Below are positions 1 through 64,000 of a stretch of DNA of 64,000 nucleotides, one piece after another. Position 1 is the first letter of the stretch. Each line of letters starts with the position of its first letter. The DNA is from Nannocystis bainbridge (GTDB lineage Bacteria; Myxococcota_A; Polyangia; Nannocystales; Nannocystaceae). The position numbers were made by a program, and so were the translations under genes. Location of the stretch: NCBI RefSeq assembly GCF_028368995.1, contig NZ_JAQNDL010000002.1, positions 801,724 through 865,723 of the forward strand. The letters run 5' to 3'. The notes below the pieces were generated by a model, which did not search any database, was not told where the DNA came from, and saw only the letters and a list, made by a program, of their open reading frames with translations.

Positions 1-2247
<2,247 letters not shown>

Positions 2248-2263
2248 GGCGCGGCATGGCAGG

Positions 2264-2992
2264 TCAGCGCTCCTTGATGTGGGTGCCGTCGAAGGTGTGG
2301 TCGTTGCCGATGGCCTGGTTGATGACGTCGCGGTGGGCGCTCACGTCCCAGCCGAGGCGCGCGAGGCCGGTGAGGACCCGGGTGCGCAGGCGCAGCGAGT
2401 CCTCGGCCGGGTTGCCGATGCGAGCGACCAGCGGATCGAGCGAGCGCGGCTCGCCGATGTCGAGCAGGGCCTCGACCGCGAAGAAGCGGACACCCTCGTC
2501 CGGATCCTCGAGGTAGCCGGCGAGGATGTCAGGCACCCGCGGGTCGTCGATCTCCTGCAGGTGGGTGAGCAGCTGCAGCTTGGCGCTGGGGTCGCGCTCG
2601 TAGCCCGGCGCGTGGTGGGCCAGCAGGGCGTCGAGGATGTCCCACTCCTGCTCCTTGTTGGCCAGCTCCTCGACCACGCGCAGCACCCACGCGATGTTGT
2701 CGCTCTGCAGCGAGAACTCCTTGGCGGCCGGCAGCACGGTGGCGAGCGGGAGGCCGAGCAGGCGCTTGTAAAGCCAGCCCTTCTCCTCCTCGTCCTCGAT
2801 GCTCTTGCTGGCGTTCATCGTGAACCGCTTCATCAGGCCGACGATCGCCGGGATCTCGGCCATCTCGAGCAGCTGCTCCATCGCGTAGTAGCGGTCGGCC
2901 GACTGCGCGTACTGGTTCTGGACGGTCTTGATGTGCTTGTCGAGCTTGCTCTTGCTGCGACCCGCGCTGCTGAAGAGGTCCTTGAGTCCCAC
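2264..2992 (-). CDS. HEAT-repeat (PBS-lyase HEAT-like) protein, directly upstream of carB and probably co-transcribed with it
   Basis: HEAT-like repeats DDPRVPDILAGYLEDPDEGVRFFAVEALLDIGEPRSLDPLVARIG. The stop at 2264 is 16 nt before the carB ATG. The start is uncertain: GTG at 2992 is preceded by GGGGA, while the ORF-track start at 3130 lies in low-complexity sequence. Confidence 0.6.
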   Translation of the reverse strand: MGLKDLFSSAGRSKSKLDKHIKTVQNQYAQSADRYYAMEQLLEMAEIPAIVGLMKRFTMNASKSIEDEEEKGWLYKRLLGLPLATVLPAAKEFSLQSDNIAWVLRVVEELANKEQEWDILDALLAHHAPGYERDPSAKLQLLTHLQEIDDPRVPDILAGYLEDPDEGVRFFAVEALLDIGEPRSLDPLVARIGNPAEDSLRLRTRVLTGLARLGWDVSAHRDVINQAIGNDHTFDGTHIKER

Positions 2993-3108
2993 GTTCGTCC
3001 CCGTGTCGCTGCGGGCGCGCCGGCCCGCGGTTTTCGGCCCGGTGGGCCGCGTAGCAAGAGCCCCGGCGGGGCTCCTCGAGATCGGGCCCAGAGGTGCCCG
3101 CGTGCAAG

Positions 3109-3156
3109 TGGCCCGTGGGCCGTGAAGCAAAATTAAGGCCCGTGGGCCGTGAAGCT
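3109..3156. promoter_or_regulatory. Direct repeat (2 x ~19 bp, GCCCGTGGGCCGTGAAGC) in the putative promoter region of the HEAT-protein/carB operon
   Basis: tggcccgtgggccgtgaagc at 3109-3128 and aggcccgtgggccgtgaagc at 3137-3156 are separated by aaaattaa. Each copy contains the internal palindrome gcccgtgggc. They sit 120-160 bp upstream of the HEAT-gene start. Confidence 0.4.
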
Positions 3157-3263
3157 GGGGCGGGCCGGTCGTCGCGCGGCCCGGGCGCGGCGGCGCCGTG
3201 AGGCTGCCCGCGCGCGCGAGGACAGGGGCGGAGGAGCCGCCCCGTCGCGCATGAATTGGTCGC

Positions 3264-3605
3264 TCATGAAGTGGAAGATGCGCCGGTCATGGTGGTGGCG
3301 CCGGTCGGGTCGGTGTCGTCGCCGGTGCTGTCGCCGCTGGTGCTGGTGCCGGTGGTCGGTTCGGGGGGACCGCCGCCGCTCGCGCCGGGGGCGCCGAGCT
3401 TGCACGCGCCGACCGAGTCGTCGTCGGGCGTGTCTTCGCGGTGGCAGCAGCCGTCGATCCGGCACTCGTAGCCGCCCGGGCACTCGCCGCCGTCGTCGGG
3501 GTCGCAGGCGAACTGCACCGCGTCGCTCGGGGCGTTGAAGCAGGCGGCCAGGGCGGCCGACCCGAACAGGAGGCCGGCCAACGTGGCTTTTACGACATGG
3601 CGCAT
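3264..3605 (-). CDS. Small secreted Cys-rich protein with an N-terminal signal peptide (113 aa)
   Basis: MRHVVKATLAGLLFGSAALAACFNAPS signal-like N-terminus, then a Cys-rich segment (CDPDDGGECPGGYECRIDGCCH) and a Gly/Thr-rich tail. The longer track ORF 3264..4508 has a composition-biased N-terminal extension. Confidence 0.55.
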   Translation of the reverse strand: MRHVVKATLAGLLFGSAALAACFNAPSDAVQFACDPDDGGECPGGYECRIDGCCHREDTPDDDSVGACKLGAPGASGGGPPEPTTGTSTSGDSTGDDTDPTGATTMTGASSTS

Positions 3606-3627
3606 GGGTCCTGTCCCTTTGGCCATG

Positions 3628-4356
3628 TCAGAAGCGCACCTGCAGCCCGCCGAGGCTGGCTTGCACGCGAGTGGGCCGCCGCTTGACGCGGTCGGCGATG
3701 AACAGGCTGATGCCGACGGCCAGCACGACGCCGCCGGCGGCGAGGAAGCTGCGGGCGAGGATGGCGTCGCGGCGGCCGCGGGCGAGGATGTCGTCGTACT
3801 CGTCCTTGACGTCGGCGTACTGCAGGGAGGCGCCGGTCTCGGGGTCGATCTGGGCGATGAGCCGCGCGGCCTTGTCCTCCTCGGTCTCGGCCAGGCCGGC
3901 GAACACGCCGCCGGTCGAGGCGAGGGCGAAGCCGCCGAACACGGCCCACCAGCCGCCGCGCTGCAGCGGGGGCAGCCGCTCGGGCACGCCCTCGGCCGGC
4001 TTGTCGCGCAGGGCGGTGCCCTCGAGCTCGGCCTTGGCCCGCTTGCCCTCGGGATCGGTGGTGGCGACAGTGCTGCCGAGACCTGCGCCCTGGGACACGT
4101 TGTTCGGCGGAGCGGTAGGATCCGCGGGCGGAGCGGTGACCGGCTGGGTCGCCGGGGACGGCTCCGTGGCAGGGGGATCTTGCTTGCCCGCGGGCTGCGC
4201 AGGCGCGGGAGCGGGCTCGGAGGTCGGCGCAGGAGCGGGCGCCGAGGCAGGGGTGCTCGGGCTCTGAGCGCGGACGGGCAGCGAGGCGCCAACGACAGCG
4301 ATGCCGACGAGGAGGCCGAAGGCCCGCGCGGACATCGTGGTGAATGGTGCGCCCAT
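3628..4356 (-). CDS. Secreted Pro/Ala-rich hypothetical protein with a C-terminal hydrophobic segment
   Basis: A signal-like segment (MSARAFGLLVGIAVVGASLPVRAQS) is followed by a PAPAP-rich low-complexity linker and a conserved-looking C-terminal half ending in a hydrophobic helix and ...GGLQVRF. Confidence 0.55.
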   Translation of the reverse strand: MGAPFTTMSARAFGLLVGIAVVGASLPVRAQSPSTPASAPAPAPTSEPAPAPAQPAGKQDPPATEPSPATQPVTAPPADPTAPPNNVSQGAGLGSTVATTDPEGKRAKAELEGTALRDKPAEGVPERLPPLQRGGWWAVFGGFALASTGGVFAGLAETEEDKAARLIAQIDPETGASLQYADVKDEYDDILARGRRDAILARSFLAAGGVVLAVGISLFIADRVKRRPTRVQASLGGLQVRF

Positions 4357-4502
4357 CGCCGGGCGGGATTGTAGTCAGGTCGTTGGCGTGACGCTCGTGC
4401 GTTTCCGGCGCCCCTGGGTGGCAGGATGGTGTGACTTTTGCCACCGGCGTGACGGTGCCGAATCACGTCGGATCGGGCCGCGTGGTATCCACGATCCCCT
4501 TC

Positions 4503-5027
4503 ATGCATCGCCTCCTCTGCGCCGCGCTCCTGCTCGCGCTCGCCGGCGGCTGCAAGCGCAACGGCTCGCGGGACATGGACGTGGTCGATGTGGTGGCGCC
4601 GTCGGGCGAGGTCTACCCGGAGGGGGCGAGCGACTTCACCGGCGAGTGGGTCGGCGAGAGCGCCGGCATCTTCGGCACGCTGACGATCCAGCGGCTGGCG
4701 AGCGATCGCTACTACGGCCGCTTCGCCAGCGAGGACGGGCTCATCGGCTTCGTCTGCAACCTGCGCCAGATCCGGGCCACGCCGGGCGAGGGCGGGGCGA
4801 TGCTGCCGAGCAACCTGGTGACGTTCCAGTGGCAGGACGGTCGCGGCGGCCGCGGCGGCGGGTGGGCGCTGATCAACCGCGAGAGCTCGGCGCTGACCGG
4901 CGAGATCCGCTACGGCGGGCTCGGCACGCTGAGCTTCGTCCGCACCGACGCGCCCGACATCGAGGCGCCCGCCGACGCCGAGACGGCCGAGGCGATGACG
5001 GACGAGCTCGACGAGCAGGCGGGCTGA
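4503..5027 (+). CDS. Lipoprotein, hypothetical
   Basis: MHRLLCAALLLALAGGC has a lipobox (LAGGC). The body is a mixed-composition globular sequence (WVGESAGIFGTLTIQRLASDRYYGRF). The track ORF start at 4431 precedes the signal peptide. Confidence 0.65.
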   Translation: MHRLLCAALLLALAGGCKRNGSRDMDVVDVVAPSGEVYPEGASDFTGEWVGESAGIFGTLTIQRLASDRYYGRFASEDGLIGFVCNLRQIRATPGEGGAMLPSNLVTFQWQDGRGGRGGGWALINRESSALTGEIRYGGLGTLSFVRTDAPDIEAPADAETAEAMTDELDEQAG

Positions 5028-5115
5028 GTCGCGGCGCCGGGCGAGCGGGCGAGGCTCCTCGGCGGGCGGAGATCCTGGACGCGCGCTGATTCAGGCGGCG
5101 TCGGCACCGAGTCGA

Positions 5116-5197
5116 GAGAGCATGTCCATCGGGACATGCTCTCTCGGACATGTTCTCAAGAGCATGCCGCCGGGGACATGTCCCATGCGACATGCCC
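5116..5197. repeat. Tandem array of 6 palindromic GGACATGTCC-family repeat units (13-14 bp period) between convergent genes
   Basis: Units gagcatgtcc, gggacatgctc, cggacatgttc, agagcatgcc, ggggacatgtccc and gcgacatgccc are read directly. The array lies between the 3' ends of the 4503-5027 (+) and 5209-6471 (-) genes. Confidence 0.85.
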
Positions 5198-5208
5198 CCG
5201 AAGTCACG

Positions 5209-6471
5209 TCATGGCGTGCGCGGAGTCGGGCGCGGCAGCAGGCGGCGTTGGTTGAAGCAGAGGCCCCAGCCGTGCGGCTCCTCGTGGGGGCGCGCGGGGC
5301 CGCTGACGAGGCGCGGGCCGTCGCCGCGGGCGGGCGGGCGCTCGCCGCCGGCGCGCACGCGCACGAGGGCGATGTCGAGGTGGCCGCGGCCGTCCATGTC
5401 GAGCGGGAGCTCGGCGACGGTCTCGGCCTCGAGGGCGAGCGGGCCGCCGGGGGCCTCGACGGTGAGGCCGGTGCGAGCGGGCGCGCGGCCGGGGCGGCGC
5501 TCCTGAGTGACGCCGAGGTCGCGGATCGGGACGACGCCGCCGGGGCGCTGGACGAAGCCGCCGGACAGGCTCACCCACGGAAATCGAGCGGTGTGCACCC
5601 ACGTCCGCAGCGGGCCGACGGCGGCGAAGCACTGCATGGCGGCGTCGCTGGCGCCCCAGTCGCGCACGCCCCAGTTGTGGACGCGGATCGCGGCGCCGCC
5701 GAAGGCCCGCAGGTCGCCGCCGAGCGTGACGGTGCCGTGGAGGTCGCCGGCCTGGACGTAGCCGCGGAGCGGGTGCCGCCGGACGGCTCGGAGCAGGCGG
5801 GTGTCCCAGGCGGCGGCGCCGAGCTGGCGCGCGAGCAGGTCGGGGTCGTCGTCGGCGCCGGGCACGAAGGGCAGGAGGCCGGCGAGGAAGGTGAGGTCGA
5901 GGCGGGCCTCGATCGACTCGGCCGGGGCGTCGCCGGCGGGGCGCACGGGGCGGCCGCGTGGATCGTGGACGTCGAGGGCGCCGCGGTAGCGCAGCGTCCA
6001 GGTGCGCAGGGGCTCGACGCAGTCGAAGCTGAGGCCGCCGACCGACCAGCCGCGCTCACCGTCGCCGCGCAGCAGGGCCTGGCCGCCGGGCAGGCTATAG
6101 ACCGCGGTCGGCGTGAGCAGGGTGAGCCAGACGCGGTGGGCGTCGCGGCCGGGCAACCACTCGAGCCGCGCGATCACGCCGAGCTCGGACTGCACGCCGG
6201 CGAACACGAACTCCTCGGCGAAATGCGGGCGGCCGTCCCAGGCGTGGCGCGCCTCGTCCTGCGGGCGCGGCCATTCGGCGGCGGGCCGGCGGAGCACGGC
6301 CCAGCGCGCGATCGCGGCCTTGACCCCGCGGCGCAGCAGGCCGGAGAGGCCGGGATCGGCGACCGCGGCGCCCAGATCGAGGCTGCCGTCGTGATCGTCG
6401 GCCGGCGCGACGTGCGGGCGCAGCGGCCGGGGGCCGCGTGGGTCTTCGGAGTGGGAGTCGCGTCCGGACAT
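5209..6471 (-). CDS. Hypothetical protein (420 aa)
   Basis: Long minus-strand ORF with ordinary amino-acid diversity (FDCVEPLRTWTLRYRGALDVHDP, HNWGVRDWGASDAAMQCF). The overlapping plus-strand ORF 5122-6612 is Ala/Gly/Arg/Glu-rich, as expected for an antisense shadow. I recognise no domain. Confidence 0.55.
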   Translation of the reverse strand: MSGRDSHSEDPRGPRPLRPHVAPADDHDGSLDLGAAVADPGLSGLLRRGVKAAIARWAVLRRPAAEWPRPQDEARHAWDGRPHFAEEFVFAGVQSELGVIARLEWLPGRDAHRVWLTLLTPTAVYSLPGGQALLRGDGERGWSVGGLSFDCVEPLRTWTLRYRGALDVHDPRGRPVRPAGDAPAESIEARLDLTFLAGLLPFVPGADDDPDLLARQLGAAAWDTRLLRAVRRHPLRGYVQAGDLHGTVTLGGDLRAFGGAAIRVHNWGVRDWGASDAAMQCFAAVGPLRTWVHTARFPWVSLSGGFVQRPGGVVPIRDLGVTQERRPGRAPARTGLTVEAPGGPLALEAETVAELPLDMDGRGHLDIALVRVRAGGERPPARGDGPRLVSGPARPHEEPHGWGLCFNQRRLLPRPTPRTP

Positions 6472-6637
6472 CGGCCTCGGAAGGCGGCCAGCGTATCATC
6501 CGTGCGCCAGGACGGCCACCGCCGAGAATGCGCCGGCGCAGGCGGCCCCTTGCCGGGCGCCCGGACAGGGACGGCTGGCCGGCCGCCCTTGTGCCGGCGG
6601 CCCGCCGCGTGATACCGAAGTCGACGGAGGCCTCTCT

Positions 6638-7417
6638 GTGGTTCGTCTCGCCTGCGCCCTGACCGTCGTCCTGACCACCGCCTTCGCACCCGCGTGCAAC
6701 AACCCGCCGCCCGTCGACCCCGCCGAGCAGGCGGCCCAGATGAAGAAAGACCTCGCCAACGCGGCCGCGCGCGTCAACGACGAGAAGTGGGAGGAGGCCA
6801 ACGGCATGCTGACGCGCGTGCTGGAGGCCGAGCCGGGCAACCCGGAGGCGCTGGCGCTGCAGGCCAAGGTGCGGCTGTTCGGCGACAAAGACGTGCCCAA
6901 GGCGCTCGAGCTGGTCGATCGGGCGATCGCCACCAAGGGCGATGTGCCCGACTACCACGCGACCCGGGCGCTGGCGCTGCAGAAGAGCGGCAAGGACGCC
7001 GAGGCCGCGGCGTCGTGGGGCAAGGCGGCCCAGCTCGACCCCGACAACGGCAACTACGGGCTCCACCAGGGCCAGGCGCTGCGCCGGGCCAAGCAGTTCG
7101 AGCAGGCCGAGGCGGTGTTCCGCGAGGTCATCAAGAACGACGAGGCGGTCAAGTTCGTGTACAGCGAGCTCGGCGACGCGCTGCGCGAGCAGGGCAAGCT
7201 CGACGAGGCGCTGACGGCCTACGCCAAGGGGATGATCAAGTACCAGGGCGACAAGACGGCCCACGCCGGCGCGGCCCAGGTCTACGAGGCGAAGGGCGAC
7301 ACGCAGAAGGCGATCGACGAGTGGTCGACGTACATCCGCATGGACTGCTGCTCGGACTTCAGCAACAACGTGGCGAAGAAGCGCATCGCCGAGCTGCAGC
7401 AGGGCCGCGCGGGCTGA
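6638..7417 (+). CDS. TPR-repeat lipoprotein
   Basis: GTG start follows a GGAGG ribosome-binding site. The lipobox is TAFAPAC. Several TPR-like units are present (EANGMLTRVLEAEPGNPEALALQAKV, ALALQKSGKDAEAAASWGKAAQLDPDNG, YSELGDALREQGKLDEALTAYAKGM). Confidence 0.8.
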   Translation: MVRLACALTVVLTTAFAPACNNPPPVDPAEQAAQMKKDLANAAARVNDEKWEEANGMLTRVLEAEPGNPEALALQAKVRLFGDKDVPKALELVDRAIATKGDVPDYHATRALALQKSGKDAEAAASWGKAAQLDPDNGNYGLHQGQALRRAKQFEQAEAVFREVIKNDEAVKFVYSELGDALREQGKLDEALTAYAKGMIKYQGDKTAHAGAAQVYEAKGDTQKAIDEWSTYIRMDCCSDFSNNVAKKRIAELQQGRAG

Positions 7418-7419
7418 GC

Positions 7420-7557
7420 TGTCCTCGCGGACAGGTCGATCGGTTGTCCTGAGGGACAGCCGAGGTCGAGGCGACGGAGAGTCGGCGATGGATGTCCTCA
7501 GGGACATGTCGCGACCGCCGTCGAAGCAGGGCTTCGGATGTCCTCAGGGACATGGCG
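7420..7557. repeat. Array of four TGTCC-N5-GGACA inverted-repeat units, two of them fused to GGACATGTC, at convergent gene ends
   Basis: tgtcctcgcggacag, tgtcctgagggacag, tgtcctcagggacatgtc and tgtcctcagggacatgg use the same half-sites as the GGACATGTCC family but in permuted arrangement. The array lies between the stop of 6638-7417 (+) and the stop of 7612-8727 (-). Confidence 0.85.
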
Positions 7558-7611
7558 GAAAGCGCAGGTCGCCCGAGGCCATCTGCCCTCGCGGCCAGGC
7601 GCGCCGGGGCC

Positions 7612-8727
7612 TCAGGGCGCGAGGGTCGGGCCGGCGATCGCGGCCAGGGTCTCGCGCAGGTAGCGGACCGCCAGGGCCACGGTCTGCTTGCCGCCGTCGC
7701 GGGCGAGCGGGGGGGCGACCTCGACGACGTCAGCGGCGCACAGGCCGATCTCCCGGCCGAGGGCGCGGATCAGCTCGACCACGAAATCGGGCTCGAGGCC
7801 GTCAGGCTCGGGCGTGCCGGCGGCGTCGGCCCAGATCGAGTCGGTGCCGTCGATGTCGTTGGAGAAGTAGACCGAGCCGACGCCGAGACCCTTGAGGTGG
7901 GCGACGATGGCCACGATCGTGCCGGCGGGGTCGGCCTTGACCTCCTCGGCCCAGAACTGGCGCACGCCGAGGCTGCGCTCCCAGTGCTGACGATCGTGCC
8001 GCGAGGCCCGGACGCCGACCTGCACCAGCCGACCGTCGCGGCCGAGCAATTCGTTGGCGTGGTAGGACCAGGTGGCGAAGCAGATCTTGATGCCGAGCCG
8101 CTCGGGCAGCAGGTCGGTGTGCGCGTCGGGCTGGACGATGGCCCAGCGATCGCGGCGGTGCCGGGCCAGGGTGGCGGCGACCGGCCAGGCGTTGGAGTGG
8201 TCGCCGCCGAGGATCACGGGGACGACGGCGGGGTTGAGCTGGTAGACGAGGTCGAGCGCGCGCTCGGCGATCGACAGCGGCGAGACGGGCAGGGTGGCGG
8301 CTGTCTCTTCGGGCAGGTGGCCGTAGAGCGCGCGCCGACTGGCGGCCAGCTGCCCGGCGCTCAACATGTCGTCGTGGAGCAGCTGGGGGATGACGAACAC
8401 GTCGCCGATGTCGATCACCCCGGCGGCGGCGGCCCGCGCGGTCCAGTCGTCGTCGCTGGCGAGCAGGCCGCTGCGGATCGCCTGCGGGCCGACGTTGGCG
8501 CCGCGCAGAAATCCGGCGCCGACGTCGGAGGGGCAGCCGAGCAGGACGACGCGCGCGCCCGCGATCGCGGCGAGGTTGCGGCGGAACGCCTCGGCGACGC
8601 CGGCCTCGTCGGCGACGCCGTAGAGCCGGCGCTGCATCGCCAGCTGCTCGGCCCGCCCGGTCGAGACCAGGAAGAGCCCGCCGCCGGCGGGACGCAGCAG
8701 GGCCGCGAGTTCGTCGAGTGGGGTCAT
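7612..8727 (-). CDS. Arginase/agmatinase/formiminoglutamase-family (ureohydrolase) protein
   Basis: Metal-binding motifs of the arginase fold are present: GGDHSNAWP, DAHTD and SNDIDGTD. The length is 371 aa. Confidence 0.85.
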   Translation of the reverse strand: MTPLDELAALLRPAGGGLFLVSTGRAEQLAMQRRLYGVADEAGVAEAFRRNLAAIAGARVVLLGCPSDVGAGFLRGANVGPQAIRSGLLASDDDWTARAAAAGVIDIGDVFVIPQLLHDDMLSAGQLAASRRALYGHLPEETAATLPVSPLSIAERALDLVYQLNPAVVPVILGGDHSNAWPVAATLARHRRDRWAIVQPDAHTDLLPERLGIKICFATWSYHANELLGRDGRLVQVGVRASRHDRQHWERSLGVRQFWAEEVKADPAGTIVAIVAHLKGLGVGSVYFSNDIDGTDSIWADAAGTPEPDGLEPDFVVELIRALGREIGLCAADVVEVAPPLARDGGKQTVALAVRYLRETLAAIAGPTLAP

Positions 8728-8947
8728 GCGAGAAGGCTAGACCCGCGGGCGGCGAAATTCGAGGGCGAGCAGGCGGTCACGAGAGGTCCTGGCGGCGGCT
8801 CGGCCCGCTGACGCGCCAGGGTTGAGCGTGATGCGGGCGAGCGCACGGCGGTGACCTTCGTCTCGCGCGGCGAGGGGCTCCCGCGACCGGCGTGCGCGCG
8901 AGAGGATCGCGGGCAGGGCCTTTCACACAAGCGGGCGGGCTCGCGCG

Positions 8948-9093
8948 AGACATGTCTGTAGGGACATGCCGTAAAGGACATGCACTGGGAAGCGCGGTCG
9001 TCCGCTCAAGCGCGGCAGTCCGTCGGGCCGCTCGCCCGGCCGACGCTACCTGATGACCTGCGCTTTTCGACCTGGCCTGGGGGACATGTCCCT
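8948..9093. repeat. GGACATGTCC-family repeat units (4) downstream of the 3' end of the outer-membrane-protein gene
   Basis: gagacatgtctg, gggacatgcc, aggacatgca and gggggacatgtccc lie just before the stop of the 9106-10578 (-) gene. Confidence 0.8.
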
Positions 9094-9105
9094 TCGGGCA
9101 GGGCC

Positions 9106-10578
9106 TCAGAAGTTCACGTCGAGGTACAGGTTGGTCAGGAAGATGTTCTGCTTGTAGACGCCGTCGGCGCTGGCGGCCCGGGTCGGCGCCTGGAACTTGT
9201 TGAGGACGCTGCGGCCCTTGGTGTCGACCTTGAAGTAGGCGATGTCGGTGAAGGTCAGGCCGAGGTGGAGGCGCTGATGCAGGCGGAACCGGCCGCCGAG
9301 GGAGAACGTCATCTTGTTGGAGTCGAGCAGGGCGGGCTCGATCGTCTGCACCGGGACGGCGGTCGAGTCGAAGCCGAGGCCGGCGTACAGCTCGACGGCG
9401 TCGATCACCCAGTAGCTGGCGCCGAAGCGGACGCCGCCGGCCGGCTTCCAGAAGCGCGGGATGTTCTGGGTGACGTTCTTGACGCCGTCGTCGGGGCCGT
9501 CGCCGCCGTACGACGCGGGGTCGGTGAGGGCGGTGTCGGCGTTGGCGAAGTCGCACTGCCGATCGGCCTTGGTGGCGTCGAGGACGCACTGCTTGTCCAG
9601 CACCTTCCAGTTGGTGAAGTCGCCGAACAGGCGCAGCTCGAGCTTGGGGACCGGGCGGACGCGGAAGCCGAAGCGGACGATGTCGGGCAGGCGCTGCTGC
9701 AGCTCGATCGGCGTCGCGGGGGCCACGGTGGCGGTGCCGAGCGCGTTGCTGAGATCGCCCTTCAGCGTCATGTTGCCGGTGATGTTGGGCCGGCTGGTGT
9801 ACGAGGCGCCGATCCACAGCTTGTCGCGCCAGTTCCAGATCGCGCCGATGCCGAAGCTGCCCTGCCAGCCCGAGGCCTTGAGCCAGCTGCGGCCCTCTTT
9901 GAGGGAGCCGTCGGACAGCACGAGGTCGTCGGTGCCGTCGGCGTTGCGGGCCCGGATGGTGTCGATCTCGCTGCGGATGGCGCTGCCCGAGAGGCCGATC
10001 GAGAGGCCGATCTTGGCGATGTTGAAGGCGACGGCGCCGGTGATGTACATCGACCGCAACTTGCCGTCGATGGTGTGCCAGCGCTGCACGCCGTCGACCG
10101 CGCCCGGGTAGTCCTGGCTGCCGCGGTACTTCTCGTTGGGCTTCCACGTCGACTGGCCGCCGAACGGGAAGTAGACCGCGGCGCCGGCCGAGAAGAACTT
10201 GGTGCCGAAGTCCGAGCTGGCGCCGGCGAACGGACCGGCGATGAAGTTGGAGAGCTTGGCGACGCCGGCGTTGGCGTCGGTGGCCCCCTCGGGAGTGCCG
10301 GTGTCGCTGTTGATGGCGGACTCCGGACGGTCGTAGCTGACCCACCGGGCCGCGAAGCTGCCGTCGACGAAGATCCGCGTGCCCGGCTTGAGCGCGATGC
10401 CCGCGGGGTTGTAGTAGATCGCGGTCGGGTTGTCGGTGGTGACGTGACCGTGCTCGCCGCCGAATCGCGCGGTGCTGAGGCCGGACGCGCGGGCCTCGTT
10501 GGCGCCGACGAAGGCGGCGGTCAGGAGGCCACAGGCGAAGAGGGTGCGCGAGCGAGACGCATGACGGGCGAGCGACAT
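9106..10578 (-). CDS. Outer-membrane transport protein of the OmpP1/FadL/TodX family (beta-barrel)
   Basis: Signal peptide MSLARHASRSRTLFACGLLTAAFVGANEARA. The body has alternating amphipathic beta-strand character, Gly/aromatic girdle residues, and a C-terminal ...YLDVNF ending in Phe. The overall length and motif pattern (NPAGIA, FGASYW) fit the FadL family. The Arg-rich overlapping ORF 8777..10345 is a frame shadow. Confidence 0.7.
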   Translation of the reverse strand: MSLARHASRSRTLFACGLLTAAFVGANEARASGLSTARFGGEHGHVTTDNPTAIYYNPAGIALKPGTRIFVDGSFAARWVSYDRPESAINSDTGTPEGATDANAGVAKLSNFIAGPFAGASSDFGTKFFSAGAAVYFPFGGQSTWKPNEKYRGSQDYPGAVDGVQRWHTIDGKLRSMYITGAVAFNIAKIGLSIGLSGSAIRSEIDTIRARNADGTDDLVLSDGSLKEGRSWLKASGWQGSFGIGAIWNWRDKLWIGASYTSRPNITGNMTLKGDLSNALGTATVAPATPIELQQRLPDIVRFGFRVRPVPKLELRLFGDFTNWKVLDKQCVLDATKADRQCDFANADTALTDPASYGGDGPDDGVKNVTQNIPRFWKPAGGVRFGASYWVIDAVELYAGLGFDSTAVPVQTIEPALLDSNKMTFSLGGRFRLHQRLHLGLTFTDIAYFKVDTKGRSVLNKFQAPTRAASADGVYKQNIFLTNLYLDVNF

Positions 10579-10662
10579 GAAGGTGACCTCGTACGACGAC
10601 AAACCGGCGCCACTTTACACCGAGGTCACTGCTTTACGGCGGACAAAATGCACGGCAGAGTG

Positions 10663-11316
10663 ATGCGCAGGATGTCCCGATCGCTCTCCGTCCTCGGTCT
10701 GTCGCTGCTGGTCCCGCTCGTGGGGGGGTGCCCCGACTCCGAGGCCAAGTTCGAGGAGTTCCTCGACAACACCAAGGACGACCGCGACTTCATGCCGCCG
10801 CCGCCCCCGGACGTGATGCCCGCCCAGGCCGACATCAGCGGCGATTTCCTGCTGGCAGTGTCGACCGTCATCTCGCCCGATCTGCCGCTGCAGTTCATCG
10901 CCACCAATACGCTGACGGTCGACGACATGGGCAACACGCTGCTCGCGGCCTGCCTGCAGCCGCTGAGCCTCATGGCGGGCAAGGTCAACGCGCCGCGCGA
11001 GCCCATCGGCGATCCGCTGTGTTACACGGACATCCCGATCGTCGACGGCAAGTTCGACATCGACGCCGGCCTGGTGAAGGTGACCGGCATGGCCAACCCG
11101 GTGACCGGCGCCGACATCGAGGCGACGCTGAGGATGATCGCCACCATCATCGACGAGGGGTTCTACTGCGGTGACATCGAGGGCGATCTTTCCGTGCCCT
11201 TCGCGCTCGACCTGAAAGGCTCGACCTTCGCGGCCGTGCGCATCGAGGATCCCGCGATGCTGCCGCTCGACGTGACCGTGAACTGCAAGGGCGATACGTT
11301 CCGCGACAAGGAATGA
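10663..11316 (+). CDS. Lipoprotein, hypothetical
   Basis: MRRMSRSLSVLGLSLLVPLVGGC lipobox, then a globular sequence with a PPPPP stretch. It is the tail of the long antisense track ORF 8980..11316. Confidence 0.6.
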   Translation: MRRMSRSLSVLGLSLLVPLVGGCPDSEAKFEEFLDNTKDDRDFMPPPPPDVMPAQADISGDFLLAVSTVISPDLPLQFIATNTLTVDDMGNTLLAACLQPLSLMAGKVNAPREPIGDPLCYTDIPIVDGKFDIDAGLVKVTGMANPVTGADIEATLRMIATIIDEGFYCGDIEGDLSVPFALDLKGSTFAAVRIEDPAMLPLDVTVNCKGDTFRDKE

Positions 11317-11403
11317 GCGCGATGCCGCGCAGAATCACGCAACATCACGCGTGATGGCACTGGTTTTTCGCCGGCCCGAGCCCGATCATCGCCAACCCCC
11401 ACG

Positions 11404-12735
11404 ATGACGACGACGGTCTCGCCCCCGACGCCCGCCGGGCAGTGGTCCAAGGTCCGCAACGAGCTGCAACAGCTCTGGCACACGGAGCTGCGCGACTCGA
11501 ACATCCGCGCTGCGTACGTCGTGTGCGCGATGACCGGAACGGCGTACGGGATGGTGACGGCGGTCGTGGCCGTGTACCTGAACAAGGAGCGCGGGATCGA
11601 CGAGCTCACGATCGGTGAGCTGGCGATCTTCTTCTCGCTCGGCATCGCGGCGTTCAGCGTGCCGATGGGGCTGCTGATCAAGCGGCTGTCGCCGCGCACG
11701 ATGCTTTCGGCGGCGCTGCTGGTGTACGCGGGGGCGACGGCGATCTTCCCGTTCTTGCTGACCTTCGGCGGGCTGGCGACGGCGCGTGGGATCGACGGGG
11801 CGTTCTCGGTCGGCGTGTGGGTCAGCCTCGAGACGATCCTGCTGATGCGCACGACGACGGCGCACCGCGGGCTCATCACCAGCCTCTACACCATCTCGAT
11901 GGCGACCGGTTACGGCATCGGCGCGGTGTTCGGCTGGGCGGTGATGCTGCTCTACCCGATGCAGATGGTGTTCGTGGCCGCCGGGCTGTTCGCGTCGCTG
12001 GCGGCGCTCATCGCCTTCGTGTTCCTCGACCGCGACATCCAGCCGATCACGGGCAGCGACCACGGGGGCGACCACGGCCACCCGCCGGCCGAGCAGCCGA
12101 GCAAGCCCGCGGTCGAAGAGGCCCGGCCGCCGATCCTCTCGCTGTACTGGAAGATCAAGACCGCCTGCATCCCGACGTTCTGTTACGGCTACTTCCAGGC
12201 GTCGCTGGTGCTGTTCCTGCCGCTGTTCCTGATCGAGGTCCGGCACGTGCCGAAAGAGGACACCAGCCTGCTGGTGGCGAGCTTCTCGATCGGCATGGCT
12301 GCGAGCGTGGTGTTCGTCGGCCGCCTCGGCGATCGCTACGGTCACCTGAAGACGGTTCGCTCGCTGGTGGCGCTCGGCGTGGTGCTGACGGCGTCGCTGG
12401 TCTACCTGCCGACGTTCGGGCTGGTGGCGGTGGCGGTGCTGCTGGCGGGCGGATCGCTGGCGCCGATCTGGCCGATGAGCCTGGCGTTGCAGAGCCTCAT
12501 CGTCGACCCGCGCGACTTCAGCCGCAGCAACGCGCTGCTGAACGGCTCGTACGGGCTCGGCACGCTGGCGGGGCCGCTGATGTCGGGCTACCTATTCAAG
12601 CACTACGGCGGCGAGACGATGTTCCTCCACATCGCGGTGCTGTGGGCGCTGGCGCTCGTGGCGACGCTGGCGTTCCGCCGCGACGACCCGAGCTTCCGCG
12701 CGATCGCCCACGCCCGCGCACGCGCGGCGGCCTGA
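11404..12735 (+). CDS. MFS transporter
   Basis: About 12 predicted TM helices. The MFS signature-like loops GRLGDRYGHLKT and LIKRLSPR are present. Length is 443 aa. Confidence 0.85.
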   Translation: MTTTVSPPTPAGQWSKVRNELQQLWHTELRDSNIRAAYVVCAMTGTAYGMVTAVVAVYLNKERGIDELTIGELAIFFSLGIAAFSVPMGLLIKRLSPRTMLSAALLVYAGATAIFPFLLTFGGLATARGIDGAFSVGVWVSLETILLMRTTTAHRGLITSLYTISMATGYGIGAVFGWAVMLLYPMQMVFVAAGLFASLAALIAFVFLDRDIQPITGSDHGGDHGHPPAEQPSKPAVEEARPPILSLYWKIKTACIPTFCYGYFQASLVLFLPLFLIEVRHVPKEDTSLLVASFSIGMAASVVFVGRLGDRYGHLKTVRSLVALGVVLTASLVYLPTFGLVAVAVLLAGGSLAPIWPMSLALQSLIVDPRDFSRSNALLNGSYGLGTLAGPLMSGYLFKHYGGETMFLHIAVLWALALVATLAFRRDDPSFRAIAHARARAAA

Positions 12736-12751
12736 GGCTATCCTGGCAGGC

Positions 12752-13798
12752 ATGGGCCTGCTCCACCGTCTTTACGCTCGCGCCGCGCCCGAAGTGTGGG
12801 AGACCGAGACGCGGCTGCTGCACGCGCTCCGCCTCGTGCGAAGGCCGGTCGCGGTGCAGTGGATCGCGACGGCGATGTGCGACCTCCGCTGTCCGCACTG
12901 CTACTCCGGCGCGGGCAAGCGGGCCGAAGGCGAGCTGACGACGCAGGAGGCCATCCGCCTGGTGGTCGACGAGCTGGTGGCGCTCGGCAAGCCGACGTTC
13001 GTGATCGCCGGCGGCGAGCTGCTGCTGCGCCGCGACATCGCCGAGATCGTGGCGCACGCGCGGGCGCAGGGGCTCGAGTGGGCCATGCACACGCACGGCG
13101 GACATGTCCCCAAGTTCAGGTCGATGTTCGAGCGCCACCCGCCGACGCTGGCGGCGATCAGCCTCGACGGCGAGGCGCGGCAGCACGACCTGTTCCGCGG
13201 GCGTCAGGGCAGCCACGCGGCGGCGCTGGCGGCCATCCGCACGCTCAAGGAGTGCGGCTGCCCGGAGGTGGTGGCGGGCACGACGGTGACGCGCGAGAAC
13301 GCCGACCGCCTGGCCGACCTGTTCCCGCTCGTCGCCGCCTCGGGGGCCGACTCGTGGGGGCTGCACCTGTTCGCGCCCGAGGGCCGCGGGGCCGAGCACA
13401 CGGCGCTGTGCCCGACACCGGAGCAGCTGCAGCGGGTGGCGGCGTTCGCCCGCCGCAAGCGCGGGCTGTTCCACGTCGAGCTGTGCAACGAGTGGGGCAG
13501 CGCCGGCGCCGACGATCGCTTCTATCGCGACCAGCCGTTCCTGTGCGGCGCGGGCCGGATCTCCTGCGTCATCGGGGCGACCGGCGAGGTGCTGCCGTGC
13601 ACCACCACCGACCTGCGCGAGTCGGAGGGGAACGTGCGCGACCGGCCGCTGCGCGACATCTGGACCCGCGGCTTCCGGCGCTTCCGCAGCGCCGGCCACG
13701 GCGAGTGCTCCGACGGCCACGAGTGCTGGCTGCAGGCCCGCAACGGCAACCCGTGCCGCGAGCAGGCGTTCGGGGCCTGCCGCAAGGAGGCCGTGTGA
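12752..13798 (+). CDS. Radical SAM enzyme with a C-terminal SPASM-type auxiliary Fe-S cluster domain
   Basis: CDLRCPHC (CX3CX2C) near the N-terminus, a GGE-like SAM motif (VIAGGELL), and a C-terminal 7-Cys region (CGAGRISCVIGATGEVLPCT...CSDGHECWLQARNGNPCREQAFGAC). It starts 16 nt after the MFS gene. Confidence 0.85.
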   Translation: MGLLHRLYARAAPEVWETETRLLHALRLVRRPVAVQWIATAMCDLRCPHCYSGAGKRAEGELTTQEAIRLVVDELVALGKPTFVIAGGELLLRRDIAEIVAHARAQGLEWAMHTHGGHVPKFRSMFERHPPTLAAISLDGEARQHDLFRGRQGSHAAALAAIRTLKECGCPEVVAGTTVTRENADRLADLFPLVAASGADSWGLHLFAPEGRGAEHTALCPTPEQLQRVAAFARRKRGLFHVELCNEWGSAGADDRFYRDQPFLCGAGRISCVIGATGEVLPCTTTDLRESEGNVRDRPLRDIWTRGFRRFRSAGHGECSDGHECWLQARNGNPCREQAFGACRKEAV

Positions 13799-15117
13799 GG
13801 CGCTGGTGGCTCGATCTGGGCGGGTTCGCGGTCGCGCTGGCGCTGGCGGCGGCGGTGGTGCTGCGCTGGCGCAGCGGCCAGGTGGCGCTGCTCTCGAGCA
13901 CGGCGGCGCCGGCGATCCGGCTGCTGGCGCTGCTGGTGGTGTTCGTCCAGGGCTGCGCCGACCGGCTGCGCGGGCGCGAGGAGCCGGGCGGGCAGGCGGC
14001 CGAGCGGCGGCCGGCGGCGGGCTCCGAGGACATGTCGGATGGGGCAGGTCCTTCGGGACAGGGCTCCAGGGGCATGTCCAAAGAGGCAGGCGAGGAGCCC
14101 GGGCCGGCGCCGCAGCTCGAGGCGGACGCGTTCCCGCTGGCCGACGAGGCGGCGCTGGGCCGCTGGGCCCGGCTGGTCGCCGGCGACGGGTTCGACGCGG
14201 GGCCGGGCAAGCGGCTGGCGCTGGCGCTGGTGCCGATGCCCGAGGCGACGCCGGCGCAGGACCCGAGGTGGCTGCAGGTCGCGTCCGCGCTCGAGGCGCT
14301 GGCCGACGCGGCGGGCGGCGCGGAGGGCGAGGCGTTCCGTACGCGCTGGCGAGCTCACGTGGAGATTCGCAAGGCTGGCGGCAGCGAGACGATCGCGGAG
14401 CTGCAGGCGCTGCTGACGACGATGGAGGCGCTGCCGCTGCTGCACGCGGGGCTGGCCGGATACGTGTGGCGTCGGGCGGCGCCGCTGCCGGCGGGGGCGC
14501 GCGAGCGGGCCGAGCTGCTGGGGCGGCTCGAGCGGCACCTGCGGGCCTGCGAGGCGCTGCTGAAGGGGCAGTTCGAGACGGGGCCGATCGAGTTCACGGC
14601 GTGGCGCAGCAAGGCGGCGCCGCCGGTCGGACATTCAGGGCTGCGGGTGCCGAAGGGGTTGCTCGGGGCGGCGAGGAGCCACTATCCGGGCAGCGACGCG
14701 GGCACGTGGGCGAGCGAGGCGACGCTGACGCTGACGGCCACGGACGGCGAGGTGACGCTGCTGCGCGCCGGCCGGGCCGAGCGTCTGCAGCCGGGGCAGC
14801 GGTTCGAGCTGCGGCGGCTCGACGCGCTGTGGGCCGGGCGGCCGGCGAAGCTGCGCCACGATGAACTCGGGGACATGTCCCTCGGGGCAGGCGCTGTCGC
14901 GTCGGCGTGGGACGTCGGGCCGCGGCTGACGCCGGCCGGGCGCGAGCAGGTGCGGGCGCAGGTGGCGGCGGCCCAGCGCGGCGAGGCGCAGGCGCTCGAG
15001 CGGCTGCGAGCGATCCTGCCGGCGGCCCACCTCGAGATCCGGCGAGCGCTGGCCGAGAAGCCGCAGGCACCAGGGTCGCCGGGGCTGCGCACGCTGCTCG
15101 AGCTGTTCGACGGGTGA
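13796..15117 (+). CDS. Hypothetical membrane-anchored protein, translationally coupled to the radical SAM gene
   Basis: The GTG start overlaps the radical SAM stop (GTGA). An N-terminal TM segment (WWLDLGGFAVALALAAAVVLRW) is followed by an Ala/Leu/Arg-rich, probably helical domain. Two repeat-family unit clusters (14016-14068, 14868-14893) lie in-frame in low-GC3 linker stretches. Confidence 0.5.
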
Positions 15118-15168
15118 GGCGAGCCGGCCATCGCCGGGAGCGAGCGCGACGACGCGTGGGGGCGGCAC

Positions 15169-15265
15169 GCTACATGTCCCTCAGGGCATGGCGTCAGGGT
15201 CATGTCGCAAGCGACATGTCGCAGAGGACATGCCTAAACGGACATGTCGGGGGCGACATGTCCCG
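15169..15265. repeat. Tandem array of 7 GGACATGTCC-family units between convergent genes
   Basis: gctacatgtccc, agggcatggc, gggtcatgtcgc, gcgacatgtcgc, gaggacatgcc, cggacatgtcgg and gcgacatgtccc lie between the stop of 13796-15117 (+) and the stop of purT (-). Confidence 0.85.
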
Positions 15266-15274
15266 CAGCGGCGG

Positions 15275-16471
15275 TCAGCCGGCGTCGACGACCACGCGGA
15301 TCTCGGCGGCGGCCGCCTCGGCGCGGGCGCGGCACTCGGCGACGTCGTCGCCGTAGGCCAGGACGACGCCCATGCGCCGGTACTTGCGGGTGTCCGGCTT
15401 GCTGAACAGGCGGATCTTGGTGCGCGGGTCGGCGAGGGCCTTGCCGACGCCGGTAAAGCGCGGGTTGGTGCCGGGGCGGTCGGCGAGGACCACGGCGGAG
15501 GCCCCGGGCGCGCGGAGGATGACCTCGCCGATCGGGAGGCCGAGGATCGCGCGCACGTGCAGCTCGAACTCGCTCTGGTCCTGCGTGATCATGGTGACCA
15601 TGCCGGTGTCGTGCGGGCGCGGGCTGACCTCGCTGAAGATGACCTCGTCGCCGACGACGAACAGCTCGACGCCGAACAGGCCGGCGCCGCCGAGCGCCTC
15701 GGTGACCGCGGCGGCGATCTCCTGGGCCCGCGCGAGGGCCTTCGGGGCCATCGCGTGCGGCTGCCACGACTCCATGTAGTCGCCGCGCTCCTGGCGGTGG
15801 CCGATCGGCGGGCAGAACAGGGTGCCCTCGTGCCGGGTGCGGATCGTCAGCAGCGTGATCTCGTAGTCGAAGGGGACGAAGCCCTCGACGATGACGCGGG
15901 CCGAGCGACCACGGGCGCCCGACAGCGCGTACTCCCAGGCGGTGGCGACGTCGGCGGCGGTGCGCACGGTGCTCTGACCCTTGCCCGAGCTCGACATCAC
16001 CGGCTTGATGACGCACGGGAGGCCGAGGCGCTCGACGGCGGCTTCGACCTCTTTGTGGGTGTCGGCGAAGGCGTAGGGGCTGGTCGGCAGGCCGAGCGTC
16101 TCGGCGGCGAGGCGGCGGATGCCCTCGCGGTCCATGGTGAGCCGGGCGGCGCGCGCGGTCGGGATGACGCTCCAGCCCTCGCTCTCGAGCTCGACGAGCG
16201 CGTCGGTGGCGATGGCCTCGATCTCGGGGACGATGTAGTGGGGCTTCTCGCGGGCGACGACGGCCCGCACGGCGTCGCGGTCCTGCATGTCGAACACGTG
16301 GCTGCGGTGGGCGACCTGCATCGCCGGGGCGTTGGCGTAGCGATCGCAAGCGACGACCTCGACGCCGAGGCGCATGGCTTCGATCGCAACCTCGCGGCCG
16401 AGTTCGCCCGAGCCGAGCAGGAGCAGCCGCGTGGACGAAGGAGAGAGAGGAGTGCCGAGCGTGAGATCCAT
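15275..16471 (-). CDS. purT: Formate-dependent phosphoribosylglycinamide formyltransferase (GAR transformylase 2)
   Basis: [45 protein letters not shown] and the ATP-grasp body ([24 protein letters not shown]) are colinear with PurT. The track ORF begins 40 codons upstream in low-complexity sequence. Confidence 0.93.
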
Positions 16472-16636
16472 GGCGAGCGCGCGCAGGATAGTGGCGCACT
16501 GTCGCGCGCGGCAAGGCGGGCCCCGCGGGCGCGAGGTCACGCGCGTCGGAGGGGCAGGCAGGCACGCGCGCGGCGGCGGTGCGGGGCTCACGCCGGTCGG
16601 CCCGCGGCGGTCACGCCGGTCGGCCGCGGGCGCGCT

Positions 16637-19600
16637 TCAGGTGGGCGCGCTGCCGTTGAACATGGCGCTCCACTGCGCGGGGCGGAGGATCGCCTGCGAC
16701 TCGAGGACCTGATCGGCCTGGGCGATCAGCGGCGCGCCGGTGGGGCCGAGCAGCTCCCCGCGGCGGCGGCGGGCGCAGGCGGCGTGCAGGCGCATGTCGG
16801 CGGTGTCGAAGCTGGCGGCGGCGGCCTCGAGGCGGACCAGCGCCTGCGGGATGTCGCCGTTCTGCGTGGCGATGCCGGCCCGGATCAGCGCGGCCATGGC
16901 GACCGAGTCGTGGCGCAGCGCGCGGTCCTCCTCGAGCTGGGCGGCGTCGCGTTCGGCGGCGGCGAGCAACACGCCGGCGTTGTGCGGCTGCTCGCGGGCG
17001 GCGGCGACGGCGGCGAGGCCCCGCGCGTGGAGGAAGAGGATCCGCTGGCCCTGCCAGCCGAGGATGTACGAGTTCTCGACGGCGACCCAGTTCTCGGCGA
17101 GGCGCTGCCACGCGGACCCGCCCTGGCCCTGGTAGAGGTCGCACGAGGTCTCGAGCAGCAGCGCGAGCATGTGCTGGAAGTGGAAGCCGTCCTTCGACCA
17201 GCGACGCATCGCCCCGCGCACGCGATCGCGGGCGCTGGTGATGTCGTCGGCGGCGAGCAGGGCATAGGCGCTGTAGAGGGCCGACCAGACCTCGCCGCAA
17301 AGATCGCCGGCGTCCTCGGCCTCGCGCAGCCAGGCGTGGGCGCGGTGGCCGAGCTCGGACAGCTCGCCGAGCATGAACAGCCCGCCCATCGAGCTCATGC
17401 GGGCGAGGTCGAGCTCCCAGCCGACGCCGACGCAGCGGTCGAGCAGGACCTGGGCGCCCTGCTCGTTGTGCTCGAGCGCGCGGCGCCAGCGGCCGAGCGA
17501 GACGTCGGCGATGGCGTCGATGATCTCGCACAGGGCCACGAGGCGCGCGTCCGTGAGCTGGTCGGCGAGCTTGCGCGCCTCCTTGAGGAGGGTGGTGCCG
17601 CGGCCGACGGCGTTGGCGGTGCCGCGGCTCATCACCATGGCGCCGACGCCGGCGAGGGCGCGGGCGATCCGGTGGGGCTCACCTGTCTGAAGGGCCAGGA
17701 GCAGGCCGCGCTGGAAGAAGCTGTAGCCGCGGATCGGGTCGACGAAGGCGAGGCCGACGGCCGCCGACAGGCACACGTCGAGGCGCAGCAGGTCGGCCGG
17801 CGGGACCTGCTCCTCGCGCACGCCGACGAAGCCGAGGCCGCGCAAGCTGAGCTGCGTCGAGCGGGTGATGATCGACATGTTGGCGCGGCCGGGCGTGGCC
17901 GGGTAACCGAGGTCGACCTCGACGAGCGCGGGCCGCAGCATCCGCACGCCCTGATCGATGTTGCCGCTGACGAGGAACTGCTCGCCGGCGCGGCGGCGCA
18001 GCTCGAGCGACTCGGCCGCGGTGGCGCCCTCGGCGGCGCTGGCGTAGACGGGGGCGGCCTCGGCGCTGCGACCGGCGAGCGCGAGCGCGTCGGCGCGGCG
18101 GCGCAGCAAGGCCCGGCGCTCGTCGTCGGCCAGGTCATCGGCCCACGCGAGCGCGCGGCCGTACAGCTGGGCGGCGCGCTGGAACGCGAGCGTGGCGGCG
18201 GCTCGCTCGGCGGCGGCGACGGCGGCGGTGTGGGCCTCCTTCAGGGCGCCGGCGGCGTGGAGGTGGTGCGCCAACAGCTCGGGATCGTCGGCGGCCTGGG
18301 CGAGCGCGTCGGCGAGGGTGCGGTGCAGCTGCGCCAGTCGATCGCCGCCGAGCTGCGCGAGCACGGTGTCACGGATCCGGTCGTGGTAGCACTCGATGGT
18401 GTCGCCGCTGCGGCTGGCGAGGGTGCGCAGCAGGTGCTGCGCCTGCAGCTCGCCGAGGACCGCGCGATCGGTGACGCCCGAGGCGGTGAAGGCGAGGCTC
18501 GGCGGGATCGGCCGCCCGGCGACGGCGACGATCTCGAGCAAGCTGCGACCGGCCGCGCGCAAGCCGGCGAGGCGCGTGCGCACGACGGCGTCGAGCGAGA
18601 CCTCGGCCGGCGCGGAGCCGCGATGACCGGCGATGTGGCGCGCGAGCTCCTCGACGAACAGCGGGTTGCCGCCCGACTCGGCGGCGATCCGGCGCGCCTC
18701 GGCGCGGGCGCTGTCGCTGTCGCGACCGAGCCGGGACAGCGCGAGCTCCTCGGCCTGATCGGGCGACAGCGGCTCGACCAGGAGGTCGCGCACCAGCGCC
18801 TTGAGCTCGGGCCGCGCGCCGAGCCGCCGCAGCTCGCGGAGCATCGGCGCGTCGTCCTCGTCGATGCGGTAGGAGCCGATGAACAGCATCGCCGGCGGAT
18901 CGGGGGGCGACAGCAGCTCGACGAGCAGGCGCGCGCTGTCCTCGTCGCCCCACTGCAGGTCGGCGATGCGCAGCACCAGCGGGCGGCGATCGGCGATCCG
19001 TGCCAGCAGCTCCTTGAGCCCGCGGAAGGCGCGACGACGAGCCTCCTGCGGGTCGGGGGCGACGAAGTTGCGCTGCGGCAGGTCGGCGACCACGGCCGCG
19101 CGCGCGAGCACGGGGAACAGCCGCGTGAGCTCGTGGATCTCGCGCGGCAACAGGGCCGCGGCCTCCTCGGGCGGGAGGTGGCGGAGGTGCTGCGCGAGCG
19201 CGTCGAGCACGCTGTCGAACGCCTTGTAGGGCACGCTCTCGCGCTCGTAGCAGCGGCCCTGCAGGACAAAGGCGCGGTCGGTGCGGCGCAGCTCGGCGAT
19301 GAAGCGATCGATGACGGCGGTCTTGCCGATGCCCGAGCGGCCGCGGACGTACACGCACACCGGCGAGCCGGCGACCGCGAGCTGGAAGGCGTCGCGCATG
19401 GCCGACAGCAGGTCGTCGCGGCCGACGAAGCGGGCGCCGGAGTCGGTCGGGCCGAGCGGGGCCTCGCCGAGCGCCTCGCGGATGTCGGCGCCGCCGAGCC
19501 GCGCGGCCGGGTCGCGCTGCAGGAGGCCCATGCACAGCGCGGCCAGCTCGAGGTCGACGTCGGGCGCGAGCTGCTGCGGCGGGGTCGGGTCCTCGTGCTG

Positions 19601-20323
19601 CTTGGCGTGCAGGATCTTCAGCGGCGGGCCGCTGAAGGGCAGGCGGCCGGTGAGCGCCTCGTAGAGCATGACGCCGATGGCGTACCAGTCGCTCGCGGAC
19701 GAAGCCGGGTTGCCGGCGGCTTGCTCGGGGGCCATCGTCGCCGGGGTGCCGAGCAGGCCGTCCTCGCCGCCCTCGCCGACGTCGTCGGCGGCGAGGCCGA
19801 AGTCGAGGATGGCGACGCGACCGTCGCCGCTGACCAGCACGTTCGACGACTTGAGGTCGCGGTGCAGCTTGCCGGCGGCGTGCAGGGCGCTGACGCCGGC
19901 GGCGAGCTGCAGCAGGGCCGGGCGCATGCGCTCGGGCGGCGGCGCTGCATCTGGCCTTTCGGACATGCCCTCACGGACATAGTCGACGAAGCTGACGCCG
20001 TCGACGAACTCCATGGTGATGAACCACTCGTCGTCGTGCGAGATCAGCTGATGGAGGCTGACGAGGTTCGGGTGCGACAGGCCGGCGGCGCTGCGGAACT
20101 CGTTCTTGAGGCGGAACAGCGCGCCGGGGTCGAGCTGGTGCAGGGTCTTGACCGCGACGGTGCGGCCGCTGTCGCGCTCGATCGCGGCGTAGACGATACC
20201 CATGCTGCCGGAGCCGACCCGTCGCACCAGCTCGTAGCGGCCGAGCGTACGCGGCAGGATGTCCTCAGGGACAGGTGGCGTCACCGGCAGCGAGGCGCGG
20301 GCCTGGGGCTCGTCGGACTTCAA
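16637..20323 (-). CDS. Ser/Thr protein kinase fused to an AAA/NB-ARC-like ATPase and a C-terminal TPR-like helical domain (STAND-type signalling protein)
   Basis: Kinase subdomains LGRYELVRRVGSGSMGIVYAA...AVK, HRDLKSSNVLV, DFGLA and GTPATMAPE. Walker A GRSGIGKT and Walker B LVLRIADLQWGDE. A long C-terminal helical-repeat region follows. No in-frame ATG lies near the kinase domain, so the start is probably TTG at about 20323. A repeat-family unit pair (19960-19984) encodes an insertion, GMSERPDAAPPPERM, inside the kinase domain. Confidence 0.85.
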   Translation of the reverse strand: MKSDEPQARASLPVTPPVPEDILPRTLGRYELVRRVGSGSMGIVYAAIERDSGRTVAVKTLHQLDPGALFRLKNEFRSAAGLSHPNLVSLHQLISHDDEWFITMEFVDGVSFVDYVREGMSERPDAAPPPERMRPALLQLAAGVSALHAAGKLHRDLKSSNVLVSGDGRVAILDFGLAADDVGEGGEDGLLGTPATMAPEQAAGNPASSASDWYAIGVMLYEALTGRLPFSGPPLKILHAKQHEDPTPPQQLAPDVDLELAALCMGLLQRDPAARLGGADIREALGEAPLGPTDSGARFVGRDDLLSAMRDAFQLAVAGSPVCVYVRGRSGIGKTAVIDRFIAELRRTDRAFVLQGRCYERESVPYKAFDSVLDALAQHLRHLPPEEAAALLPREIHELTRLFPVLARAAVVADLPQRNFVAPDPQEARRRAFRGLKELLARIADRRPLVLRIADLQWGDEDSARLLVELLSPPDPPAMLFIGSYRIDEDDAPMLRELRRLGARPELKALVRDLLVEPLSPDQAEELALSRLGRDSDSARAEARRIAAESGGNPLFVEELARHIAGHRGSAPAEVSLDAVVRTRLAGLRAAGRSLLEIVAVAGRPIPPSLAFTASGVTDRAVLGELQAQHLLRTLASRSGDTIECYHDRIRDTVLAQLGGDRLAQLHRTLADALAQAADDPELLAHHLHAAGALKEAHTAAVAAAERAAATLAFQRAAQLYGRALAWADDLADDERRALLRRRADALALAGRSAEAAPVYASAAEGATAAESLELRRRAGEQFLVSGNIDQGVRMLRPALVEVDLGYPATPGRANMSIITRSTQLSLRGLGFVGVREEQVPPADLLRLDVCLSAAVGLAFVDPIRGYSFFQRGLLLALQTGEPHRIARALAGVGAMVMSRGTANAVGRGTTLLKEARKLADQLTDARLVALCEIIDAIADVSLGRWRRALEHNEQGAQVLLDRCVGVGWELDLARMSSMGGLFMLGELSELGHRAHAWLREAEDAGDLCGEVWSALYSAYALLAADDITSARDRVRGAMRRWSKDGFHFQHMLALLLETSCDLYQGQGGSAWQRLAENWVAVENSYILGWQGQRILFLHARGLAAVAAAREQPHNAGVLLAAAERDAAQLEEDRALRHDSVAMAALIRAGIATQNGDIPQALVRLEAAAASFDTADMRLHAACARRRRGELLGPTGAPLIAQADQVLESQAILRPAQWSAMFNGSAPT

Positions 20324-20337
20324 GGGCAGAGTATGGA

Positions 20338-21492
20338 TTATGCCACGCGGGCGGGCCCGAGGTCGCCGTCCGTAGGCAAGGCCCCGGGCGGGACGCCGAG
20401 GCCGGGGCCGCAAAGCCGCGGTAGTTCGGGCGCGAGCCGCACCTGGCTCCCCGGCGGCATCGGATCGTCCCGCGTGAGCATGTGGGCGTCGAGGTCGGCC
20501 TCGTCGGCGAGGCGGGCCAGGGCGGCGCCAGCCGCGAGCCCGACGCGGGTCTCGATCATGCAGCCGACGAGCACCCGCAGGCCGGCCTCCCGGGCCGCGG
20601 CGATCGTCGCCAGCGCCGGCGAGATCCCGCCGCACTTCATCAACTTGACGTTGATCCCGGCGACCCGGCCGCGCAGGGCCGCCACGTCGCCCGGCCCCTG
20701 CACGTCCTCGTCGGCGTAGATCGGCAGGGGGATGTCGCGCGCGAGCGCCGCGAGGAGGTCAGGCCGACCCGCAGGCAGCGGCTGCTCGAGCTGCTCGACC
20801 CCGAGATCGACGAGCAGCGGGAGCAGGGCGCGCACGTCGTCCGCGGTCCAGCCGCCGTTGGCGTCGATCCGCAGGCGCGCCCGCGGGGCGGCGGCGGCGA
20901 CCGCTCGCAGCGCCGCACGGTCGAAATCGCGGCCCTTGCCGAGCTTGATCTTGAGCACCGGCAGGTGCGCGGCCGCGGCCGCGCGGGCGGCCATCGCGTC
21001 GAGCTCGTCGAGCGCGATCGTGTAAGAGGTGACGGTCGCGCCCGATGTGGCCGAAAGGACATGTCGTTCGAGACCTGCCCGATCGAGCACGTCGGGATCG
21101 GCCAGGAGGTCGGGCAGGGGGCGGTCCGCGGCGCGGGCGGCCGCGTCCCACAGGGCGGTGTCGACGGCGCAGCGGGCGGCGGAGTGGTCGGGGGCGAGCT
21201 CGCGCATGCGCGCGCCGGCGGCCGCGATCGCGCGCGGGTCGAGGAGGATCGCCGGCGCCAGCTCGGCCGCGATCGCGGCCGCCAGCGGCGCAGCGGCGGC
21301 CGCCGACTGACCGAGGTAGCGCACGGGCGAGGCCTCGCCGAGGCCGCGGCGATCGGGGCCTTCGGGCAAGCGGCATCCGGGACCCTCCGGGTCGAGGCGC
21401 ACGAGCAAGCTCGGTAGTTCGCTCACGGTGCCGCGCGACAGGCCGAACGGATGGCGCAGGCGGAGCGTGACGAGGGCGGCGCGCAGGTCCAT
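20338..21492 (-). CDS. Enolase-superfamily enzyme (mandelate racemase/muconate lactonizing family; dipeptide epimerase or o-succinylbenzoate synthase-like)
   Basis: KIKLGKG (catalytic Lys strand), RIDANGGW, EQP, YADEDV and KLMKCGG metal and base motifs appear in the expected order. Confidence 0.8.
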   Translation of the reverse strand: MDLRAALVTLRLRHPFGLSRGTVSELPSLLVRLDPEGPGCRLPEGPDRRGLGEASPVRYLGQSAAAAAPLAAAIAAELAPAILLDPRAIAAAGARMRELAPDHSAARCAVDTALWDAAARAADRPLPDLLADPDVLDRAGLERHVLSATSGATVTSYTIALDELDAMAARAAAAAHLPVLKIKLGKGRDFDRAALRAVAAAAPRARLRIDANGGWTADDVRALLPLLVDLGVEQLEQPLPAGRPDLLAALARDIPLPIYADEDVQGPGDVAALRGRVAGINVKLMKCGGISPALATIAAAREAGLRVLVGCMIETRVGLAAGAALARLADEADLDAHMLTRDDPMPPGSQVRLAPELPRLCGPGLGVPPGALPTDGDLGPARVA

Positions 21493-21542
21493 GCGGCTCC
21501 ACGGTGTACCACCGCCGACGCGGCATTGTATGGTGGCCCCGC

Positions 21543-23042
21543 ATGTCCGTTCGCCGCCCCGGAGGCTCGTCCAGCGCCGCGCTCGAGCGGCTGTTCGACC
21601 GCGACTCGCCGCTCTCCTATGAGGAGCGGCTCGAGGCCCTGATCAAGGCGGCGCTGCCGGACCGGATCCAGCGGCTGTCGTTCGGCGCCGAGCTGGCGCG
21701 CGGAGGCATGGGCGCGGTGCGGCTGGCGTTCGACGAGGTGCTGCAGCGGCGGATGGCCGCCAAGACCATGCACGCCAAGACCTACGAGCACCTGATCCTG
21801 GTGCACGGGTTCTTGCGCGAGGCCCAGGTGACCGGCCAGCTCGACCACCCCAACATCGTGCCGATCCACGAGCTCGGGCGCGACGAGCAGGGTCAGCTGT
21901 ACTTCACGATGAAGCTGGTCGAGGGCCAGAGCCTCAAGGCGCTGATCGGCGGCGAGGCGGCGACCGACCACGAGCGGCTGTTCCACCGCCTCGAGATCTT
22001 CGTCAAGGTGTGCGACGCGCTGTCGTTCGCGCACAGCCGCGGGGTGATCCACTGCGACATCAAGTCGGCCAACGTGATGGTCGGCGCCTACGGCCAGGTC
22101 TACCTGATGGACTGGGGCGGGGCGCAGCTGCTGCCGCTTCGGTCCGGTGACGACGAGGCCCAGTGGGTCCGCGACGCCCTGCCGCCGCTGCCGCCGTCGG
22201 AGACCGACGGGCTGGTGTTCGGCACGCCTTCGTACATGTCGCCCGAGCAGGCCAACAGCCAGCCGCTCGACGAGCGCGCCGACGTGTTCTCGATGGGGGC
22301 GCTGCTCTACGAGATGATGGCGGGCCGGCCGCCGTACACCGCGCGCACCGCCATGGACGCGCTGATCATGGCCCGCGAGGCCAAGTTCGCCCCGCCCGAC
22401 ACACACGTGTCGGTGCCGTTCCCGCGCGAGCTGGTGCGCATCGTGACCCGGGCGCTGCGCCGCGATCCCGACGACCGCTACCCGAGCGTGGCGGCGCTGC
22501 AGGCCGACATCGTCCGGCTGCTGCGCGGCAGCGGCAGCTTCCAGACGGTCCGCTTCGCCGCCGGCGAGCACGTGATCCGCGAGGGCGAGATCGGCGACGC
22601 GGCCTACATCGTCCTGGCCGGCAGGCTCGAGGTCTACAAGATCGAGGCCGGGCACCACGTGTCGCTGCGCTGGCTCGGGCCCGGCGACGTGTTCGGCGAG
22701 ACCTCGATCTTCGCGGCGTCACGCCGGACCGCCAGCGTGCTGGTGGTCGAGGAGGCGACGCTGACGAAGATCACCAGCGACCTGATCGAGGAGGAGCTGA
22801 CCTCGATGAAGCCGTGGATGGGCGCTTTCGTGCGCACCCTGGCGGCCCGCTTCGCCGGCGTCGAGGGCCGCACGCCGCGGGCCGAGGGCGCGCCGCGCTC
22901 GGCCCCGCCGCGCCCGGCCGTGACGGTCAGCGCGCCGACGACCTCGGGCGGCGAGAGCGTGATCATCGACATCGACGAGCCGCTCGACGACGCGCTCGAC
23001 GGCAGCGACATGCACGCGACCGTGGTGGCCCGCCGCCGCTGA
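21543..23042 (+). CDS. Ser/Thr protein kinase with a C-terminal cyclic-nucleotide-binding (cNMP) domain
   Basis: Kinase motifs GGMGAVRLAF...AAK, HCDIKSANVMV, DWGGA and GTPSYMSPE. C-terminal cNMP-binding hallmarks are GDVFGETSIF and RRTASV (FGE...RTA). The start may instead be GTG at 21504. Confidence 0.85.
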   Translation: MSVRRPGGSSSAALERLFDRDSPLSYEERLEALIKAALPDRIQRLSFGAELARGGMGAVRLAFDEVLQRRMAAKTMHAKTYEHLILVHGFLREAQVTGQLDHPNIVPIHELGRDEQGQLYFTMKLVEGQSLKALIGGEAATDHERLFHRLEIFVKVCDALSFAHSRGVIHCDIKSANVMVGAYGQVYLMDWGGAQLLPLRSGDDEAQWVRDALPPLPPSETDGLVFGTPSYMSPEQANSQPLDERADVFSMGALLYEMMAGRPPYTARTAMDALIMAREAKFAPPDTHVSVPFPRELVRIVTRALRRDPDDRYPSVAALQADIVRLLRGSGSFQTVRFAAGEHVIREGEIGDAAYIVLAGRLEVYKIEAGHHVSLRWLGPGDVFGETSIFAASRRTASVLVVEEATLTKITSDLIEEELTSMKPWMGAFVRTLAARFAGVEGRTPRAEGAPRSAPPRPAVTVSAPTTSGGESVIIDIDEPLDDALDGSDMHATVVARRR

Positions 23043-23057
23043 GCGGAGGCGGTGCTC

Positions 23058-23140
23058 GAGGACATGTCCCTGGGGGCATGTCTGCAGCGACATGGTCGAT
23101 GTGTCATGTGCGTCACGACATGTCTGAACGGGCATGTCTT
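23058..23140. repeat. Tandem array of 6 GGACATGTCC-family units between convergent genes
   Basis: gaggacatgtccc, ggggcatgtctg, gcgacatggtc, gtgtcatgtgc, cacgacatgtctg and gggcatgtctt lie between the kinase-cNMP gene (+) and the cyclase gene (-). Confidence 0.85.
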
Positions 23141-23209
23141 TCAAGCCATCGTGAAACGCGGCGCCCGTGCCGTGGACGCGGTCGCCCCTCCGGGCAGCGC
23201 GTCTTGGCC

Positions 23210-24436
23210 TCACGCGCGCGCGGGCAGGGCGTCGAGCAGCTCGGTCAGCGCGCGCGGCAGGGCAGTGAAGCGGACCACCGCGCGGCCGGGGCTGGCGGCG
23301 ACGACCTTGGCGTAGGCGTCGACGCCGGGCAGGGCCGCGAGCACCAGCTTGAGGTCGGCGCGCAGCGGCAGCGGGGCGGACACCTGCAGCTCGGCGTTGT
23401 GGCGCTCGTCGTGGGCGACCAGCAGGGCCGGGACCTCCTGACCGCCGGTGTCCTTGCCCTCGAGCGCGGTGAACACCAGCGGCTGCGGCTGGGCCAGGAT
23501 CCGCCACTCGGCTGTCTCTTCGGCCATGTGGATGGCGAACGGGCCGTCGACGCCGGTGACGTCGTGGATCGTGATCGGCTCGCGCACGCCCTTGGGCCGG
23601 ACCTCGAAGCAGCCGCGGGTGCGCAGGCGATCGCCGAGGGCCCGCGCGGCGGACTCCGAGATCAGCACCTGACCGCCGACGGTGTAGCTCTCGATGCGCG
23701 ACGTCAGGTTGACGTGGCGGCCGACCACGCCGTACTTGGCGCGGCGGTTGGAGCCGATGTTGCCGACCACGACCTCGCCGGTGTGGACGCCGATGCCCAT
23801 CTCGAGCGCGGGCAGGCCGTGCGCGGCCAGGGCGGCGTTGACCTCGCCCATGGCCCGCTGCATGGCGATCGCGCAGGCGACCGCGCGCTCGGGGTGGTCG
23901 TCCTGCGGCACCGGGGCGCCGAACACCGCGAGGATGGCGTCGCCGATGAACTCGTTGATCGAGCCGCGGTACTCGCCGATCACGTCGGCCATGGCGCCGA
24001 GGTAGATGTTGAGGATCGCCACCACCTGCTCGGGGCCGAGGCCCTCGCACAGGGTCGAGAAGCCGCGCAGGTCGGAGATCAGGATCGTCAGCGTGCGCCG
24101 CTCGCCGCCGAGCTGGCGGCCCTCGGGCGAGGCGAGCAGCGTGTTGACGACCTCGTCGGTGACGTGGCGGCCGAACATCTGGCGGATGAAGGTGTTGCGC
24201 AGCTCGAGCTCGACCACCAGGGCCTCGACCTGCTCGATCTTGACGGCCAGCTGCTCCTCGATCTCGTTGGCGTGCTCGAGCGTCGAGTCGTGCAGCAGCA
24301 CCAGGTCGTCGTGCTCGGCCTGCAGCGCGGCCGCGGCGGCCACGAACGCGGCGCGGGCGGCCGGGTCGGCCAGGAGCTCGGCCGCGGCCTCGGGGTCGGC
24401 GAGGGCTCGCCGCCAGCGCGCATCGTCCGTGAGCAT
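23210..24436 (-). CDS. Class III nucleotidyl (adenylate/guanylate) cyclase with an N-terminal ~190 aa regulatory/helical domain
   Basis: Class III cyclase catalytic motifs: LTILISDLRGFSTL (metal-binding Asp), EFIGDAILAVFGAP, GIGVHTGEVVVGNIGS and GRHVNLTSRIES (NxxxR). It is the last gene of the SiaABC-like operon. Confidence 0.88.
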   Translation of the reverse strand: MLTDDARWRRALADPEAAAELLADPAARAAFVAAAAALQAEHDDLVLLHDSTLEHANEIEEQLAVKIEQVEALVVELELRNTFIRQMFGRHVTDEVVNTLLASPEGRQLGGERRTLTILISDLRGFSTLCEGLGPEQVVAILNIYLGAMADVIGEYRGSINEFIGDAILAVFGAPVPQDDHPERAVACAIAMQRAMGEVNAALAAHGLPALEMGIGVHTGEVVVGNIGSNRRAKYGVVGRHVNLTSRIESYTVGGQVLISESAARALGDRLRTRGCFEVRPKGVREPITIHDVTGVDGPFAIHMAEETAEWRILAQPQPLVFTALEGKDTGGQEVPALLVAHDERHNAELQVSAPLPLRADLKLVLAALPGVDAYAKVVAASPGRAVVRFTALPRALTELLDALPARA

Positions 24437-24449
24437 GCGGGCGGCCGGC

Positions 24450-24824
24450 TCAGTCGAGCGCGATCACGATCGCGGGCAGGAACTTCTTGAGGTTGGGCAG
24501 CGACTTGCCCTGCCACGGGATGGTCGACGAGCCGTGGACCTTGATCTCCGTCTCGCCCTTCTTGCGCGCGGCGATGGCGAACTTGTAGAGCATGTTGATG
24601 CCCGAGCTGTTGAGGAACTGCAGCTCGGTCATGCGCAGGGCGAGCGTCGGGCTGGCCTGGAGCACGCCGTCGAGCAGGTCCTCGATCGGCTTGTACTCGC
24701 TGGTGCTGAGGCGGAGCACGCCCTCGAAGTGGAGCGTGCGCGCGGGCAGGTCGAACCACACGCGGTAGCCGGGGCCTTTGATGTCGGTTTCCGACCCGGT
24801 GGGTCGCGTTGTCGTGTCCGTCAT
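24450..24824 (-). CDS. SiaC-like DUF1987-family partner-switch protein (putative phospho-acceptor)
   Basis: 124 aa, matching DUF1987 size. The central segment LALRMTELQFLNSSGINMLYKFAIAA resembles the SiaC core. The 4-nt overlap with the upstream kinase-like gene and a position between a HATPase protein and a cyclase match siaABCD synteny. Confidence 0.55.
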   Translation of the reverse strand: MTDTTTRPTGSETDIKGPGYRVWFDLPARTLHFEGVLRLSTSEYKPIEDLLDGVLQASPTLALRMTELQFLNSSGINMLYKFAIAARKKGETEIKVHGSSTIPWQGKSLPNLKKFLPAIVIALD

Positions 24825-25384
24825 GCCGATTTCACCTGTAGGCGGGCGGTGGTCTTGAGGAGCGCGTTGTCAGGATTGCCAGGCGCGGGGTCGAAGCGCC
24901 AGCCGAGCCGGGCCTTGTAGTCCGAGAGCATGGTGAGAAATCCCAGGCCCGAGGTCGTGAGCTCGGGGTTGGCGGCGTTCTCTTCGACGCGCTGCATCAG
25001 CAGGTCGGCGGGATCGCCGTCGAGCAGCTCGGCGAACTTGACCCGCAGGCCGTCGACCGTGGTGGTGGCGATCTGGTTGCTGACGACGACCACGAACTCG
25101 CCGGTCTCGACGCCGGCCTCGATGACGACGGTGCCGCCGGCGCAGAACTTGACCGCGTTCTCGATCAGCTCGTTGAGCACGTAGCCGACGCTGCCGATGA
25201 AGTCGCGCCGCTCGGCCTCCTCGGTCAGCTCGCTCTCGCTGACCTCGACGAAGTACTCGGCGAAGAAGTCGGCCGCGACGCTGCACTGGTTCCATCTGAC
25301 CGGGAACGCCCCCGGGTAGAACACGAGCGTGACGCGCGGTCCTGCGTCCGTGGGCTCCCTGTACTCGCCGATGATGCCGTCCAT
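24821..25384 (-). CDS. SiaB-like GHKL/HATPase_c_2 anti-sigma-factor-type Ser/Thr kinase
   Basis: N-box-like ELIENAVKF, G-box-like TSGLGFL and about 187 aa. It sits between PP2C-phosphatase and DUF1987 genes. Confidence 0.65.
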   Translation of the reverse strand: MDGIIGEYREPTDAGPRVTLVFYPGAFPVRWNQCSVAADFFAEYFVEVSESELTEEAERRDFIGSVGYVLNELIENAVKFCAGGTVVIEAGVETGEFVVVVSNQIATTTVDGLRVKFAELLDGDPADLLMQRVEENAANPELTTSGLGFLTMLSDYKARLGWRFDPAPGNPDNALLKTTARLQVKSA

Positions 25385-25407
25385 ACTCTCCGTCCGCCTC
25401 GTGCGCC

Positions 25408-27768
25408 TCAGCGCCGCTTGATCACCACCGTCGTGATGTCGTCGAAGACCTTCTGCGCGCCGATGAAGCGCATGACGTCGTCGACGATCGCCTGCTTGAT
25501 GTCCGTCGCCGGCCGCTCGTGGGCCCGGCGCACGACCTCGCACAGGCGGTCGATGCCGTACTGCTCGCCGTGGATGTCCTCCGCCTCGGTTATGCCGTCA
25601 GTGTACAGGACGACGACATCGCCCGGCGACAGGCGCACCTCGGTGCGGGCGATGAAGGCGGCGATGTCGACCTCGATGCCCACGGGCATGCCCAGGTCGA
25701 TCGTGTCGATGCGCTCGATCGAGCCGTCCTGGCGGACCACCACCGCCTCTTCGTGCTGCCCGGTGAGGCGGAGCACCCCCTGCGCGTAGTCGAGGAGGAC
25801 GAGCGTGGCGGTGCGGTCGAGGCCGACCCGCTGGATGTTCTGGTAGAGGACCTTGTTGACGATGTTGAGGAAGCGCGCCGCGTCGCGCTCCTCGGCGGCC
25901 TGCAGCGTGCGCACGGCCGTCTGGATCATCAGCATCAGCACGCCGCTCTCGAGCCCGTGGCCCGTGACGTCGCCGATGCCGATCTTGACGCCGTCGCCGG
26001 CGCGCAGGACGTCGTAGTAATCGCCGCCCACCTCGTCCGCGGGGCGCATGTAGCCGGCGACGTCGAGGCCCTCGATCTCGGCCAGCTCGCGCTCGGGCGG
26101 CAGGACCATGAGCTGCAGCCGGCGGGCGACGTCGAGCTCGGCGCCGAGCCGCAGGTTCTCCTGCGCGAGCCGCTCGTTGAGCGCCATGATCTCGCGGGAG
26201 GCCCGCTGCAGCTGGGCGGTGCGCTGCTCGACCAGGCGCTCGAGGTCGTGCGTATTCGCGCGGATCTCGGCGGCCATCTGGTTGAAGGCGCGGCCGAGGG
26301 CGCCGAACTCGTCGTCGCTGCGCACGTCGACGCGGACCTCGTAGTCCTTTTGCGCGATCTTGCCGGCGCCGGCGGCGAGGTCGACCAGCGCGCCGGTCAT
26401 GCGCCGCGAGACCAGGAAGATCCCCAACATCACCACCGCGAGGGCGAAGAGGGTGATGGCGATCTGGTTGAAGAGGATCCCGCGGCTGCTGGCGGCGATG
26501 GTGTCTCGCGCCTTGTGCAGCGAGGCGTAGATCTCGGCGGCGGGGACGACGAAGCCGAGAGTCCAGCGCTCGGGCACGATGTCGGCCGAGCCCGACCAGG
26601 CGTTGAACGGGGCCAGCCGCTTGAGCACGACCACGTAGTCCTGGCCGCCGATCGCGACCGGGTCGCGGTAGTCGACGGCGTCGCCGCTGGGCAGCGCGAG
26701 GGCCCGGATCGCCGGGTCGCGCGACTGGTGCAGGAACCGCTGGAAGATGTCGACGCCGCCGCCCGAGGCGCCGCGGACCTCCTGCAGGCCGAGGATGTTT
26801 TGGCCGTCGTCGCGCACGGCGAACACGTTGCCGTTGTCCTGGGCGAGGAAGGCGAAGCCCGAGCCGGCGAGCCGCAGATCCTGGACGTAGCGGATCAGCT
26901 GGCCGAGCGTGACGTCGACGCCGACGGCCCCGGCGAAGCGCGTGCGCGTGGCGTCCCACACCGGCTGGAACAGGGTCATGATCGCACCGCTGCCGCCGGC
27001 GTCGGTGTACGGCGCGGTGCCGGTCAGCTGCGTCGCGGGCTCGCGCATGCGCGCGGGATCGGCGAGCCAGCGCTTCCAGCCGTCGACGATGCCGGGGAAG
27101 TAGAAGCCCCAGAACGGGCTGTTGTTGTGGCCGGGGTAGAGCTGGTCGGCGTGGCCGGCGGCGTCGGCGTAGGGGGCGATCCGCAGGTACTCGGCGCCCT
27201 CGGGGCCGATGAAGTACATGGCCTGCTTCTCGGCCCCGTGCTGCAGCTGCGCGGGCAACAGCAGGTCGAGCAGGGCGGTCTGCGCGACGGCGGCGCGGAC
27301 CTCAGGCTTGATGTCCCGAAGGCCAGGTTGATTCGGAGCAGCAGGCGCGTGCAGGTAGCCCCACACGGCCACGGCCGTCGGCTCGCCCGCGGGGGTCTGC
27401 GACCACTCGCCGCGCGCATCGTAGACGAGGGCGTCGCGCAGCGGGCCGGCCGCGGCGGCCGCGGCGGTCAGCGGCGCGAGCGCGGCCTGTTGATCGATGA
27501 GCGTCTGGGTCACCGCCGCGAGCACGCCGAGCTCGGCGCCGGCGCGGCCGCGGAGAAATTCGACGCGCTGCGCGGTGTCCTCGAGGTGGTTGGTGAGGTA
27601 CTCGCGACTGGCGCGCTCGAGGCCCTTGCGGATCTCCTCCGAGGCGTCGCTGCCGAGCGAGCTGATGCCGCGCAGCGAGGCCAGCGCGGCGAGCGTCAGC
27701 CCGATGACCAGCCCGACCCCAGCGACGAGGACGAACTTGGTGCGGAACCTGGAGCCCGTGGTGGCCAT
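25408..27768 (-). CDS. SiaA-like membrane sensor phosphatase: periplasmic sensor domain, TM, HAMP and a PP2C/SpoIIE phosphatase domain
   Basis: N-terminal TM (FVLVAGVGLVIGLTLAAL), about 390 aa extracytoplasmic region, second TM (ITLFALAVVMLGIFLV), HAMP-like linker (FGALGRAFNQMAAEI). PP2C motifs are GGDYYDV, GDVTGHG and YTDGITEA. Confidence 0.8.
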   Translation of the reverse strand: MATTGSRFRTKFVLVAGVGLVIGLTLAALASLRGISSLGSDASEEIRKGLERASREYLTNHLEDTAQRVEFLRGRAGAELGVLAAVTQTLIDQQAALAPLTAAAAAAGPLRDALVYDARGEWSQTPAGEPTAVAVWGYLHAPAAPNQPGLRDIKPEVRAAVAQTALLDLLLPAQLQHGAEKQAMYFIGPEGAEYLRIAPYADAAGHADQLYPGHNNSPFWGFYFPGIVDGWKRWLADPARMREPATQLTGTAPYTDAGGSGAIMTLFQPVWDATRTRFAGAVGVDVTLGQLIRYVQDLRLAGSGFAFLAQDNGNVFAVRDDGQNILGLQEVRGASGGGVDIFQRFLHQSRDPAIRALALPSGDAVDYRDPVAIGGQDYVVVLKRLAPFNAWSGSADIVPERWTLGFVVPAAEIYASLHKARDTIAASSRGILFNQIAITLFALAVVMLGIFLVSRRMTGALVDLAAGAGKIAQKDYEVRVDVRSDDEFGALGRAFNQMAAEIRANTHDLERLVEQRTAQLQRASREIMALNERLAQENLRLGAELDVARRLQLMVLPPERELAEIEGLDVAGYMRPADEVGGDYYDVLRAGDGVKIGIGDVTGHGLESGVLMLMIQTAVRTLQAAEERDAARFLNIVNKVLYQNIQRVGLDRTATLVLLDYAQGVLRLTGQHEEAVVVRQDGSIERIDTIDLGMPVGIEVDIAAFIARTEVRLSPGDVVVLYTDGITEAEDIHGEQYGIDRLCEVVRRAHERPATDIKQAIVDDVMRFIGAQKVFDDITTVVIKRR

Positions 27769-27798
27769 GCGGTCGAGGACGAGGCGAGACGAGGCGCG

Positions 27799-28971
27799 TC
27801 AGCGTCCGGGTTTGCGGCCGGAGGCGACGTAGATCGGCCAGGTGGCGAAGCCGCGGCGGCTGCGGATCGCGTACACGTGATCGCGGAAGCCCATGCGCAG
27901 GCGCTCGACGACCTCGGGCGGCTGCTGCGTGGCGGTCGACAGCTCGCCGGTGACGTACTCCTCCCAGCTCTCGATCACCCGCGCGAAGTCGTCGATCGCG
28001 GTGTTGTTGTTGGTGATCGGGATCTGCTCCATGCGCACGTCCTCGAAGCCCATGTCGGTGAGCAGCGAGAACATCTTCGGCCCGAAGTTCATGTCCATGC
28101 CGAGGCTCTGGGCGATCTTCACGGCCTGCTGGTAGGTCCACGTGACCGACTCGTGGCGCGGGTAGCCGTAGTTGTGCGCCGACATCTCGTTGGTCAGGTA
28201 GACGCGACCGCCGGGCTTACAGATCCGCAGCAGCTCGCGCAGGATGCTCGACGGATCGTTGAAGATCTGCAGGGCCAGGCGCGAGGTGACGAAGTCGAAG
28301 CTGTTCGACGGCAAGAACAGGTGGGTCGCGTCGCCGAACTGGTACTCGATGTCGGTGATGCCGAAGTCGCGGGCGATCTGCTGCGCGTACTGCAAGAACG
28401 GGCGCGAGTGGTCGACGCCGACGATGTAGGTGGGCTCGAACTCCTTGTAGACGAGCACCGCGAAGTCGCCGATCCCGCAGCAGATGTCGGCGATCCGCAT
28501 GTGCTTGCCGAGGCCGTGCTGGCGCAGCAGCTCGCGCTCGTGCGACCACACGATGTTGGTCTGGGTCCGCAGCACCGGCACCAGCTGATCGTTCTCGATC
28601 ACGCCCTGGCCGGGATAAAACGCCTTGTCGTACTGCTCGACGATGGTGTTGCCGAAGCGCGCGCCGAGGAAGCCGAACCGCAGCGGCGCCCACGGGACCA
28701 CGCTCGAGATGACGAGCTTGAGCTTGAGCGCGGGGTGACGCTCGGCGCAGGCGGCGATGAAGCGCGCGAGCTCGAGGAAGCCGGCGTGGTTGAGGTAACG
28801 CAGGCGCTTGAAGTTGAGGTAGAGGACGCCTCGCACGGCGTCGGCGGCGTGGTCGAGGCGGGCCCGCACCGGCGCGAAGTCCTCGGCGCCGGCGGGGCGC
28901 AGAGAGCCCTCGAGCGCGACCTCCTGGTCGTTCTCGCTGAAGCGGATCGTGAACGGTCGCTCGTGCTCCAT
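27799..28971 (-). CDS. Fusion of a DUF1987/SiaC-like N-terminal domain with a class I SAM-dependent methyltransferase
   Basis: N-terminal ~100 aa (VLYLNFKRLRYLNHAGFLELARFIAAC) parallels the SiaC-like protein. Methyltransferase motif I is ADICCGIGDFAVL and the post-I/II region is CKPGGRVYLTNE. Confidence 0.65.
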   Translation of the reverse strand: MEHERPFTIRFSENDQEVALEGSLRPAGAEDFAPVRARLDHAADAVRGVLYLNFKRLRYLNHAGFLELARFIAACAERHPALKLKLVISSVVPWAPLRFGFLGARFGNTIVEQYDKAFYPGQGVIENDQLVPVLRTQTNIVWSHERELLRQHGLGKHMRIADICCGIGDFAVLVYKEFEPTYIVGVDHSRPFLQYAQQIARDFGITDIEYQFGDATHLFLPSNSFDFVTSRLALQIFNDPSSILRELLRICKPGGRVYLTNEMSAHNYGYPRHESVTWTYQQAVKIAQSLGMDMNFGPKMFSLLTDMGFEDVRMEQIPITNNNTAIDDFARVIESWEEYVTGELSTATQQPPEVVERLRMGFRDHVYAIRSRRGFATWPIYVASGRKPGR

Positions 28972-28983
28972 GGCCGGCTCGGC

Positions 28984-29490
28984 TCACTCGTGCGGGACGG
29001 TCAGGACGATGACGCCGGTGCCTTCACCCTCGCGCAGCGCGAGCCCGACGCCGTGCAGCGCGACCAGCTCGAGCAGCCCGACCTCGGCCGGCGGGCGCAG
29101 GATCATCGACTCGAACTCGGCCTCGTAGCGGGCGCGCGCGTCGGTCGGCTCGGCCAGCCCGAGGTCGACCCGCAGCCGCCGGGCCAGCGCCTCGTCGGTC
29201 GGCATCGTCAGCTCAGCGATCACGTGCTCGTCGGTGCGCCCGACCTCGACCACGATCTCGCCCTCGCTCGGGCGGGCGCGGAACACGTACTCGAGCACCT
29301 CGTTGAGATAGGTCGAGAGGCGCGTGGTCAGCTGCTCGGGGTCGAAGCGATCGGAGGCGACGAAGCGCGCGATGTAATCGGCCAGCCGCTGGCAATGCGT
29401 CCAGCTGTCATATAGCCCGCGGACGCTGATCCGCAGGGTGAGGATCGGGCTCGGGCCGGACGGTGAGGGGGGCGCGGGATCGGAGGTCAT
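28984..29490 (-). CDS. Second SiaB-like HATPase-type kinase paralog (about 168 aa)
   Basis: YLNEVLEYVFRARPSEGEIVVEVGRTDEHVIAELT parallels ELIENAVKFCAGGTVVIEAGVETGEFVVVVSN of the other kinase-like protein. It lies immediately upstream of the DUF1987-methyltransferase fusion. The start is taken at MTSDPAPP, upstream of which the ORF is composition-biased. Confidence 0.5.
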   Translation of the reverse strand: MTSDPAPPSPSGPSPILTLRISVRGLYDSWTHCQRLADYIARFVASDRFDPEQLTTRLSTYLNEVLEYVFRARPSEGEIVVEVGRTDEHVIAELTMPTDEALARRLRVDLGLAEPTDARARYEAEFESMILRPPAEVGLLELVALHGVGLALREGEGTGVIVLTVPHE

Positions 29491-29732
29491 GCCGGGGCGG
29501 AGGCGTGAGAGGGACCGCAGGCGCTCGCACCGGGCACGGATCGGCGCCTTGAGCCACGGTAACACGAAGCCGTCACGACCGGCCGCGAGCCGCGGACGCG
29601 GGCGAGGTTCGGGTCCGCGCACCGACGTGCGCCGGCGCAGACGGCCCGCGCGGGCGCGAAAAAAGCTCGCGGGCCGCGGGAACAAGCCCCAGGAGCCCGT
29701 GTCCGAGCCGCCACACGACCGGGGCAAGGACG

Positions 29733-31826
29733 ATGACTACGACCAGGACGCTCGCCATCAAGGTGTTTTACGGCGATCAGCTCGTCGACACGCAGACGCT
29801 GACGCAAGACGTTATCAAAATTGGAAAACTGAAGAGTAGCCACCTCTGTCTCGATGACGAGGCTGTGGCCCGCATGCACGCCGTGATCGAGGTGTCCGGC
29901 GAAGAGGTGCGGGTGATCGATCTCGGGAGCGCGGCGGGCACCGTGCTCAACGGCCAGCGGATCGACAAGAACGCGGTGCTGCACGATGGCGACGCCTTGA
30001 ACTTCGGGCCCTACCGGCTCGAGGTCGGCTTCGTCCGGCAGCAGGCCGCGGTCGCGCCGGCCCCGTCGCAGGTGGCCGCGCCCGTGGCTGTGGCGGTCGC
30101 CGCGGCGCCGATGGCCGCGCCGATGGCGACGCGGGCGCCGATCCAGATCGACCTCAGCGAGGTCGAGAATCAGGGCGGCTCGCGCGTGGCCGAGGTCGTG
30201 GCGATGTACGGCACGACGGTGCTCGACGTGCAGCACGTCGGTCAGCTGCGCAACCGCAAGTCGCAGGCGCCGATCTTCCTCGCCATCGGCGGGGCGATGC
30301 TGGTCGCTGGCGCGGCGGTGTTCTTCAGCGACGTGAACGCGGACTGGCCCGGCTACGGCAAGAAGGTCCAGGATTCGATCGAGCAGGGCACGCCGCGCCC
30401 GACCCCGCCCGGAAACGGTCTGGCGGCGATCGGCATGCTGCTGGCGATCGCGGGCCTCGTGCCGTTCAGCATGGGCCTCATCCGCACCGGCGACTACGTC
30501 AACAAGAACTTCACGATCGGCGAGGGTCACGGCGCGTCGTTCCACGTGCCGCCGGCCGGCCTGCCCGAGCCCAACGGCTTCCCGCTGGTCCGCGGCAGCG
30601 ACCACGAGTTCGCGCTCAACTTCACCCAGAACATGAGCGGTGAGGTCACCTTCGACGGCCAGACGATCACGCTGCAGCAGCTGGTCGCCACCGGTCGCGC
30701 GGGCGCGCAGGGCTCGTCGTTCAGCTTCCCGCTGCCGCCCGGAGCGACGGCGCGGGTCAAGTACCAGGACGTCACCTTTTACGTGAACTCGGTCGCGCCG
30801 GGCGCGGTGATCAAGGGCGGCAGCGAGACCGACAAGCCGTTCTGGATCTACAACGGCGCCTCGTTCGTGGTCATCGGCAGCCTGCTGGTGCTCACGCACC
30901 TGATCCCCAACGAGGCCGGCAACCTCAGCCTCGACGAGATGATGGAAGAGAACCGCTTCGTCGGTTACCTCAACCAGCCCGACAAGCCGCCGGAGGAGGA
31001 GGAGCCGCCGCCGGAGGACATGGAGAACTCCGACGACGAGGCCGGCGGCACCGGTCAGCGTCACAAGGGCGAGGAGGGCAAGATGGGCAAGCCCACCTCG
31101 AAGAGCAAGTCGGGCCTCTACGCCATGAAGGGCCCCAAGGACGCCATCCCGCAGATGGCCCGTAACTTCGACCCCGACATGGCCGCGCGCCAGGCCGGCA
31201 TCCTCGGGGTCATGAGCGCCGAGAGCGGCCACTTCCTCGCCTCGCCGTACGGCGGCGCGTTCGCGGTCGGCAACGACGACGCGGACGTGTGGGGCGGCCT
31301 CACCGGCACCGAGGTCGGCGAAGCGTACGGCGTCGGCGGCCTCGGCCTGGTCGGCACCGGCCGCGGCGGCGGCGGCACCGGCGAGGGCACGATCGGCCTC
31401 GGCAACACGGGCCTCATCGGCAAGGGCGGCGGCGGCGGCACGGGCTCCGGCTACGGTCGTGGCGCAGGCGCCGGCTTCGGCGGCCGCGGCACCCGCGTGC
31501 CGACGGTCCGTCAGGCCAAGGCCGAGGTCCAGGGCGCGCTCGACAAGGACATCATTCGCCGCATCGTCCGCGCGCACATCAACGAGGTCCGCTACTGCTA
31601 CAACCAGGCCCTCGCGCGTGACCCCAACGCCAAGGGCCGCGTCGCCGTCCAGTTCACCATCGGCGGCACCGGCAAGGTGCCCACGGCGGTGGTCCAGGAG
31701 AGCACGTTGAAGGACCCGGCCGTCGGCTCCTGCATCGCCCAGGCGGTCAAGCGCTGGACCTTCCCCAAGCCCGAAGGCGGCGGTTCGGTCATCGTCTCGT
31801 ACCCGTTCGTGCTCGAGCCGGGTTGA
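29733..31826 (+). CDS. FHA-domain protein with a Gly-rich low-complexity region and a C-terminal AgmX/PglI-type (TonB-C-like) domain
   Basis: N-terminal FHA (IKIGKLKSSHLCLDDEAVARMHAVIEVSGEEVRVIDLGSAAGTVLNGQRI). One predicted TM. GGGGTG repeats. C-terminal VRYCYNQALARDPNAKGRVAVQFTIGGTGKV...SVIVSYPFVL is typical of the myxobacterial AgmX/PglI C-terminal domain. Confidence 0.8.
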   Translation: MTTTRTLAIKVFYGDQLVDTQTLTQDVIKIGKLKSSHLCLDDEAVARMHAVIEVSGEEVRVIDLGSAAGTVLNGQRIDKNAVLHDGDALNFGPYRLEVGFVRQQAAVAPAPSQVAAPVAVAVAAAPMAAPMATRAPIQIDLSEVENQGGSRVAEVVAMYGTTVLDVQHVGQLRNRKSQAPIFLAIGGAMLVAGAAVFFSDVNADWPGYGKKVQDSIEQGTPRPTPPGNGLAAIGMLLAIAGLVPFSMGLIRTGDYVNKNFTIGEGHGASFHVPPAGLPEPNGFPLVRGSDHEFALNFTQNMSGEVTFDGQTITLQQLVATGRAGAQGSSFSFPLPPGATARVKYQDVTFYVNSVAPGAVIKGGSETDKPFWIYNGASFVVIGSLLVLTHLIPNEAGNLSLDEMMEENRFVGYLNQPDKPPEEEEPPPEDMENSDDEAGGTGQRHKGEEGKMGKPTSKSKSGLYAMKGPKDAIPQMARNFDPDMAARQAGILGVMSAESGHFLASPYGGAFAVGNDDADVWGGLTGTEVGEAYGVGGLGLVGTGRGGGGTGEGTIGLGNTGLIGKGGGGGTGSGYGRGAGAGFGGRGTRVPTVRQAKAEVQGALDKDIIRRIVRAHINEVRYCYNQALARDPNAKGRVAVQFTIGGTGKVPTAVVQESTLKDPAVGSCIAQAVKRWTFPKPEGGGSVIVSYPFVLEPG

Positions 31827-31832
31827 TCGAAA

Positions 31833-32033
31833 GCTGTCCTGAAGGACAGCCTGTCTCGAAAGCCAGGAGGCCCGGCCACGCCGGGCCTTCGGCGTTTCAC
31901 GGCGCGAGCGGGCAGGGCGGCGAGCATCATCTGGCGCGAGAGACATGTCCATGAGGACAGCCCATCACCCCCGCGCCGCGCTCCGTCGCGGCGACGAATC
32001 CGCGCCCCTCGCGATATGTCCCGAGAGACAGCC
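31833..32033. repeat. Three TGTCC-N5-GGACA / GACATGTCC repeat units plus a GC-rich hairpin in the intergenic region after the FHA-AgmX gene
   Basis: gctgtcctgaaggacagcctgtctcg at 31833-31858, gagagacatgtccatgaggacagccc at 31938-31963 and gatatgtcccgagagacagcc at 32013-32033. The hairpin ggcccggc-cac-gccgggcc lies at 31869-31887. Confidence 0.8.
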
Positions 32034-32116
32034 TCACCGCGAACGCGGCTGCGCGCCCCCGGCCGGACCCGCGCGAGGAACTTCTGCGCCGCGCCGAACT
32101 GCGCTATCTGTCGCCC

Positions 32117-33499
32117 ATGCAGGCCCCTGACCCCTGGGGCGAGCGGTTGCCTCGCAAGCTCGGACTCGCCAGCACCGTCGCCGTGCTGGTCGGGTCGACG
32201 ATCGGCAGCGGGATCTTCCGGACCCCGGCGGAGATCGCCGGCCACATCGACGACATGGGCCTTTTCATGGCCGCGTGGGTCGCCGGGGGCGTGGTCGCGC
32301 TGGCCGGGGCGCTGACGGTCGCCGAGCTGGCCATCCTTTATCCCCGCAGCGGAGGCGTCTACGTCTACCTGCGCGAGGCCTTCGGCAAGCTGCCGGCCTT
32401 CCTGTTCGGCTGGGCCGAGCTGCTCATCCTGCGCCCGGCCGCGTACGGCGCGATCGCGGTGACCTCGGCCGAGTACCTGCTGCGCGTGTTCGGGGTGGCC
32501 GGCGCGGAGCCGCTGCTGGGGCCGCTGTCGCGCGCGCAGGTGGTGGCGGTGGCGATGATCGCCACGGTGGCCGCGATCAACCGCCGCGGGGTCGAGTTCG
32601 GGGCGGTGGTGCAGAACGTCAGCACCGCGCTGAAGGTCGCGGCGCTGCTCGGGCTGGTCGCGCTCGGGCTCCTGCTTTCGCCGGAGGCGTCCACGGCAGT
32701 GCCCGCGGTCGCGGCGCCGGCGGGCGAGGGGGCGTTCGTGCTGGCGATGGTCGCCATCCTCTGGGCCTACGACGGCTGGTGCGACGTCGGGTTCGTCAGC
32801 GGCGAGGTCCGCGATCCACAACGCGCGCTGCCGCGCGTGTTCATCCTCGGCACCGCCGCGGTGGTCGCGCTGTATCTGGCGGCCAACCTCGTGTACCTGC
32901 GGGTGATCCCGCTCGAGCAGATGGCCGGGGCCCCGCTCGTGGCCGCGGACGTCGCCGCGGCGCTAATCGGCCCGTTCGGCACCACTCTGGTCGCCGCCGC
33001 CGTCATGATCAGCACCTTCGGGACCCTCAACGGGTCGATGATGACGGGGCCGCGGGTGTTCTACGCGATGGCGGAGGACGGGCTGTTCTTCCGCCGCCTG
33101 GCCCAGGTCCACCCGCGCCACGGCACGCCCTCGGCCAGCATCGTGCTCGGCGCGGCGCTCGGGATCGTGTTCGTCTCGGTGCGCAGCTTCGCCGAGCTGG
33201 CCGGTCAGTTCGTGATCGGGATCTGGCCGTTTTATGCCCTCAGCGTGGCCGCCGTGTTCGTCCTGCGGCGGAAGCGCCCCGACCTGCCGCGGCCGTACCG
33301 GACATTCGGCTATCCGTGGGTGCCGCTGCTGTTCCTGGCCGCCTCGGTGTTCCTGCTCGGCAACTATGCGGTCTCGCAGCCGCGAGCGTTCATCCTCGAC
33401 TGTGCCGTCGTTTTGTCCGGAGTGCCCGTATTTTGGCTGTGGTCGCGTCGCGCGCCGGTCTCCGAGGCCAATGGCGGAGGAAGCGCCGGCACAGGGTGA
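32117..33499 (+). CDS. APC-superfamily amino-acid permease
   Basis: Twelve predicted TM helices. The N-terminal GSTIGSGIF motif is typical of amino-acid/polyamine/organocation transporters. Length is 460 aa. Confidence 0.85.
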   Translation: MQAPDPWGERLPRKLGLASTVAVLVGSTIGSGIFRTPAEIAGHIDDMGLFMAAWVAGGVVALAGALTVAELAILYPRSGGVYVYLREAFGKLPAFLFGWAELLILRPAAYGAIAVTSAEYLLRVFGVAGAEPLLGPLSRAQVVAVAMIATVAAINRRGVEFGAVVQNVSTALKVAALLGLVALGLLLSPEASTAVPAVAAPAGEGAFVLAMVAILWAYDGWCDVGFVSGEVRDPQRALPRVFILGTAAVVALYLAANLVYLRVIPLEQMAGAPLVAADVAAALIGPFGTTLVAAAVMISTFGTLNGSMMTGPRVFYAMAEDGLFFRRLAQVHPRHGTPSASIVLGAALGIVFVSVRSFAELAGQFVIGIWPFYALSVAAVFVLRRKRPDLPRPYRTFGYPWVPLLFLAASVFLLGNYAVSQPRAFILDCAVVLSGVPVFWLWSRRAPVSEANGGGSAGTG

Positions 33500-33927
33500 C
33501 AGAGATCTCCTCTGCGCTCAGACCTGTGAGCGCGGTGGATTGATCCGGCATTGCCGTGTCGCTCGGTCCTATCAATCGTCGAAGTTTATGTAATTTGATC
33601 TACATTTTTCTTGTCGGCGCCACGAACGCCGATTGTGACGATCGCCGCAGTTGGCCGCAAAGCCGGTCCACACGGCGGAAAATTTGGAATCGGGCTTTCA
33701 TCGTCGTCGGCGTGAAGTGCGGCCGTGCGGCACCTCCGTGCTCGCCGTCTCGTCGCAGAAACCCGTGATCGCGGGGTGCGTGATTGGTTGCGCTGCGCAA
33801 GGCGCGACGATTATGGTGATGCGGTCTCAGGTGAGCTGACCTGAGGCTGCCTCTCCGGCAATGTCCTTTTCACCATGGTCGTTCGGCCAGGTTCTTTCGA
33901 GCCTGTCCGATGGCCCCAGGGGGTCTC

Positions 33928-36093
33928 ATGTCCGCGCGTCGCATCATCGTCTCTGCTGTCTCCACCTGTCTGCTGTCTGCCTGCCAAGAGGCGGGAATCG
34001 CCGCCGAAGCCGAGCTTCGCACCGTCACCGCCGAAGACCTGACAGGGCTCGGCCCCGGCGAGGTGCTCGAGCTCGACCTGTCTGAAGGGACAGTTCGTTT
34101 CGCGATGACCGACGGCCCGATCGACTTCACCCGCGTGGCGGTGCGCAGCGGCGACGAGCGCCCGGCGCTGGTGCAGGACCTGCTGGTGCGCCACGGCGAG
34201 CGCTGGGGCGTGCGCACGGCCGGGGCGGAATTTGACTTCGCGTTCGAGCTCGACGGCGACATGGTCAAGGCCGCGACGTCGGCGGGGCAGGTGGCGACGT
34301 TCGTGTGGTCGCAGAGCCAGGCGATCGGGGCCCTGCCGCGGGTCGACCGGGTCGAGGCCGACGAGGCCGGCGTGCCGCGGTTCCTCGCTGGCGACCTCGG
34401 GCGGCTGGCCGGCAACGGCGACGTGCGAGAGTCCGCCCGCGGCTGGCTGGCCGGCATGGCGCCCGTGTTCCGCCTCACCGACGCGGCCGATCTCGAGGCG
34501 GTCCGGCACCACACCGACGCGCTCGGAGTGGTCCATGTCCGCTTCCAGCAGTTCCTCTACGACCTGCCGGTGGTCGGCGGCGAGCTGACCGTGCACGCCG
34601 ATGCGGCCAGCGGTCAGGTCCACGCGGTCACCGGTCGCTTCGTGCCCGGCGAGGCGCTGCCGATCGATCCGGCGCTCGAGCCCGAGGCGACCATCGCCGC
34701 CGTCGCCGATACGCTGAGCGACGCGTGGGTCAGCCTCGAGGCGCCCGAGCTCGTCTACGTGGTGACCGAGACCGGGCCGCGCCTGGCCTGGCAAGGGGTC
34801 ATCGCGTACGAGGACGAGGAGGGGCCGCAGCGCGACCTCGTGTTCGCCGACGCGGCCTCCGGCGAGCTGGTGGCCCGCCACCCGCAGATCCACCACGCCC
34901 GCAACCGCAAGGTCTACGACGCCAAGTCGGGGACCAAGCTGCCGGGCGCGCTCGCCGTCAGCGAGGGCGGCACCACCAACGATCCGGTGGCCAAGGCCGC
35001 GTACGACTTCTCGGGCATCACCTACGACTTCTTCGCCGCCAAGTTCGGCCGCGACAGCTTCAACGGCAGCGGCGCGACCATCCACTCGACGGTCCACTAC
35101 TCGAAGAACTACGTCAACGCGTTCTGGAACGGCCAGCAGATGGTCTACGGCGACGGCGACGGCTACTACGCCAGCCCGTTCGCGCAGGACATGGACGTGG
35201 TCGTGCACGAGCTGACCCACGCGGTCACGCAGTACGAGGCCAGCCTCGTCTATCAGAACCAGTCGGGCGCGCTCAACGAGGCGATGTCGGACATCATGGC
35301 CGCGGCCGCCGACGCCCACCAGAACGGCGTGACCGCGAAGACTTGGCTGCTCGCCGAGACCTGTTGGACCCCGGGTGTGGCCAATGACGCGATGCGCTAC
35401 ATGGCCAATCCGACCAAGGACGGGCAGTCCTATGATTATTACCCGGAGCGCTACACCGGCAAGGCGGACAACGGGGGCGTCCACATCAACTCGGGCATCG
35501 CCAACCTGGCGTTCTACCTGCTGTCGCAGGGGGGCAAGCACCCGCGCAACAAGACGAGCACGCAGGTGCCGGCGCTCGGCATCGACAAGGCGGGGCAGAT
35601 CTTCTACCGCGCGCTGACGAACTACCTCAACAGCAACGCGACGTTCCAGGACGCCCGTAACGCGACGGCTCAGGCCGCCACCGAGCTCTACGGGGCCGAC
35701 GAGGTGGCAGCGGTGCACGCGGCGTGGACGGCGGTCGGCGTGCCGGGTGCCCCCAATGGCGGCGGTGGTGGCGGCGGCGGTCAGGACTGTTCGGGCACGC
35801 CCTTCGCGGGCAACCTGAGCGGCACCGGCGAGGAGCAGTTCCAGCCGAACGGCTCGTATTACTCCACGACCAAGACCGGGGCGCACACCGGTTGCCTGGC
35901 CGGCGCGGACGCGGCCAACTTCGACCTCTACCTCTACAAGTGGAACGGCTCGGCCTGGGCCAAGGTCGCCAAGTCGGAGGGCCCGACCAGCGAGGAGTCG
36001 ATCAAGTACAACGGGGCCGCCGGCTACTACACGTGGCAGGTGGTGTCGGTCAGCGGCGCGGGCGATTACAGCTTGACGCTCAAGGCCCCGTGA
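33928..36093 (+). CDS. Secreted M4 (thermolysin-family) zinc metalloprotease with an N-terminal propeptide and a C-terminal pre-peptidase (PPC)-like domain
   Basis: Signal peptide MSARRIIVSAVSTCLLSAC. HELTHAV (HExxH) with the downstream Glu ligand in EAMSDI. The GVHINSGI and ANLAFY thermolysin motifs are present. A poly-Gly linker precedes a C-terminal beta-rich domain. Confidence 0.9.
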   Translation: MSARRIIVSAVSTCLLSACQEAGIAAEAELRTVTAEDLTGLGPGEVLELDLSEGTVRFAMTDGPIDFTRVAVRSGDERPALVQDLLVRHGERWGVRTAGAEFDFAFELDGDMVKAATSAGQVATFVWSQSQAIGALPRVDRVEADEAGVPRFLAGDLGRLAGNGDVRESARGWLAGMAPVFRLTDAADLEAVRHHTDALGVVHVRFQQFLYDLPVVGGELTVHADAASGQVHAVTGRFVPGEALPIDPALEPEATIAAVADTLSDAWVSLEAPELVYVVTETGPRLAWQGVIAYEDEEGPQRDLVFADAASGELVARHPQIHHARNRKVYDAKSGTKLPGALAVSEGGTTNDPVAKAAYDFSGITYDFFAAKFGRDSFNGSGATIHSTVHYSKNYVNAFWNGQQMVYGDGDGYYASPFAQDMDVVVHELTHAVTQYEASLVYQNQSGALNEAMSDIMAAAADAHQNGVTAKTWLLAETCWTPGVANDAMRYMANPTKDGQSYDYYPERYTGKADNGGVHINSGIANLAFYLLSQGGKHPRNKTSTQVPALGIDKAGQIFYRALTNYLNSNATFQDARNATAQAATELYGADEVAAVHAAWTAVGVPGAPNGGGGGGGGQDCSGTPFAGNLSGTGEEQFQPNGSYYSTTKTGAHTGCLAGADAANFDLYLYKWNGSAWAKVAKSEGPTSEESIKYNGAAGYYTWQVVSVSGAGDYSLTLKAP

Positions 36094-36194
36094 GCGGGCT
36101 CGCCCGGCGGTCTGCGCGGTGCAGACCGCTGCGGCGACGAGCTGGAGGCGAGGGCGCGGCGCTCGATGTAGGCACAAAAACAGCGAGAACCAAA

Positions 36195-36227
36195 AGAGCG
36201 GGCACGGTCCTCATCCGTGCCCGCTCA
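36195..36227 (+). terminator. GC-rich perfect hairpin immediately downstream of the M4 protease gene (putative intrinsic terminator without a U-tract)
   Basis: agagcgggcacgg-tcctcat-ccgtgcccgctc has a 12 bp perfect stem. It lies about 100 nt after the stop at 36093. Confidence 0.5.
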
Positions 36228-36891
36228 CGCCTCAACAACACACACCTCGAATTCGATCGGGCCTCCTCTCACCACGGTGACTTCGACCCGTGAAGGCCGA
36301 AGGCTGCCGGCTTATCAAGACCGAGATGCTCGGGCTTGAATCGCGGCCGGAAGCCGTGCACCGGGGTGCAGAGAGGAGGACCGACCGACGCTTTCATTCT
36401 TGTCCGTGTCACCGGTGCTTGTCAAACTCAAAAAGCGAGCACAGCAGTCGCCACATTATCGCCCGGAGCATTTTCGGGTCCGGGAGCATTTTCGGGTCTG
36501 CACATGGACGACCACGATTTCGCCCGAGGTGCTCCAGTACGGCGATTTCGACCGCGTGCGCGTGAACTACGGTGAATCGCTCGGAGGCGGACCGGAGGTG
36601 ACTCGCGTGGGAGACTTTCGGACATGTCTGTAAGGTCATGTCGCGCGCGCCCACTGTCACTTGCCGCGCCGCGCCCGTCGCGGGCCGAGCGGCGCGCGGG
36701 TGCCCGGGCCGAGGCGGGCCGCGATCGCGCCGATCGCACGCGGTGCTGAACGGTCCACGCCGACGGGATCGCCGCGACGTCGGAGCGGCCGCGCGTCGAT
36801 CGGTCCCCGGGGACAGGCGCGGCCGGCGGGACCGCGGCCCGGTTTCTCGGCGCACCTCGGCGGCTGTGCTAGTTTCGGAGCAGAGGAGACC

Positions 36892-39438
36892 ATGGCGCAG
36901 GTGAGCCACCGGAAGCGGATGTCCGCCCTGACGCTGTGCACGGCGACCGTAGCGCTGTTCGCCTGTCGCCCCGCGGCCCTCACCCCCGAAGCCGAGCGCG
37001 TGCATCGAGGGGTCAACCAGATCCCGCTCAGCGCTCGCCCGCCGATCGCCGCCACGTCGTCGACAGCGCCCGTGGAGGCTGCACCCCGGCGCGCACCGGC
37101 GGAGCTGTCGGCCGCGGCGCTGCTGGCCCGCGGCGAGCCGGAGGCGGCGCTGGCCCGCCTGGCGCAGGAGTCGGCGCCGGCAGGTTCGCCGCAGGCGGCC
37201 GCGCAGCAGCTGACGAGGGCCCGCGCCGCGCGCGAGCTCGGGCGCCCGCGAGAGGCCGTGCAGGCGCTGGCCGGGCTGGCGGCGGAGCGACGACCGGCGA
37301 AGTCGTGGCCGCACGAGGCGGTGCTTCACGAGTACGCGCAGGCGCTGGTCGAGGCGGCGGCGACGACCGCGGGCGCGGAGGCTGACAGGCTGCGCAAGCA
37401 GGCGGTGGCGGCGTGGGACCGGGCGATCGACCACGAGCCGGTGCGCAACGCGGCGCCGATGCGGGTGGCGCGAGCGCGGGCGATGGCGGCGATCGAGGGC
37501 CAGGCGGCGGCTCGCCGCGCGGTCAAGGCGCTGACCGAGGTGCTGCGCGATTACCCCGGCCACCCCGACGCACCGGGGCTCGAGCTGTTGCGCGCGCAGA
37601 CCCTCGCGCGCGAGGGCAAGACCGCCGACGCGGTCCGGGCGCTGCGCGCGGTGGCCATCGACCGCGCGGGCACCGAGGCGGCGCCCGGCGCCGAGGCGGA
37701 GCTGGCCAGGCTCGGGCGGCCGGTCCACTACAGCGCGGCCGAGCAGCTGGGGCGCGCGGCCGCGGCCCGGCGCGCGCGCGACATGACGCTGTCGCGCCAG
37801 GTGCTGACGGACCTGGTCGAAGATTCCAAAACTCCGGGACATGTCCGAGAGGTCGCGTTGCGCTCGCGCGCCGCGACCGCCTCGCGGGCCCACGACTACG
37901 GCGCGTGCGCGGATGACCTTTCGGTCCTGTACAAAAGGTCAGCTTCGACGGAGCTCCGCGGCGACCTGCTGCGCTGCCTCGACAAGGCCGGCCGCTACGA
38001 CGAGGCGCTGACGATCTGGACCGAGCTGGCCGGTCGCAAGGGCGGGGCCGGGCGGGCGGCGCTGTGGGAGGCGATCCGGCAGGCGGTCCGCGGCGGCCGC
38101 TACGAGCGGGCGCGCGACCTGCTGGGGCGCACGCCGGCGAAGGAGCGCCAGCGCGGCGAGGGGCTGTGGCTCGACGCGTGGCTCGATTTCCGGCTGGGCC
38201 AGTTCGACGCGGCGGCGACCACGTTCGCCAGCGCGGAGCGGCGACTCCCGGCCGATCAGGCGCGCGCGGCCCGGTACTTCCGCGCCCGCGCGCTGCTGGC
38301 CGCCGGCGCGGCCGCGAAGACGACGACCGACGGCGCGGACGAAGCGGTCGGCGATCGCGGCGAGGGCGAGCGGCTGTTGCGGCAGATCGTCGGCGAAGAT
38401 CCGCTCGGTTACTACGGGCTGCAGGCGCGCCAGCGACTGCTCGACATCGGCGCCGATCCGGGCCCGCCGCCGGCGTTGTCGCCGGTGCCGGCGGAGGCGA
38501 ACGAGGCGCCCGACTTCGCGGCGTCACAGACGACGTTCGCGGCGCTGGCGGACGAGTTCGGCTGGGCGTTCCCGGCCCTGGCCCGCGGCGCGGCGCTGCA
38601 CGCCGCCGGGCTGCTCGAGGAGTCGCGCCGCGAGCTGCGGGTGGCGGTCGACGCTTTCGAGGCGCTCTACGGGCTCGATCGCGGCGGCTGGATCCCGCGC
38701 CACGAAGACCTGGTGGTGGGGCTCAGCTGGAAATCGACGTGGAAGCAGCCGCGCCTCGGCCTGCCGAAGGACGCGCGCAAGCTGGTGCGTGAGCGCGGGG
38801 CGGGCGAGACGCTGCGCGAGGGGCTGTTCGCGCTGACGTGGGCGCTCGACGAGCCGTACCGCCGCAGCCGCTTGATGCCGAGCTCGGCCGGCTCGTACAA
38901 GGCGCGCTGGCACCCGCGGGCGTTCCGCACCACGGTCGAGCGCGAGGCCTCGGCCCGCGACTTCGACCCGACGCACCTGTGGGCGCTGATGTACACCGAG
39001 TCGCGGTTCCGCCGGCACGTGGTGTCGTCGTCGGGCGCGCGCGGGGCGATCCAGATCATGCCGTGGACCGGCCAGCAGCTGGCGGCGCGCCTCGGCGAGT
39101 CGTTCGACGTCGACGCGCTGTTCGAAGAGGAGCACAACGTGCGCCTGTCGGCCTATTACTTCGCCGAGCTGCTGCACAAGTTCCACGGCCAGGCCGCGCT
39201 GGCTTACGCGAGCTACAACGGCGGGCCGTTCAACGTCGCCCGCTGGCTGGCGGCCAAGGGCGCGTCGGCGCCGCTCGAGCTCGATGTGTTCATCGCCGAG
39301 ATCCCGTTCCGCGAGACGGCCAATTACACCCGCCGCGTGCTCGAGGTGCAGGCCGCGTACGCGCTGATGTACGGCGGTTCGCTGCCGCGCTGGCAGAACA
39401 CGGTCGACCTGCGCGTCGAGGACAACATCGATTTCTGA
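36892..39438 (+). CDS. Soluble lytic murein transglycosylase (Slt70-like): superhelical N-terminal domain plus a C-terminal SLT catalytic domain
   Basis: Signal peptide MSALTLCTATVALFAC. A long Ala/Leu/Arg-rich helical-repeat region. SLT motifs are MYTESRF (catalytic Glu-Ser), GAIQIMP and YASYNGG. Confidence 0.85.
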   Translation: MAQVSHRKRMSALTLCTATVALFACRPAALTPEAERVHRGVNQIPLSARPPIAATSSTAPVEAAPRRAPAELSAAALLARGEPEAALARLAQESAPAGSPQAAAQQLTRARAARELGRPREAVQALAGLAAERRPAKSWPHEAVLHEYAQALVEAAATTAGAEADRLRKQAVAAWDRAIDHEPVRNAAPMRVARARAMAAIEGQAAARRAVKALTEVLRDYPGHPDAPGLELLRAQTLAREGKTADAVRALRAVAIDRAGTEAAPGAEAELARLGRPVHYSAAEQLGRAAAARRARDMTLSRQVLTDLVEDSKTPGHVREVALRSRAATASRAHDYGACADDLSVLYKRSASTELRGDLLRCLDKAGRYDEALTIWTELAGRKGGAGRAALWEAIRQAVRGGRYERARDLLGRTPAKERQRGEGLWLDAWLDFRLGQFDAAATTFASAERRLPADQARAARYFRARALLAAGAAAKTTTDGADEAVGDRGEGERLLRQIVGEDPLGYYGLQARQRLLDIGADPGPPPALSPVPAEANEAPDFAASQTTFAALADEFGWAFPALARGAALHAAGLLEESRRELRVAVDAFEALYGLDRGGWIPRHEDLVVGLSWKSTWKQPRLGLPKDARKLVRERGAGETLREGLFALTWALDEPYRRSRLMPSSAGSYKARWHPRAFRTTVEREASARDFDPTHLWALMYTESRFRRHVVSSSGARGAIQIMPWTGQQLAARLGESFDVDALFEEEHNVRLSAYYFAELLHKFHGQAALAYASYNGGPFNVARWLAAKGASAPLELDVFIAEIPFRETANYTRRVLEVQAAYALMYGGSLPRWQNTVDLRVEDNIDF

Positions 39439-39448
39439 TCGCGCGGCG

Positions 39449-41209
39449 ATGGAGCCCACCGCGATCGCGCAGACGCTGGCGTGGTTGGCCGCGCGGCGCC
39501 GGCTGGGCGCAGGGTTGTTCGCGGCCGCGCTGGTGCTGTACTCGCCGACGCTGGGCGGCGGGCTGGTGCTCGACGATGTCGCGCAGCAGGCGTTCATGCA
39601 GGCCAAGCTGGCGGGCGGCGAGCGCGACAAGCCGTGGTGGGCGCTGTTCCACCTGGTGACGCCGTCGCGCGAGCTGCTGGTCGGTCAGCGCACGGCGGGG
39701 CGCGTGCCGTGGTGGACGGATCCCGAGCTGCGCATCGTGTTCTTCCGCCCGCTCGCCAGCGCCGACGCCTACGTCGACGCGATCGCGTGGCCGCGCACGC
39801 CGTGGTCGATGCACCTGCACGGGCTCGTGCTCTACGCGCTGCTGTGCGCGCTGGTGCTGCGGCTGTATCGCCGGATCGTCGGGCCGGAGGGGCAGGGGAT
39901 CGCGGCGCTGGCGGCGATGATCTTCCTCGTCGATCCGACGCACGCGGCGCCGGTCGCCTGGATCGCGCAGCGCAACGCCGTGATCGCGGCGCTGTTGATG
40001 GTAGCGAGCGTGCTGGCGCACCTGCGCTGGCGCGAGGCGGGCCGAACGCGGTGGTTGTTCGTCGGGCTGGCGTGGTTGCTGGCGGCGCTGCTGGCGGCGG
40101 AGGTCGCGGTGACGGGGCTGGCGCTGGTGATCGCGTACGCGTGGACACTGGATCGGGGCGGGCGCCGGCGCGGGCTGCTCGCGGCGGCGCCCGCTCTCGT
40201 GCTGGTCGCGAGCTACGTGCTCGCGTACGGGGCGCTGGGCTTCGGCGCGCGCGGCTCGGGGGCGTACCTCGATCCGCTGGGCGATCCGTGGCCGTTCCTG
40301 GCGGCGCTGCCGGGGCGCGTGGCCTACCTGATCGCCGCCGCGCTGGCGCTGCCGATGCCGCTGGTGTGGCGCGTGTGGGGCAGCCCGACGCCCGAGGCCT
40401 GGCCGCTGCAGCTGTGCGGGGCGGTGGTTTTTATCTGGCTCTTGCGACATGTCCTCGGGGGCAGGACCGATCCGCGGCTGAGGTTCGCGGCGCTGGCGTT
40501 CTTGCTGGCGCTGGTGCCGATCGCCGCGGCGCCGGCGGACGAGCGCTTGCTGCTGCTGGCGAGCGTGCCGGGGGCGCTGTGGCTGGCGCTGGTGATCATG
40601 GAGTTCGCGCGCTCGGCCCGGCGGACGCTGCGTGCGGTGGCGCTGATGCTGGCGGCGGTGCACGTGGCGCTCGCGCCGGTGGCGTTGATGGTCGCGTTCG
40701 CCGGGCAGGAGGGGCTGAGCTTCGGTGGTTCGGCGCTGCCGCTGGCGCCGACGCTGGCGAACGAGGCGCTCGGGCATCAGACGCTGCTGGTGGTGCAGGC
40801 GCCGACGACGCTGCAAGCGGCGATGCTGCCGCTCGCGCGCGGGCAGGTCGGGCTGTCGGTGCCGCGGTTCTCGTTCGTGCTGAGCAGCAGCGAGGCGCCG
40901 TCGAGGTGGACGCGCACGGGGCCGCGCACGTTCGTGCTCGAGCAACCGGAGGGGCTGCTGCGCGATGCGACGGCGGCGTTCTTCCGCAGCCCGACGGCGC
41001 GGCTGCGGCCGGGCGAGGCGGTGACGACGCTGGCGTTCCGCGCCGAGGTCCTGGCCGTCACGCGCGACGGCTACCCGTCGCAGGTGCGCTTCGAATTCGC
41101 GGCCGATCCGGAGCACCACAGCGTCTGCTTCGCGACCTGGGACGGGCGCGAGTTCGTGGCGCTGCGGCAGCCGACGGTGGGGGAGAGTGTGATGTTGGCC
41201 GGTCGCTGA
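39449..41209 (+). CDS. Polytopic membrane protein resembling GT-C fold glycosyltransferases (PMT/ArnT/GT39/GT83-like)
   Basis: About 11 TM helices in the first 400 aa, with a DD motif in the first extracytoplasmic loop (YSPTLGGGLVLDDVAQQ). A soluble C-terminal domain follows. One repeat-family unit (40445-40468) encodes LRHVLGGRT in a predicted loop. Confidence 0.6.
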   Translation: MEPTAIAQTLAWLAARRRLGAGLFAAALVLYSPTLGGGLVLDDVAQQAFMQAKLAGGERDKPWWALFHLVTPSRELLVGQRTAGRVPWWTDPELRIVFFRPLASADAYVDAIAWPRTPWSMHLHGLVLYALLCALVLRLYRRIVGPEGQGIAALAAMIFLVDPTHAAPVAWIAQRNAVIAALLMVASVLAHLRWREAGRTRWLFVGLAWLLAALLAAEVAVTGLALVIAYAWTLDRGGRRRGLLAAAPALVLVASYVLAYGALGFGARGSGAYLDPLGDPWPFLAALPGRVAYLIAAALALPMPLVWRVWGSPTPEAWPLQLCGAVVFIWLLRHVLGGRTDPRLRFAALAFLLALVPIAAAPADERLLLLASVPGALWLALVIMEFARSARRTLRAVALMLAAVHVALAPVALMVAFAGQEGLSFGGSALPLAPTLANEALGHQTLLVVQAPTTLQAAMLPLARGQVGLSVPRFSFVLSSSEAPSRWTRTGPRTFVLEQPEGLLRDATAAFFRSPTARLRPGEAVTTLAFRAEVLAVTRDGYPSQVRFEFAADPEHHSVCFATWDGREFVALRQPTVGESVMLAGR

Positions 41210-41408
41210 GAGCGCCGAACGAAGCTCCGCGGCGGCGGCGCAGGGCTGCCGGCGCGGAACCGGCCCGCGGGCGCAGGCCCGCGCAGACGGAGGCGACGGC
41301 GGCTGCTTGTCGCCGCGACCACGGCAGCGGTACCGTCAGCGTGGTGGCGCGAGCCACTCCGGCGGGAGCCGGGACCTTCGCCCTGACGGGCAGACACGAG
41401 GGGATGTG

Positions 41409-41924
41409 ATGAACGAGAGGCTGAACCAGCTCGGGCAGGCCGCGCAGCGGCTCAACGAGGGATCCGACCAGCTCAACGCGTTGATCTCGGCGATCGACAA
41501 GGCGCTCGGTCGGTTGATGATCGGGATGGACTACGTGCACCCGCGGCCGCTGCAGGAGTCGATGTCGATCGGCCGCGACGGCAAGCGAGTGATCGAGCTC
41601 GGGTTCCTCGGCTACCTCCGCGTCCAGGGCGAGTACCACCTCGTCATCAAGACGGTGAAGATCCTCGAGTCGAAGATCGCGCTGGCCTCGGAGACGCCGG
41701 GCAACGTGATCCCGCTGCTGCAGGCGCCGCGCGTGCTCCGACACGCCGCCGTCGACCTGTTCCCCGAGCTGATCCAGGTGCTCTCGAATCAGGTCGGCGA
41801 CCTGGTGGCGCAGATGGAGCGCCGCTGCACCACCGCGAAGGGCCTGCTCGAGCAGCTCGAGGGCCTGGAGGCCCAGATCTCGGCCGTCCGCGAGACGCTG
41901 AGCGCGGAGGCGGCGGGCTCCTGA
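41409..41924 (+). CDS. Hypothetical protein (171 aa)
   Basis: The ATG is preceded by gaggggatgtg. The sequence is non-biased and helical-looking (LNALISAIDKALGRLMIGMDYVHPRPLQESMS). The track ORF start at 41307 lies in low-complexity sequence. Confidence 0.55.
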   Translation: MNERLNQLGQAAQRLNEGSDQLNALISAIDKALGRLMIGMDYVHPRPLQESMSIGRDGKRVIELGFLGYLRVQGEYHLVIKTVKILESKIALASETPGNVIPLLQAPRVLRHAAVDLFPELIQVLSNQVGDLVAQMERRCTTAKGLLEQLEGLEAQISAVRETLSAEAAGS

Positions 41925-41991
41925 AGCCATCAGGGGGCCGCTGCGCGGCTGTCCTCGCCGAAAGCGGGCGAAGCGTGCTATAGGCGCCGCG

Positions 41992-44037
41992 ATGCCGCGT
42001 CGCGTCCTCGTCACCGCCGCCCTCCCGTACGCCAACGGTTCGCCCCACCTCGGGCACCTGCTCGAGTACATCCAGACCGACGTCCACGTGCGGGCGCGCC
42101 GGCTCGCCGGCGAGGACGTGATCTTCATGTGGGCGGTCGACACCCACGGCACGCCGATCGAGCTGCGGGCCCGGCGTGAGGGCATCGACCCGGCCGAGCT
42201 GGTGACGCGCATGCACGCCGAGCACGAGCAGGTCTATCGCGACTTCGGCATCGAGCCCGACATCTTCTACACCACGCACTCGGACGAGACCCGCAAGCAC
42301 GCCGAGTTCATCTACGAGAAGATGCAGGCCGCCGGGCAGATCGAGAAGCGCAGCACCCGGCAGCTCTACTGTCCCAAAGACCAGATGTTCCTGCCGGACC
42401 GGTTCGTCAAGGGGACGTGCCCGTACTGCAGCTCGGCCGACCAGTACGGCGACGTCTGCGAGAAGTGTGGCCACACGTACAACCCGACCGAGCTCAAGGA
42501 GCCGCACTGTGCGATCTGCGGGACGACCCCGGAGCTGCGCGACTCGGAGCACCTGTTCGTGTCGCTCGGCCGCTTCGAGGGCTTCCTGCGCGAGTGGCTC
42601 AATGCCACCAAGCTGCAGCCGGCGGTCCGCAACTACGTGATGCGGTGGGTCGACGACGGCCTGCGCGACTGGGACATCTCGCGCGACGCGCCCTACTTCG
42701 GGTTCTCGATCCCCGGCTACGAGGGCAAGAAGTTCTTCTACGTGTGGTTCGACGCGCCGGTCGGCTACATCGGCGCGACCCAGAAGTGGTGCGACGAGCA
42801 CCCCGAGCGGGCCGCGTTCGCGTCGTACTGGCACGCCGATCAGAGCCAGGATACCGAGATCGTCCACGTCATCGGCAAGGACATCGTCTACTTCCACACG
42901 CTGTTCTGGCCGGCGATGCTGCACGCGGCCGGCTACACCACGCCGACGCGGATCAACGTGCACGGGTGGCTGACGGTCAACGGCGAGAAGATGTCGAAGG
43001 CCCGCGGGACGTTCATCCTGGCCCGCACGTACCTCGACCACCTGCCGGCCGACTACCTCCGCTACTACTTCGCGGCCAAGCTCGGGCCGGAGCAGGACGA
43101 CATCAACCTCGACATGGCGGACTTCCGCGCCCGCGTGAACGCCGACCTGGTCGACAAGGCGGCCAACGTCGCCAGCCGCTGTCACAAGTTCATCGTCGGT
43201 CGGCTCGAAGGCAAGCTCGGCCCGATCCCCGACGACGCGCTGCCGCTGATCGAGCGGGCCCGCGAGCGCCTGGCCCAGGTGCCGGGGCTGTTCGCCGAGT
43301 TCGAGTCGGCCAAGGCGCTGCGCCTGGCGATCGAGATCGCCGAGGAGTTCAACGGCTACATCACGGTGCAGGAGCCGTGGAAGGTGATCGCCAAGGACCC
43401 CGAGCGCGCGCGGGCGGTCTGCACCGCGGGCATGTGGGCGAGCAAGGTGATCGCGGCGATCCTCAAGCCGGTGCTGCCGAAGTGGGCGGCGGTGATGGAG
43501 GAGGGCCTGCAGCTGCCGGCGCCGCTCGACTTCGTCAACGCGATCGAGCCGCTGCCGGAGGGGCTGGTGATGGGGGCGTACGTGACGCTGGCGGAGCGCA
43601 TCGACCCCAAGACGCTCGAGGCGATCATCGAGGCCAGCAAGGAGACGATGGGCGGCGCGGCCCCGGCCGCTCCGGAGACCCCGGCGTACACGGTCGAGCC
43701 GCTGGCGGCCGAGTCCAGCATCGAGGCGTTCTCGCCGGTCGACCTCCGCGTCGGCAAGGTGCTGGCGGCGGCGCGCGTGAAGGGCTCCGACAAGCTGCTG
43801 CAGCTGACGATCGACCTCGGGCCGCTCGGTCAGCGCAACATCTTCAGCGGCATCGCCCCGTCGTACGCGCCGGAGCAGATGGTCGGCAAGCACGTGGTGG
43901 TGTTCGCCAACCTGAAGCCGCGCAAGATGCGGTTCGGCGTCAGCGAGGGCATGGTGCTCGCGTCGGGAGCGAAGGACGACGCGATCACGGTGCTCGAGCT
44001 CGACCCGCGCAGCCTGCCGGGCGAGAAGATCAGCTGA
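41992..44037 (+). CDS. metG: Methionine--tRNA ligase (with a C-terminal tRNA-binding, EMAP-like domain)
   Basis: HIGH motif as PYANGSPHLGHLLEY. The zinc knuckle is CPYCSSADQYGDVCEKCGH...CAICG. KMSKS is present. The C-terminal VDLRVGKVLAAARVKGSDKLLQLTIDLG is the Trbp111/EMAP tRNA-binding domain. Confidence 0.97.
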   Translation: MPRRVLVTAALPYANGSPHLGHLLEYIQTDVHVRARRLAGEDVIFMWAVDTHGTPIELRARREGIDPAELVTRMHAEHEQVYRDFGIEPDIFYTTHSDETRKHAEFIYEKMQAAGQIEKRSTRQLYCPKDQMFLPDRFVKGTCPYCSSADQYGDVCEKCGHTYNPTELKEPHCAICGTTPELRDSEHLFVSLGRFEGFLREWLNATKLQPAVRNYVMRWVDDGLRDWDISRDAPYFGFSIPGYEGKKFFYVWFDAPVGYIGATQKWCDEHPERAAFASYWHADQSQDTEIVHVIGKDIVYFHTLFWPAMLHAAGYTTPTRINVHGWLTVNGEKMSKARGTFILARTYLDHLPADYLRYYFAAKLGPEQDDINLDMADFRARVNADLVDKAANVASRCHKFIVGRLEGKLGPIPDDALPLIERARERLAQVPGLFAEFESAKALRLAIEIAEEFNGYITVQEPWKVIAKDPERARAVCTAGMWASKVIAAILKPVLPKWAAVMEEGLQLPAPLDFVNAIEPLPEGLVMGAYVTLAERIDPKTLEAIIEASKETMGGAAPAAPETPAYTVEPLAAESSIEAFSPVDLRVGKVLAAARVKGSDKLLQLTIDLGPLGQRNIFSGIAPSYAPEQMVGKHVVVFANLKPRKMRFGVSEGMVLASGAKDDAITVLELDPRSLPGEKIS

Positions 44038-44243
44038 GAGGCGACGGCCGAGAGCGGCATCGACGAAGGTCGGTGCCGCTCGCTCACGCTGTGAGCGAAT
44101 CACATGTCCCGAGAGGCAGCTCGCCGGGCGAGGAGAGCAGGCCGGAGCATCGCCGTCGGGATACGGCATCTGCGAAGGCGGGGTGCCGCTCGCGCGCGCT
44201 CGCGGGCAGAAGGGCGTGAGCGACTCGCGGTCTCAGGCGCGGG

Positions 44244-44633
44244 TCACGAGTAGCCGCCCCAGCAGAAATCGAGCACGCGGCCGAGGCCGTTGGCCTCGCA
44301 GAAGTTGTGCGCGGCCGGGTCACAGGCGCCGTTGTCGAGCAGGCCGAGGTCCCAGCGGCGCACGCCGGAGCCGCTGCACTGGACCAGGCAGACGTCGTCG
44401 TTGTCGACGCGGGCGCACTCGGTGTCGCCGCACGCGTGACACTGCGGGGCCGGCAGCAGGGCGGCGTCGCCGAGCGCGGCCAGGCGGCGGGCCGGCAGCT
44501 GGGCGGCCGACTTCGGTTCGGGGGTGTGGATGATGGGGCCGTCCGGATCGGTGGGCCCGGGGCCGGGCGTACAGCCGCCGATCCAGGAGACCGCCACGAT
44601 CCAGACGATGAGGCGGGGAGGCGGGGTTCGCAT
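44244..44633 (-). CDS. Small Cys-rich lipoprotein, hypothetical
   Basis: MRTPPPRLIVWIVAVSWIGGC has the lipobox WIGGC. Eight Cys residues follow in about 100 aa. The track ORF extension to 44777 crosses a repeat unit and is rejected. Confidence 0.55.
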   Translation of the reverse strand: MRTPPPRLIVWIVAVSWIGGCTPGPGPTDPDGPIIHTPEPKSAAQLPARRLAALGDAALLPAPQCHACGDTECARVDNDDVCLVQCSGSGVRRWDLGLLDNGACDPAAHNFCEANGLGRVLDFCWGGYS

Positions 44634-44720
44634 GGGGATTCCTCCGCCGGGAGTTGTGATCCGGGTCCGGCGGGCGAACAAGTCAAAAGGTCGTATCGCG
44701 CGCGCTGCGCCCGCTGGGCC

Positions 44721-44765
44721 TGGCTTTAAATGCATGTGCGATCGGACATGTCCCGAAGGACCTGG
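44721..44765. repeat. GGACATGTCC-family unit embedded in an 11-bp inverted repeat (tgtgcgatcgg / ccgatcgcaca)
   Basis: tgtgcgatcggacatgtcccgaaggacctggccgatcgcaca lies downstream of the HTH gene stop (44793) and upstream of the lipoprotein start (44633). Confidence 0.7.
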
Positions 44766-44792
44766 CCGATCGCACATCCGCGCGGACGCCGT

Positions 44793-45599
44793 TCAGTTGA
44801 CCGAGACCGCCGGGGTGCCGCCGAAGAAGCGCTCCTCGAGGGCGGCCAGGCGGGAGCCGACGCGGCCCTCGCCGGCGATCCCGCGCAGGCGCGAGAACAC
44901 GCGGGCTGCGGTCCGCTCGGCCAGGCCGCGCACGCGGTAGCGCCAGCTCGAGCGCTCGGCGGCGCTGCCGATCAGGACCTGCAGCGAGCCGAGCAGCTCG
45001 TGCTCGACGCGATCGACGAGCGGGGTCAGGTCGGGCTTGTCGTGGGTGACGTTGAAGTGGATGAGGTCGGTCAGGGCGGCGCACACCTGGGTGCGGGCGG
45101 CCCGGAACCGCTCGGGCTGGTCGCCGAGGTCGGCGTGGATGCCGTCGGCCAGCGCCTGGATGAAGCCGCGCAGGTTCTGCTCGGCGTCGCGGAGGTGGGG
45201 GGCGTCGCGGAGGTCGCGGCGGAGCTCGCCGAGCTCGGCCAGCAGGTCGGCCGCGATGTGGAAGCTGTCGAGGGCGCGCACCGAGGGGGTGCCCGGCGGC
45301 AAGGCGCGGTCGAAGCGGAGCCGCGGGCGCTTGGCCGAGACCTCGGCGTCGCTGTCGCCGTCGTCGAAGTGGTCCTCCTGGGCGTCGGTCGCCTGGGCCT
45401 CGGCCTCGGCCTCGGCGCCCTCGGCCGCGACCTCGTCGTCGCCGTGGCCGCTGTACTTGCCCGACATGAGGTCGTCGCGGTCGATGAGCCAGCGCGAGCC
45501 GACGCGGCGGGCGGGCAGGCGCCCAGTCTGGGCCATGTGCCGCACGGTGCGCTCGCTCTTGCCGAGCAGATCGGCGGCGTCCTTGATCGAGATCTCCAT
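44793..45599 (-). CDS. Helix-turn-helix DNA-binding protein (excisionase/MerR-superfamily-type HTH) with a long acidic C-terminal domain
   Basis: GGAGGA lies 5 nt upstream of the ATG. MEISIKDAADLLGKSERTVRHMAQTGRLPARRVGSRWLIDRDDL matches the excisionase-family HTH. An acidic stretch EAEAEAQATDAQEDHFDDGDSD is present. About 220 aa are of unknown function. Confidence 0.7.
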   Translation of the reverse strand: MEISIKDAADLLGKSERTVRHMAQTGRLPARRVGSRWLIDRDDLMSGKYSGHGDDEVAAEGAEAEAEAQATDAQEDHFDDGDSDAEVSAKRPRLRFDRALPPGTPSVRALDSFHIAADLLAELGELRRDLRDAPHLRDAEQNLRGFIQALADGIHADLGDQPERFRAARTQVCAALTDLIHFNVTHDKPDLTPLVDRVEHELLGSLQVLIGSAAERSSWRYRVRGLAERTAARVFSRLRGIAGEGRVGSRLAALEERFFGGTPAVSVN

Positions 45600-45634
45600 A
45601 GAGGTCCTCCTGTGTGCCGGCACTCTAACCGAAG

Positions 45635-45670
45635 TCGGATCAGGCGCCGCAAAAACGGCAAAAACTTTGC
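45635..45670. promoter_or_regulatory. Nested perfect palindromes in the divergent promoter region between the HTH gene and the BtuF-like gene (candidate operator)
   Basis: The sequence is gccgcaaaaacggcaaaaactttgccggttgcggc. The inner palindrome is cggcaaa-aac-tttgccg and the outer arms are gccgcaa / ttgcggc. It lies 36 bp upstream of the HTH gene ATG, in an A/T-enriched stretch. Confidence 0.45.
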
Positions 45671-45760
45671 CGGTTGCGGCAGCGACCCTTGCCGTTTCTG
45701 GATCCAGCGGCCAGTCTCCCGACCGTGCGAAAGCCGGAGCATCAGTGGGAGACGCGCTGT

Positions 45761-46822
45761 TTCGTGGCCGTCCGGGCGCCGTCGGTGCCGCCGCCACACG
45801 CGGCCGAAGAAGGGGTGCAGGCGTTCGAGCTGCGGCCGCGTGACGGCGGGGCCGCGCAAGTCGCGGTGTTCTCGCTGGGTCGGCAGACGCTGCCCCGGGC
45901 CGCGGTCGAGGCGGACCCGGACCTGCTCCACGCGGCCCGCGCCTGGCTGGCGGCGCGGGGCTCCCGGCAGCTTCAAGCAGTGGATGAAGCAGGCAGGCTC
46001 ATCGCCTCGGAACGATTCAATTTGTCGGATCTCGGTTCCCGTGCGAGCGAGGCTGTCCGTAAGGTCATCACGCTGGCGCCCTCGAACGCCGAGCTGGTGG
46101 CGAGCCTGGGCTGCTTCGAGCGCGTGATCGCGTGCGAGGACTCGTCGGACTCGCCGCCGGAGACGGCGAACTGCGAGCGGCTGGGCCCGGACCTCGGGCC
46201 GGATCTGGACCGCGTGGCCGAGCTACGACCTGACCTTGTGTTCAGCTCGCTCTCGGTGCCGGGGATGGAGCGGATCGTCACCGGGCTGCGCGCGCGAGGG
46301 GTGCCGCAGCGGGTGCTGGCGCCGCGCTCGGTGGCCGACGTGATGGCGGAGGTGCGGCTGGCGGGGGCGGACCTGGCGGTGCCAGACCGCGCCGAAGCAG
46401 TGGTGGCGGCGATGGAGGCGGAGGCGGCGGCGCTGCGCGAGGCCCGGCCGCCGCGCGCGGCGAGGGTCTATCTCGAGTGGTGGCCGCGGCCGATGTTCAC
46501 GCCGGGGGCGGCGTGCTTCAGCAACAACCTCATCGAGCTGGCGGGGGGGATCAATGTGTTCGCCGATCGCCCGGGCGCGAGCGTGGAGATCACGGCGGCG
46601 GAGCTGGTGGCTGCCGACCCGGATATCTGCTTCGTGTCGTGGTGCGGCGTGGCGGTGGAGAAGCTGGACCCGGACAACTTGATCCGTCGCCCGGGGCTCG
46701 AGGAACTGCGAGCGGCTCGCGCCGGTCGAGTGGTCCGCCTCGACGAACGCTACTCGGGTCGACCAGGGCCGCTCATGCTCGAGGCGGCTCGCATCATGGC
46801 GCGCGCGATCGCCAGTCTGTGA
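45761..46822 (+). CDS. BtuF/TroA-fold (cluster A-2-like) substrate-binding-protein homolog with no signal peptide and no adjacent ABC transporter genes
   Basis: RKVITLAPSNAELVASLGCFERVIACEDSSD, DLDRVAELRPDLVFSS and ADPDICFVSWCG are colinear with cobalamin/iron-siderophore binding proteins. The N-terminal ~110 aa are unrelated and no signal peptide is present. The start is uncertain: the track TTG at 45674 lies inside the operator palindrome, and GTG at 45761 is preceded by gggaga. Confidence 0.55.
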   Translation, partial: FVAVRAPSVPPPHAAEEGVQAFELRPRDGGAAQVAVFSLGRQTLPRAAVEADPDLLHAARAWLAARGSRQLQAVDEAGRLIASERFNLSDLGSRASEAVRKVITLAPSNAELVASLGCFERVIACEDSSDSPPETANCERLGPDLGPDLDRVAELRPDLVFSSLSVPGMERIVTGLRARGVPQRVLAPRSVADVMAEVRLAGADLAVPDRAEAVVAAMEAEAAALREARPPRAARVYLEWWPRPMFTPGAACFSNNLIELAGGINVFADRPGASVEITAAELVAADPDICFVSWCGVAVEKLDPDNLIRRPGLEELRAARAGRVVRLDERYSGRPGPLMLEAARIMARAIASL

Positions 46823-46876
46823 TCGCGGCGCGCCGATTTTTTGCGGCGGCGATCGAGGTGTGTAAAGGCTGCACCC

Positions 46877-47164
46877 ATGGTGTCGCTCGAACCGCAGGTC
46901 GCTCGCCTCGTCGATGAACTCGCGCAGTACCACGGCCATCGCACGCTCTGGCTCGATCGCCGCGGATACCTGTGCCACTCCGAACCGGAAGATGATTTCG
47001 AAGACATCGGCTACCAGTACGTGGCGACGCTGATGCAGCCGACCGGCGAGGTGCTTCGCTCGACGATCATGCACTTCGCGGCGCGACGCGCGGCGCGCGT
47101 GGGCGCTTGCCCGGTCCCGGGGGCGTTCCACATGCACCCGGTGCCGGTGCTGATGGCGATCTGA
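46877..47164 (+). CDS. Small hypothetical protein (95 aa)
   Basis: MVSLEPQVARLVDELAQYHGHRTLWLDRRGYLCHSEPEDDFEDIGYQY has a non-biased composition. Its stop codon overlaps a hairpin, tgaccttcgggtca. Confidence 0.4.
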   Translation: MVSLEPQVARLVDELAQYHGHRTLWLDRRGYLCHSEPEDDFEDIGYQYVATLMQPTGEVLRSTIMHFAARRAARVGACPVPGAFHMHPVPVLMAI

Positions 47165-47597
47165 CCTTCGGGTCAGGTGGGGCGCCGTGCTGGCGCTCCG
47201 GTGGATGGATATAGGAGCCAGCTGGATGGACATGGTCTTTGGGCCATGTTCGTTCTTTTGCTCGATGAGCCGGTCGGCGAGGGCGGGGGCTTCGCGAATT
47301 GCCGACTGCGCCTCGCGGGGGGTCCGGGGAAGGGTCGGCGACGAGTTCAGCGTCTGGATGGACGCTCGTTCCTCGCGGCCATCCTGCCTCGTATTCGTCG
47401 CCGACCCTTCCCCGAACCCCTGCACGGCTGCAGCCGTGAGAGGCCGACCCGGCGCCCGGGCTTCGGCTGGGATGTCCTCCGGGACAGGTGTGTCGGCGCC
47501 TGTTCGACGGCCAGGGCTGGCCGCCGAACAGACGCTTTCTCGCGGGGGTCCTGCGCCGTGTCTCGATGCGCGGAGAGGCTCGGCGGTCCGCGGCGGT

Positions 47598-47818
47598 GTG
47601 AGCGTCGAGCTTCTCGGACGCGCTCCCTGTTCGAGCAAACCGAGGACGGCGTTCACGCCGCGCTGTGGGCTCGCTCGAGTGCACGGCGTCACGACGGGTG
47701 AGAGCTTCTCGGACGCGCTCCCTGTTCGAGCAAACCGAGGACGAAGCTCACGCCGCGCGGTGGGCTCGCTCGAGTGCACGGCGTCACGACGGGTGAGAGC
47801 TTCTCGCTCACGAGCGCC
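47598..47818. repeat. Tandem direct repeat, ~98 bp unit x 2.3 copies, in a ~700 bp non-coding region
   Basis: Copy 1 (47598-47697) and copy 2 (47698-47792) are about 94% identical, and a truncated third copy lies at 47793-47818. The unit begins gtgag(c/a)g(tc)gagcttctcggacgcgctccctgttcgagcaaaccgaggacg and ends ggctcgctcgagtgcacggcgtcacgacgg. Confidence 0.85.
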
Positions 47819-47870
47819 GTGGAGACGTCGGGGCGGGAGGTCGGCGTGGGCGCCGAGGCTGGCTTTTGGG

Positions 47871-49238
47871 TCAGGCGCGGGCGCGGCGGCGTCGCAGGCC
47901 GGCGAGGGTGAGGAGCAGGGCGAGAGCAGGGGCGGGTTCGACGGGGGAGCGGCAGCCGCAGCCGCTGGTGGTGTCGGTGCCGGCGGTGGCGCTGTCGCTG
48001 CTGTCGTCGCTGCTGGTGCTGCTGCCGGTTGAGGTGGTGGGGTCGGTGGTGCCGGGGCCGACAGTGGTGGGGTCGGTCGGACCGGTGGGGTCGGGGTTCG
48101 TGGGGTCGGTGCCGGTGTCGTCGCCGCCGGTGCTGGTGCCGGCCTCGCAGAACACGCCGGGGCGGATCGGGTCGGCGCTGGCGGTGCGGTTGAGGATGTT
48201 GGCGCGGCCGCGGGTCTGGCCGACCCACATGTCGATCGAGCGATCGACGATCTCGTCGATGAGGAGGTACTCCTCCTCGCACAGGACCTCGCCGGGGCGC
48301 TTGACGAGGACGAAGGAGATGCCGAACTCGTTGGGGGCGTCGGGGTAGGCGGGGACGCGTTCGCCTTCGGTCTGGATGACTTCGTCGATGGTGATGTCGC
48401 GCCGGGTGCCGCGGACGGTGAAGCTGTCGGCCTTAAAAAGGAAGGCGTTGGGCTCGGGACAGGCCTGGTCGGGGAGGTTGGAGTCGAAGCAGTCGTGCGG
48501 GTCGTCGATCACGAACCACGGCTTGACCTCGGAGGGATCCAGGAGACCCATGAGGTAGAGATCGAGGTCGCTGAACTCGAACTGATCGAGCTTGGCGGCG
48601 GTGAAGCTGCCGTCGCCGTTGTCGGTCCAGCGGTGGCCCTCGACCGGCGAGCCGCCCGTGTGCATGTAGAAGTTCCAGTGGGCCTGCGAGCGCCCGAGCA
48701 GCAGCTTGGCGTCGGCGCCGGCGACGTGCGGGAAGGCGAGCCAGGCGTGGCCGAGCTCCTGGCCGAACACGAGCGAGATCCACCAGTCGTCGATCTCCTG
48801 GGTGCCGAGCTTGATGAACTTCCGCCAGTTGTTCATGTGCAGCATGCCGATGAACTGGCTGTTCGGCGTGTCGTCGAAGAACTCGGCGGGGATCACCGGA
48901 TCGAAGTCGGCGGCGTGGCTGTAGCCGATGCCGGCGACGTCGTTGGCGAGCGACTGATAAAAGGCGCCGACGCCCTGGACGAGATCGAAGGTGGAGTAGA
49001 CGACGATGAACTGGGCGTCGTCAGGGTGCGCGGCGAGGAAGCCGTCCTCGAGCGGGTAGTAGCCGGCGTAGAAGCCGTCGCGCGAGAACCAGTTGGCGTG
49101 CTCGACGGTGCCGTCGTCGTCGAACACCATGAAGTTCCGTCGCTGCTCGACGAACTGGACCGGCCCGGCGTGGGCGCTGCCGGCGAGGACGAGGTCGAGG
49201 ACGAGGACGAGCGGCGCGACGGGAGCGAGGCGGGGCAC
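47871..49238 (-). CDS. Secreted protein with a C-terminal MYXO-CTERM-type sorting tail
   Basis: Signal peptide MPRLAPVAPLVLVLDLVLAGSAHA. A globular ~330 aa domain (QELGHAW, HWNFYMH) is followed by a Thr/Pro/Gly/Asp-rich linker. The C-terminus SGCGCRSPVEPAPALALLLTLAGLRRRRARA has Cys-x-Cys, a hydrophobic helix and an Arg cluster. Confidence 0.7.
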   Translation of the reverse strand: MPRLAPVAPLVLVLDLVLAGSAHAGPVQFVEQRRNFMVFDDDGTVEHANWFSRDGFYAGYYPLEDGFLAAHPDDAQFIVVYSTFDLVQGVGAFYQSLANDVAGIGYSHAADFDPVIPAEFFDDTPNSQFIGMLHMNNWRKFIKLGTQEIDDWWISLVFGQELGHAWLAFPHVAGADAKLLLGRSQAHWNFYMHTGGSPVEGHRWTDNGDGSFTAAKLDQFEFSDLDLYLMGLLDPSEVKPWFVIDDPHDCFDSNLPDQACPEPNAFLFKADSFTVRGTRRDITIDEVIQTEGERVPAYPDAPNEFGISFVLVKRPGEVLCEEEYLLIDEIVDRSIDMWVGQTRGRANILNRTASADPIRPGVFCEAGTSTGGDDTGTDPTNPDPTGPTDPTTVGPGTTDPTTSTGSSTSSDDSSDSATAGTDTTSGCGCRSPVEPAPALALLLTLAGLRRRRARA

Positions 49239-49320
49239 GAGGGCAGGATAGAAGCAGTTGCGCGGACTCCCAAGCCCATAACGTGCCCGGGCGGCGCGAG
49301 ACGCCGGCCGCGCCGCGACG

Positions 49321-51238
49321 TCAGGCCCCGGCGTCCGCGCTCCGCTGCTCGAGGTCCTCCCAGCGCGTGACGAGGGCGGCGGCGCGCTGGCGGGCCGCGT
49401 CGAGCTGGCGCACCAGCTCCGCGACCTGATCCTTGCCGGTGCCGTAGACGGCCGGATCGCCGAGCTTGGCCTCGAGCTCGCCGACCTCGCCCTCGGCCGC
49501 TTCGATCTTGCCGAGGAGCCCCTGGAGCTCGCGCTTCTCGCTCGAGCTGAGGCCGCGCTTCGCTACGGGCGCGGCGACCTTGGCGGGCGCGGGCCGTGCG
49601 GTGGGCTGTGGTTCAGGGGCCGCTTCGATCTCGGCCAGGCGCTCGAGGTAGTCGCTGTAGTTGCCGTGGTGGCGCACGACCTTGCCGTCGCCCTCGAAGG
49701 CGAGGATCGAGGTGGCGACGCGGTCGAGGAACCAACGATCGTGGGTGACGATGATCGCGGCGCCGGTGAACTCGAGCAGCATCTCCTCGACAGCGCCGAG
49801 GGTGGCGACGTCGAGGTCGTTGGTCGGCTCGTCGAGGAGGACGAGGTTGGAGGCGCCCGACAGCAGGACGGCGAGGGCGACGCGGGCCCGCTCGCCGCCC
49901 GACAGGGAGCCGACCTTCTGGGCGTAGGTGCTGGTGTCGAACAGGAAGCGCTCGAGGTAGCGGGCGATGTCGAGCGGGTGGCCGCCGCCGAGGTCGAGGC
50001 CGCGGCGACGCTCGGCGATGTTGTCGTAGACGGTGCGGTCGTCGTCGAGGCCGGAGCGGTTCTGGTCGAGGTAGGCGACCGCGGTGTGCTTGCCGCGGAC
50101 GACCTCGCCGGCGCTCGGGAGCAGGTCGCCGACGATCGAGCGCAGCAGGGTGGTCTTGCCGCTGCCGTTGGGGCCGACGACGCCGATGCGCTCGCCCTGA
50201 TTGAGGGCGAGGGTGAAGTCGCGGACGAGCACGCGGCTGAGCTCGAGGGTGACGCCGCGCAGCTCGAGGATCGTCTTGCCGCTGCGAGCTGCCTCGAGGG
50301 ACAGCTCGACCCGACGGTCGCGCGGCGGGCCGGACTTGGCCAGCTCGGCCTCGGCGCGGTTGACCCGCGCGGTCTGCTTGGTGGTCCGCGCCTTGGGCTG
50401 ACGCCGCAACCACTCGAGCTCGCGGCGGAGGAAGTTTTGCCGGTTGGCCTCGGTGCGCTGGGCGTGGGCCATGCGCTCGGCCTTGGCCTCGAGGTAGGCG
50501 CCGAAGCCCCCGTCGTAGGCGTAGACGCTGCCGCGATCGACCTCGAAGGTCCGCGTGCACACGCGGTCGAGGATGTAGCGATCGTGGGTGATGAGGAGGA
50601 CAGTGCCGACATAGTTCTCGGCGAGGTGACGCTCGAGCCACTCGATGGCGGAGACGTCGAGATGGTTGGTCGGCTCGTCGAGGACCGCGAGGTCGGGCTG
50701 GCGCGCGAGCAAGGTCGCGAGGGCGACCCGTCGGCGCTCGCCGCCGCTGAGGCGATCGGTCAGGGCCGTGGGATCGCGGACCCCGAGGCGTGCGAGGTAC
50801 GACTCGGCCTCGGCCGCCCGCGACCAACCTCCGCAGCGCTCGATCTCCGCGGCGGCGGCCGCCTGCTCGGTCACCAGGACGTCGACCGCGGCCGCGTCGC
50901 TGGCCTGCTCGAGGCGCGCGGTGGCGGCGTCGTAGCGGGCGCGGGCGGCAGACCACTGGCCGAGGCCGCTGAGGACGGCTTCGAGGGCGGTGAGGCCGGG
51001 TGGGAGGCGCGGCTCCTGCTCGAGGTACGCGATCGCGGCGTCGCGCCGGAGGACGACCTCACCGGCGTCCGGGGCGTCCAGGCCGGCCAGGATCCGGGCC
51101 AGCGTGGTTTTGCCCGAACCGTTGTTGCCGACCAGCCCGACGCGCTCGCCGGTCATCAGCGTGAGGTTGACGCCGGCGAGGACGCGGCGCACGCCGTAGC
51201 TCTTTTCGACCTGGCGCAGGCTTGCGATGGGCACGGGC
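49321..51238 (-). CDS. ABC-F family ATPase (two tandem ABC cassettes, no TM domain; EttA/Uup-like translation factor type)
   Basis: Walker [11 protein letters not shown] and [10 protein letters not shown]. Signatures LSGGERRR and LSGGERAR. Walker [13 protein letters not shown] and [13 protein letters not shown] coiled-coil C-terminus is present. Start is at GTG 51238 (GGAGGT 13 nt upstream) or ATG 51297. Confidence 0.88.
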
Positions 51239-51662
51239 GGGGACTTTACCTCCGCCCGGGCCGCCGGCGCGGCAATTGTGGGGGAGAACACGCCCATCGC
51301 GTCGCGTGCCGGCCGCGAGGCGATCCGCGGGATCATGAAGGAGGGCGCGGCATGGCCGCCCGGGCCGCGAAATTCCGGGGTGCGGCGAATTCCAGGCCAG
51401 GGCCGCGTGAGGTGAAATCGCCGCGGGCAGGGCTCGCGGAGGTTGACAGGTCCCGGGCGGTCGGCGGATCCTGCTTGTGGTCATGACCTCAATCGGCACT
51501 CACGGAGCCCGTCGGGTCGCAGCCGGCCTCGCTCCGGTCGCGACGCGCGTGTGCGTCCGGCGTGTCGCTTGTGGAGTGTCGCAACGACGCGGTCCCGCTC
51601 AGGGCGCCGCGAGCCACGGCCGACGTGGCGTGCAGTGAAGAGAGAATAGGAGAGAGACAGAA

Positions 51663-52220
51663 GTGAAAATTTTCGTCGGTGGACTGGCGTGGGCGACGGG
51701 CGACGAGAGCCTGCGCGCGGCCTTTGAACCCTTCGGTAAGGTCGACGAGGCGATCGTCGTCAAGGACAAGGAGACCATGCGCAGCCGTGGTTTCGGGTTC
51801 GTGACGTTCGCCGATGAGGCGGCCGGTCGTGCCGCGCTCGAGGCGATGAACGGCGCGGTGCTCGACGGGCGGACCATCCGCTGCGACGCCGCGGTCGAGC
51901 GCGCCCGCAGCGATCGGCCCTCGCGTCCCTTCGTCGAGCGCGCCCCGTCGGGCGGCTTCCAGGGCGGGGGCGGTGCTCCCCGCGGTGGTGGCGGCGGCGG
52001 CGGTCGTGACTTCGGCGGCGGCGGCGGCGGTGGTCGCGGCGGCGGCGGTGGCTTCGGCGGCGGCGGCGGTGGCTTCGGCGGCGGCGGTGGTCGCGGCGGC
52101 GGCGGCGGCGGCGGCGGTGGTCGCGGCGGCGGCGGCGGCGGCGGCGGTGGTCGCGGCGGCGGCGGCGGCGGCGGCGGTCGTGGTGGTCGTCGGCGCGACG
52201 ACGACTACGGCGACGACTGA
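51663..52220 (+). CDS. Glycine-rich RNA-binding protein: RRM domain plus an RGG/GGR-repeat tail
   Basis: The GTG start follows GGAGAGAGA. RNP2 is KIFVGGL and RNP1 is RGFGFVTF. About 90 aa of (G)nR repeats end in RRDDDYGDD. Confidence 0.85.
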
Positions 52221-52345
52221 GTCCTTCGTCGAAAATTGAGCCAGTGCGCCGCCCCGGGGTCTCCCCGCGGCGGCGCGCTCGCTTTGGTCCAGCTATCGGT
52301 TGTCCGGCGGGACCATCGCGCGAGCGAAGCGGTCGCGCGTGGTCA

Positions 52346-52373
52346 CGGACCTGTCCGTTCGGGCATGTCCGAG
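52346..52373. repeat. Two GGACMTGTCC-family units immediately downstream of the lipoprotein gene's 3' end, between convergent genes
   Basis: cggacctgtccg and gggcatgtccgag lie 4 nt from the stop of 52377-53081 (-). Confidence 0.75.
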
Positions 52374-52376
52374 CGG

Positions 52377-53081
52377 CTAGGCGGGGATCTCGATGACGGC
52401 GGGGATGACGAGCTCGTGGCGGATCACGGCGCCGTCCGGCTTGAAGTAGAGCTCGTGCAGGCGCCCGCCGGCCTCGAACTCGATCTCGTACTCCTCGCCA
52501 GCGCCGGTCAGGGTCTTCTTCTCGACCTCCTTGATGACGGCGCCCGGATGAGCCCTGTCGAAGGCGACGCGCACGGGCTCGGGCAAGGCCTTGGGATCGA
52601 TGTGGCACTGGGTGTAGACGATGCCGCCGTCGGCCTTGGCGCTCAGCTCGCACTGCTGCTCGTCGGCGGTCTGGACCTCGATCTCGTGCAGGCGGCCGTG
52701 CGGGACCACGTGCTCGAGCTCGTAGCGCAGCAGCCGGGCGCCGGGGTAGGTCGCGTCGAGCTGCTTGCGCACCGGCTCGGGCACGGCCGCGACGTCCTGG
52801 TGATAGACGGACAGGTAGCGCACCGAACCATCCGCCTCGACCTCGAGCTTGATCTTGTCGACGCCGTGCGCGGAGCCGGCCGCGCGTATGAGCTCGGCGT
52901 CGAGCCGGCCGGGGCCGACCGGCGGAGCGGGCGGGGGCGGGGCAGGTTTGGCCTCGACGGGCGGCAGCGCGGCGATCGGAGCAGGAGCAGGCGCGGGCTC
53001 GGCTTCGCCCGCGGCCCCGGGTCCGCACGCGGCGAAGATCGATCCGGCCACGCCGAGCGCGCGGAGGCGGTGGTGCTGCAT
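52377..53081 (-). CDS. Lipoprotein with repeated PepSY-like beta-alpha modules, hypothetical
   Basis: Lipobox SIFAAC. A Pro/Ala-rich linker follows. Three related segments (KIKLEVEADGSVRYLSVYHQD, YELEHVVPHGRLHEIEVQTADEQQCELSAKADGGIVYTQ, EEYEIEFEAGGRLHELYFKPDGAVIRHE) resemble PepSY-like repeats. Confidence 0.55.
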   Translation of the reverse strand: MQHHRLRALGVAGSIFAACGPGAAGEAEPAPAPAPIAALPPVEAKPAPPPPAPPVGPGRLDAELIRAAGSAHGVDKIKLEVEADGSVRYLSVYHQDVAAVPEPVRKQLDATYPGARLLRYELEHVVPHGRLHEIEVQTADEQQCELSAKADGGIVYTQCHIDPKALPEPVRVAFDRAHPGAVIKEVEKKTLTGAGEEYEIEFEAGGRLHELYFKPDGAVIRHELVIPAVIEIPA

Positions 53082-53104
53082 GGTGCGAATTACTCCTGGG
53101 CCGA

Positions 53105-53605
53105 GTGTACACTCATGCAGTGCGGGCGCCGTCGATCCGGCTGGCGCGGCCTGCAGATCTCGCCGCGATCGCCACGGTCCATACTGCGTCGGTGCGCCAT
53201 CTGTGCGCCGGGCACTATTCGCCGCAGGCGATCGACCAGTGGCTCGCGCCGAACTCGGGGCTGTACGAGCGGATGCTGCGCTCGTCGACGGTGTTCGTGG
53301 CCGAGCGAGCAGGCGAGGTGGTGGCGTTCGCGGCGGTTCGCCTGGCGACGCGCGAGGTCCGGGCGCTGTACGTCCGCCCGGACGCGAAGGGCGGCGGCCT
53401 CGGGCTGCGGTTGATGCAGCGCCTCGAGCGAGTGGCGCGAGCGTTCGGGATGGTGGAGCTGCGGCTGTGGGCGACGCTCAACGCGGTCGGGTTCTACGAG
53501 CGACTGGGCTGGCGCCGCGACGCCCGCCAGAGCGGCAAGCGGCCGCCGCAGCGCTGCGTGGCGATGCGCAAGCGGGTCGGAGGCGCCCTGCGGGAGGACC
53601 GTTAA
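53105..53605 (+). CDS. GNAT-family N-acetyltransferase
   Basis: Acetyl-CoA-binding motif A as ALYVRPDAKGGGLGLRLMQRLERVA. A typical GNAT length of about 160 aa. The true start may be the GTG a few codons in. Confidence 0.75.
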   Translation: MYTHAVRAPSIRLARPADLAAIATVHTASVRHLCAGHYSPQAIDQWLAPNSGLYERMLRSSTVFVAERAGEVVAFAAVRLATREVRALYVRPDAKGGGLGLRLMQRLERVARAFGMVELRLWATLNAVGFYERLGWRRDARQSGKRPPQRCVAMRKRVGGALREDR

Positions 53606-53780
53606 TGTCCCGAAGGACAGGTTTTATCGGCAGCGGTTGGGATGTCGGAAGGGACAGGTCGGGGACACGAACGGGGGCGGGAGGTCGCGGCCTGCGGTGA
53701 GACGATGGGGATGTCCGATCGGACAGGTCGATGGGGTGAGGGCGAACTGGCCCGGGCCGATCTGTCCGAAAGAACAGATC
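53604..53780. repeat. Array of four TGTCC-N5-GGACA-type units with GGACAGGTC extensions between two same-strand genes
   Basis: aatgtcccgaaggacaggtt, ggatgtcggaagggacaggtcggggacac, ggatgtccgatcggacaggtcg and tctgtccgaaagaacagatc. The first unit overlaps the GNAT stop codon. Confidence 0.8.
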
Positions 53781-53947
53781 GGCGCGGTTGGTGAACGAGG
53801 TCGCTCGCGGCGGCGCGAGCTCGCGGCTCGGGGGTGTCGGAGGCCGGCGGGCGAAATCGCGCCCGTGGCAAAATCACCTCCGCGGCGGCGCTTCGCTCGG
53901 TCGCACGGGTCGTCAGGGCCGCGGCGGCGGGGTACATTCGCGCGCCC

Positions 53948-54502
<555 letters not shown>

Positions 54503-54555
54503 CGTGACCTTCGGGGCAGCTGGAGCGCGAGCCGAGCTGCGCCCCGGATGGCCCT

Positions 54556-54593
54556 CGGGACAGGTGTTGGTTCTGGGCTGTCATGGGACAGCC
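54556..54593. repeat. Two repeat-family units (GGACAGGTG; GCTGTC-ATG-GGACAGCC) between convergent genes
   Basis: cgggacaggtg and ggctgtcatgggacagcc lie between the stop of 53948-54502 (+) and the stop of 54611-55417 (-). Confidence 0.65.
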
Positions 54594-54610
54594 CACGCGC
54601 CGCGGCCGGG

Positions 54611-55417
54611 TCAGTTGTGGGCGACGAGGCCGTACTCGACGCACTCGTCCTGGCTCGGCTTGTCGATGCGCACGTAGACCCGGAGGTCGTCGGAGCTGCC
54701 GGAGCAGTTGAAGTCCGACACGGTGAAGGTCGCGCCGCCGCAGCACCCGGGGCGCAGGGCGCCGGACAGGGCGGTCTGGGTGCCCTCGGGGCAGGAGATT
54801 TCGGTGCCGACGGCGCCGCCGGTGTCGCACTCGATGAACTGACACACGCGCACGGTCGCGGACGAGGTGACCTTGATGGTCGGCTCGGCGACGTGGCCGA
54901 AGGTGTCGAGGGCGTGGTAGGTGAACCAGTCGACGTCGGCGGCGCCGCTGAGCACGCCGTCGGCCATGACGGTGTTGTCGTCGTCGTCGTCGATCTCGCC
55001 GAGGTCCTGGGCGTTGGCCTCGCTGTCGTCGGGCTCGCCGATCTCGCCGTCGCAGACGAGGCCCTCGACGCAGAGGTCGTCGACGCACTCGAGGCCGTCG
55101 TCGCAGGAGCCGCCGTCGCACACGCAGTTGGCCTGACCGGGGTCGCAGATCGGGCCGGTGGTGCCGGTCGGCTCGTCGGTGGTGCTGGTGGTGGTCGTCG
55201 TCGAGGTGGTGGTCGTCTCGCCGTCGGTGGTGGTGCCGTCGCTCGTGGTCGGTGTCGGGCCGGTCGAGGTGCCGGTGGTGGTCGAGGCGTCGGTGGTCGA
55301 AGTCTCGGTGCCGACGGTGGCCGTGGTGACGCCGCTGTCGCTGGTGTCAGCCGGGTCGTCGCCGGAGCTGCAGGCGAGGAGCGTGAGCGAGGCGAGGAGC
55401 AGCGACGGGCGAGTCAT
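54611..55417 (-). CDS. Lipoprotein with a Thr-rich linker and a Cys-rich C-terminal domain (possible PPC-like module)
   Basis: Lipobox LTLLACSSG. An approximately 70 aa Thr/Ser/Gly/Asp-rich linker. A Cys-rich segment (CDPGQANCVCDGGSCDDGLECVDDLCVEGLVCDG) and an acidic DVDWFTY-containing domain follow. The start is 1 nt after the apaG stop. Confidence 0.6.
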   Translation of the reverse strand: MTRPSLLLASLTLLACSSGDDPADTSDSGVTTATVGTETSTTDASTTTGTSTGPTPTTSDGTTTDGETTTTSTTTTTSTTDEPTGTTGPICDPGQANCVCDGGSCDDGLECVDDLCVEGLVCDGEIGEPDDSEANAQDLGEIDDDDDNTVMADGVLSGAADVDWFTYHALDTFGHVAEPTIKVTSSATVRVCQFIECDTGGAVGTEISCPEGTQTALSGALRPGCCGGATFTVSDFNCSGSSDDLRVYVRIDKPSQDECVEYGLVAHN

Positions 55418-55418
55418 G

Positions 55419-55823
55419 TCAGTTCACGGCGTAGGGGATGTTGAGGGCGAACGGCGCGATCTCGGCGTCGAACTGCTGACCGTCGTCGGTGACCATCTGG
55501 TAGGTGCCGCGCATGGTGCCGTAGGCGGTCTTGAGGGGGCAGCCCGAGGTGTACTCGAACGACTCGCCGGGCGCGAGCACCGGCTGGGCGCCGACGACCC
55601 CGGCGCCGCGGACCTCCTCGGTGCGGCCGTTGGCGTCGGTGATGACCCAGTGACGACTGACGAGCTGCACCGTGTCGATGCCCTCGTTGGAGATCTTCAC
55701 GGTATAGGCGAAGAACCACTGCCGCTCGCTCTGGTTGGCGTGGGAGTGTTCGGGGAGGTACTGCGACGCGATGCGCACGCGCACGCCGTTGGTGATCGCC
55801 TCGGAGGTCGACACGGGGGCCAT
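55419..55823 (-). CDS. apaG: ApaG (DUF525) protein
   Basis: 134 aa. The sequence ...QWFFAYTVKISNEGIDTVQLVSRHWVITDANGRTEEVRGAGVVGAQPVLAPGESFEYTSGCPLKTAYGTMRGTYQM is colinear with ApaG family proteins, and the GxSFxYxSGCxL segment is conserved. Confidence 0.85.
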   Translation of the reverse strand: MAPVSTSEAITNGVRVRIASQYLPEHSHANQSERQWFFAYTVKISNEGIDTVQLVSRHWVITDANGRTEEVRGAGVVGAQPVLAPGESFEYTSGCPLKTAYGTMRGTYQMVTDDGQQFDAEIAPFALNIPYAVN

Positions 55824-55926
55824 CTATACGCCGCGCGCACGTCCGCCGACAAGCGGCCCGAGACCCGGCCGTGGCGGCGCGAAGGTGCCTGTCAGGCGCG
55901 ATAGCGAGGTCGCGCCGCAAGAATTC

Positions 55927-56439
55927 TCATTCGCCCGGCGAGCCGGCGCAGGCCTCGGCCTCGGCCTCGCAGCCGGCGGGGCTGTCGTCCATGAGGAGGA
56001 AGCCGATGCACGCCAGGCACACCGGGTCCATCAAGTTCTCGGTGGTGCAAGCCTCGGTCTCGAAGCAGGCCTGACCGACGCAGAGGGCCAGCTCGAAGGC
56101 CTTGCCGGCCTCTTCTGGCGAGAGGCCGTCGGCGCACGCCTGGGCGCACTCGAGGTCGAGGCCGAGAGCGCAGGGGAGCACGCAGTCGAGCAGCTCGTCG
56201 CAGGTCGGCGGCGGCTCCGGCGCGAGAGTGGTGCTGCTGGCGCCGGTGGTGGTGTCGCCGCCGGTCGTGGTGGTCGTGGTGGTCGTGAGCTCGCCGGTGG
56301 TCGGCGGCTCGCCGGTGGTGGTGGTCGTCGTGCTCGTGCTCGTGGTCGCGGGCAGGTCGGCGCCGCCGAGCAGGTCGTCGCTGTTGCAGGCGGCGCCGAT
56401 GCAGGCGACCAGGGCGAGGAGCGACGCGCGACGCGACAT
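55927..56439 (-). CDS. Lipoprotein with a poly-Thr linker and a Cys-rich domain, hypothetical
   Basis: MSRRASLLALVACIGAAC has the lipobox LVAC. It is followed by TTSTSTTTTTTGEPPTTGELTTTTTTTTGGDTTTG and then a 12-Cys domain. It is the low-coordinate tail of antisense track ORF 55927..57345. Confidence 0.55.
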   Translation of the reverse strand: MSRRASLLALVACIGAACNSDDLLGGADLPATTSTSTTTTTTGEPPTTGELTTTTTTTTGGDTTTGASSTTLAPEPPPTCDELLDCVLPCALGLDLECAQACADGLSPEEAGKAFELALCVGQACFETEACTTENLMDPVCLACIGFLLMDDSPAGCEAEAEACAGSPGE

Positions 56440-56547
56440 GCAGCCGCGACGATAGCAGGTGCAAGCCCGGGCCGGGGACGAGGCGCCTGAGAAGCCGCAC
56501 GCGCGCCGGCGCGGGGCGAGTTCGGAGGGCGGTAGTACACTGCCGCG

Positions 56548-57468
56548 ATGTCGCTGACCGAAGCGCTGAGAGACAGGATCCAGGGGCTCATCAAGGCCGA
56601 CGCGGTGGTGCTTTTCATGAAGGGCACCCGGCTCCGTCCGGCGTGCGGCTTCTCGGCCGGGGTGGTCGAGGTGCTCGACTCGCTGGTGCCGCAGTGGACC
56701 GGCGTCGACGTGCTCGCCGATGCGGAGCTGCGCGAGGCGATCAAGGAGTTCTCGGCCTGGCCGACGATCCCGCAGCTGTACGTGCGCGGGGAGTTCGTCG
56801 GCGGCGCCGACATCGTCCGCGAGATGCACATGTCGGGCGAGCTCTCGACGCTGCTCGGGGCGTCGGAGGTGCGGCCGCCGCAGGTGCACGTCAGCCCGCG
56901 CGCGGCGGCGGTGTTCCGCGAGGTCACGGCCGAGGCGGGCCCGGGCGAGGCGATTCGCGTGCGCATCAGCCCGCGCTTCGAGCACGACCTGGCGGTCGAG
57001 GGCCGCGAGGCCGGCGACCTCGAGGTCGTCGCCGAGGGCATCACGCTGCTGTTCGATCGCATGAGCGCGGCCCGGGCCGAGGGTCTGCGCCTCGACTTCG
57101 TCGAGCGCGACGGCGAGGCCGGCTTCGCCATCGACAACCCGAACGCGCCGGCGCAGGTCCGCTCGATCGGCGCGTCCGAGCTGCAGGGCAAGCTCGCGCA
57201 GGGGGCGGTGCAGCTGTTCGACGTGCGCACGCCGCAGGAGCAGGCCATCGCGGCGATCGCCGGGGCGCGCCTGGTCGACGAGGCGGTGCGTGCGGAGATC
57301 CTGGCGCTCGATCGCGGGACGCCGCTGGCGTTCCACTGCCACCACGGCGTGCGCTCGCAGGCGGCCGCCGAGTTCTTCGTGAGCCAGGGCTTCCGCGAGG
57401 TCTACAACCTCCGCGGCGGGATCGACGCCTGGTCGCGCGAGGTCGACTCCGCGGTGCCGCGCTACTGA
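56548..57468 (+). CDS. Tri-domain protein: monothiol (CGFS) glutaredoxin, a degenerate HesB/IscA-like domain and a rhodanese domain
   Basis: Grx segment VVLFMKGTRLRPACGFSAGVVEVL...WPTIPQLYVRGEFVGGADIV. The middle region ends GEAGFAIDNPNA (an IscA-like F-x-NPNA motif) but lacks the CGCG cysteines. The C-terminal rhodanese has the active-site loop FHCHHGVRSQ and GGIDAWS. Confidence 0.75.
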   Translation: MSLTEALRDRIQGLIKADAVVLFMKGTRLRPACGFSAGVVEVLDSLVPQWTGVDVLADAELREAIKEFSAWPTIPQLYVRGEFVGGADIVREMHMSGELSTLLGASEVRPPQVHVSPRAAAVFREVTAEAGPGEAIRVRISPRFEHDLAVEGREAGDLEVVAEGITLLFDRMSAARAEGLRLDFVERDGEAGFAIDNPNAPAQVRSIGASELQGKLAQGAVQLFDVRTPQEQAIAAIAGARLVDEAVRAEILALDRGTPLAFHCHHGVRSQAAAEFFVSQGFREVYNLRGGIDAWSREVDSAVPRY

Positions 57469-57536
57469 GCCGCAGCCCGCCAGCGTTGCGCTTGACCGCC
57501 CCGGATCGGTAAACTAGCGTCCTTCACGCCTACGCC

Positions 57537-57980
57537 ATGTCCTTCGCTTCTTCTGTCGTTCGCTCGTTGTCGCGCCCTGTCCTCGGGGCCATGTCGATCC
57601 TGCTCGCGGTCGGCCTCGGCGGCTGTGCCAGCCCGTGCGAGCGCCTGAGCCAGGGCGTGTGCGCGGGCGGCGACGCCGACTATTGCGCGGCCGTCGACGC
57701 CTGGCTGGCGACCCGCCTGGTCGACCCCGCCACCAAGGAGCCGCTGGTCGGCGAGGCGCGCGACCAGATGTGCGGGGCCATCTACGACAACGTCGAGATG
57801 TTCTACGCCTACCAGTTCAAGGCCAAGCAGAAGATCCTCGGCGTGCCCGACTTCATCCTGGCGTCGCAGAGGAAGGCCCAGCAAGAGGCCGAGGCCTACG
57901 AAGAGGCGACCAAGAAGATCAAGCAGGACGAAGAGGGCGGCGGCGGCGAGTCGCCCGGCGGCGCGAACATGTCCGATTGA
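57537..57980 (+). CDS. Lipoprotein, hypothetical
   Basis: Lipobox AVGLGGC. Cys-containing N-terminal region. Lys/Glu-rich helical C-terminus. The start may be the internal Met at 57591. Confidence 0.55.
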   Translation: MSFASSVVRSLSRPVLGAMSILLAVGLGGCASPCERLSQGVCAGGDADYCAAVDAWLATRLVDPATKEPLVGEARDQMCGAIYDNVEMFYAYQFKAKQKILGVPDFILASQRKAQQEAEAYEEATKKIKQDEEGGGGESPGGANMSD

Positions 57981-58130
57981 GCCGGGGTCGGCCGGGCGAC
58001 GTGGCGCGGAGCATGTCCGATGGGGCATGCTCGAAGGGGCAGGTCCGTTCGGACAGGCTCGTTCAGACAGGATCGAGAGGACAGGTCCCAGAGGACAGGT
58101 CTGAAGGACAGGTCTGAAGGACAGGTCCGG
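57965..58130. repeat. Largest tandem array (about 11 units, 13-14 bp period) of the GGACA(T/G)GTCC-family repeat, between convergent genes
   Basis: gaacatgtccga, gagcatgtccga, ggggcatgctcg, ggggcaggtccg, cggacaggctcg, cagacaggatcg, aggacaggtccc, then gaggacaggtct, gaaggacaggtct, gaaggacaggtccgg. The last four form an almost perfect 13-bp minisatellite. Confidence 0.9.
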
Positions 58131-58144
58131 GCCGCGCGAGCCGG

Positions 58145-58636
58145 TCACCCGCCTGGCGGGCGCGTCGGTACCGGCAGGCGGCGCTCGCCGAGGCGCAGGG
58201 CGACCGGGTCGCCGTCGTCGAGCCAGGGGGCGAGGTCGGCCAGGGCGGTGTTGGTGAAGCGGACGCTGAGGGGGCGGCCGCTGGACTGGGCGGGGACGCT
58301 GCAGCGCAGGCCCTGCTCGGGCTCTTCCCACAGCGTCGCGGGGTCGAGCGGGAGGTCGCGGCCGTCGTCGAGGTGGAGCTGCGGGGTGCCGTCGCCGGCG
58401 CGGGTGACCCGGAGGGCGCGCAGGAGGCAGTCCTCGACCTGGAGGTAGCACCACTGCTCGCCGACCCGCAGGCTGGGCTCGCCGCCGGGGGTGCAGTCGA
58501 GGCTGCGGAGGAACAGCGCGCGCACGCCGGGGTGCGAGACGGGGTCGTCCTCGAAGAAGAACTGACCGCGCCGATCGAGGCGCAGCGGGACCTGGCGCCT
58601 GAGCCGCTCGAGGGTGTCCGGGTCGAGGGTCGTCAT
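58145..58636 (-). CDS. Hypothetical protein (163 aa), possibly DUF1285-like
   Basis: The low-coordinate tail of antisense track ORF 58145..61183 starts at MTTLDPDTLERL. It has a non-biased composition containing W, F, Y and C (RGQFFFEDDPVSHPGVRALFLRSLDCTPGGEPSLRVGEQWCYLQVEDCLL). Confidence 0.5.
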   Translation of the reverse strand: MTTLDPDTLERLRRQVPLRLDRRGQFFFEDDPVSHPGVRALFLRSLDCTPGGEPSLRVGEQWCYLQVEDCLLRALRVTRAGDGTPQLHLDDGRDLPLDPATLWEEPEQGLRCSVPAQSSGRPLSVRFTNTALADLAPWLDDGDPVALRLGERRLPVPTRPPGG

Positions 58637-58702
58637 CGGCCGTGAGTGTACGCGCACCGCGGCGATGTGCACGCCCGCGGAGTTCGGCGATAACCCGCGA
58701 CC

Positions 58703-60754
<2,052 letters not shown>

Positions 60755-60959
60755 GCGCGCGGCGACCCCCGGGCGGCCTGAGGCCCGCAAATTCAGGCGG
60801 CGAATTTGCCTACGCCGCGCTGCGAGGATTGCACAGTGGACGCTGTGGCAAGTTGAAAGCCCGGCCACGATAGCGCCGCACATGGCCGCCGAGGCCGCTC
60901 GGCGGGCCGAGGCTGAGGACGCTGCTAGTCTTGTCGCCATGCCGATGCGGGAGGGCTCG

Positions 60960-61931
60960 ATGTCGAAGCGATGGACGTGGCTGACCGGGGTGGCGGCGAG
61001 CATGGCGATGGGCGCGGGCTGCGACGCGCCGGAGGCGGGCGAGTGCGGCTGCAGCGAAGATGTGGTGAGCGTGCGCGAGTCGCAGCTCAACGGGGCGAAG
61101 CTCAACGGGGCGAAGCTCAACGGGGCGCGGCTCAACGGGGCACGGCTCAACGGGGCGCGGCTCAACGGGCCGAACGGCACCACCGACTACATCGAGATCG
61201 AGAAGATCAGGCTCCGCAAGGAGTCGTACAACGTGCAGTCGAGCTGGCTGGTGGGCAGCAATCTGCACATCAAGACGACGACGAACGAGGTGTTCTCCGG
61301 GACCGAGCTCGACTCGACCAGGATCAAGTTCGATCTGGCGGAGGGCGGCTGGGCCAGGAAGAAGACGCTCAAGGTCCTCGACGTCGAGCCGCTGGCGCCC
61401 GGCTCCGACGTGCTGCTCTACGACCTGGCGCTCAAGGTCGACGAGAAGGAGTGGGAGCCGCTGTGCGTCGACGAAGAGGGGGAGCCGACGCAGGCGATCC
61501 TGCTCGGGGACGTGTGGGACTCGGCGAACGGGAAGCGGCTGCCGTCGACGGGCGACGGGCTGACGTTCGCCTGCCGCGACGCGGCGCTGGCGAAGTGCGT
61601 CGAGTGGGGCTACCGGCCGTGGAAGGCCAACCTGCGCGAGTTCCATCAGGCGTGCACGCGGCTGGTCCGCGCCGACTACTGCGGTAACGGTTCGTCGCAC
61701 ACGGAGGCCGGGACGCTGATCCATGTGCTCGATCAAATCGGCGTGCAGACCGTCGATCCGGACCGGCAATTCGTGGTCGAGGCCGAGTGGGGCCCGAACG
61801 GCGCGGTGTGCCTCAACACCGCCAACACGCGGCTCGCCAACCAACAGATCGGCTGCAACATCCCGGCGTGCGGCGCCCCCTTCGCGTCGGGCGGCCTTAT
61901 CCAGAGCGGCAAGATCGTGGTAGGTCCTTGA
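60960..61931 (+). CDS. Lipoprotein with pentapeptide repeats (NGAKL x6) and a C-terminal ADYC-like domain
   Basis: Signal/lipobox MSKRWTWLTGVAASMAMGAGC. LNGAKLNGAKLNGARLNGARLNGARLNG. A conserved ADYCGNG motif lies in a Cys-containing C-terminal domain. It is the high-confidence part of track ORF 60675..61931. Confidence 0.7.
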   Translation: MSKRWTWLTGVAASMAMGAGCDAPEAGECGCSEDVVSVRESQLNGAKLNGAKLNGARLNGARLNGARLNGPNGTTDYIEIEKIRLRKESYNVQSSWLVGSNLHIKTTTNEVFSGTELDSTRIKFDLAEGGWARKKTLKVLDVEPLAPGSDVLLYDLALKVDEKEWEPLCVDEEGEPTQAILLGDVWDSANGKRLPSTGDGLTFACRDAALAKCVEWGYRPWKANLREFHQACTRLVRADYCGNGSSHTEAGTLIHVLDQIGVQTVDPDRQFVVEAEWGPNGAVCLNTANTRLANQQIGCNIPACGAPFASGGLIQSGKIVVGP

Positions 61932-61938
61932 TGGCCGC

Positions 61939-64000
<2,062 letters not shown>

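Follow-up and report, generated by a model that had tools for sequence, protein, structure and literature searches.

On the basis of sequence comparison, a radical SAM enzyme (rSAM) and the protein encoded directly downstream of it, here called the partner, form a two-gene functional module, which in some lineages is a single fused gene. The partner is predicted to be exported and contains a near-invariant loop with a Trp and a Lys. We tentatively hypothesise that the rSAM is a cytoplasmic maturase that modifies this dedicated partner before export, possibly by introducing a Trp-Lys crosslink.

Gene organisation and distribution

The window analysed is a stretch of 64,000 nucleotides of Nannocystis bainbridge DNA. 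Three of its genes were studied, all on the + strand, as are all the features described below. A gene for an MFS transporter (11404-12735, 443 aa; MFS_1 in Pfam, E 2.9e-44) is separated by 16 nt from the ATG of the rSAM gene (12752-13798, 348 aa; Radical_SAM and SPASM, both above Pfam cut-offs). The TGA stop codon of the rSAM and the GTG start codon of the partner gene (13795-15117, 440 aa) share the sequence GTGA, a 4-nt overlap. The location, the spacing and the overlap given in the initial annotation are confirmed in the sequence.

The rSAM and the partner are always paired. A search of genomes for the partner found the rSAM directly upstream in 9 of 9 loci. A search of metagenomes for the rSAM gave 47 loci, with the partner present in all 34 that have at least 900 nt downstream, and contig look-ups gave the rSAM followed by the partner in 7 of 7 cases. 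Co-occurrence in the loci examined is 100% in both directions, as expected for a dedicated maturase and its substrate. There are 65 loci overall, of which 43 have an ATGA or GTGA overlap at the junction and 12 are in-frame fusions, these being spread over at least five separate clades. The pair is seen in myxobacteria and planctomycetes. Clustering of the genes in 14 genome and look-up loci found no conserved third gene beside the pair, nor any small ORF, protease or ABC exporter that is conserved. The co-occurrence, the translational coupling and the repeated fusion therefore strengthen the idea, raised in the initial annotation, that the partner is a candidate target of the enzyme.

The initial annotation had also treated the MFS transporter, the rSAM and the membrane protein as a single three-component system, and had offered co-occurrence of the three genes across genomes as the test. 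The three genes do lie on one strand with the short gap and overlap noted above, and the gene order FadL-lipoprotein-MFS-rSAM-partner-PurT is kept in three Nannocystis genomes. Conservation within one genus, however, carries little weight, and the MFS copy of N. punicea has a 1-nt deletion that shifts the reading frame. Among the 65 loci, the MFS gene adjoins the rSAM only in three Nannocystis-like ones and is never adjacent elsewhere, whereas the rSAM-partner pair always is. The pairing of rSAM and partner has thus held, but the MFS part fails the annotation's own test, because the gene is confined to Nannocystis-like loci. As a general statement the three-component system is already contradicted by these gene neighbourhoods, and we regard it as improbable. 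Judged by its distribution, the MFS gene is a genus-specific neighbour outside the conserved module, and the adjoining pump should not be used to infer the function of the pair.

The radical SAM enzyme

The rSAM scores 61.9 bits against PF04055 (cut-off 29.5), which places it in the Radical SAM superfamily. The window protein also scores above the cut-off for the SPASM profile (PF13186, 33.2 bits vs 21.5), a match that is weak or absent in several homologues. At the N-terminus there is an extension of 34 residues (12752..12853; MGxLHR...W..E.RLL), in which M1, R6, W16, E19 and R21-L23 are conserved in the alignment. The CX3CX2C motif of the SAM-cleaving [4Fe-4S] cluster (C43, C47 and C50, in CDLRCPHC; 12878..12901) is invariant in 132 of 132 sequences.

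The C-terminal region was described in the initial annotation as a full seven-Cys SPASM domain. Seven cysteines are indeed present (C265, C272, C283, C319, C325, C335 and C343), and the first half, C265-X12-G278-X4-C283, fits the pattern CX12GX4C. The second half, however, has the spacing CX5CX9CX7C rather than CX2CX5CX3C, and this deviation rules out the canonical seven-Cys motif with its two auxiliary clusters (CX9-15GX4C ... CX2CX5CX3C ... C). Invariance over 132 family members is limited to C265, C283 and C325; C272 (85%) and C335 (86%) are well conserved, and C319 and C343 lack conservation. Because the second half is non-canonical and so few cysteines are conserved, this degenerate SPASM/twitch-like region (C265-X12-G-X4-C283 then C325-WLQxRxGxx-C335; 13544..13780) fits better with one auxiliary cluster of a twitch-like kind. 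The nearest relative in the PDB is SkfB (E 1.1e-16), a twitch-type enzyme. The family is strongly conserved: homologues form more than 120 clusters at 60-98% identity, identity across phyla is 62-72%, and conservation reaches 95% or more at 105 of 345 positions in the 132 sequences.

The profile comparison suggested in the initial annotation was carried out, and the rSAM falls below every curated NCBIfam cut-off. The scores are 131 bits for AhbD (TIGR04545, cut-off 500), 122 for TIGR04053 (395), 113 for TIGR04133 (425), 112 for MftC (TIGR03962, 265), 101 for NirJ (TIGR04051, 515) and 86 for PqqE (TIGR02109, 381). Membership of each of these six families was rejected, every score being far under the curated cut-off. 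The WgkB model gives 52 bits against a cut-off of 650, and other matches include StsB, SkfB and the GDL-motif and nif11 maturases. The AhbD and TIGR04053 matches span the generic core only, approximately residues 30-232 (35-218 for AhbD). By these scores the rSAM is outside every curated cofactor or RiPP family. It belongs to an uncurated family inside the SPASM/twitch group, and is predicted to be cytoplasmic.

The absence of an N-terminal RiPP-recognition domain (RRE), noted earlier, is borne out. The core of the rSAM begins at about residue 32-36 and aligns to residue 108 of SkfB, 99 of StsB and 114 of AlbA. Each of these has an N-terminal RRE of roughly 100 residues, and the alignment begins beyond it; the 34-residue extension of the rSAM is too short to be an RRE. 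In the proposed small-ORF search, the intergenic gaps (87, 16 and 157 nt) yielded no candidate of 12-90 aa preceded by a ribosome-binding site. An RRE-dependent RiPP maturase (AlbA, SkfB, StsB, PqqE with PqqD, or MftC with MftB) was rejected, since the rSAM has no RRE and no adjoining small precursor gene. The survey of Pfam matches and neighbours also agrees with the initial annotation that there is no sulfatase near the locus, and found no quinoprotein or heme gene nearby.

It is worth adding that several rSAM homologues and fusions are labelled 'AdoMet-dependent heme synthase' in IMG. By sequence this label is an over-annotation that lacks support, and the present comparison corrects it.

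The partner protein

The partner family has 206 representatives (about 200 representative clusters), 340-500 residues long, and has no match among Pfam models, NCBIfam models or PDB folds. The body of the protein contains no more than one Cys in 133 of 151 members.

The initial annotation predicted a single N-terminal TM helix. Instead, hydropathy and alignment indicate two hydrophobic helices, at aa 6-23 (13810..13863) and aa 43-54, with a basic juxtamembrane segment at aa 24-42 between them (segment and second helix together, 13864..13956). The second helix is signal-peptide-like and ends in a lipobox-like VQGC, and R24, G28, P39, R42, A45 and V49 are conserved wherever the region aligns. 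Within the family there are three N-terminal architectures. Type 1 proteins have the first helix (TM1), the basic loop and the second helix. Type 2 proteins lack the first helix and start at the basic segment (the equivalent of aa 24-54), with a basic n-region and a second helix followed by G-C or AxA. In the fusions, which also lack the first helix, the order is rSAM, linker, basic segment and second helix. The second helix often ends L-x-G/A-C, and a lipobox-like Cys or AxA site follows it in about half of the members. The mean number of Lys/Arg residues in 73 two-segment proteins is 5.9 in the loop and 1.2 in the N-tail. By hydropathy and charge counts, the N-termini therefore resemble signal peptides or lipoboxes, with a charge bias that fits the positive-inside rule, from which we infer that in all three architectures the basic segment is inside and the body outside. 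The body, of roughly 330 residues, is most probably outside the cytoplasmic membrane, either tethered or lipidated. Any modification of an extracytoplasmic body by the rSAM would have to precede export.

After the second helix there is a Pro/Gly/acidic linker (aa 55-107; 13957..14115) that is predicted to be disordered, with AlphaFold2 pLDDT below 50 for aa 60-107. For aa 108-440 AlphaFold2 gives a model with pLDDT above 90, consisting of a helical domain, an eight-stranded β domain (aa 311-370) and four C-terminal helices. This model corrects the Ala/Leu/Arg-rich helical body of the initial annotation.

Conservation of the partner was computed over 151 representatives clustered at no more than 50% identity. 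The family diverges to 25-35% identity, and within it W270 and K273 hold at 96-97%, inside an unbroken run of about 17 conserved residues. This near-invariant loop, P-I-E-F-T-A-W270-R-S272-K273-A-A-P-P-V-G-H (14584..14634), is a candidate modification or functional site. It is located in the AlphaFold2 model between helix 235-262 and helix 289-299, and has the family consensus (A/P)WxSKAxPP (W270 97%, K273 96%, S272 84%, A274 81%, P276 85%). The candidate-site peptide covers FTAWRSKAAPPVGH. Other highly conserved positions in the alignment are D301-A-G-T-W305 and R341-L342-D343 (14695..14823), with W305 at 97%, R341 at 98%, L342 at 96% and D343 at 95%. Conserved polar residues are scattered over the body of the protein (E211, R226, R244, H248, R250, W305, R324, R341/D343).

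Proposed function and relation to known systems

In the maturase hypothesis, the partner would be translated via coupling to the rSAM gene, and the rSAM would be its dedicated and roughly stoichiometric maturase, having a canonical SAM-binding cluster and one inferred auxiliary Fe-S cluster in the degenerate SPASM/twitch-like domain. The enzyme would dock to the basic, 'leader-like' N-terminal segment of the partner and take a hydrogen atom within the (A/P)-W-x-S-K-A-x-P-P loop before the chain leaves the cytoplasm, and export of the modified partner would follow. For an rSAM of this kind acting on a W/K motif, a carbon-carbon crosslink between Trp270 and Lys273 would be the most precedented chemistry. 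This hypothesis is consistent with the strict co-occurrence, the coupled or fused junctions and the lack of a conserved third gene; with the near-invariance of W270 and K273 in a diverging protein; with the agreement of the three architectures on a basic segment inside and a body outside; and with the negative searches for an RRE and for a small precursor ORF. Several observations point the other way. The scattered polar residues also fit a ligand-binding or catalytic site, and conservation is much stronger in the rSAM than in the partner, an unusual pattern for protein maturases. The strongly hydrophobic TM1 would favour co-translational insertion and leave little time for modification in the cytoplasm. 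An AlphaFold2 model of one fusion has no confident docking (pTM 0.61, linker pLDDT below 50), and the topology is based on hydropathy and charge counts. Moreover, the basic segment is probably retained in the type 1 and fused forms, which fits a lasting transmembrane complex equally well.

In such a complex the partner would be a membrane-anchored subunit, with its body as a periplasmic domain and its conserved basic tail in the cytoplasm, that anchors, regulates or senses for the rSAM, the substrate being another protein, a lipid or a metabolite encoded elsewhere. We consider this possible, though on balance not likely. The cytoplasmic basic segment, which all three architectures conserve and which is probably retained in the type 1 and fused forms, the polar residues of the body and the high conservation of the rSAM relative to the partner would all be explained; subunits of complexes are typically coupled 1:1 or fused, and the order enzyme-TM-periplasmic domain in the fusions resembles anti-sigma factors. 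However, cleavage at the lipobox-like Cys or AxA site found in about half of the members would strip off the cytoplasmic tail and so leave the rSAM with nothing to hold. In addition, none of the contexts examined has a conserved gene for a candidate substrate or a pathway, and a literature search found no precedent for an rSAM under the control of a periplasmic sensor domain. An unlikely alternative is that the cytoplasmic product of the rSAM is a small molecule or cofactor, which the enzyme makes or tailors. After export, in Nannocystis through the adjacent MFS pump, the periplasmic partner would bind or use this product, in analogy with NirJ and NirF (a periplasmic lipoprotein) in the biogenesis of heme d1. 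The top NCBIfam similarities are to the tetrapyrrole-modifying AhbD/NirJ2 and to TIGR04053, the rSAM is very highly conserved, the MFS gene is 16 nt upstream in Nannocystis, and in one planctomycete contig a HemC gene follows the pair. But these similarities are far under the family cut-offs, with AhbD and TIGR04053 covering the generic core only; the MFS gene is genus-specific and frameshifted in N. punicea; no biosynthetic gene or transporter is conserved beside the pair; and it is difficult to see why an enzyme would be fused to the protein that receives its exported product. That SPASM/twitch enzymes are often RiPP maturases, and that the NCBIfam matches include several of these, might suggest a RiPP pathway with its small precursor unannotated or elsewhere and the 440-aa protein as an accessory factor (chaperone, protease or immunity protein). 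The empty intergenic gaps, the lack of a conserved small ORF, protease or ABC exporter in the 14 loci, the missing RRE and a conservation well above the level usual for RiPP maturases make this highly improbable.

A more specific form of the maturase hypothesis is that the rSAM introduces a novel kind of post-translational modification into the W-x-S-K loop of its large, exported partner, with the enzyme coupled or fused to its own substrate, in a module specific to Myxococcota and Planctomycetota. This must be considered doubtful. If it is true, the loop could carry a Trp-Lys crosslink that serves as a staple or a protein-derived cofactor, in a self-contained module of an enzyme and a single-use protein substrate, and periplasmic proteins modified in this way would form a class not known before. 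The outcome of the analysis is the definition of an rSAM clade that no curated family covers and of a tightly linked, unnamed family of partners, with W270/K273 as candidate site. If the partner is the substrate, the list of protein modifications would grow by one, and the fusions would be a rare example of an enzyme joined to its substrate across the membrane; if it is not, the pair would be a new membrane-spanning rSAM complex.

Few rSAM/SPASM enzymes are known to have a protein rather than a peptide as substrate, examples being anSME and QhpD. anSME is a cytoplasmic rSAM/SPASM maturase without an RRE, which recognises a short sequence motif of the sulfatase, itself a large exported protein, before export, and the partner loop would correspond to the C/S-x-P-x-R motif of the sulfatase. 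An anSME-sulfatase system was nevertheless rejected, as neither the partner nor its neighbours contain a sulfatase domain, and anSME is absent from the best 25 NCBIfam matches of the rSAM. In the partner motif Ser is conserved at 84% and Trp/Lys at 96-97%. Furthermore, one anSME serves many sulfatases, whereas the pair described here is strictly 1:1 and often fused, and anSME has two auxiliary clusters and the full seven-Cys motif, whereas three to five cysteines are conserved in the rSAM. TIGR04133, which we take to be an rSAM/SPASM family paired with a putative lipoprotein of unknown function, resembles the rSAM in having a lipoprotein-like partner, and its model is among the top matches (over residues 34-321). 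However, with 113 bits against 425 the rSAM is a non-member, the partner matches no NCBIfam model, and the TIGR04133 system is itself uncharacterised. AhbD and NirJ are the highest-scoring NCBIfam models, but the scores are 101-131 bits against cut-offs of 500-650, and other ahb/nir genes are not adjacent to the pair.

SPASM enzymes are mainly peptide or protein maturases (PMC3531188). In the cytoplasm, QhpD binds QhpC in a stable 1:1 complex that depends on the leader and turns over once, and export to the periplasm follows (PMC7876137). In this system an rSAM/SPASM-type enzyme is encoded beside a dedicated protein substrate, as would be the case for the present pair. QhpC differs in being Cys-rich and about 110 residues long, with Cys-Asp/Glu thioethers, whereas the partner has 340-500 residues and its own Sec-like signal. 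The QhpD-QhpC system also needs the protease QhpE, the exporter QhpF and the flavoprotein QhpG, none of which was found at the rSAM-partner loci, and QhpD is absent from the best 25 NCBIfam matches of the rSAM. This system was rejected on the basis of the 0-1 Cys in the body of most partners and the lack of conserved accessory genes of the QhpE/QhpF/QhpG type.

A parallel to the proposed chemistry is found in RiPP biosynthesis. DarE forms a Lys-Trp C-C crosslink (PMC9055067), and its product contains a crosslinked W-S-K (PMC9055067; PMC11851443). StrB (streptide), DarE (darobactin), WgkB and WprB are all SPASM-group rSAMs that join Trp to a Lys or Arg a few residues away, and the partner has W-x-S-K. 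Their substrates are short leader-bearing RiPP precursors and their products secreted peptides, whereas the partner is a folded protein of more than 300 residues.

The two-gene unit and its surroundings

The three open reading frames are located where the initial annotation had placed them, in Nannocystis bainbridge DNA with a G+C content of about 72%. They encode an MFS transporter (11404-12735, 443 aa; MFS_1, E 2.9e-44), a radical SAM enzyme (12752-13798, 348 aa; Radical_SAM 61.9 bits, SPASM 33.2 bits) and a partner protein (13795-15117, 440 aa), which matches nothing in Pfam or NCBIfam. The 16-nt spacing between the first two genes and the GTGA start/stop overlap between the last two were confirmed.

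Seven distant homologues of the enzyme were looked up on their contigs. In all seven the gene immediately 3' is an ORF of 340-440 aa that has no Pfam match and is homologous to the partner, and the neighbours of the seven pairs differ completely between contigs. Scanning species-representative genomes for the partner motif gave 9 loci, with the enzyme directly upstream in 9/9. A metagenome scan using enzyme-specific patterns gave 47 loci, and a same-strand partner was present in 34 of the 34 with at least 900 nt downstream. The junctions of all 65 loci comprise 43 ATGA/GTGA overlaps, 12 in-frame fusions, 8 short gaps and 2 that run off the contig end; fused proteins of 687-817 aa are also present among the database representatives of the partner. 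In a neighbour-joining tree of the radical SAM domain the fusions are spread over at least five clades, and the nearest neighbours of most are separately encoded enzymes, so fusion or fission appears to have happened repeatedly.

No third conserved gene was found when all ORFs around 14 loci were clustered: apart from the pair itself, just generic kinases came up repeatedly. Among the 65 loci, an MFS gene adjoins the pair only in L006, L007 and L022, which are Nannocystis-like. In N. punicea FL3 the MFS orthologue is frameshifted by a 1-nt deletion in a G-run (L007:4585, equivalent to about 12378 in the window). Either the gene is a pseudogene or the sequence is in error here; enzyme and partner are both intact in that genome. 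On gene context, the MFS is a genus-level neighbour outside the module, and the functional unit is the two genes encoding enzyme and partner. The initial annotation was thus largely right in what it observed, but its three-gene interpretation does not stand. Support for the pairing is about as strong as comparative genomics can give. On this evidence the partnership is obligate and stoichiometric, between a cytoplasmic enzyme and a protein that probably has an exported body.

Both Myxococcota (Nannocystaceae, Polyangia and 'Myxococcales' MAGs) and Planctomycetota (one Pirellulales MAG, and contigs with planctomycete-specific PSD/PSCyt neighbours) carry the module. One partner homologue with the type 1 N-terminus described below, P0170 (NQU25814.1), is labelled 'Candidatus Nealsonbacteria' at NCBI, an assignment unlikely for this family; the contig was probably mis-binned. 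In P0021 (L025:1284-2618, 448 aa) the reading frame continues after the radical SAM domain with no more than the last third of the partner (profile positions 259-411), on a metagenome contig of 2.9 kb; an internal deletion or chimeric assembly could account for this. One planctomycete contig has a porphobilinogen deaminase (HemC) gene 168 nt after the pair (L017:9486-10556), the sole tetrapyrrole-related neighbour in all contexts seen. In one Polyangia lineage an ECF sigma-70 gene, not seen at other loci, lies directly upstream (L001:7032-7664, L002:917-1549), with Ser/Thr kinases nearby.

The genes flanking the trio encode an arginase-family protein, a FadL-type porin, a small lipoprotein-like ORF, PurT, Ser/Thr kinases and other signalling proteins, and give no clue to its function. 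Rfam detected no RNA family anywhere in the window, and a promoter and terminator scan gave no useful result. PADLOC produced only weak, viperin-type matches, from the radical SAM core, and a known defence system was therefore rejected. Downstream, signalling genes are densely packed at 16637-28971. Among their products are a Ser/Thr kinase of 1332 aa that carries an AAA_16 domain, another kinase that has a cNMP-binding domain, an adenylate/guanylate cyclase, a methyltransferase and a phosphatase of Cache-HAMP-SpoIIE architecture. The window contains 18 copies of the 8-bp palindrome GACATGTC, where 0.73 would be expected, a count reached in 0/100 shuffles. Copies cluster in intergenic gaps (15213-15262, 8949-9090, 23061-23124), with single copies at 13101, 14029 and 14872; the convergent partner/purT gap holds three perfect copies along with degenerate ones. 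The palindrome may be the operator of a regulator or a REP-like element.

The radical SAM enzyme

The enzyme reaches the cut-off of no curated NCBIfam model. Its scores include 131 bits for AhbD (cut-off 500), 122 for TIGR04053 (395), 120 for NirJ2 (500), 113 for TIGR04133 (425), 112 for MftC (265) and 86 for PqqE (381); anSME and QhpD are absent from the best 25 matches. The profile comparison proposed in the initial annotation thus places it far under threshold for both PqqE and MftC. The label 'AdoMet-dependent heme synthase' carried by homologues in IMG is unsupported. Judged by these profiles, both the enzyme and the partner families are outside the curated models searched, and literature searches found no specific description of the system.

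Among solved structures, SkfB (E 1.1e-16) comes closest, followed by PqqE (E 3.8e-9). Only 34 residues precede the core, and the alignments to SkfB, StsB and AlbA start past their recognition domains of about 100 aa. The enzyme therefore has no RiPP-recognition domain, as originally noted. A lipid-modifying enzyme (Tes/GDGT-MAS) was considered and rejected: the PDB match is confined to the core with an E value of just 4e-4, and the body of the partner is placed outside the cytoplasm.

The homologues form more than 120 clusters at 60-98% identity, and 105/345 positions are at least 95% conserved in 132 sequences. The enzyme had been described as carrying a full 7-Cys SPASM domain. The count of seven is correct, but the spacing and the family conservation do not fit: C265-X12-G-X4-C283 matches the first half of the motif, and the rest reads CX5CX9CX7C. 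In the same 132 sequences only C265, C283 and C325 are invariant among the auxiliary cysteines; at C272 and C335 conservation is about 85%, and C319 and C343 are not conserved. We infer that the family keeps a single auxiliary cluster of the twitch type. Several of the fused proteins P0142, P0165 and P0209 (alignment A5) and those of L010 and L014 lack the fourth cluster cysteine, equivalent to C335. Most such fusions, P0209 excepted, have a cysteine ending the downstream hydrophobic helix (L-x-G/A-C), with no strict correlation established.

The partner protein

Searching 1.84 billion representatives with a profile yielded 206 family members (E up to 1e-3). No name for the family came from Pfam or NCBIfam, from searching 73 diverse members against Pfam, or from a PDB sequence profile; the only library matches are weak ones in the transmembrane region (DUF4131/TgpA_N) and a chance one to apolipoprotein. 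AlphaFold2 models aa 108-440 with pLDDT >90, as a helical domain (aa 118-262), a loop (aa 264-288), an 8-strand β domain (aa 311-370) and four C-terminal helices. Conservation was computed on 151 representatives of 25-40% mutual identity. It is high in the loop (W270 97%, K273 96%, S272 84%, with A274 and P276 also among the best), where these residues belong to a contiguous conserved run, P-(V/I)-x-F-x-(A/P)-W-x-S-K-A-(G/A)-P-P-x-G-(W/Y). W305 (97%), R341-L342-D343 (95-98%) and R250 (94%) are further top-conserved positions.

Three N-terminal architectures are found. Type 1, which includes Nannocystis, has a short tail, a strongly hydrophobic helix and a basic loop (mean Lys/Arg 5.9, versus 1.2 in the tail), followed by a hydrophobic stretch of 11-15 residues and an acidic, Pro-rich linker. 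The partner in the window, previously given a single transmembrane helix, is of this type, and hydropathy shows two hydrophobic stretches. Type 2 is without the first helix and starts with the same basic segment and short hydrophobic stretch, often closing with G-C or AxA and resembling a Sec or lipoprotein signal; the start was checked on DNA for L001, L005 (where a stop codon bounds it), L015 and L018. Fusions run from the enzyme through a linker, the basic segment, a short hydrophobic stretch (often L-x-G/A-C) and a second linker to the body. The positive-inside rule was applied to all three, and charge and hydropathy counts therefore suggest a cytoplasmic basic segment and an external body throughout. 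The basic segment is conserved at R24, G28, P39 and R42, which is unusual for a plain signal peptide.

Possible functions of the pair

The reading we tentatively prefer, while giving it somewhat less than an even chance, is that the enzyme is a dedicated maturase of the partner. Several observations speak against it. Conserved polar residues are dispersed across the partner body, and conservation is far stronger in the enzyme than in its partner. The type 1 and fused forms probably keep the basic tail, and the first helix, being strongly hydrophobic, would tend to insert co-translationally. AlphaFold2 gave no confident docking in the natural fusion P0142 (paired alignment of 11 fusions; pTM 0.61, linker disordered). 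Somewhat less likely is that the two proteins form a lasting complex across the membrane, the partner serving to anchor or regulate an enzyme whose substrate is something else.

It is improbable that the enzyme makes a small molecule that is taken up by a periplasmic partner, by analogy with NirJ/NirF; the MFS, seen beside the pair only in Nannocystis-like loci, would then be a genus-specific exporter. A RiPP pathway with a hidden precursor is very improbable. The small-ORF search suggested in the initial annotation was run for 12-90 aa with ribosome-binding-site scoring (11250-15300, both strands). It gave no intergenic candidate, and its sole matches fall within known genes, in frame or antisense.

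If the enzyme is indeed a maturase, its target would be the near-invariant linear loop around W270/K273 (FTAWRSKAAPPVGH), modified ahead of export, and the conserved basic segment would provide a docking site much like a leader. A second precedent for a radical SAM enzyme as protein maturase is anSME, which acts on sulfatases. The candidate chemistry would be a Trp-Lys crosslink, which has the best precedents for enzymes of this group acting on a W/K motif: DarE forms such a crosslink, with StrB and WgkB as related examples (PMC9055067, PMC11851443). The closest precedent for the maturase reading is QhpD/QhpC, a stable, leader-dependent 1:1 complex that reacts once, in the cytoplasm, before translocation to the periplasm (PMC7876137).

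Follow-up and report, generated by a model that had tools for sequence, protein, structure and literature searches.

The window analysed here, a 64,000-nt stretch of the Nannocystis bainbridge genome, contains six co-oriented, closely packed open reading frames on the minus strand (23210-29490). The spacers between them measure, in transcription order, 12, 30, 23, -4 (an ATGA overlap), and 13 nt. The six-gene run described in an earlier sequence-only reading is thus upheld, although the spacer range it gave (4-23 bp) was slightly off, as the measured range is -4 to 30 nt. No terminator-like site was found on the minus strand inside the cluster. The first gene is preceded by a divergent intergenic region of 242 bp (29491-29732), presumed to hold the operon promoter; a promoter search found no sigma-70-like consensus, which says little at 70% G+C. 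The identical gene order, whose conservation had been left to be checked, is kept in four further Nannocystis species (L009-L012), with protein identities of 79-98%. The six genes appear to form one operon.

The largest product, at 25408-27768 (minus strand), is a predicted membrane sensor phosphatase of 786 aa, similar to BgrU and SiaA, with a transmembrane segment, a periplasmic dCache-like domain, a second transmembrane segment, a HAMP domain (452-504), a coiled coil, and a PP2C/SpoIIE domain (592-785). Pfam bears out the PP2C sensor with periplasmic domain and HAMP that had been read from the sequence (SpoIIE, E 3.5e-39, full-length match; HAMP, 1.2e-12), with dCache_1 below cut-off at 5e-07, and the metal-site motifs GDVTGHG, YTDGITE, and DDITTVV can be read in the sequence. 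It is followed by a GHKL protein of 187 aa from ATG (24821-25384, minus strand), a predicted Ser kinase or sequestering partner resembling BgrW and having a SiaB-like fold, its start choice supported by homologue lengths of 187-188 aa. The next gene, whose start overlaps the preceding stop, encodes a BgrV-like, STAS-like/SiaC-like switch protein of 124 aa (24450-24824, minus strand).

NCBIfam places these two small proteins in the slr1658 and slr1659 superfamilies, with 151 and 123 bits, respectively (cut-off 100 in both cases); Pfam STAS matched the 124-aa protein only at E 0.012. In structure, both resemble Sia proteins. The AF2 model of the 187-aa protein (pLDDT 92) has SiaB as its best PDB match (6kko_A, E 2.5e-5, TM 0.61/0.66), followed by UsfX, SpoIIAB, and RsbW, and that of the 124-aa protein (pLDDT 91.7) best matches SiaC (7e6g_F, 6kko_D, 6k4f; E 1e-5, TM 0.62-0.68), followed by SpoIIAA/RsbV/RsbS, the anti-sigma antagonist type of fold for which the earlier reading had allowed. 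Therefore, its description of the pair as SiaB- and SiaC-like is right as to fold, but its assignment to the SiaB and DUF1987 families is not borne out by sequence profiles. Membership in the Sia families was rejected, as neither the 124-aa protein nor the N-terminus of the methyltransferase described below matched Pfam DUF1987 even at E<=10, the 187-aa protein reached only 25 bits with SiaB_fam_kinase (cut-off 85), and the phosphatase reached 113 bits over residues 432-781 with the SiaA equivalog (cut-off 700).

The 187-aa protein has an invariant N-box, NELxENAxKF, and a G2-like SGLG. Its kinase activity is not assured, because Asn103 occupies the position expected of the G1-box Asp, and because a profile of its family did not find SiaB by sequence. 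In the 124-aa protein, N-S-S-G is invariant among 74 homologues and lies at the start of helix 2 in the model; the phospho-acceptor is predicted to be Ser73 or Ser74, within FLNSSGIN. The two proteins are a direct pair, as shown by a single 305-aa fusion of slr1658- and slr1659-type proteins in Sorangium and Chondromyces.

The first two genes of the operon encode a second pair. The first, at 28984-29490 (minus strand), is a degenerate GHKL-like protein of 168 aa from ATG, similar to BgrS and here called p168, which weakly matches slr1658_superfam (E 1e-6, 28 bits). It had been taken for a second SiaB-like kinase; however, among 54 family members, N63, E64, and E67 are kept, while the Mg-binding N-box Asn position (68) is occupied by T, A, V, L, or Y, and GLLEL stands in place of the G2-like SGLG. 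We consider p168 to be probably a pseudokinase or binding partner rather than a kinase. The second, at 27799-28971 (minus strand), is a BgrT-like fusion of 390 aa, in which a STAS/slr1659-like domain (residues ~1-120; slr1659_superfam, E 9e-11, 42 bits) precedes a class I SAM methyltransferase (~129-270; Pfam Methyltransf_11/25/31 and Ubie_methyltran) with the SAM motif DICCGIGD read in its sequence. The methyltransferase part of the earlier assignment thus stands, with slr1659_superfam replacing DUF1987 at the N-terminus. The phospho-site position reads YLNHAGF (LN[NH][TVIA][AG]F in 51 homologues), so this domain lacks the Ser-Ser site. Together, p168 and the non-phosphorylatable STAS-methyltransferase fusion are a conserved pair and putatively form an accessory branch.

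The closest studied relative of this cassette is bgrSTUWV of Sinorhizobium meliloti, a partner switch that the earlier reading had not considered. Each of the five non-cyclase genes has a single counterpart there, with protein identities of 28-47% that extend over the full length in two cases. The matches lie in the pSymB cluster SMb20447-20452 (counted back from Uxs = SMb20458). Residues 8-168 of p168 align to residues 8-168 of the 172-aa product of the second cluster gene (28% identity), which supports the p168 start. The methyltransferase fusion matches the third gene (47%, full length), the phosphatase a SpoIIE protein also of 786 aa (45%, full length), the 187-aa protein an “ATP-binding protein” (37%), and the 124-aa protein the sixth gene (47%). 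In S. meliloti, the phosphorylation state of BgrV is set by BgrU and BgrW, and BgrV controls the diguanylate cyclase BgrR (PMC7647112, PMC13438883); in Nannocystis, by contrast, a class III cyclase takes the place of BgrR. The cassette is similar in fold and logic to Pseudomonas SiaABC, but it is outside the Sia sequence families. The proposal of a Sia-like switch with a nucleotide cyclase in place of the GGDEF enzyme therefore holds for the cassette and the intact cyclase in one apparent operon, although the switch is of the Bgr type.

The last gene (23210-24436, minus strand) encodes a predicted soluble class III nucleotide cyclase of 408 aa, consisting of an N-terminal helix, a cyclase transducer element (CTE), the catalytic domain, and a C-terminal extension. 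Its sequence is identical to that of a Nannocystis bainbridge protein (P0119). A class III adenylate/guanylate cyclase in the output position, as originally proposed, is confirmed by Pfam Guanylate_cyc at residues 115-283 (E 5e-26) and by the catalytic domain of Cya2 (PDB 2W01) matching residues 108-307 (E 1.6e-70, ~65% identity); an alignment to the phytochrome-Cya2 chimera 6FHT reaches across residues 55-308. Given the position of the Pfam domain, the N-terminal region is a helical stretch of ~105 aa and not the ~190-aa domain reported earlier. The enzyme also has an uncharacterised C-terminal extension of ~110 aa (residues 301-408; 23213-23536, minus strand) that matched no Pfam domain at E<=10; this extension is kept in the cyclases of L001 (39%) and L030 (36%) and is seen in P0369. 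The N-terminal helix is joined to the catalytic core by FGRH (residues 88-91; 24164-24175, minus strand), read in the sequence as the CTE, for which the conserved motif is given as -FGRY- (PMC5995499). The catalytic residues are all intact: the metal-binding D122 and D166, E162 and G236 (the Glu-Gly pair of Cya2), and N243 and R247 are present, and their conservation extends to 84 homologues that share this architecture. A cyclase dead through loss of its metal-binding Asp residues is thus not what the locus encodes, in agreement with a cyclic mononucleotide, rather than c-di-GMP, as the likely signal.

The mononucleotide is probably cGMP, since the cyclase has the Glu-Gly pair that Cya2 carries (PMC4215837). 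The product is not certain, because ATP and GTP are reported to bind Cya2 with equal affinity, and because Ser246 (Ser in 82 of the 84 homologues) replaces the tyrosine that boosts the guanylate cyclase activity of Cya2 (PMC4215837). The enzyme could instead be an adenylate cyclase or make both products, with cAMP as the signal, a reading also favoured by the AC-like Lys-Thr or Lys-Asp pairs of cyclases linked to other cassettes. We regard this as possible but rather doubtful, as Cya2 becomes an adenylate cyclase when the corresponding Glu is replaced by Lys (E488K; PMC5995499), and as Glu162 and Gly236 are the same pair as in Cya2, within a catalytic domain ~65% identical to its own.

Convergent with the cyclase is a gene (21504-23042, plus strand) for a Ser/Thr protein kinase of ~512 aa (predicted start) with Pkinase at 62-333 (E 5e-37) and a C-terminal cNMP_binding domain at 349-430 (E 2e-17). 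A kinase of this kind also adjoins cyclase homologues elsewhere (L001/L002, L009-L012, L089/L090, L096, L091, and L097), and all of these neighbours share a conserved phosphate-binding cassette, FGE...R[TS]A. R-T/S-A is the residue pattern of PKG cGMP-binding sites, which speaks against cAMP, but it is not diagnostic in bacteria, and E. coli CRP binds cAMP despite Arg-Ser in its cassette. We take the kinase as a candidate receptor for the nucleotide that the cyclase makes.

The cyclase has no sensor domain, and its only N-terminal features are the CTE and a conserved 33-aa helix motif, EHDDLVLLHDSTLEHANEIEEQLAVKIEQVEAL (residues 41-73; 24218-24316, minus strand). An HMM built from 11 instances was searched across 80 genome loci and gave one ORF, never more, in each of 41 loci (E 2e-6 to 4e-15). 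These were cyclases in 12 cases and small, cassette-flanking PP2C proteins in 29; the next-best match among six-frame ORFs (1.86 M residues) had an E of 0.018. The motif is specific to cassette neighbours, and receiver-domain-bearing relatives of the cyclase lack it. A cyclase-only profile also finds GGDEF proteins with two motif copies each, recalling SiaD, whose N-terminal stalk helix has two motifs bound by SiaC (PMC8457831), a docking precedent, although the motif profile did not detect SiaD in the PDB. We therefore propose the motif as a candidate docking site for the switch on the cyclase. It is not the cassette's only route to a target, because it is absent from S. meliloti BgrR and from Mesorhizobium GGDEF-EAL neighbours.

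The commonest motif carrier, a small, N-terminally extended PP2C (29/41 loci), recalls the activation of RsbU by RsbT via the RsbU N-terminal domain (PMC9237108), the RsbT-like Moorella switch kinase MtT attenuates a diguanylate cyclase to which it binds (PMC7647112), and two GHKL-like proteins are conserved within the cassette. All of this would suit contact of the helix by the 187-aa protein or p168 in an otherwise identical system. The effector is nevertheless STAS-like in the two closest studied systems, where SiaC binds the SiaD stalk and BgrV represses BgrR (PMC13438883), and we consider contact by a GHKL-like protein unlikely.

Overall, it is moderately probable that the six genes combine a Bgr-type partner-switching cassette with its output enzyme, a stand-alone class III cyclase of the Cya2 type, and act as follows. 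A periplasmic signal would be sensed by the membrane PP2C phosphatase via its dCache-like domain and HAMP, and the phosphatase would dephosphorylate Ser73 or Ser74 of the 124-aa protein, which the 187-aa protein would re-phosphorylate and sequester. The free 124-aa protein (or, alternatively, the GHKL partner released from it) may bind the helix motif just upstream of the CTE and thereby shift the productive dimer state of the cyclase, and the product, most likely cGMP, would be read by the convergent kinase. Since BgrV is a repressor of its cyclase, activation by the STAS-like protein on the model of SiaC is not a safe assumption. The analysis directly shows which genes are present and in what order, their domains and folds, the complete catalytic site, the repeated association with cyclases, and the common motif; phosphotransfer, motif binding, the direction of regulation, the nucleotide product, and its receptor are inferences. 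A partner switch known for c-di-GMP control in Sinorhizobium and Pseudomonas would here be joined to a probable cGMP cyclase; the earlier reading knew of no description of such wiring, and we found none in the searchable literature.

The linkage of cassette and cyclase recurs in several phyla. The cyclase is downstream of the cassette in Nannocystis (L001, L009-L013), upstream on the same strand in Polyangia, Anaerolineales, and Rhizobiaceae MAGs (L030, L038, and L041, the last with a cyclase lacking the 33-aa motif), divergent upstream in unclassified bacterial, Chthoniobacteraceae, and alphaproteobacterial MAGs (L029, L039, and L051), and convergent in an Acetobacteraceae MAG (L053). Further orders are PP2C-slr1658-slr1659-PAS-cyclase in a Microcoleus MAG (L081), cyclase-PP2C-ThiF-x-slr1658-slr1659 (L093), and slr1658-slr1659-cyclase (L089, L096), while other loci have GGDEF, PP2C, or histidine-kinase neighbours beside the cassette. 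That two cyclase subclasses (GC-like and AC-like) occur in at least five gene orders argues against the cyclase being a mere neighbour or co-transcribed passenger, regulated independently, with the fused methyltransferase or an unlinked sigma factor or enzyme as the true target. Close cassettes without any enzyme neighbour (L004, L014, and L032), cyclase homologues without a nearby cassette (L091, L097, and L098), and the methyltransferase fusion being the most constant cassette partner across the loci compared would fit such a passenger. However, the cyclase has no sensor of its own, its N-terminal motif is common to PP2C and GGDEF proteins in the same flanking position elsewhere, no sigma-factor gene was found in the Nannocystis locus, and in S. 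meliloti genetics has defined the enzyme adjoining the matching genes as the target (PMC7647112, PMC13438883), which together make an independently regulated cyclase quite improbable. In addition, a Nannocystis sp. MAG has a second, divergent PP2C/GHKL/STAS-like/cyclase operon besides the first.

The six minus-strand open reading frames of the operon (23210-29490) lie in the window exactly where the sequence-only reading had placed them, and the identical six-gene order is present in four further Nannocystis species (L009-L012), in line with the gene-order conservation it had proposed to check. In transcription order, they encode a 168-aa protein (p168; 28984-29490), a 390-aa STAS-methyltransferase fusion (27799-28971), a 786-aa PP2C phosphatase (25408-27768), a 187-aa GHKL protein (24821-25384), a 124-aa STAS-like protein (24450-24824), and a 408-aa class III cyclase (23210-24436). 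With ATG starts chosen to fit homologue lengths, the gene spacings are 12, 30, 23, -4, and 13 nt. A promoter/terminator scan found no terminator-like sites on the minus strand inside the cluster, and the same scan gave nothing usable across this window of ~70% G+C. Upstream, between the first gene of the operon and a plus-strand FHA-domain gene, lies a divergent intergenic stretch of 242 bp. Pfam and NCBIfam searches assigned dCache-like, HAMP, and SpoIIE/PP2C regions to the 786-aa protein, including a full-length SpoIIE match, and a SAM-methyltransferase region to the 390-aa protein, the N-terminus of which is a weak slr1659_superfam match; p168 is a weak match to slr1658_superfam (NCBIfam).

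A one-genome-per-species scan gave 572 loci encoding a relative of the 124-aa protein, and the 80 best of these were compared with the window proteins by mapping. Among the best 80, a five-gene core recurs, consisting of p168, the STAS-methyltransferase, the dCache/HAMP/PP2C phosphatase, and the two small proteins of slr1658-like and slr1659-like type; representatives occur in Nannocystis, Sorangium, Polyangium, Mesorhizobium and other Rhizobiaceae, and Chthoniobacteraceae, as well as in Anaerolineales, Desulfobacteraceae, and Rhodanobacteraceae. A protein search of plasmids also located the core on pSymB of Sinorhizobium meliloti, in a cluster that encodes, in order, an EAL/GGDEF protein (564 aa), a 172-aa protein, a methyltransferase (392 aa), a SpoIIE protein (786 aa), an ATP-binding protein (187 aa), and a hypothetical protein (112 aa). 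Five other genes and then UDP-glucuronate decarboxylase follow on the 3' side; this decarboxylase, Uxs, is SMb20458, and counting the locus tags back puts the cluster at SMb20447-20452. The abstract of the 2019 paper by Baena et al. in Environ Microbiol reportedly describes a hexacistronic bgrRSTUWV operon in which bgrR is SMb20447, and from the locus-tag count together with this description we take the pSymB cluster to be this operon.

Judged by sequence, the nearest studied system is Bgr, not Sia. The window proteins share 28, 47, 45, 37, and 47% identity with their pSymB counterparts in the same order (p168, fusion, phosphatase, GHKL protein, and STAS-like protein; blastp), the matches of the methyltransferase fusion and the phosphatase being full-length, and the locus thus contains five collinear one-to-one homologues of bgrS, T, U, W, and V. 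Both systems have a small degenerate GHKL-like protein, a STAS-methyltransferase, a dCache/HAMP/PP2C phosphatase of 786 aa, a GHKL protein of 187 aa, and a ~115-aa protein with FLNSSGIN, and both include a second-messenger cyclase gene within the same operon. By contrast, BgrR is a GGDEF-EAL protein encoded at the 5' end, whereas the Nannocystis locus contains no GGDEF gene and encodes its enzyme, a class III cyclase of the cGMP/cAMP type, as the last gene (3' end); the Nannocystis system also differs in its linked cNMP-binding kinase and in a 33-aa motif of the cyclase that is absent from BgrR, as discussed later. According to one report, BgrV phosphorylation is set by the phosphatase BgrU and the kinase BgrW, and BgrV controls the diguanylate cyclase BgrR (PMC7647112); another describes the bgrV product as a repressor of BgrR (PMC13438883).

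The sequence-only reading had compared the operon with SiaABC, and had identified the 124-aa protein and the methyltransferase N-terminus as DUF1987 proteins. A Pfam search of both for DUF1987 (PF09345) was negative at E<=0.01 and at E<=10, so that this identity has to be given up. The Pfam HATPase_c match reached only E 0.009, and STAS was marginal at E 0.012. The 187-aa protein scored 25.1 bits against SiaB_fam_kinase (NF038262), below the cut-off of 85, and the 786-aa protein scored 113 bits against the SiaA equivalog NF038263 (cut-off 700), matching only in its HAMP-PP2C part. On these Pfam results, and with the SiaB and SiaA scores below their cut-offs, we rejected membership in the Sia families and retained the resemblance in fold. 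The NCBIfam superfamilies that were matched are slr1658_superfam for the 187-aa protein (NF047703; 151 bits vs a cut-off of 100) and slr1659_superfam for the 124-aa protein (NF047705; 123 bits vs 100); with both scores above cut-off and the genes adjacent with a 4-nt overlap, the two constitute an slr1658/slr1659 superfamily pair. Against the cyanobacterial equivalog, the window protein scored 120 bits, below the NCBIfam cut-off of 200.

The relationship to SiaB and SiaC is visible solely via structure prediction and Foldseek. In AlphaFold models built from homologue alignments (pLDDT 91.7 for the 124-aa protein and 92.0 for the 187-aa protein), the top PDB matches of the 124-aa protein are SiaC (7e6g, 6kko, and 6k4f; E 1e-5, TM 0.62-0.68), followed by classical STAS antagonists, and the best match of the 187-aa protein is SiaB (6kko_A; E 2.5e-5, TM 0.61/0.66), with SpoIIAB, RsbW, and UsfX after it. 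In a sequence search of the PDB, the 124-aa query misses SiaC and the 187-aa family profile misses SiaB. The terms SiaB-like and SiaC-like therefore hold for the fold of these proteins and fail for their sequence family. The Nannocystis operon and SiaABCD also have in common a HAMP-PP2C phosphatase, a GHKL kinase, a small phosphoprotein related to STAS, and a cyclase that stands alone and has a helical stalk at its N-terminus; unlike SiaABCD, Nannocystis has an extra pair of a putative pseudokinase and a STAS-methyltransferase, and its output position holds Guanylate_cyc (PF00211) rather than the GGDEF diguanylate cyclase that in SiaABCD is activated by unphosphorylated SiaC.

The N-S-S-G sequence is invariant across the 124-aa family, and in the window protein it contributes Ser73 and Ser74 at the start of helix 2 in the model. 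SpoIIAA has its phospho-serine at the start of helix 2. In SiaC, Thr68 is located just ahead of helix 2 (PMC7647112), and the predicted acceptor in Nannocystis differs from it in being the Ser-Ser of NSSG. In the 187-aa family, the N-box NELxENAxKF is invariant and a G2-like SGLG motif is present, and an invariant Asn occupies the expected position of the G1 Asp. From these residues, kinase activity of the 187-aa protein is plausible but not assured, and we infer that the 124-aa protein would be phosphorylated by the GHKL protein and dephosphorylated by the PP2C phosphatase. Fused slr1658-like and slr1659-like proteins of 305 aa in Sorangium and Chondromyces (P0302-P0310) support the 187-aa and 124-aa proteins as a direct pair. 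At one Sorangium locus (L016), the fusion gene (9437-10354, plus strand) is followed by genes for a 343-aa PP2C protein bearing the shared motif, a small 159-aa ORF, and a PAS-GAF-STAS protein.

The same three folds, PP2C, GHKL Ser kinase, and STAS, make up the RsbU/RsbV/RsbW and SpoIIE/SpoIIAA/SpoIIAB switches, in which there is likewise a Ser at the start of helix 2. Unlike in those switches, there is no sigma-factor gene at the Nannocystis locus and the output is an enzyme, and the sequence similarity is marginal (STAS E 0.012). Synechocystis Slr1658 and Slr1659 gave their names to the superfamilies matched by the 187-aa and 124-aa proteins, and an slr1658 mutant is reported to show an iron-starvation-recovery phenotype (Zer et al. 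2018 Plant J, via PMC7555055). In contrast to Nannocystis, the cyanobacterial loci examined are without the pseudokinase/methyltransferase pair; a histidine kinase or PAS-cyclase lies downstream of slr1658-slr1659 in three of them (L048, L063, and L081), and no signalling enzyme adjoins the pair in two others (L064 and L069).

The p168 protein had been read as a second SiaB-like kinase. Across 54 members of its family, the position of the Mg-binding Asn in the N-box is occupied by T, A, V, L, or Y and the G2 glycines are absent, which makes p168 a probable pseudokinase. The methyltransferase fusions (51 compared) read LN[NH][TVIA][AG]F at the NSSG position, and the STAS-like domain of the fusion is probably non-phosphorylatable at the canonical site in most members, with a Thr there in some. 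In S. meliloti pSymB (CP140937.1, locus L094), the 172-aa BgrS-like protein (4396-4914) is labelled 'ubiquinone biosynthesis methyltransferase UbiE' in GenBank, a label that looks like it was carried over from the neighbouring methyltransferase gene.

The cyclase has the residues expected of a catalytically competent class III enzyme: the metal-binding D122 and D166 and the transition-state residues N243 and R247 are all present and are invariant in 122 aligned sequences. The protein is identical (100%) to one from Nannocystis bainbridge (P0119). Pfam places Guanylate_cyc at residues 115-283 only. In the PDB, the catalytic domain aligns with 2W01 from the Synechocystis guanylate cyclase Cya2 (E 1.6e-70, ~65% identity), and the match to the phytochrome-Cya2 chimera 6FHT extends from residue 55 to 308. 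The specificity positions E162 and G236 align with the Glu-Gly pair defined for Cya2 (PMC4215837, PMC5995499), in which the single change E488K produces an adenylate cyclase (PMC5995499). The position of the Tyr that enhances guanylate cyclase activity in Cya2 (PMC4215837) is Ser246 here and is Ser in 82 of 84 homologues. Based on these positions, cGMP is the more likely product, though not a certain one, with Ser246 as a caveat.

Residues 88-91 (FGRH) match FGRY, the motif of the cyclase transducer element (CTE; PMC5995499), and the overall layout is a helix of ~85 aa, followed by the CTE and then the catalytic core, and ending in a ~110-aa C-terminal extension; there is no sensor domain. The metal Asp residues, the Asn, the Arg, the CTE (FGRH vs FGRY), and the C-terminal extension are shared with Cya2; however, Cya2 is located in the membrane and has a CHASE2 sensor (PMC5995499), whereas the Nannocystis enzyme is soluble and has at its N-terminus just a short helix with the motif. 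The C-terminal extension (residues 301-408; 23213-23536, minus strand) is conserved within the cyclase family and gave no Pfam match at E<=10. Cya2, too, carries an extension at its C-terminus, which is uncharacterised and required for activity (PMC5995499).

Class III cyclases flank the cassette, i.e., the five non-cyclase genes, in many arrangements among the loci from the best 80 of 572 and further fetched loci. The cyclase gene is downstream in Nannocystis (L001 and L009-L013), upstream on the same strand in a Polyangia MAG (L030), an Anaerolineales MAG (L038), and a Rhizobiaceae MAG (L041, without the motif), upstream and divergent in an unclassified bacterial MAG (L029), a Chthoniobacteraceae MAG (L039), and an alphaproteobacterial MAG (L051), and convergent in an Acetobacteraceae MAG (L053). 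Other forms include a reduced slr1658-slr1659-cyclase arrangement (L089 and L096), cyclase-PP2C-ThiF-x-slr1658-slr1659 (L093), and GAF-PP2C-slr1658-slr1659-PAS-cyclase in a Microcoleus MAG (L081). Some of the linked cyclases are Cya2-like, with Glu or Asp together with Gly, and others have the Lys-Thr or Lys-Asp typical of adenylate cyclases. A GGDEF or GGDEF-EAL gene is found at the cassette instead in Mesorhizobium, Aminobacter, S. meliloti, and a Magnetovibrionaceae MAG, a small PP2C gene in Sorangium, Polyangium, and many alphaproteobacteria, and a histidine kinase gene in cyanobacteria. At some loci (L004, L014, and L032), the cassette has no output-enzyme neighbour.

Alignment of the N-termini of the cassette neighbours revealed a common 33-residue segment, which in the window cyclase is EHDDLVLLHDSTLEHANEIEEQLAVKIEQVEAL (residues 41-73). 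A motif HMM was built from 11 instances and run on the stop-to-stop ORFs (>=80 aa) of the window and of all fetched loci, 1.86 M residues in total. In 41 of the 80 genome loci it matched a single ORF each, and in every case this was the enzyme flanking the cassette (E 2e-6 to 4e-15); 12 of these ORFs encode cyclases, from both subclasses, and 29 encode PP2C proteins of ~310-345 aa. The next-best scores (E 0.018-0.027) belong to two histidine kinases from cyanobacteria, likewise encoded beside the cassette, and the motif is absent from relatives that have the same catalytic domains with receiver or HAMP domains. In a census of 1.84 billion representative proteins, a cyclase-only motif profile gave only 14 matches because the profile is short, and these include GGDEF proteins with two tandem copies of the motif and a Cya2-like cyclase with two copies. 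The motif was not found in BgrR or the Mesorhizobium GGDEF-EAL proteins by alignment or HMM.

SiaC binds SiaD at two motifs of its N-terminal stalk helix, leading to the active dimer (PMC8457831), and by analogy residues 41-73 are the best candidate docking site for the switch. A sequence-level link between the motif and the SiaC-binding motifs of SiaD was considered and is unsupported, as the motif profile did not detect SiaD in a search of the PDB. A second PP2C/GHKL/STAS-like/cyclase operon is present in the Nannocystis sp. MAG (L001/L002; 522-5090, minus strand), divergent from the first and transcribed away from it. It encodes a GRAS-like protein (366 aa), a 177-aa protein, a SpoIIE/PP2C protein (309 aa), a 170-aa protein weakly like slr1658/RsbW/HATPase_c_2, a 135-aa weakly slr1659-like protein, and a class III cyclase of 352 aa that is not matched by the motif HMM.

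Convergent to the cyclase gene is a gene for a Ser/Thr kinase that has a cNMP-binding domain at its C-terminus (21504-23042), for which Pkinase and cNMP_binding are both above cut-offs. Its sequence shows the HCD, DWG, and SPE motifs as well as the Lys, and the phosphate-binding cassette FGE...R-T/S-A, which occurs in every paired kinase, is FGE...RTA here, so that the protein has the PKA/PKG-like combination of a kinase domain and a cNMP domain with an intact cassette. The same kinase-cyclase pairing occurs next to cyclase homologues in at least eight distinct contigs, and at two loci (L091 and L097) it is without a partner switch nearby. The kinase is the obvious candidate for the receptor of the cyclase product. 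Just past the cNMP-kinase gene at the loci of the reduced slr1658-slr1659-cyclase form (L089/L090/L096; ~12204-15063, plus strand), a different phosphatase is encoded, a ~937-aa fusion of SBP_bac_5 (periplasmic solute-binding) with SpoIIE, which suggests that the input sensor is interchangeable too.

In the mechanism that we consider most likely, a periplasmic signal would act via the PP2C phosphatase and shift the phosphorylation state of the 124-aa protein, which is set against the 187-aa GHKL protein; binding to the N-terminal helix of the cyclase would come next, and the cGMP made would act on the cNMP-dependent protein kinase. For Nannocystis, we infer the phosphotransfer, the binding partner, the direction of the effect, the nucleotide, and the receptor, and the two models differ in the sign of control, as SiaC activates SiaD and BgrV represses BgrR. 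More broadly, and as a tentative proposal that is less likely than not, one conserved five-protein switch may act through a portable 33-residue helical 'plug' ([DE]L..LLHE..LEH...IE..L) to control interchangeable outputs, namely class III cyclases of guanylate and adenylate type, diguanylate cyclases, phosphatases of the PP2C type, and perhaps also histidine kinases; at the Nannocystis locus, the switch might head a complete cGMP pathway made up of a periplasmic sensor, the switch, a Cya2-type guanylate cyclase, and a cGMP-dependent Ser/Thr kinase as a bacterial analogue of PKG.

Partner switches first became known as controllers of sigma factors, and control of c-di-GMP synthesis by such switches, as in SiaABCD, HsbA-HsbD, and BgrRSTUWV, is more recent. 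To our knowledge, bacterial cGMP signalling is documented in few organisms only, namely for Synechocystis Cya2, Rhodospirillum centenum, and Xanthomonas. Partner-switch control of diguanylate cyclases is already established (PMC8457831, PMC7647112). Our literature search, with subscription literature largely outside its scope, found no partner switch controlling a cAMP- or cGMP-forming class III cyclase, nothing on DUF6272 or the slr1658/slr1659 superfamilies, and no cGMP signalling in myxobacteria. In R. centenum, cGMP synthesis requires gcyB and gcyC, which are 'hypothetical' in the annotation and have been described as non-catalytic guanylate cyclase subunits (PMC4681086; RC1_3783-3788), and these might be a related regulatory pair. 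If partner-switch control of the cyclase is real, a third messenger class would be added to the outputs of partner switches, and the regulation of stand-alone class III cyclases that lack a sensor would be explained. The combination of a Cya2-type enzyme, a defined input module, and a linked cNMP-binding kinase would offer a full cGMP pathway testable in culturable myxobacteria, and the shared motif a concrete, mutable handle on how the switch meets its targets.

Several other features of the region are worth noting. The FHA-domain protein encoded divergently from the operon (697 aa; 29733-31826, plus strand) is 96% identical in four other Nannocystis species and better conserved than most operon proteins, but in the Nannocystis sp. 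MAG (L001) it is missing from the corresponding position. As phospho-threonine is the ligand of FHA domains, a link between this protein and the nearby Ser/Thr kinase is possible. Two very long ORFs overlap on opposite strands, one of 1843 aa on the plus strand (15188-20719), which has no Pfam match at E<=0.001, and one of 1332 aa on the minus strand (16637-20635). The palindromic octamer GACATGTC (GnCATGTC) forms arrays with an exact spacing of 14 bp at 5175-5196, 8949-8970, 14029-14078, 15199-15262, 23061-23138, and 36621-36642; the gap separating the convergent cyclase and cNMP-kinase genes is taken up by one array of about six units. The 14-bp array was missed by Tandem Repeats Finder and found by a pattern search. 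The octamer has 55 matches in the window vs 8.2 expected, a number reached in 0 of 100 shuffles, and the arrays are candidates for either a dispersed repeated element or serial binding sites.

Follow-up and report, generated by a model that had tools for sequence, protein, structure and literature searches.

To our knowledge, cGMP signalling has been documented in only a handful of bacteria. The one bacterial guanylate cyclase known from a solved structure is Cya2, a biochemically established GTP-specific cyclase with a Glu-Gly pair at its specificity positions (PMC6005667), which yields cGMP in E. coli (PMC10127613), becomes an adenylate cyclase by the single change Glu488Lys and requires its C-terminal extension for activity (both PMC5995499). 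A bacterial subgroup of cyclases with the Glu/Gly pair was proposed already in 2008, according to the summary in PMC6005667. In Xanthomonas campestris, the XC_0250/XC_0249 pair links a guanylate cyclase gene to the gene of a cGMP-binding effector with a cNMP-binding (CNB) domain (PMC3770947). For a different second messenger, the SiaABCD partner switch of Pseudomonas aeruginosa activates the diguanylate cyclase SiaD through the small protein SiaC, whose phosphorylated residue, Thr68, lies in the sequence LLYLNTSSIK where helix 2 begins. [quoted passage not shown]

The locus described here lies in a stretch of 64,000 nucleotides from Nannocystis bainbridge (hereafter the window, with positions counted from its first letter), which has a G+C content of 71%. 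Its central gene encodes a class III cyclase with the following features:

23210..24436, minus strand: gene of a 408-aa class III nucleotidyl cyclase of the Cya2 type, predicted to be a guanylate cyclase (ORF, Pfam PF00211, PDB alignment)
24116..24436, minus strand: N-terminal helical region of the cyclase, residues 1-107 (secondary structure of the model, conservation)
23513..24115, minus strand: catalytic core of the cyclase, residues 108-308, 57.5% identity to Cya2, ungapped
23213..23512, minus strand: C-terminal beta-rich domain of the cyclase, residues 309-408 (model, conservation)
23951..23953, minus strand: codon GAG of Glu162, equivalent to Glu488 of Cya2 and to the adenine-specifying Lys of adenylate cyclases
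23729..23731, minus strand: codon GGC of Gly236, equivalent to Gly562 of Cya2 and to Asp/Thr of adenylate cyclases
23699..23701, minus strand: codon TCG of Ser246, equivalent to Tyr572 of Cya2, the one specificity-related residue that differs from Cya2

The G+C content of this reading frame is 0.98 at third codon positions and 0.46 at second positions, as expected of genuine genes at this base composition, whereas the overlapping plus-strand frames failed the same third-position test and were discarded as spurious. A Nannocystis bainbridge database protein matches the product at 100% identity, and its annotation goes no further than 'adenylate/guanylate cyclase domain-containing protein'. Pfam recognizes a single domain, Guanylate_cyc (PF00211), at residues 115-283 (E 5e-26), and neither the N-terminal region nor the C-terminal domain gave any Pfam match at E values up to 10. 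According to Pfam and the structural model, CHASE2 and transmembrane segments are absent, and the protein starts instead with a soluble helical region of about 100 residues, which contains a conserved DP..AAELLADP segment and, in the AlphaFold2 model, a long helix spanning residues 25-87. This helix is followed by the transducer element FGRH (F88-H91; motif as described in PMC5995499), for which Cya2 and more than 90% of the relatives have FGRY. The C-terminal domain is modelled with high pLDDT and kept through the cyanobacterial homologues, and it is probably the equivalent of the C-terminal extension of Cya2.

A phmmer search against the PDB returned as the two best matches of the cyclase the artificial phytochrome-cyclase 6FHT and Cya2 itself (2W01). 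Between residues 108-307 and residues 7-206 of the 2W01 chain the alignment is gap-free (E 1.6e-70), with identical residues at 115 of the 200 positions (57.5%). When the residue list published for Cya2 (PMC6005667) is mapped through this alignment, E162, within SINEFIGDA, falls on E488 and G236, within KYGVVGRHVNLTSR, on G562, the catalytic N243 following seven residues after G236. The same columns behave as expected in control enzymes: CyaB of P. aeruginosa (3R5G) and CyaC of Spirulina (1WC0), both adenylate cyclases, have Lys at E162 and Thr at G236, and 6FHT, an engineered E488K adenylate-cyclase variant of Cya2, has Lys in the E162 column. An AlphaFold2 model of the cyclase built from 41 relatives (mean pLDDT 80) has 2W01 as its best full-domain Foldseek match (target TM 0.93, rmsd 1.9 A, 58% identity), followed by true adenylate cyclases at 30-35% identity; active-site loops 163-167 and 230-233 are of low confidence in this monomer model. 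The resemblance to Cya2, in sequence as in predicted structure, is far beyond chance. The initial annotation had tentatively aligned by eye a Glu with the Lys that specifies adenine and a Gly with the position seven residues before the catalytic Asn, and had likened this pair to that of Cya2. Both placements turned out to be exact over the 200 ungapped residues, the pair is indeed documented in Cya2 (PMC6005667), and the superposition on Cya2 that it had proposed leads to the same assignment. Given the ungapped alignment, the 1.9 A superposition and the Lys/Thr pair of CyaB and CyaC in the very same columns, it is hardly conceivable that the Glu/Gly assignment is an artefact and that Lys/Asp occupies the true specificity positions elsewhere in the protein.

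The catalytic apparatus is complete. The metal-binding Asp pair, located in beta1 and in the beta2-beta3 loop, corresponds to that of Cya2 (D122 to D448 and D166 to D492), as do the transition-state NxxxR residues (N243 to N569 and R247 to R573) and the phosphate-binding ones (R124 to R450 and K282 to K608), and all six are invariant across the 41 relatives. A catalytically dead, cyclase-like regulatory domain is very improbable when the full set of catalytic residues has been kept in this way, and that reading was rejected.

The signature extends to most of the family. Among the 120 best database homologues, 111 combine Glu and Gly, the remainder having Asp/Gly, Glu/Ala or Glu/Ser. A survey of 80 genome loci gave 48 with Glu/Gly, 19 more with Glu accompanied by Ala, Ser or Thr, and five with Lys/Thr, which is the canonical pair of class IIIb adenylate cyclases; these five, from Chlamydiae and one Okeania, are the most distant (35-39% identity), so that the alignment does discriminate between the two signatures. 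The clade comprises at least 2591 proteins at E values below 1e-10, and the N-terminal regulators found among its members are varied (REC, HisKA, HAMP, GAF). The initial annotation had also described bacterial cGMP signalling as rare, which is true of the few organisms where it has been documented but does not extend to the cyclases, since Glu/Gly enzymes number thousands of homologues. Judged by its sequence, the Nannocystis protein is an unannotated, otherwise ordinary member of the Cya2-type subgroup of predicted guanylate cyclases.

A third determinant of specificity, a point that had been overlooked initially, concerns the residue immediately before the catalytic R247, which is Ser246 in Nannocystis and Tyr572 in Cya2. 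As cited in PMC4215837, the 2008 work of Rauch found that this Tyr leaves adenylate cyclase activity unchanged and greatly enhances guanylate cyclase activity. Across the 80 loci, Tyr occurs at this position only in four cyanobacterial ones (L019, L029, L032 and L041), and the other clade members have Ser, Ala or Gly, which makes Tyr look like a cyanobacterial addition and Ser like the residue that the clade had originally. The literature search found no biochemical characterization of any Glu/Gly/Ser member. An experiment on a foreign scaffold comes from the adenylate cyclase Ma1120, where introduction of the Glu/Gly pair (K101E/D157G) raised guanylate cyclase activity but left ATP as the preferred substrate, with kcat/Km values of 1.92 x10^6 for ATP versus 0.29 x10^6 for GTP, and where the further addition of the Tyr equalized both nucleotides.

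It is mainly the replacement of Tyr572 by Ser, together with the persisting ATP preference of the Ma1120 Glu/Gly mutant, that keeps the preference for GTP from being settled. These two observations, and the similar binding affinity of Cya2 for both nucleotides reported in PMC4215837, would fit an enzyme that has the Glu/Gly pair but misses the Tyr and acts as an adenylate cyclase, or as a dual ATP/GTP cyclase of weak selectivity. Such an enzyme is nevertheless unlikely here. The enzyme is built on the scaffold of Cya2's own family and not on a foreign one, members of the clade that combines Glu with a small residue normally have Ser, Ala or Gly at position 246, and the CNB domain of the conserved neighbour described below carries guanine-recognition residues. 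Moreover, residue 162 is the decisive position because the Glu488Lys change alone turns Cya2 into an adenylate cyclase, and the Nannocystis enzyme has Glu where Cya2 would need Lys for that conversion. A guanylate cyclase is therefore the best-supported reading of the sequence, since the protein is a homologue of the Cya2 core at 57.5% identity, which goes beyond two matching positions, and a preference for GTP can be considered likely.

The predicted guanylate cyclase is preceded by the genes of a putative partner switch. Between about 29490 and 23210, six genes on the minus strand form an apparent operon with spacings ranging from a 4-nt overlap to 30-nt gaps, the five upstream of the cyclase being:

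28984..29490, minus strand: degenerate slr1658-like protein, first gene of the operon (NF047703, E 3e-6)
27799..28971, minus strand: slr1659/SiaC-like domain fused to a SAM methyltransferase (Pfam, NCBIfam)
25408..27768, minus strand: SiaA-like membrane sensor phosphatase with a Cache-like periplasmic region, HAMP and PP2C (SpoIIE) (Pfam)
24821..25384, minus strand: SiaB-like GHKL-type kinase-like protein of the slr1658 superfamily (NF047703, E 6e-44)
24450..24824, minus strand: SiaC-like/STAS-like phosphoprotein of the slr1659 superfamily, 124 aa (NCBIfam NF047705, E 6e-36; fold search)

The kinase-like gene probably starts at ATG 25384 and not at GTG 25543. The small SiaC-like protein, modelled with a pLDDT of 90, shows in its family alignment a near-invariant FLNSSGIN motif with Ser73 at the N-terminus of helix 2, the predicted phospho-site; its FLNSSG corresponds to the YLNTSS of SiaC, whereas the methyltransferase fusion reads YLNHAGF in its site motif, without Ser or Thr. 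A Foldseek search with the model of the small protein returned SiaC chains as the top seven PDB matches (TM 0.63-0.68, 15-17% identity), among them 6KKO, 7E6G and 6KKP (TM about 0.67), with SpoIIAA and RsbV ranking lower. Sequence comparisons go less far. Neither the SiaC-like nor the SiaB-like protein had a significant match in a sequence search against the PDB, and a profile of 34 SiaC-like family sequences, which did not match SiaC, gave only marginal matches (E 0.05-0.4) to two anti-sigma antagonists, RsfB and SpoIIAA. The link to SiaC comes from the fold search only. In the same way, the SiaB-like protein scores 24 bits (E 2e-5) against the SiaB_fam_kinase model NF038262, below the cut-off of 85, and the phosphatase matches the SiaA model NF038263 partially, with 113 bits, below the equivalog cut-off of 700. 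The term Sia-like, already applied to this module in the initial annotation, is consequently kept for the predicted fold (best match to SiaC, a GHKL-type kinase-like protein, a HAMP-PP2C phosphatase) and for the logic of the system, and does not stand for membership in the SiaB and SiaC sequence families.

By analogy with SiaABCD and from the structure of the operon, we infer that the upstream switch sets the activity of the cyclase. Only 13 nt separate the end of the SiaC-like gene from the start of the cyclase, and the module, which adjoins the cyclase in loci L001-L008, is found rearranged downstream of it in L010, a linkage that survives at 53% identity. The cyclase also resembles SiaD (PMC8457831) in that a helical stalk is all that precedes its catalytic domain, with no built-in sensor domain. 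On the other hand, about half of the orthologous loci (L009 and L011-L017) lack the module beside the cyclase, despite the conservation of the cyclase N-terminal regions in these loci as well, and the operon itself offers a second possible output in the SiaC-like domain fused to a methyltransferase. The cyclase could thus make cGMP while the switch acts elsewhere, on the fused methyltransferase or on an unlinked target, in which case the enzyme would be regulated by other means, for example through its C-terminal domain, as the dependence of Cya2 on its extension would allow. Considering the close spacing, the persistent linkage and the SiaD-like architecture, this arrangement seems somewhat unlikely, and the reading followed here is that the switch probably controls the cyclase, with direct activation by the unphosphorylated SiaC-like protein as its plausible mechanism.

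On the other side of the cyclase, in convergent orientation, lies a gene that offers a candidate receptor for the messenger:

21504..23042, plus strand: Ser/Thr kinase of the Hanks type carrying a cNMP-binding domain at its C-terminus, convergent with the cyclase gene (Pfam)

Its translation may start at ATG 21543, and the catalytic residues of the kinase are intact (K85, HCD183-185 and DWG203-205). A scan for promoters and terminators between the two convergent genes returned nothing. An orthologue of this kinase-CNB gene adjoins the cyclase in 15 of the 19 orthologous loci, either convergent, directly downstream or directly upstream, and an adjacency that outlives rearrangement argues for functional coupling. 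The reverse does not hold: neither a kinase-CNB paralogue in N. punicea nor a Pseudenhygromyxa homologue at 50% identity has an adjacent cyclase, so the adjacency is specific to one orthologous subgroup. A Pfam scan of the called ORFs in the rest of the window, which covered everything but two stretches without called ORFs, revealed neither a phosphodiesterase nor another cyclase or CNB protein.

The binding pocket of the kinase points to cGMP. The eight solved CNB domains closest in sequence are all from PKG, and in the alignment with PfPKG CNB-D, L388-R389 fall on L472-R473 of beta5, E399 on E483, and R408-T409 on R492-T493 of the phosphate-binding loop. A Thr or Ser after the loop Arg is found in cAMP receptors too. 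Of 120 members of the kinase-CNB family scanned, the site could be located in 105, and 100 of these carry the Leu-Arg plus Arg-Thr/Ser signature, which is also present in paralogues located away from any cyclase. This signature is independent support for cGMP as the presumed messenger at the locus, and the kinase is a candidate cGMP receptor that, to judge from the conserved adjacency and the binding-site residues, would read the product of the cyclase.

The most likely pathway would start at the membrane, where the HAMP-PP2C phosphatase would remove the phosphate that the SiaC-like protein carries on Ser73, to be put back by the slr1658-type kinase. In its unphosphorylated form, the SiaC-like protein would bind the N-terminal helical stalk of the cyclase and shift the enzyme towards its active dimer, in the manner of SiaC on SiaD. 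The soluble Cya2-type cyclase, working as a homodimer, would then most likely turn GTP into 3',5'-cGMP, which the Hanks kinase next door would sense with its C-terminal CNB domain, making this kinase a bacterial counterpart of PKG. A Cya2-type guanylate cyclase that a partner switch controls and whose product a PKG-like kinase senses is probably the best explanation of the locus. The more ambitious proposal of a three-tier cGMP pathway across the Nannocystaceae, running from an environmental signal through a periplasmic-sensor switch and a guanylate cyclase to a Hanks kinase with a PKG-type CNB domain, is rather doubtful and put forward tentatively.

The interest of the locus is in the arrangement of genes around the cyclase and not in the cyclase itself. 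The literature search found no description of a class III cyclase under partner-switch control, which is weak evidence of novelty, and, if true, the present one would be the first. The search also found no protein kinase among the known bacterial cGMP receptors, an absence that is not proof, nor any characterized bacterial Hanks kinase regulated by cNMP or cGMP, which again is weak evidence of novelty and does not prove absence. If the proposal is true, the kinase would represent a bacterial analogue of PKG within a sizeable kinase-CNB family of the Nannocystaceae. Its confirmation would extend the Sia-type partner switches from c-di-GMP to cGMP, and would reveal a cGMP-to-kinase relay in a social and developmentally complex group of bacteria. 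The soluble cyclase, the upstream phospho-switch and the adjoining kinase with its PKG-like cGMP pocket are all directly testable parts, and the natural Glu/Gly/Ser cyclases would serve as a probe of the weight that the Tyr of Cya2 has in GTP selectivity.

Compared with the systems described so far, the predicted cyclase shares with Cya2 (sll0646 of Synechocystis PCC 6803, 2W01) the core, the Glu/Gly pair, the catalytic residues, the transducer element and the presence of a conserved C-terminal extension. It differs in its soluble helical N-terminus, where Cya2 has a CHASE2 sensor and transmembrane segments, in having Ser246 instead of Tyr572, in its host, a myxobacterium, and in its location within a partner-switch operon and beside a kinase-CNB gene. 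The upstream module recalls SiaABCD in its HAMP-PP2C phosphatase, in a small GHKL-type kinase-like protein, in a phosphoprotein of about 120 aa with a SiaC fold match and an L-N-S/T-S motif at the start of helix 2, and in an output enzyme composed of a helical stalk and a palm-fold cyclase domain, everything within a single operon. However, the output in Nannocystis is a class III mononucleotide cyclase and not a GGDEF protein like SiaD, the small proteins belong to the slr1658 and slr1659 superfamilies with no significant sequence match to SiaB or SiaC, and the operon has an extra SiaC-like/methyltransferase pair. As in the XC_0250/XC_0249 pair and in the Rhodospirillum centenum system, the cyclase gene is linked to the gene of an effector with a cNMP domain, but the cyclases of Xanthomonas and R. 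centenum are atypical, with Ala at the specificity position and a replaced Asn/Arg pair, and the effector that goes with them is a CNB-GGDEF protein or a CRP-type regulator, in neither case a protein kinase. Finally, the putative receptor shares with eukaryotic PKG (CNB-B of PKG I and CNB-D of PfPKG) the union of CNB and Ser/Thr kinase domains in one polypeptide, as well as the guanine-recognizing Leu-Arg of beta5 and Arg-Thr of the loop, whereas it differs in the order of its parts, with the kinase preceding a single CNB domain, and in its kinase, which is a bacterial Hanks-type, non-RD enzyme (HCD, DWG).

A candidate cyclic nucleotide effector in this region is encoded by the convergent neighbour of the predicted guanylate cyclase gene:

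21504-23042, plus strand: Hanks Ser/Thr kinase carrying a cNMP-binding (CNB) domain at its C-terminus

This kinase-CNB protein carries residues of the PKG type for guanine recognition, namely Leu388-Arg389 in beta5 and, in the phosphate-binding loop, Arg408-Thr409, and its family comprises at least about 100 proteins in the Nannocystaceae, which have received generic annotation only. At other loci with Glu-type cyclases, the following stand-alone CNB proteins adjoin the cyclase:

L021, 9906-10196: stand-alone CNB protein, alphaproteobacterial MAG
L069, 10371-10670: stand-alone CNB protein, Rokubacteria MAG

Both also show the beta5 Leu-Arg, and in their loop Arg is followed by Ser or Thr. The CNB domains neighbouring the cyclase in loci L023, L030, L034 and L037 lack the combined Leu-Arg and Arg-Ser/Thr signature. 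Genes for phospho-Thr signalling are found at high density around the cyclase locus, among them:

16637-20635, minus strand: Ser/Thr kinase of 1332 aa that includes an AAA_16 domain, 600 bp past the neighbour of the kinase-CNB gene
29733-31826, plus strand: FHA-domain protein, divergent from the partner-switch operon

The operon itself contains a second, degenerate slr1658/slr1659 pair:

27799-28971, minus strand: slr1659/SiaC-like domain in one polypeptide with a class I SAM methyltransferase
28984-29490, minus strand: weak slr1658-like protein, preceding the methyltransferase fusion

In the fusion, the site reads YLNHAGF, with His-Ala at the place of the phosphorylatable Ser-Ser, and the pair is kept together with the partner-switch module in nine of the loci with cyclase homologues (L001-L008 and L010). 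In the last of these, from a Polyangia MAG (8001-14422), the cyclase orthologue has Asp replacing Glu at the specificity position and the entire module lies downstream of it on the same strand rather than upstream.

The start of one gene of the module is likely to need revision:

24821-25543, minus strand: SiaB-like protein, mechanical ORF with a GTG start at 25543

Read from this GTG, the ORF runs into the 3′ end of the phosphatase gene, and its first 53 residues are Arg-rich and not conserved in distant orthologues. Translation is likely to begin at the ATG at 25384, which has GGAGAG ahead of it.

Within the Glu/Gly clade of cyclases, the equivalent of Cya2 Tyr572 is confined to the cyanobacterial members (L019, L029, L032 and L041) and the others have Ser, Ala or Gly, which suggests that this Tyr is a lineage-specific refinement and not part of the core signature. 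The C-terminal region of the cyclase forms a further domain:

23213-23512, minus strand: residues 309-408, beta-rich domain with one terminal helix, confidently modelled

These residues gave no matches in Pfam. Their conservation reaches the cyanobacterial homologues, with K328, A348, Y375 and K377 invariant, and the domain is probably the counterpart of the uncharacterised C-terminal extension required for Cya2 activity. The transducer element (residues 88-91; 24164-24175, minus strand) reads FGRH, in contrast to the FGRY of Cya2 and of more than 90% of the aligned relatives.

Follow-up and report, generated by a model that had tools for sequence, protein, structure and literature searches.

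A predicted pseudokinase, and a methyltransferase carrying a SiaC-like domain in which the phospho-acceptor residues are replaced, are encoded next to a putative complete partner switch in the window, the 64,000-nt stretch of Nannocystis bainbridge DNA that was analysed. The data suggest that the methyltransferase is under protein-binding rather than phosphorylation control. Whether this degenerate pair, standing beside a complete switch, indeed has its methyltransferase gated by partner exchange is in our estimation evenly balanced. Sigma factors, diguanylate cyclases and secretion are known to be governed by partner-switch modules. No methyltransferase was described as a target in the literature searched, and the literature on slr1658/slr1659, DUF1987, DUF6272 and on STAS together with methyltransferase yielded no description of the cassette. 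If the proposal holds true, control of a methylation reaction would be shown for a partner-switch module for the first time. As the sequence-only reading had pointed out, the fusion is direct architectural evidence linking a methyltransferase to a partner-switch module, and the arrangement is conserved.

Gene organization and conservation of the cassette

The features of the locus are given in Table 1. The two open reading frames on which the sequence-only reading was based were recovered at the same positions, namely the fusion gene (27799-28971, minus strand, 390 aa) and the gene of the small kinase-like protein kin2, with 12 nt between them. The ATG of kin2 at position 29490 is supported by the fact that many homologues are also 168 aa long. 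The motifs that had been quoted are all present, LNHAG and ADICCGIGDFAVL in the fusion and LNEVLEYVFRA in kin2. Further along the operon, the start of stas1 and the stop of kin1 overlap by 4 nt.

Table 1. Positions of the cassette genes and of their relevant segments in the window.
Feature	Position (nt)	Strand	Remarks
kin2, 168-aa SiaB/anti-sigma-fold protein	28984..29490	-	degenerate paralogue of slr1658-type kinase; predicted pseudokinase
Degenerate N-box of kin2, LNEVLEYVFRA, aa 62-72	29275..29307	-	Tyr68 replaces the Mg-ATP Asn
Fusion, N-terminal SiaC-like/STAS-fold domain, aa 1-112	28636..28971	-	divergent slr1659-type domain
LNHAG of the fusion, aa 60-64	28780..28794	-	position of the phospho-acceptor motif, start of helix alpha2; no Ser/Thr
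Fusion, class I SAM-dependent methyltransferase part, aa 113-390	27799..28635	-	N-terminal lid YD..FYPGQ..E conserved; C-terminal cap
SiaA-like membrane sensor phosphatase	25408..27768	-	dCache - HAMP - coiled coil - PP2C/SpoIIE
kin1, slr1658-superfamily kinase	24821..25384	-	N-box and G2 lid intact
stas1, slr1659-superfamily STAS-like phospho-acceptor protein	24450..24824	-	LNSSG, aa 71-75, nt 24600-24614
Class III nucleotidyl cyclase	23210..24436	-	N-terminal helical 'stalk' motif, aa 37-81, nt 24194-24328
Intergenic region between the operon and a divergent FHA gene	29491..29732		presumed promoter region, from the ORF map and the sequence

The succession of kin2, STAS-methyltransferase fusion, dCache-HAMP-PP2C phosphatase, kin1 and stas1 was kept in 70 of 74 loci, the phosphatase lying between both pairs in 70/74 as well. 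This five-gene order was found in Myxococcota, Alpha- and Gammaproteobacteria, Verrucomicrobia and Chloroflexi, with synteny over five phyla. The coupling of kin2 with the fusion gene is particularly tight (adjacent in 79/80 loci), most gaps measuring about 0-30 nt or the codons overlapping. A word-index search for kin2 homologues reached only Nannocystaceae, and the more distant orthologues were collected from the loci in the genomes. The fusion protein has relatives in at least 449 species genomes of several phyla. A cyanobacterial three-gene core with the same dCache-HAMP-PP2C phosphatase does not have the methyltransferase pair, and its gene order differs at the locus examined. As this core works without it, the kin2/fusion pair is accessory and its role could be modulatory.

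The phosphatase, kin1 and stas1 as a predicted active switch

In the Pfam analysis the phosphatase matched SpoIIE (3.5e-39), HAMP (1.2e-12) and dCache_1 (5e-7), and with the NCBIfam model of SiaA it reached 113 bits (cut-off 700). The kinase kin1 passed the cut-off of slr1658_superfam (149.7 bits, cut-off 100) and matched SiaB_fam_kinase (NF038262) with an E-value of 1.9e-5. The N-box Asn, Lys and the SGLG lid are invariant in 67 orthologues; the motif NELIENAVKF aligns with canonical histidine-kinase N-boxes such as LTNLVGNAIKFT, and the same is true for G2. PDB sequence searches with stas1, kin1 and the kin1 profile retrieved neither SiaC nor SiaB, and only weak histidine-kinase N-box/G2 matches. 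The small protein stas1 scored 123 bits with slr1659_superfam (cut-off 100), and in its family the two serines of L-N-S-S-G are conserved in 64/64 and 63/64 members. From these motifs, the phosphatase, kin1 and stas1 are predicted to form a complete and catalytically competent switch.

The cyclase encoded downstream (Pfam Guanylate_cyc, 5e-26) shares with other cassette-adjacent cyclases or PP2C phosphatases the stalk motif DL.LL[HY]E.T[IL]EH...[IV]E..L. Such enzymes were detected in 55/80 loci, and none was present within 8 kb in the remaining 25. In this genome, the active switch probably acts primarily on the class III cyclase. In Sorangium, the stalk-motif outputs lead into a further kinase/STAS module. 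The motif may mark direct targets of slr1659-type proteins, including those of the poorly understood cyanobacterial Slr1658/Slr1659 system.

Origin and degeneration of the second pair

The sequence-only reading had proposed a duplicated pair of SiaB-like and SiaC-like proteins, and this was clearly corroborated. Comparison of family profiles with hhalign related the N-terminal domain of the fusion to stas1 (98.4%, E 7e-15, 106 columns) and kin2 to kin1 (98.4%, E 1e-14, 154 columns). The family HMMs of both pairs cross-match within the window, and phmmer cross-matches were obtained in many loci. With the NCBIfam models, residues 6-94 of the fusion matched slr1659_superfam (NF047705; E 9.4e-11, 42 bits) and kin2 matched slr1658_superfam (NF047703; E 2.7e-6, 26.9 bits), both under the 100-bit cut-off. 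On this profile evidence the fusion domain is a divergent paralogue, homologous to the slr1659 superfamily, and kin2 is likewise a divergent homologue within the slr1658 superfamily.

The AF2 model of the domain had a pLDDT of 93.7. Using Foldseek against the PDB, ranks 1-4 were occupied by SiaC chains (6kko_D, 7e6g; TM 0.61-0.68, probability 1.00), the closest being a SiaC chain out of the SiaB-SiaC complex; the top matches comprised 6kko_D, 7e6g and 6k4f, followed by RsbV, SpoIIAA and STAS proteins. The expected similarity to STAS-like folds was thus borne out. For kin2, a confident model had SiaB as its top structural match, giving it a GHKL fold of the SiaB/SpoIIAB type. The DUF1987 label that had been given to the fusion domain is wrong at the sequence level, since the profile search that had been suggested as a check (PF09345) gave no match, either at E<=1 in the Pfam analysis of the window's proteins or at E<=10 with three fusion N-domains and three standalone proteins. 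Pfam did not detect any domain in the fusion N-terminus or in kin2. The likeness of both proteins to SiaC and SiaB is one of fold only, and their sequence family is slr1658/slr1659.

A segment resembling an N-box had been recognized in kin2. The segment itself is there, but the Asn that defines it is replaced by Tyr68. This Asn was found in 67/67 kin1 orthologues and in 0/73 of kin2, where T, V, L, A, Y or I takes its place. The Ser (67/67) and the first Gly (66/67) of the SGLG lid of kin1 are both variable in kin2, and N173, E206 and N208, invariant in kin1, are lost. Because the Mg-ATP-binding residues are lost, kin2 is predicted to be a pseudokinase, and kinase activity appears unlikely from its sequence.

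The position of the acceptor motif, N-S-S in stas1, reads N61-H62-A63 in the fusion, and neither Ser nor Thr occurs anywhere in residues 61-80. Across 74 fusion orthologues no Ser/Thr is conserved at the acceptor position: N, H or F is found in the first column and V, T, I, A or L in the second, with Thr in 17/74. The N-terminal motif of alpha2 is nevertheless well conserved (Asn61 in 71/74, Phe65 in 70/74), and elsewhere in the domain Ser89/Ser90 are conserved. A phmmer search of the domain against 1.84 billion representatives gave only 57 matches at E<=1e-3. Fusions measured 389-393 aa and standalone proteins about 112-118 aa; there were also numerous fragments differing in length, a small number of tandem duplicates (230-249 aa) and a single protein of 316 aa whose C-terminus is formed by the domain. 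Judged by protein length alone, no fusion to another enzyme was evident among these 57.

The methyltransferase part

The proposed covalent attachment of this second SiaC-like domain to a complete class I SAM methyltransferase was substantiated by Pfam and by invariant SAM motifs. Methyltransf_11 was matched at 3.6e-18, and Methyltransf_31, Methyltransf_25 and Ubie_methyltran were also above their gathering scores; the profiles of Methyltransf_11, 25 and 31 gave 66.4, 63.1 and 64.4 bits against cut-offs of 21-27. Motif I is present, and D162, G166, G168, D187 and D214 are invariant in 20 sequences together with many other positions. With about 51% identity across phyla, this part is among the best conserved of the cassette (stas1, 43-62%). 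Judged by its intact motifs, it is a complete class I SAM enzyme.

Its best NCBIfam models were UbiE and MenG, whose equivalog cut-offs were missed (69 vs 216 bits and 65 vs 158 bits). With scores so far under the cut-offs, the identity as UbiE or quinone methyltransferase given by database names is unjustified. The PDB sequence search had LahSB (6uak) as best match (1.2e-16, fusion aa 148-279). The fusion shares the class I Rossmann methyltransferase core with UbiE/MenG, with small-molecule enzymes of the Methyltransf_11 family and with LahSB; it differs from them by invariant residues in the lid and cap that are particular to its family, and by the SiaC-like domain at the N-terminus. Assignment of a substrate was abandoned, as the matches (LahSB, phosphoethanolamine N-methyltransferases, UbiE/MenG below cut-off) were all generic. 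A role in anti-phage defence was also discarded: the sole PADLOC match was that of the generic methyltransferase domain to mad2 (aa 147-286), and the other four cassette proteins had no match.

Proposed mechanism and alternative explanations

The mechanism that we infer, with its binding events, direction of control, wiring and methyl acceptor, builds on the observed paralogy, folds, motif loss, intact methyltransferase motifs and cross-phylum synteny. In this scheme, kin2 would bind the SiaC-like domain of the fusion stoichiometrically, as SiaB does with SiaC, and would thereby set the activity or availability of the enzyme. Once dephosphorylated by the sensor phosphatase, stas1 would engage the output enzyme that bears the stalk, in this case the class III cyclase. 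Dephosphorylated stas1 would also compete with the methyltransferase's domain for kin2, so that the methyltransferase would be switched via exchanged partners and not by its own phosphorylation. In SiaC the acceptor N67-T68-S69 is located at the N-terminus of alpha2; through this region SiaC attaches to conserved motifs of the helical SiaD stalk, and phosphorylation blocks the binding (PMC8457831). SiaC-SiaD stalk binding is a precedent for the engagement of stalk enzymes by stas1, the shared stalk motif being carried here by variable neighbours. The full version, with the methyltransferase gated by a pseudokinase and a pseudo-substrate domain in competition with the phosphorylatable STAS protein of the adjacent active switch, is put forward as a tentative though serious possibility.

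The sequence-only reading had regarded kin2 and the fusion as a kinase and phospho-acceptor pair sharing the single phosphatase. Under such a second, parallel phospho-switch, kin2 would be an active Ser/Thr kinase acting on the SiaC-like domain and the SiaA-like phosphatase would reverse the reaction. The folds fit a SiaB/SiaC pair, the two genes are neighbours in an operon that also encodes a PP2C phosphatase, N110, E111 and E114 of the N-box region are kept in kin2, and there is the Thr at the second acceptor position of some orthologues. These points are opposed by the absence of the Mg-ATP Asn from all 73 kin2 sequences, the disappearance of the lid S-G and of other polar residues invariant in kin1, and His-Ala in the fusion instead of Ser-Ser, with no Ser/Thr conserved at that position in the family. 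Since both ATP-binding and acceptor residues are lost, phosphorylation of the fusion by kin2 followed by dephosphorylation is very unlikely. Given the Thr in 17/74 orthologues and the conserved Ser89/Ser90, kin1 might phosphorylate the fusion at a different site or in certain lineages. The idea of a chance likeness, combining a spurious upstream ORF with an ordinary UbiE-type quinone methyltransferase bearing an unrelated leader, is hardly credible. It would accord with the database names ('UbiE', 'quinone methyltransferase' and 'hypothetical protein') and with the lack of Pfam domains in kin2 and in the N-domain, but it is refuted by profile-profile E-values of 1e-14 to 1e-15, by confidently modelled structures whose top matches were SiaC and SiaB, by the synteny over five phyla and by UbiE/MenG scores far under cut-off.

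Two further readings were weighed. The pair could work upstream of the switch in the manner of a stressosome, the STAS-methyltransferase sensing SAM/SAH or its substrate and holding or releasing kin2, which would modulate the PP2C phosphatase or kin1. The order of components, [GHKL-like + STAS] - PP2C - [kinase + STAS], resembles RsbR/S/T - RsbU - RsbV/W; the active switch already has separate, variable stalk-motif outputs, and those of Sorangium feed another kinase/STAS module. However, RsbT is active and RsbS/RsbR are phosphorylated, whereas the kin2/fusion pair is degenerate; the phosphatase has its own periplasmic dCache sensor and HAMP domain and does not have an RsbU-type N-terminal docking domain; and the full set of catalytic motifs under strong constraint is more in keeping with an enzyme than with a pure sensor, even if enzymes can sense. 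This input function is judged fairly unlikely. Alternatively, the fusion domain could titrate kin1 as a pseudo-substrate or dock on the helical stalk motif to which stas1 would bind, with a pathway component being methylated and kin2 serving as a buffer. Conservation of the alpha2 motif marks a functional binding surface, and the same surface of SiaC touches both SiaB and the SiaD stalk (PMC8457831); stalk-motif enzymes are moreover adjacent in most loci. Their absence within 8 kb in the other 25 does not agree with it, nor does the tight coupling of the fusion gene to kin2 instead of kin1. Such a decoy or recruitment function seems quite unlikely. The preferred reading remains gating of the methyltransferase by exchanged partners.

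Comparison with known partner-switch systems

A relative of the cassette is SiaABCD of Pseudomonas aeruginosa, composed of the PP2C phosphatase SiaA, the kinase SiaB, the DUF1987 phosphoprotein SiaC and the diguanylate cyclase SiaD. In both, the gene of a HAMP-PP2C phosphatase of the membrane is grouped with those of two small proteins, a GHKL kinase and a phosphoprotein related to STAS; the fusion N-domain and kin2 have their best structural matches in SiaC and SiaB; the acceptor is at the N-terminus of alpha2 (N-T-S in SiaC, N-S-S in stas1); and the output enzyme has a helical stalk bearing conserved motifs (PMC8457831). Unlike SiaABCD, the cassette has no DUF1987 match and stays far below the cut-offs of the SiaA and SiaB models, it possesses an additional B/C pair that is degenerate and whose C-like domain is joined to a methyltransferase, and the stalk is carried by a class III cyclase or PP2C phosphatase as output instead of a GGDEF enzyme. 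For Slr1658 of Synechocystis, reference is made to Zer et al. (2018, Plant J), as cited in PMC7555055. With respect to slr1658/slr1659, kin1 and stas1 pass the cut-offs of NF047703 and NF047705, and kin2 and the N-domain match the same models but differ by scores below 100 bits (27 and 42) and by missing catalytic and acceptor residues.

The stressosome/sigma-B pathway of Bacillus subtilis (RsbR-RsbS-RsbT - RsbU - RsbV-RsbW), with its active kinase RsbT and phosphorylated RsbS/RsbR, likewise comprises a single PP2C phosphatase flanked in a comparable gene order by GHKL-like and STAS-like components, two of each, with one STAS domain fused to another domain (RsbR). An active RsbT and a phosphorylatable STAS domain have no counterpart in the kin2/fusion pair; the STAS domain of RsbR is C-terminal and the output a sigma factor, neither of which holds for the cassette. 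UsfX of Mycobacterium tuberculosis is a non-kinase anti-sigma factor that is not known to phosphorylate its antagonists RsfA/RsfB. UsfX sequesters a sigma factor, however, whereas the cassette encodes none and the domain presumed to be bound forms part of an enzyme fusion. In HsbA-HsbD (P. aeruginosa) and BgrU/W/V-BgrR (Sinorhizobium meliloti), a STAS protein binds and regulates an enzyme and not a sigma factor (PMC8457831, PMC7647112); unlike in the cassette, the targets are diguanylate cyclases unfused to STAS, and no degenerate second pair or methyltransferase is described. BgrRSTUWV of S. meliloti was considered as the same system and rejected, having a GGDEF output, a classical STAS protein and no methyltransferase mentioned in the literature; S. 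meliloti was absent among the 80 loci listed.

The occurrence of an active and a degenerate pair within one operon offers a test case for bacterial pseudokinases and non-phosphorylatable STAS domains. The misleading names 'UbiE', 'quinone methyltransferase' and 'hypothetical protein' can be corrected. The cassette is present in tractable bacteria, its carriers including Sorangium cellulosum So ce56, Mesorhizobium, Rhizobium, Ensifer, Roseibium and Devosia sp. Leaf420.

Conservation of the cassette

The ORF map of the window (Nannocystis DNA, G+C ~71%) showed six closely spaced ORFs on the minus strand. Five of them form a cassette in the order kin2 (a degenerate SiaB-like paralogue), fusion (an N-terminal SiaC-like/STAS-fold domain, here N-domain, joined to a methyltransferase), phosphatase (SiaA-like), kin1 (slr1658-type kinase) and stas1 (slr1659-type standalone phospho-acceptor protein). 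The gaps from kin2 to the cyclase gene are 12, 30, 23, -4 and 13 nt. All motifs quoted in the sequence-only reading were found in ORFs of the window.

Features of the window, with the locations of the stalk motif
Feature	Position (nt)	Strand	Size	Remarks
kin2	28984-29490	-	168 aa	
fusion	27799-28971	-	390 aa	
phosphatase, dCache-HAMP-SpoIIE(PP2C)	25408-27768	-	786 aa	Pfam
kin1	24821-25384	-	187 aa	NCBIfam slr1658 superfamily
stas1	24450-24824	-	124 aa	NCBIfam slr1659 superfamily
class III nucleotidyl cyclase	23210-24436	-	408 aa	Pfam
stalk motif in cyclase	24194-24328	-	aa 37-81	motif match
stalk motif, other genome loci	L033 ~12.8 kb; L044 ~7.1 kb; L031; L017; others			
Ser/Thr protein kinase	21504-23042	+		C-terminal cyclic-nucleotide-binding domain
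FHA-domain protein	29733-31826	+	697 aa	Gly/Pro-rich middle
amino-acid permease	32117-33499	+		
thermolysin-family (M4) metalloprotease	33910-36093	+		secreted, with propeptide

The fusion shares 94-95% identity with proteins from N. pusilla, N. exedens and N. punicea. Its family is large and architecturally uniform: among the best 120 protein matches (identity 47-94%), query coverage was at least 96% except for one truncated 300-aa entry. Relatives were encoded on 449 stretches of a one-genome-per-species collection, the best 80 loci belonging to Myxococcota, Alpha- and Gammaproteobacteria, Verrucomicrobia (Chthoniobacter) and Anaerolineales. Kin2 lies immediately 5' of the fusion in 79 of these 80 loci, and all five genes keep their order in 70 of the 74 having enough flank, with start/stop codon overlap in several. 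Strict co-inheritance of the five genes is established here. Cross-phylum identity to the window proteins was ~51% for the methyltransferase part, 43-62% for stas1, 43-53% for the phosphatase, 34-41% for kin1, 35-47% for the N-domain and 26-33% for kin2. The cyanobacterium Leptolyngbya sp. PCC 7375 (L081 5344-8591) encodes slr1659, dCache-HAMP-PP2C and slr1658 alone, in this order, with no methyltransferase pair, which argues that this pair is an add-on to a three-gene switch.

Three related Nannocystis MAGs (L005-L007) carry a rearranged version of the cassette: the phosphatase gene is absent from its place between the two pairs, and ~3 kb upstream the other strand holds a gene with a PP2C domain. 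Kin1 and stas1 are fused as one 305-aa protein in Sorangium cellulosum So ce56 (L033/L083 12697-13614) and Chondromyces apiculatus (P0288).

Paralogy of the two pairs

Kin1 and stas1 were assigned by NCBIfam to the slr1658 (149.7 bits, cut-off 100) and slr1659 (123 bits, cut-off 100) superfamilies. Against the same models, kin2 (26.9 bits, E 2.7e-6) and fusion residues 6-94 (42 bits, E 9.4e-11) remained under the cut-offs. The NCBIfam Sia models matched weakly (SiaA 113 bits vs 700; SiaB E 1.9e-5), which makes the kinship with the Sia system of Pseudomonas a distant one. Profile comparison using orthologues of every component from 80 genome loci aligned the N-domain to stas1 (98.4% probability, E 7e-15, 106 columns) and kin2 to kin1 (98.4%, E 1e-14, 154 columns), and HMMs of the component families cross-matched within the window. 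The duplication of a SiaB-like/SiaC-like pair, proposed from sequence alone, is thus borne out, with structure models in accord: judged by these profiles, kin2 and the N-domain are a duplicate of kin1 and stas1. The proposed kinship to DUF1987 was not recovered, as this Pfam model gave no match at E<=1 for any of the proteins, nor at E<=10 when N-domains of three fusions and three standalone proteins, drawn from different phyla, were searched.

For the N-domain (residues 1-115), AlphaFold modelled the topology beta-beta-alpha-beta-alpha-beta-alpha-beta with a pLDDT of 93.7. In Foldseek against the PDB its top four matches were SiaC chains (6kko_D, 7e6g; TM 0.61-0.68), followed by RsbV, SpoIIAA and other STAS domains. 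The labels SiaB-like and SiaC-like consequently hold at the level of fold, but not as Pfam or NCBIfam membership.

Searching representative proteins with the N-domain also retrieved tandem double slr1659-like domain proteins of ~230-249 aa (P0181, P0188, P0196, P0198, P0206). Close to their N-termini, both kinase-like families share the motif W-x-[H/Q]-C (WNQC at residues 31-34 of kin1, WTHC at 30-33 of kin2), with Trp in 66/67 and Cys in 58/67 kin1 sequences, and in 69/73 and 70/73 kin2 sequences. Sensitivity to redox state is one role that this Cys might suggest.

An active switch and a degenerate pair

When 67 kin1 and 73 kin2 orthologues were aligned, kin1 proved to retain the N-box NE..ENA.KF (Asn and Lys both 67/67), the lid S-G-L-G (67, 66, 67 and 67 of 67) and the polar residues N173 (63/67), E206 (67/67) and N208 (65/67). 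A kin1 profile aligned these motifs exactly, if with weak E-values, to canonical N and G2 boxes of histidine kinases, for instance its own lnELieNAvKF to LTNLVGNAIKFT. The stas1 acceptor motif F-L-N-S-S-G-I-N is invariant in orthologues (Ser 64/64 and 63/64), and in position it also corresponds to D-S-S-G of SpoIIAA. Its N-S-S opens helix alpha2, as does N67-T68-S69 of SiaC, where T68 is phosphorylated by SiaB (PMC8457831). Phosphatase, kin1 and stas1 are established here as a complete switch, predicted to be active.

In kin2, by contrast, the N-box Asn is found in 0/73 orthologues, being replaced by T, V, L, A, Y or I (Tyr68 in the window); the lid S-G is variable, and N173, E206 and N208 are all gone. 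The fusion family reads L-N-[N/H/F]-[V/T/I/A/L]-[A/G]-F at the acceptor position; the window protein has N61-H62-A63-G64 and no Ser or Thr across residues 61-80. Asn61 (71/74) and Phe65 (70/74) are still conserved, so the alpha2 surface is still under selection, which fits a role in binding without phosphorylation.

The methyltransferase itself (residues ~130-270) matched Methyltransf_11, _25, _31 and Ubie_methyltran of Pfam, all above gathering score. Its SAM-binding residues and many lid/cap residues are invariant; by this conservation it is a strongly constrained enzyme and no relic. The nearest relatives are generic (LahSB, phosphoethanolamine N-methyltransferases, and UbiE/MenG far under cut-offs). 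Databases name the fusion methyltransferase or "UbiE", and the retrieved Nannocystaceae kin2 homologues hypothetical proteins without Pfam domain. Kin2 and fusion are thus established as a degenerate paralogous pair, its STAS-like half joined to an intact methyltransferase.

Possible control and outputs

Control by binding, the fusion not being phosphorylated by kin2, is held with high confidence. A true phospho-switch, as the sequence-only reading had proposed for kin2 and fusion, is very improbable given the missing N-box Asn, the degenerate lid and the lost Ser-Ser. More tentative is the wiring by which kin2 would bind the N-domain in the manner of SiaB on SiaC, controlling the methyltransferase, and dephosphorylated stas1 would compete for kin2, coupling the enzyme to the sensor phosphatase; we regard it as possible, at rather less than even chances. 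That the STAS-methyltransferase acts as a stressosome-like input is unlikely, and a little less likely still is a fusion serving as a decoy, or being recruited, towards kin1 or the stalk discussed below.

The cyclase is an inconstant neighbour of the cassette. The variable enzymes adjoining it have in common an N-terminal helical motif, DL.LL[HY]E.T[IL]EH...[IV]E..L, which adjoins the cassette in 55/80 loci. This stalk motif is carried by class III cyclases in a number of lineages, Nannocystis among them, and by PP2C phosphatases, encoded downstream in Sorangium and Polyangium and divergently upstream in many Alphaproteobacteria. SiaC binds conserved motifs of the SiaD stalk (PMC8457831); by this parallel the motif may be a docking site for the slr1659-type protein, and stas1, once dephosphorylated, is suggested to target the stalk enzymes directly. 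The constant extra element beside these variable enzymes would then be the methyltransferase pair. Downstream of the So ce56 cassette (L083 13663-16981), a stalk-bearing PP2C is followed by a second kinase-like protein (DUF6272/HATPase_c_2), an ORF of 136 aa and a protein of PAS-GAF-STAS architecture, which looks like a multi-tier partner-switch cascade.

The component families are already known, the slr1658/slr1659 superfamily regulators being named by NCBIfam. Our literature search found no description of the five-gene cassette, of a partner-switch-controlled methyltransferase or of the degenerate pair, and a Synechocystis slr1658 mutant as the sole experimental work on the slr1658/slr1659 family. 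According to a passage in PMC7555055 citing Zer et al. (2018), this mutant is defective in recovery from iron starvation and shows increased pgr5 expression. The value of the cassette lies in its wide spread, its clean testability and a mechanism revised from the one first proposed.

Around the operon, the Ser/Thr protein kinase gene is convergent to the cyclase gene at a distance of 168 nt, and the protein it encodes could plausibly read what the cyclase makes. The gene of the FHA-domain protein diverges from the operon across a common 242-nt intergenic region; phospho-Thr is the ligand of FHA domains. The permease and metalloprotease are ordinary neighbours.
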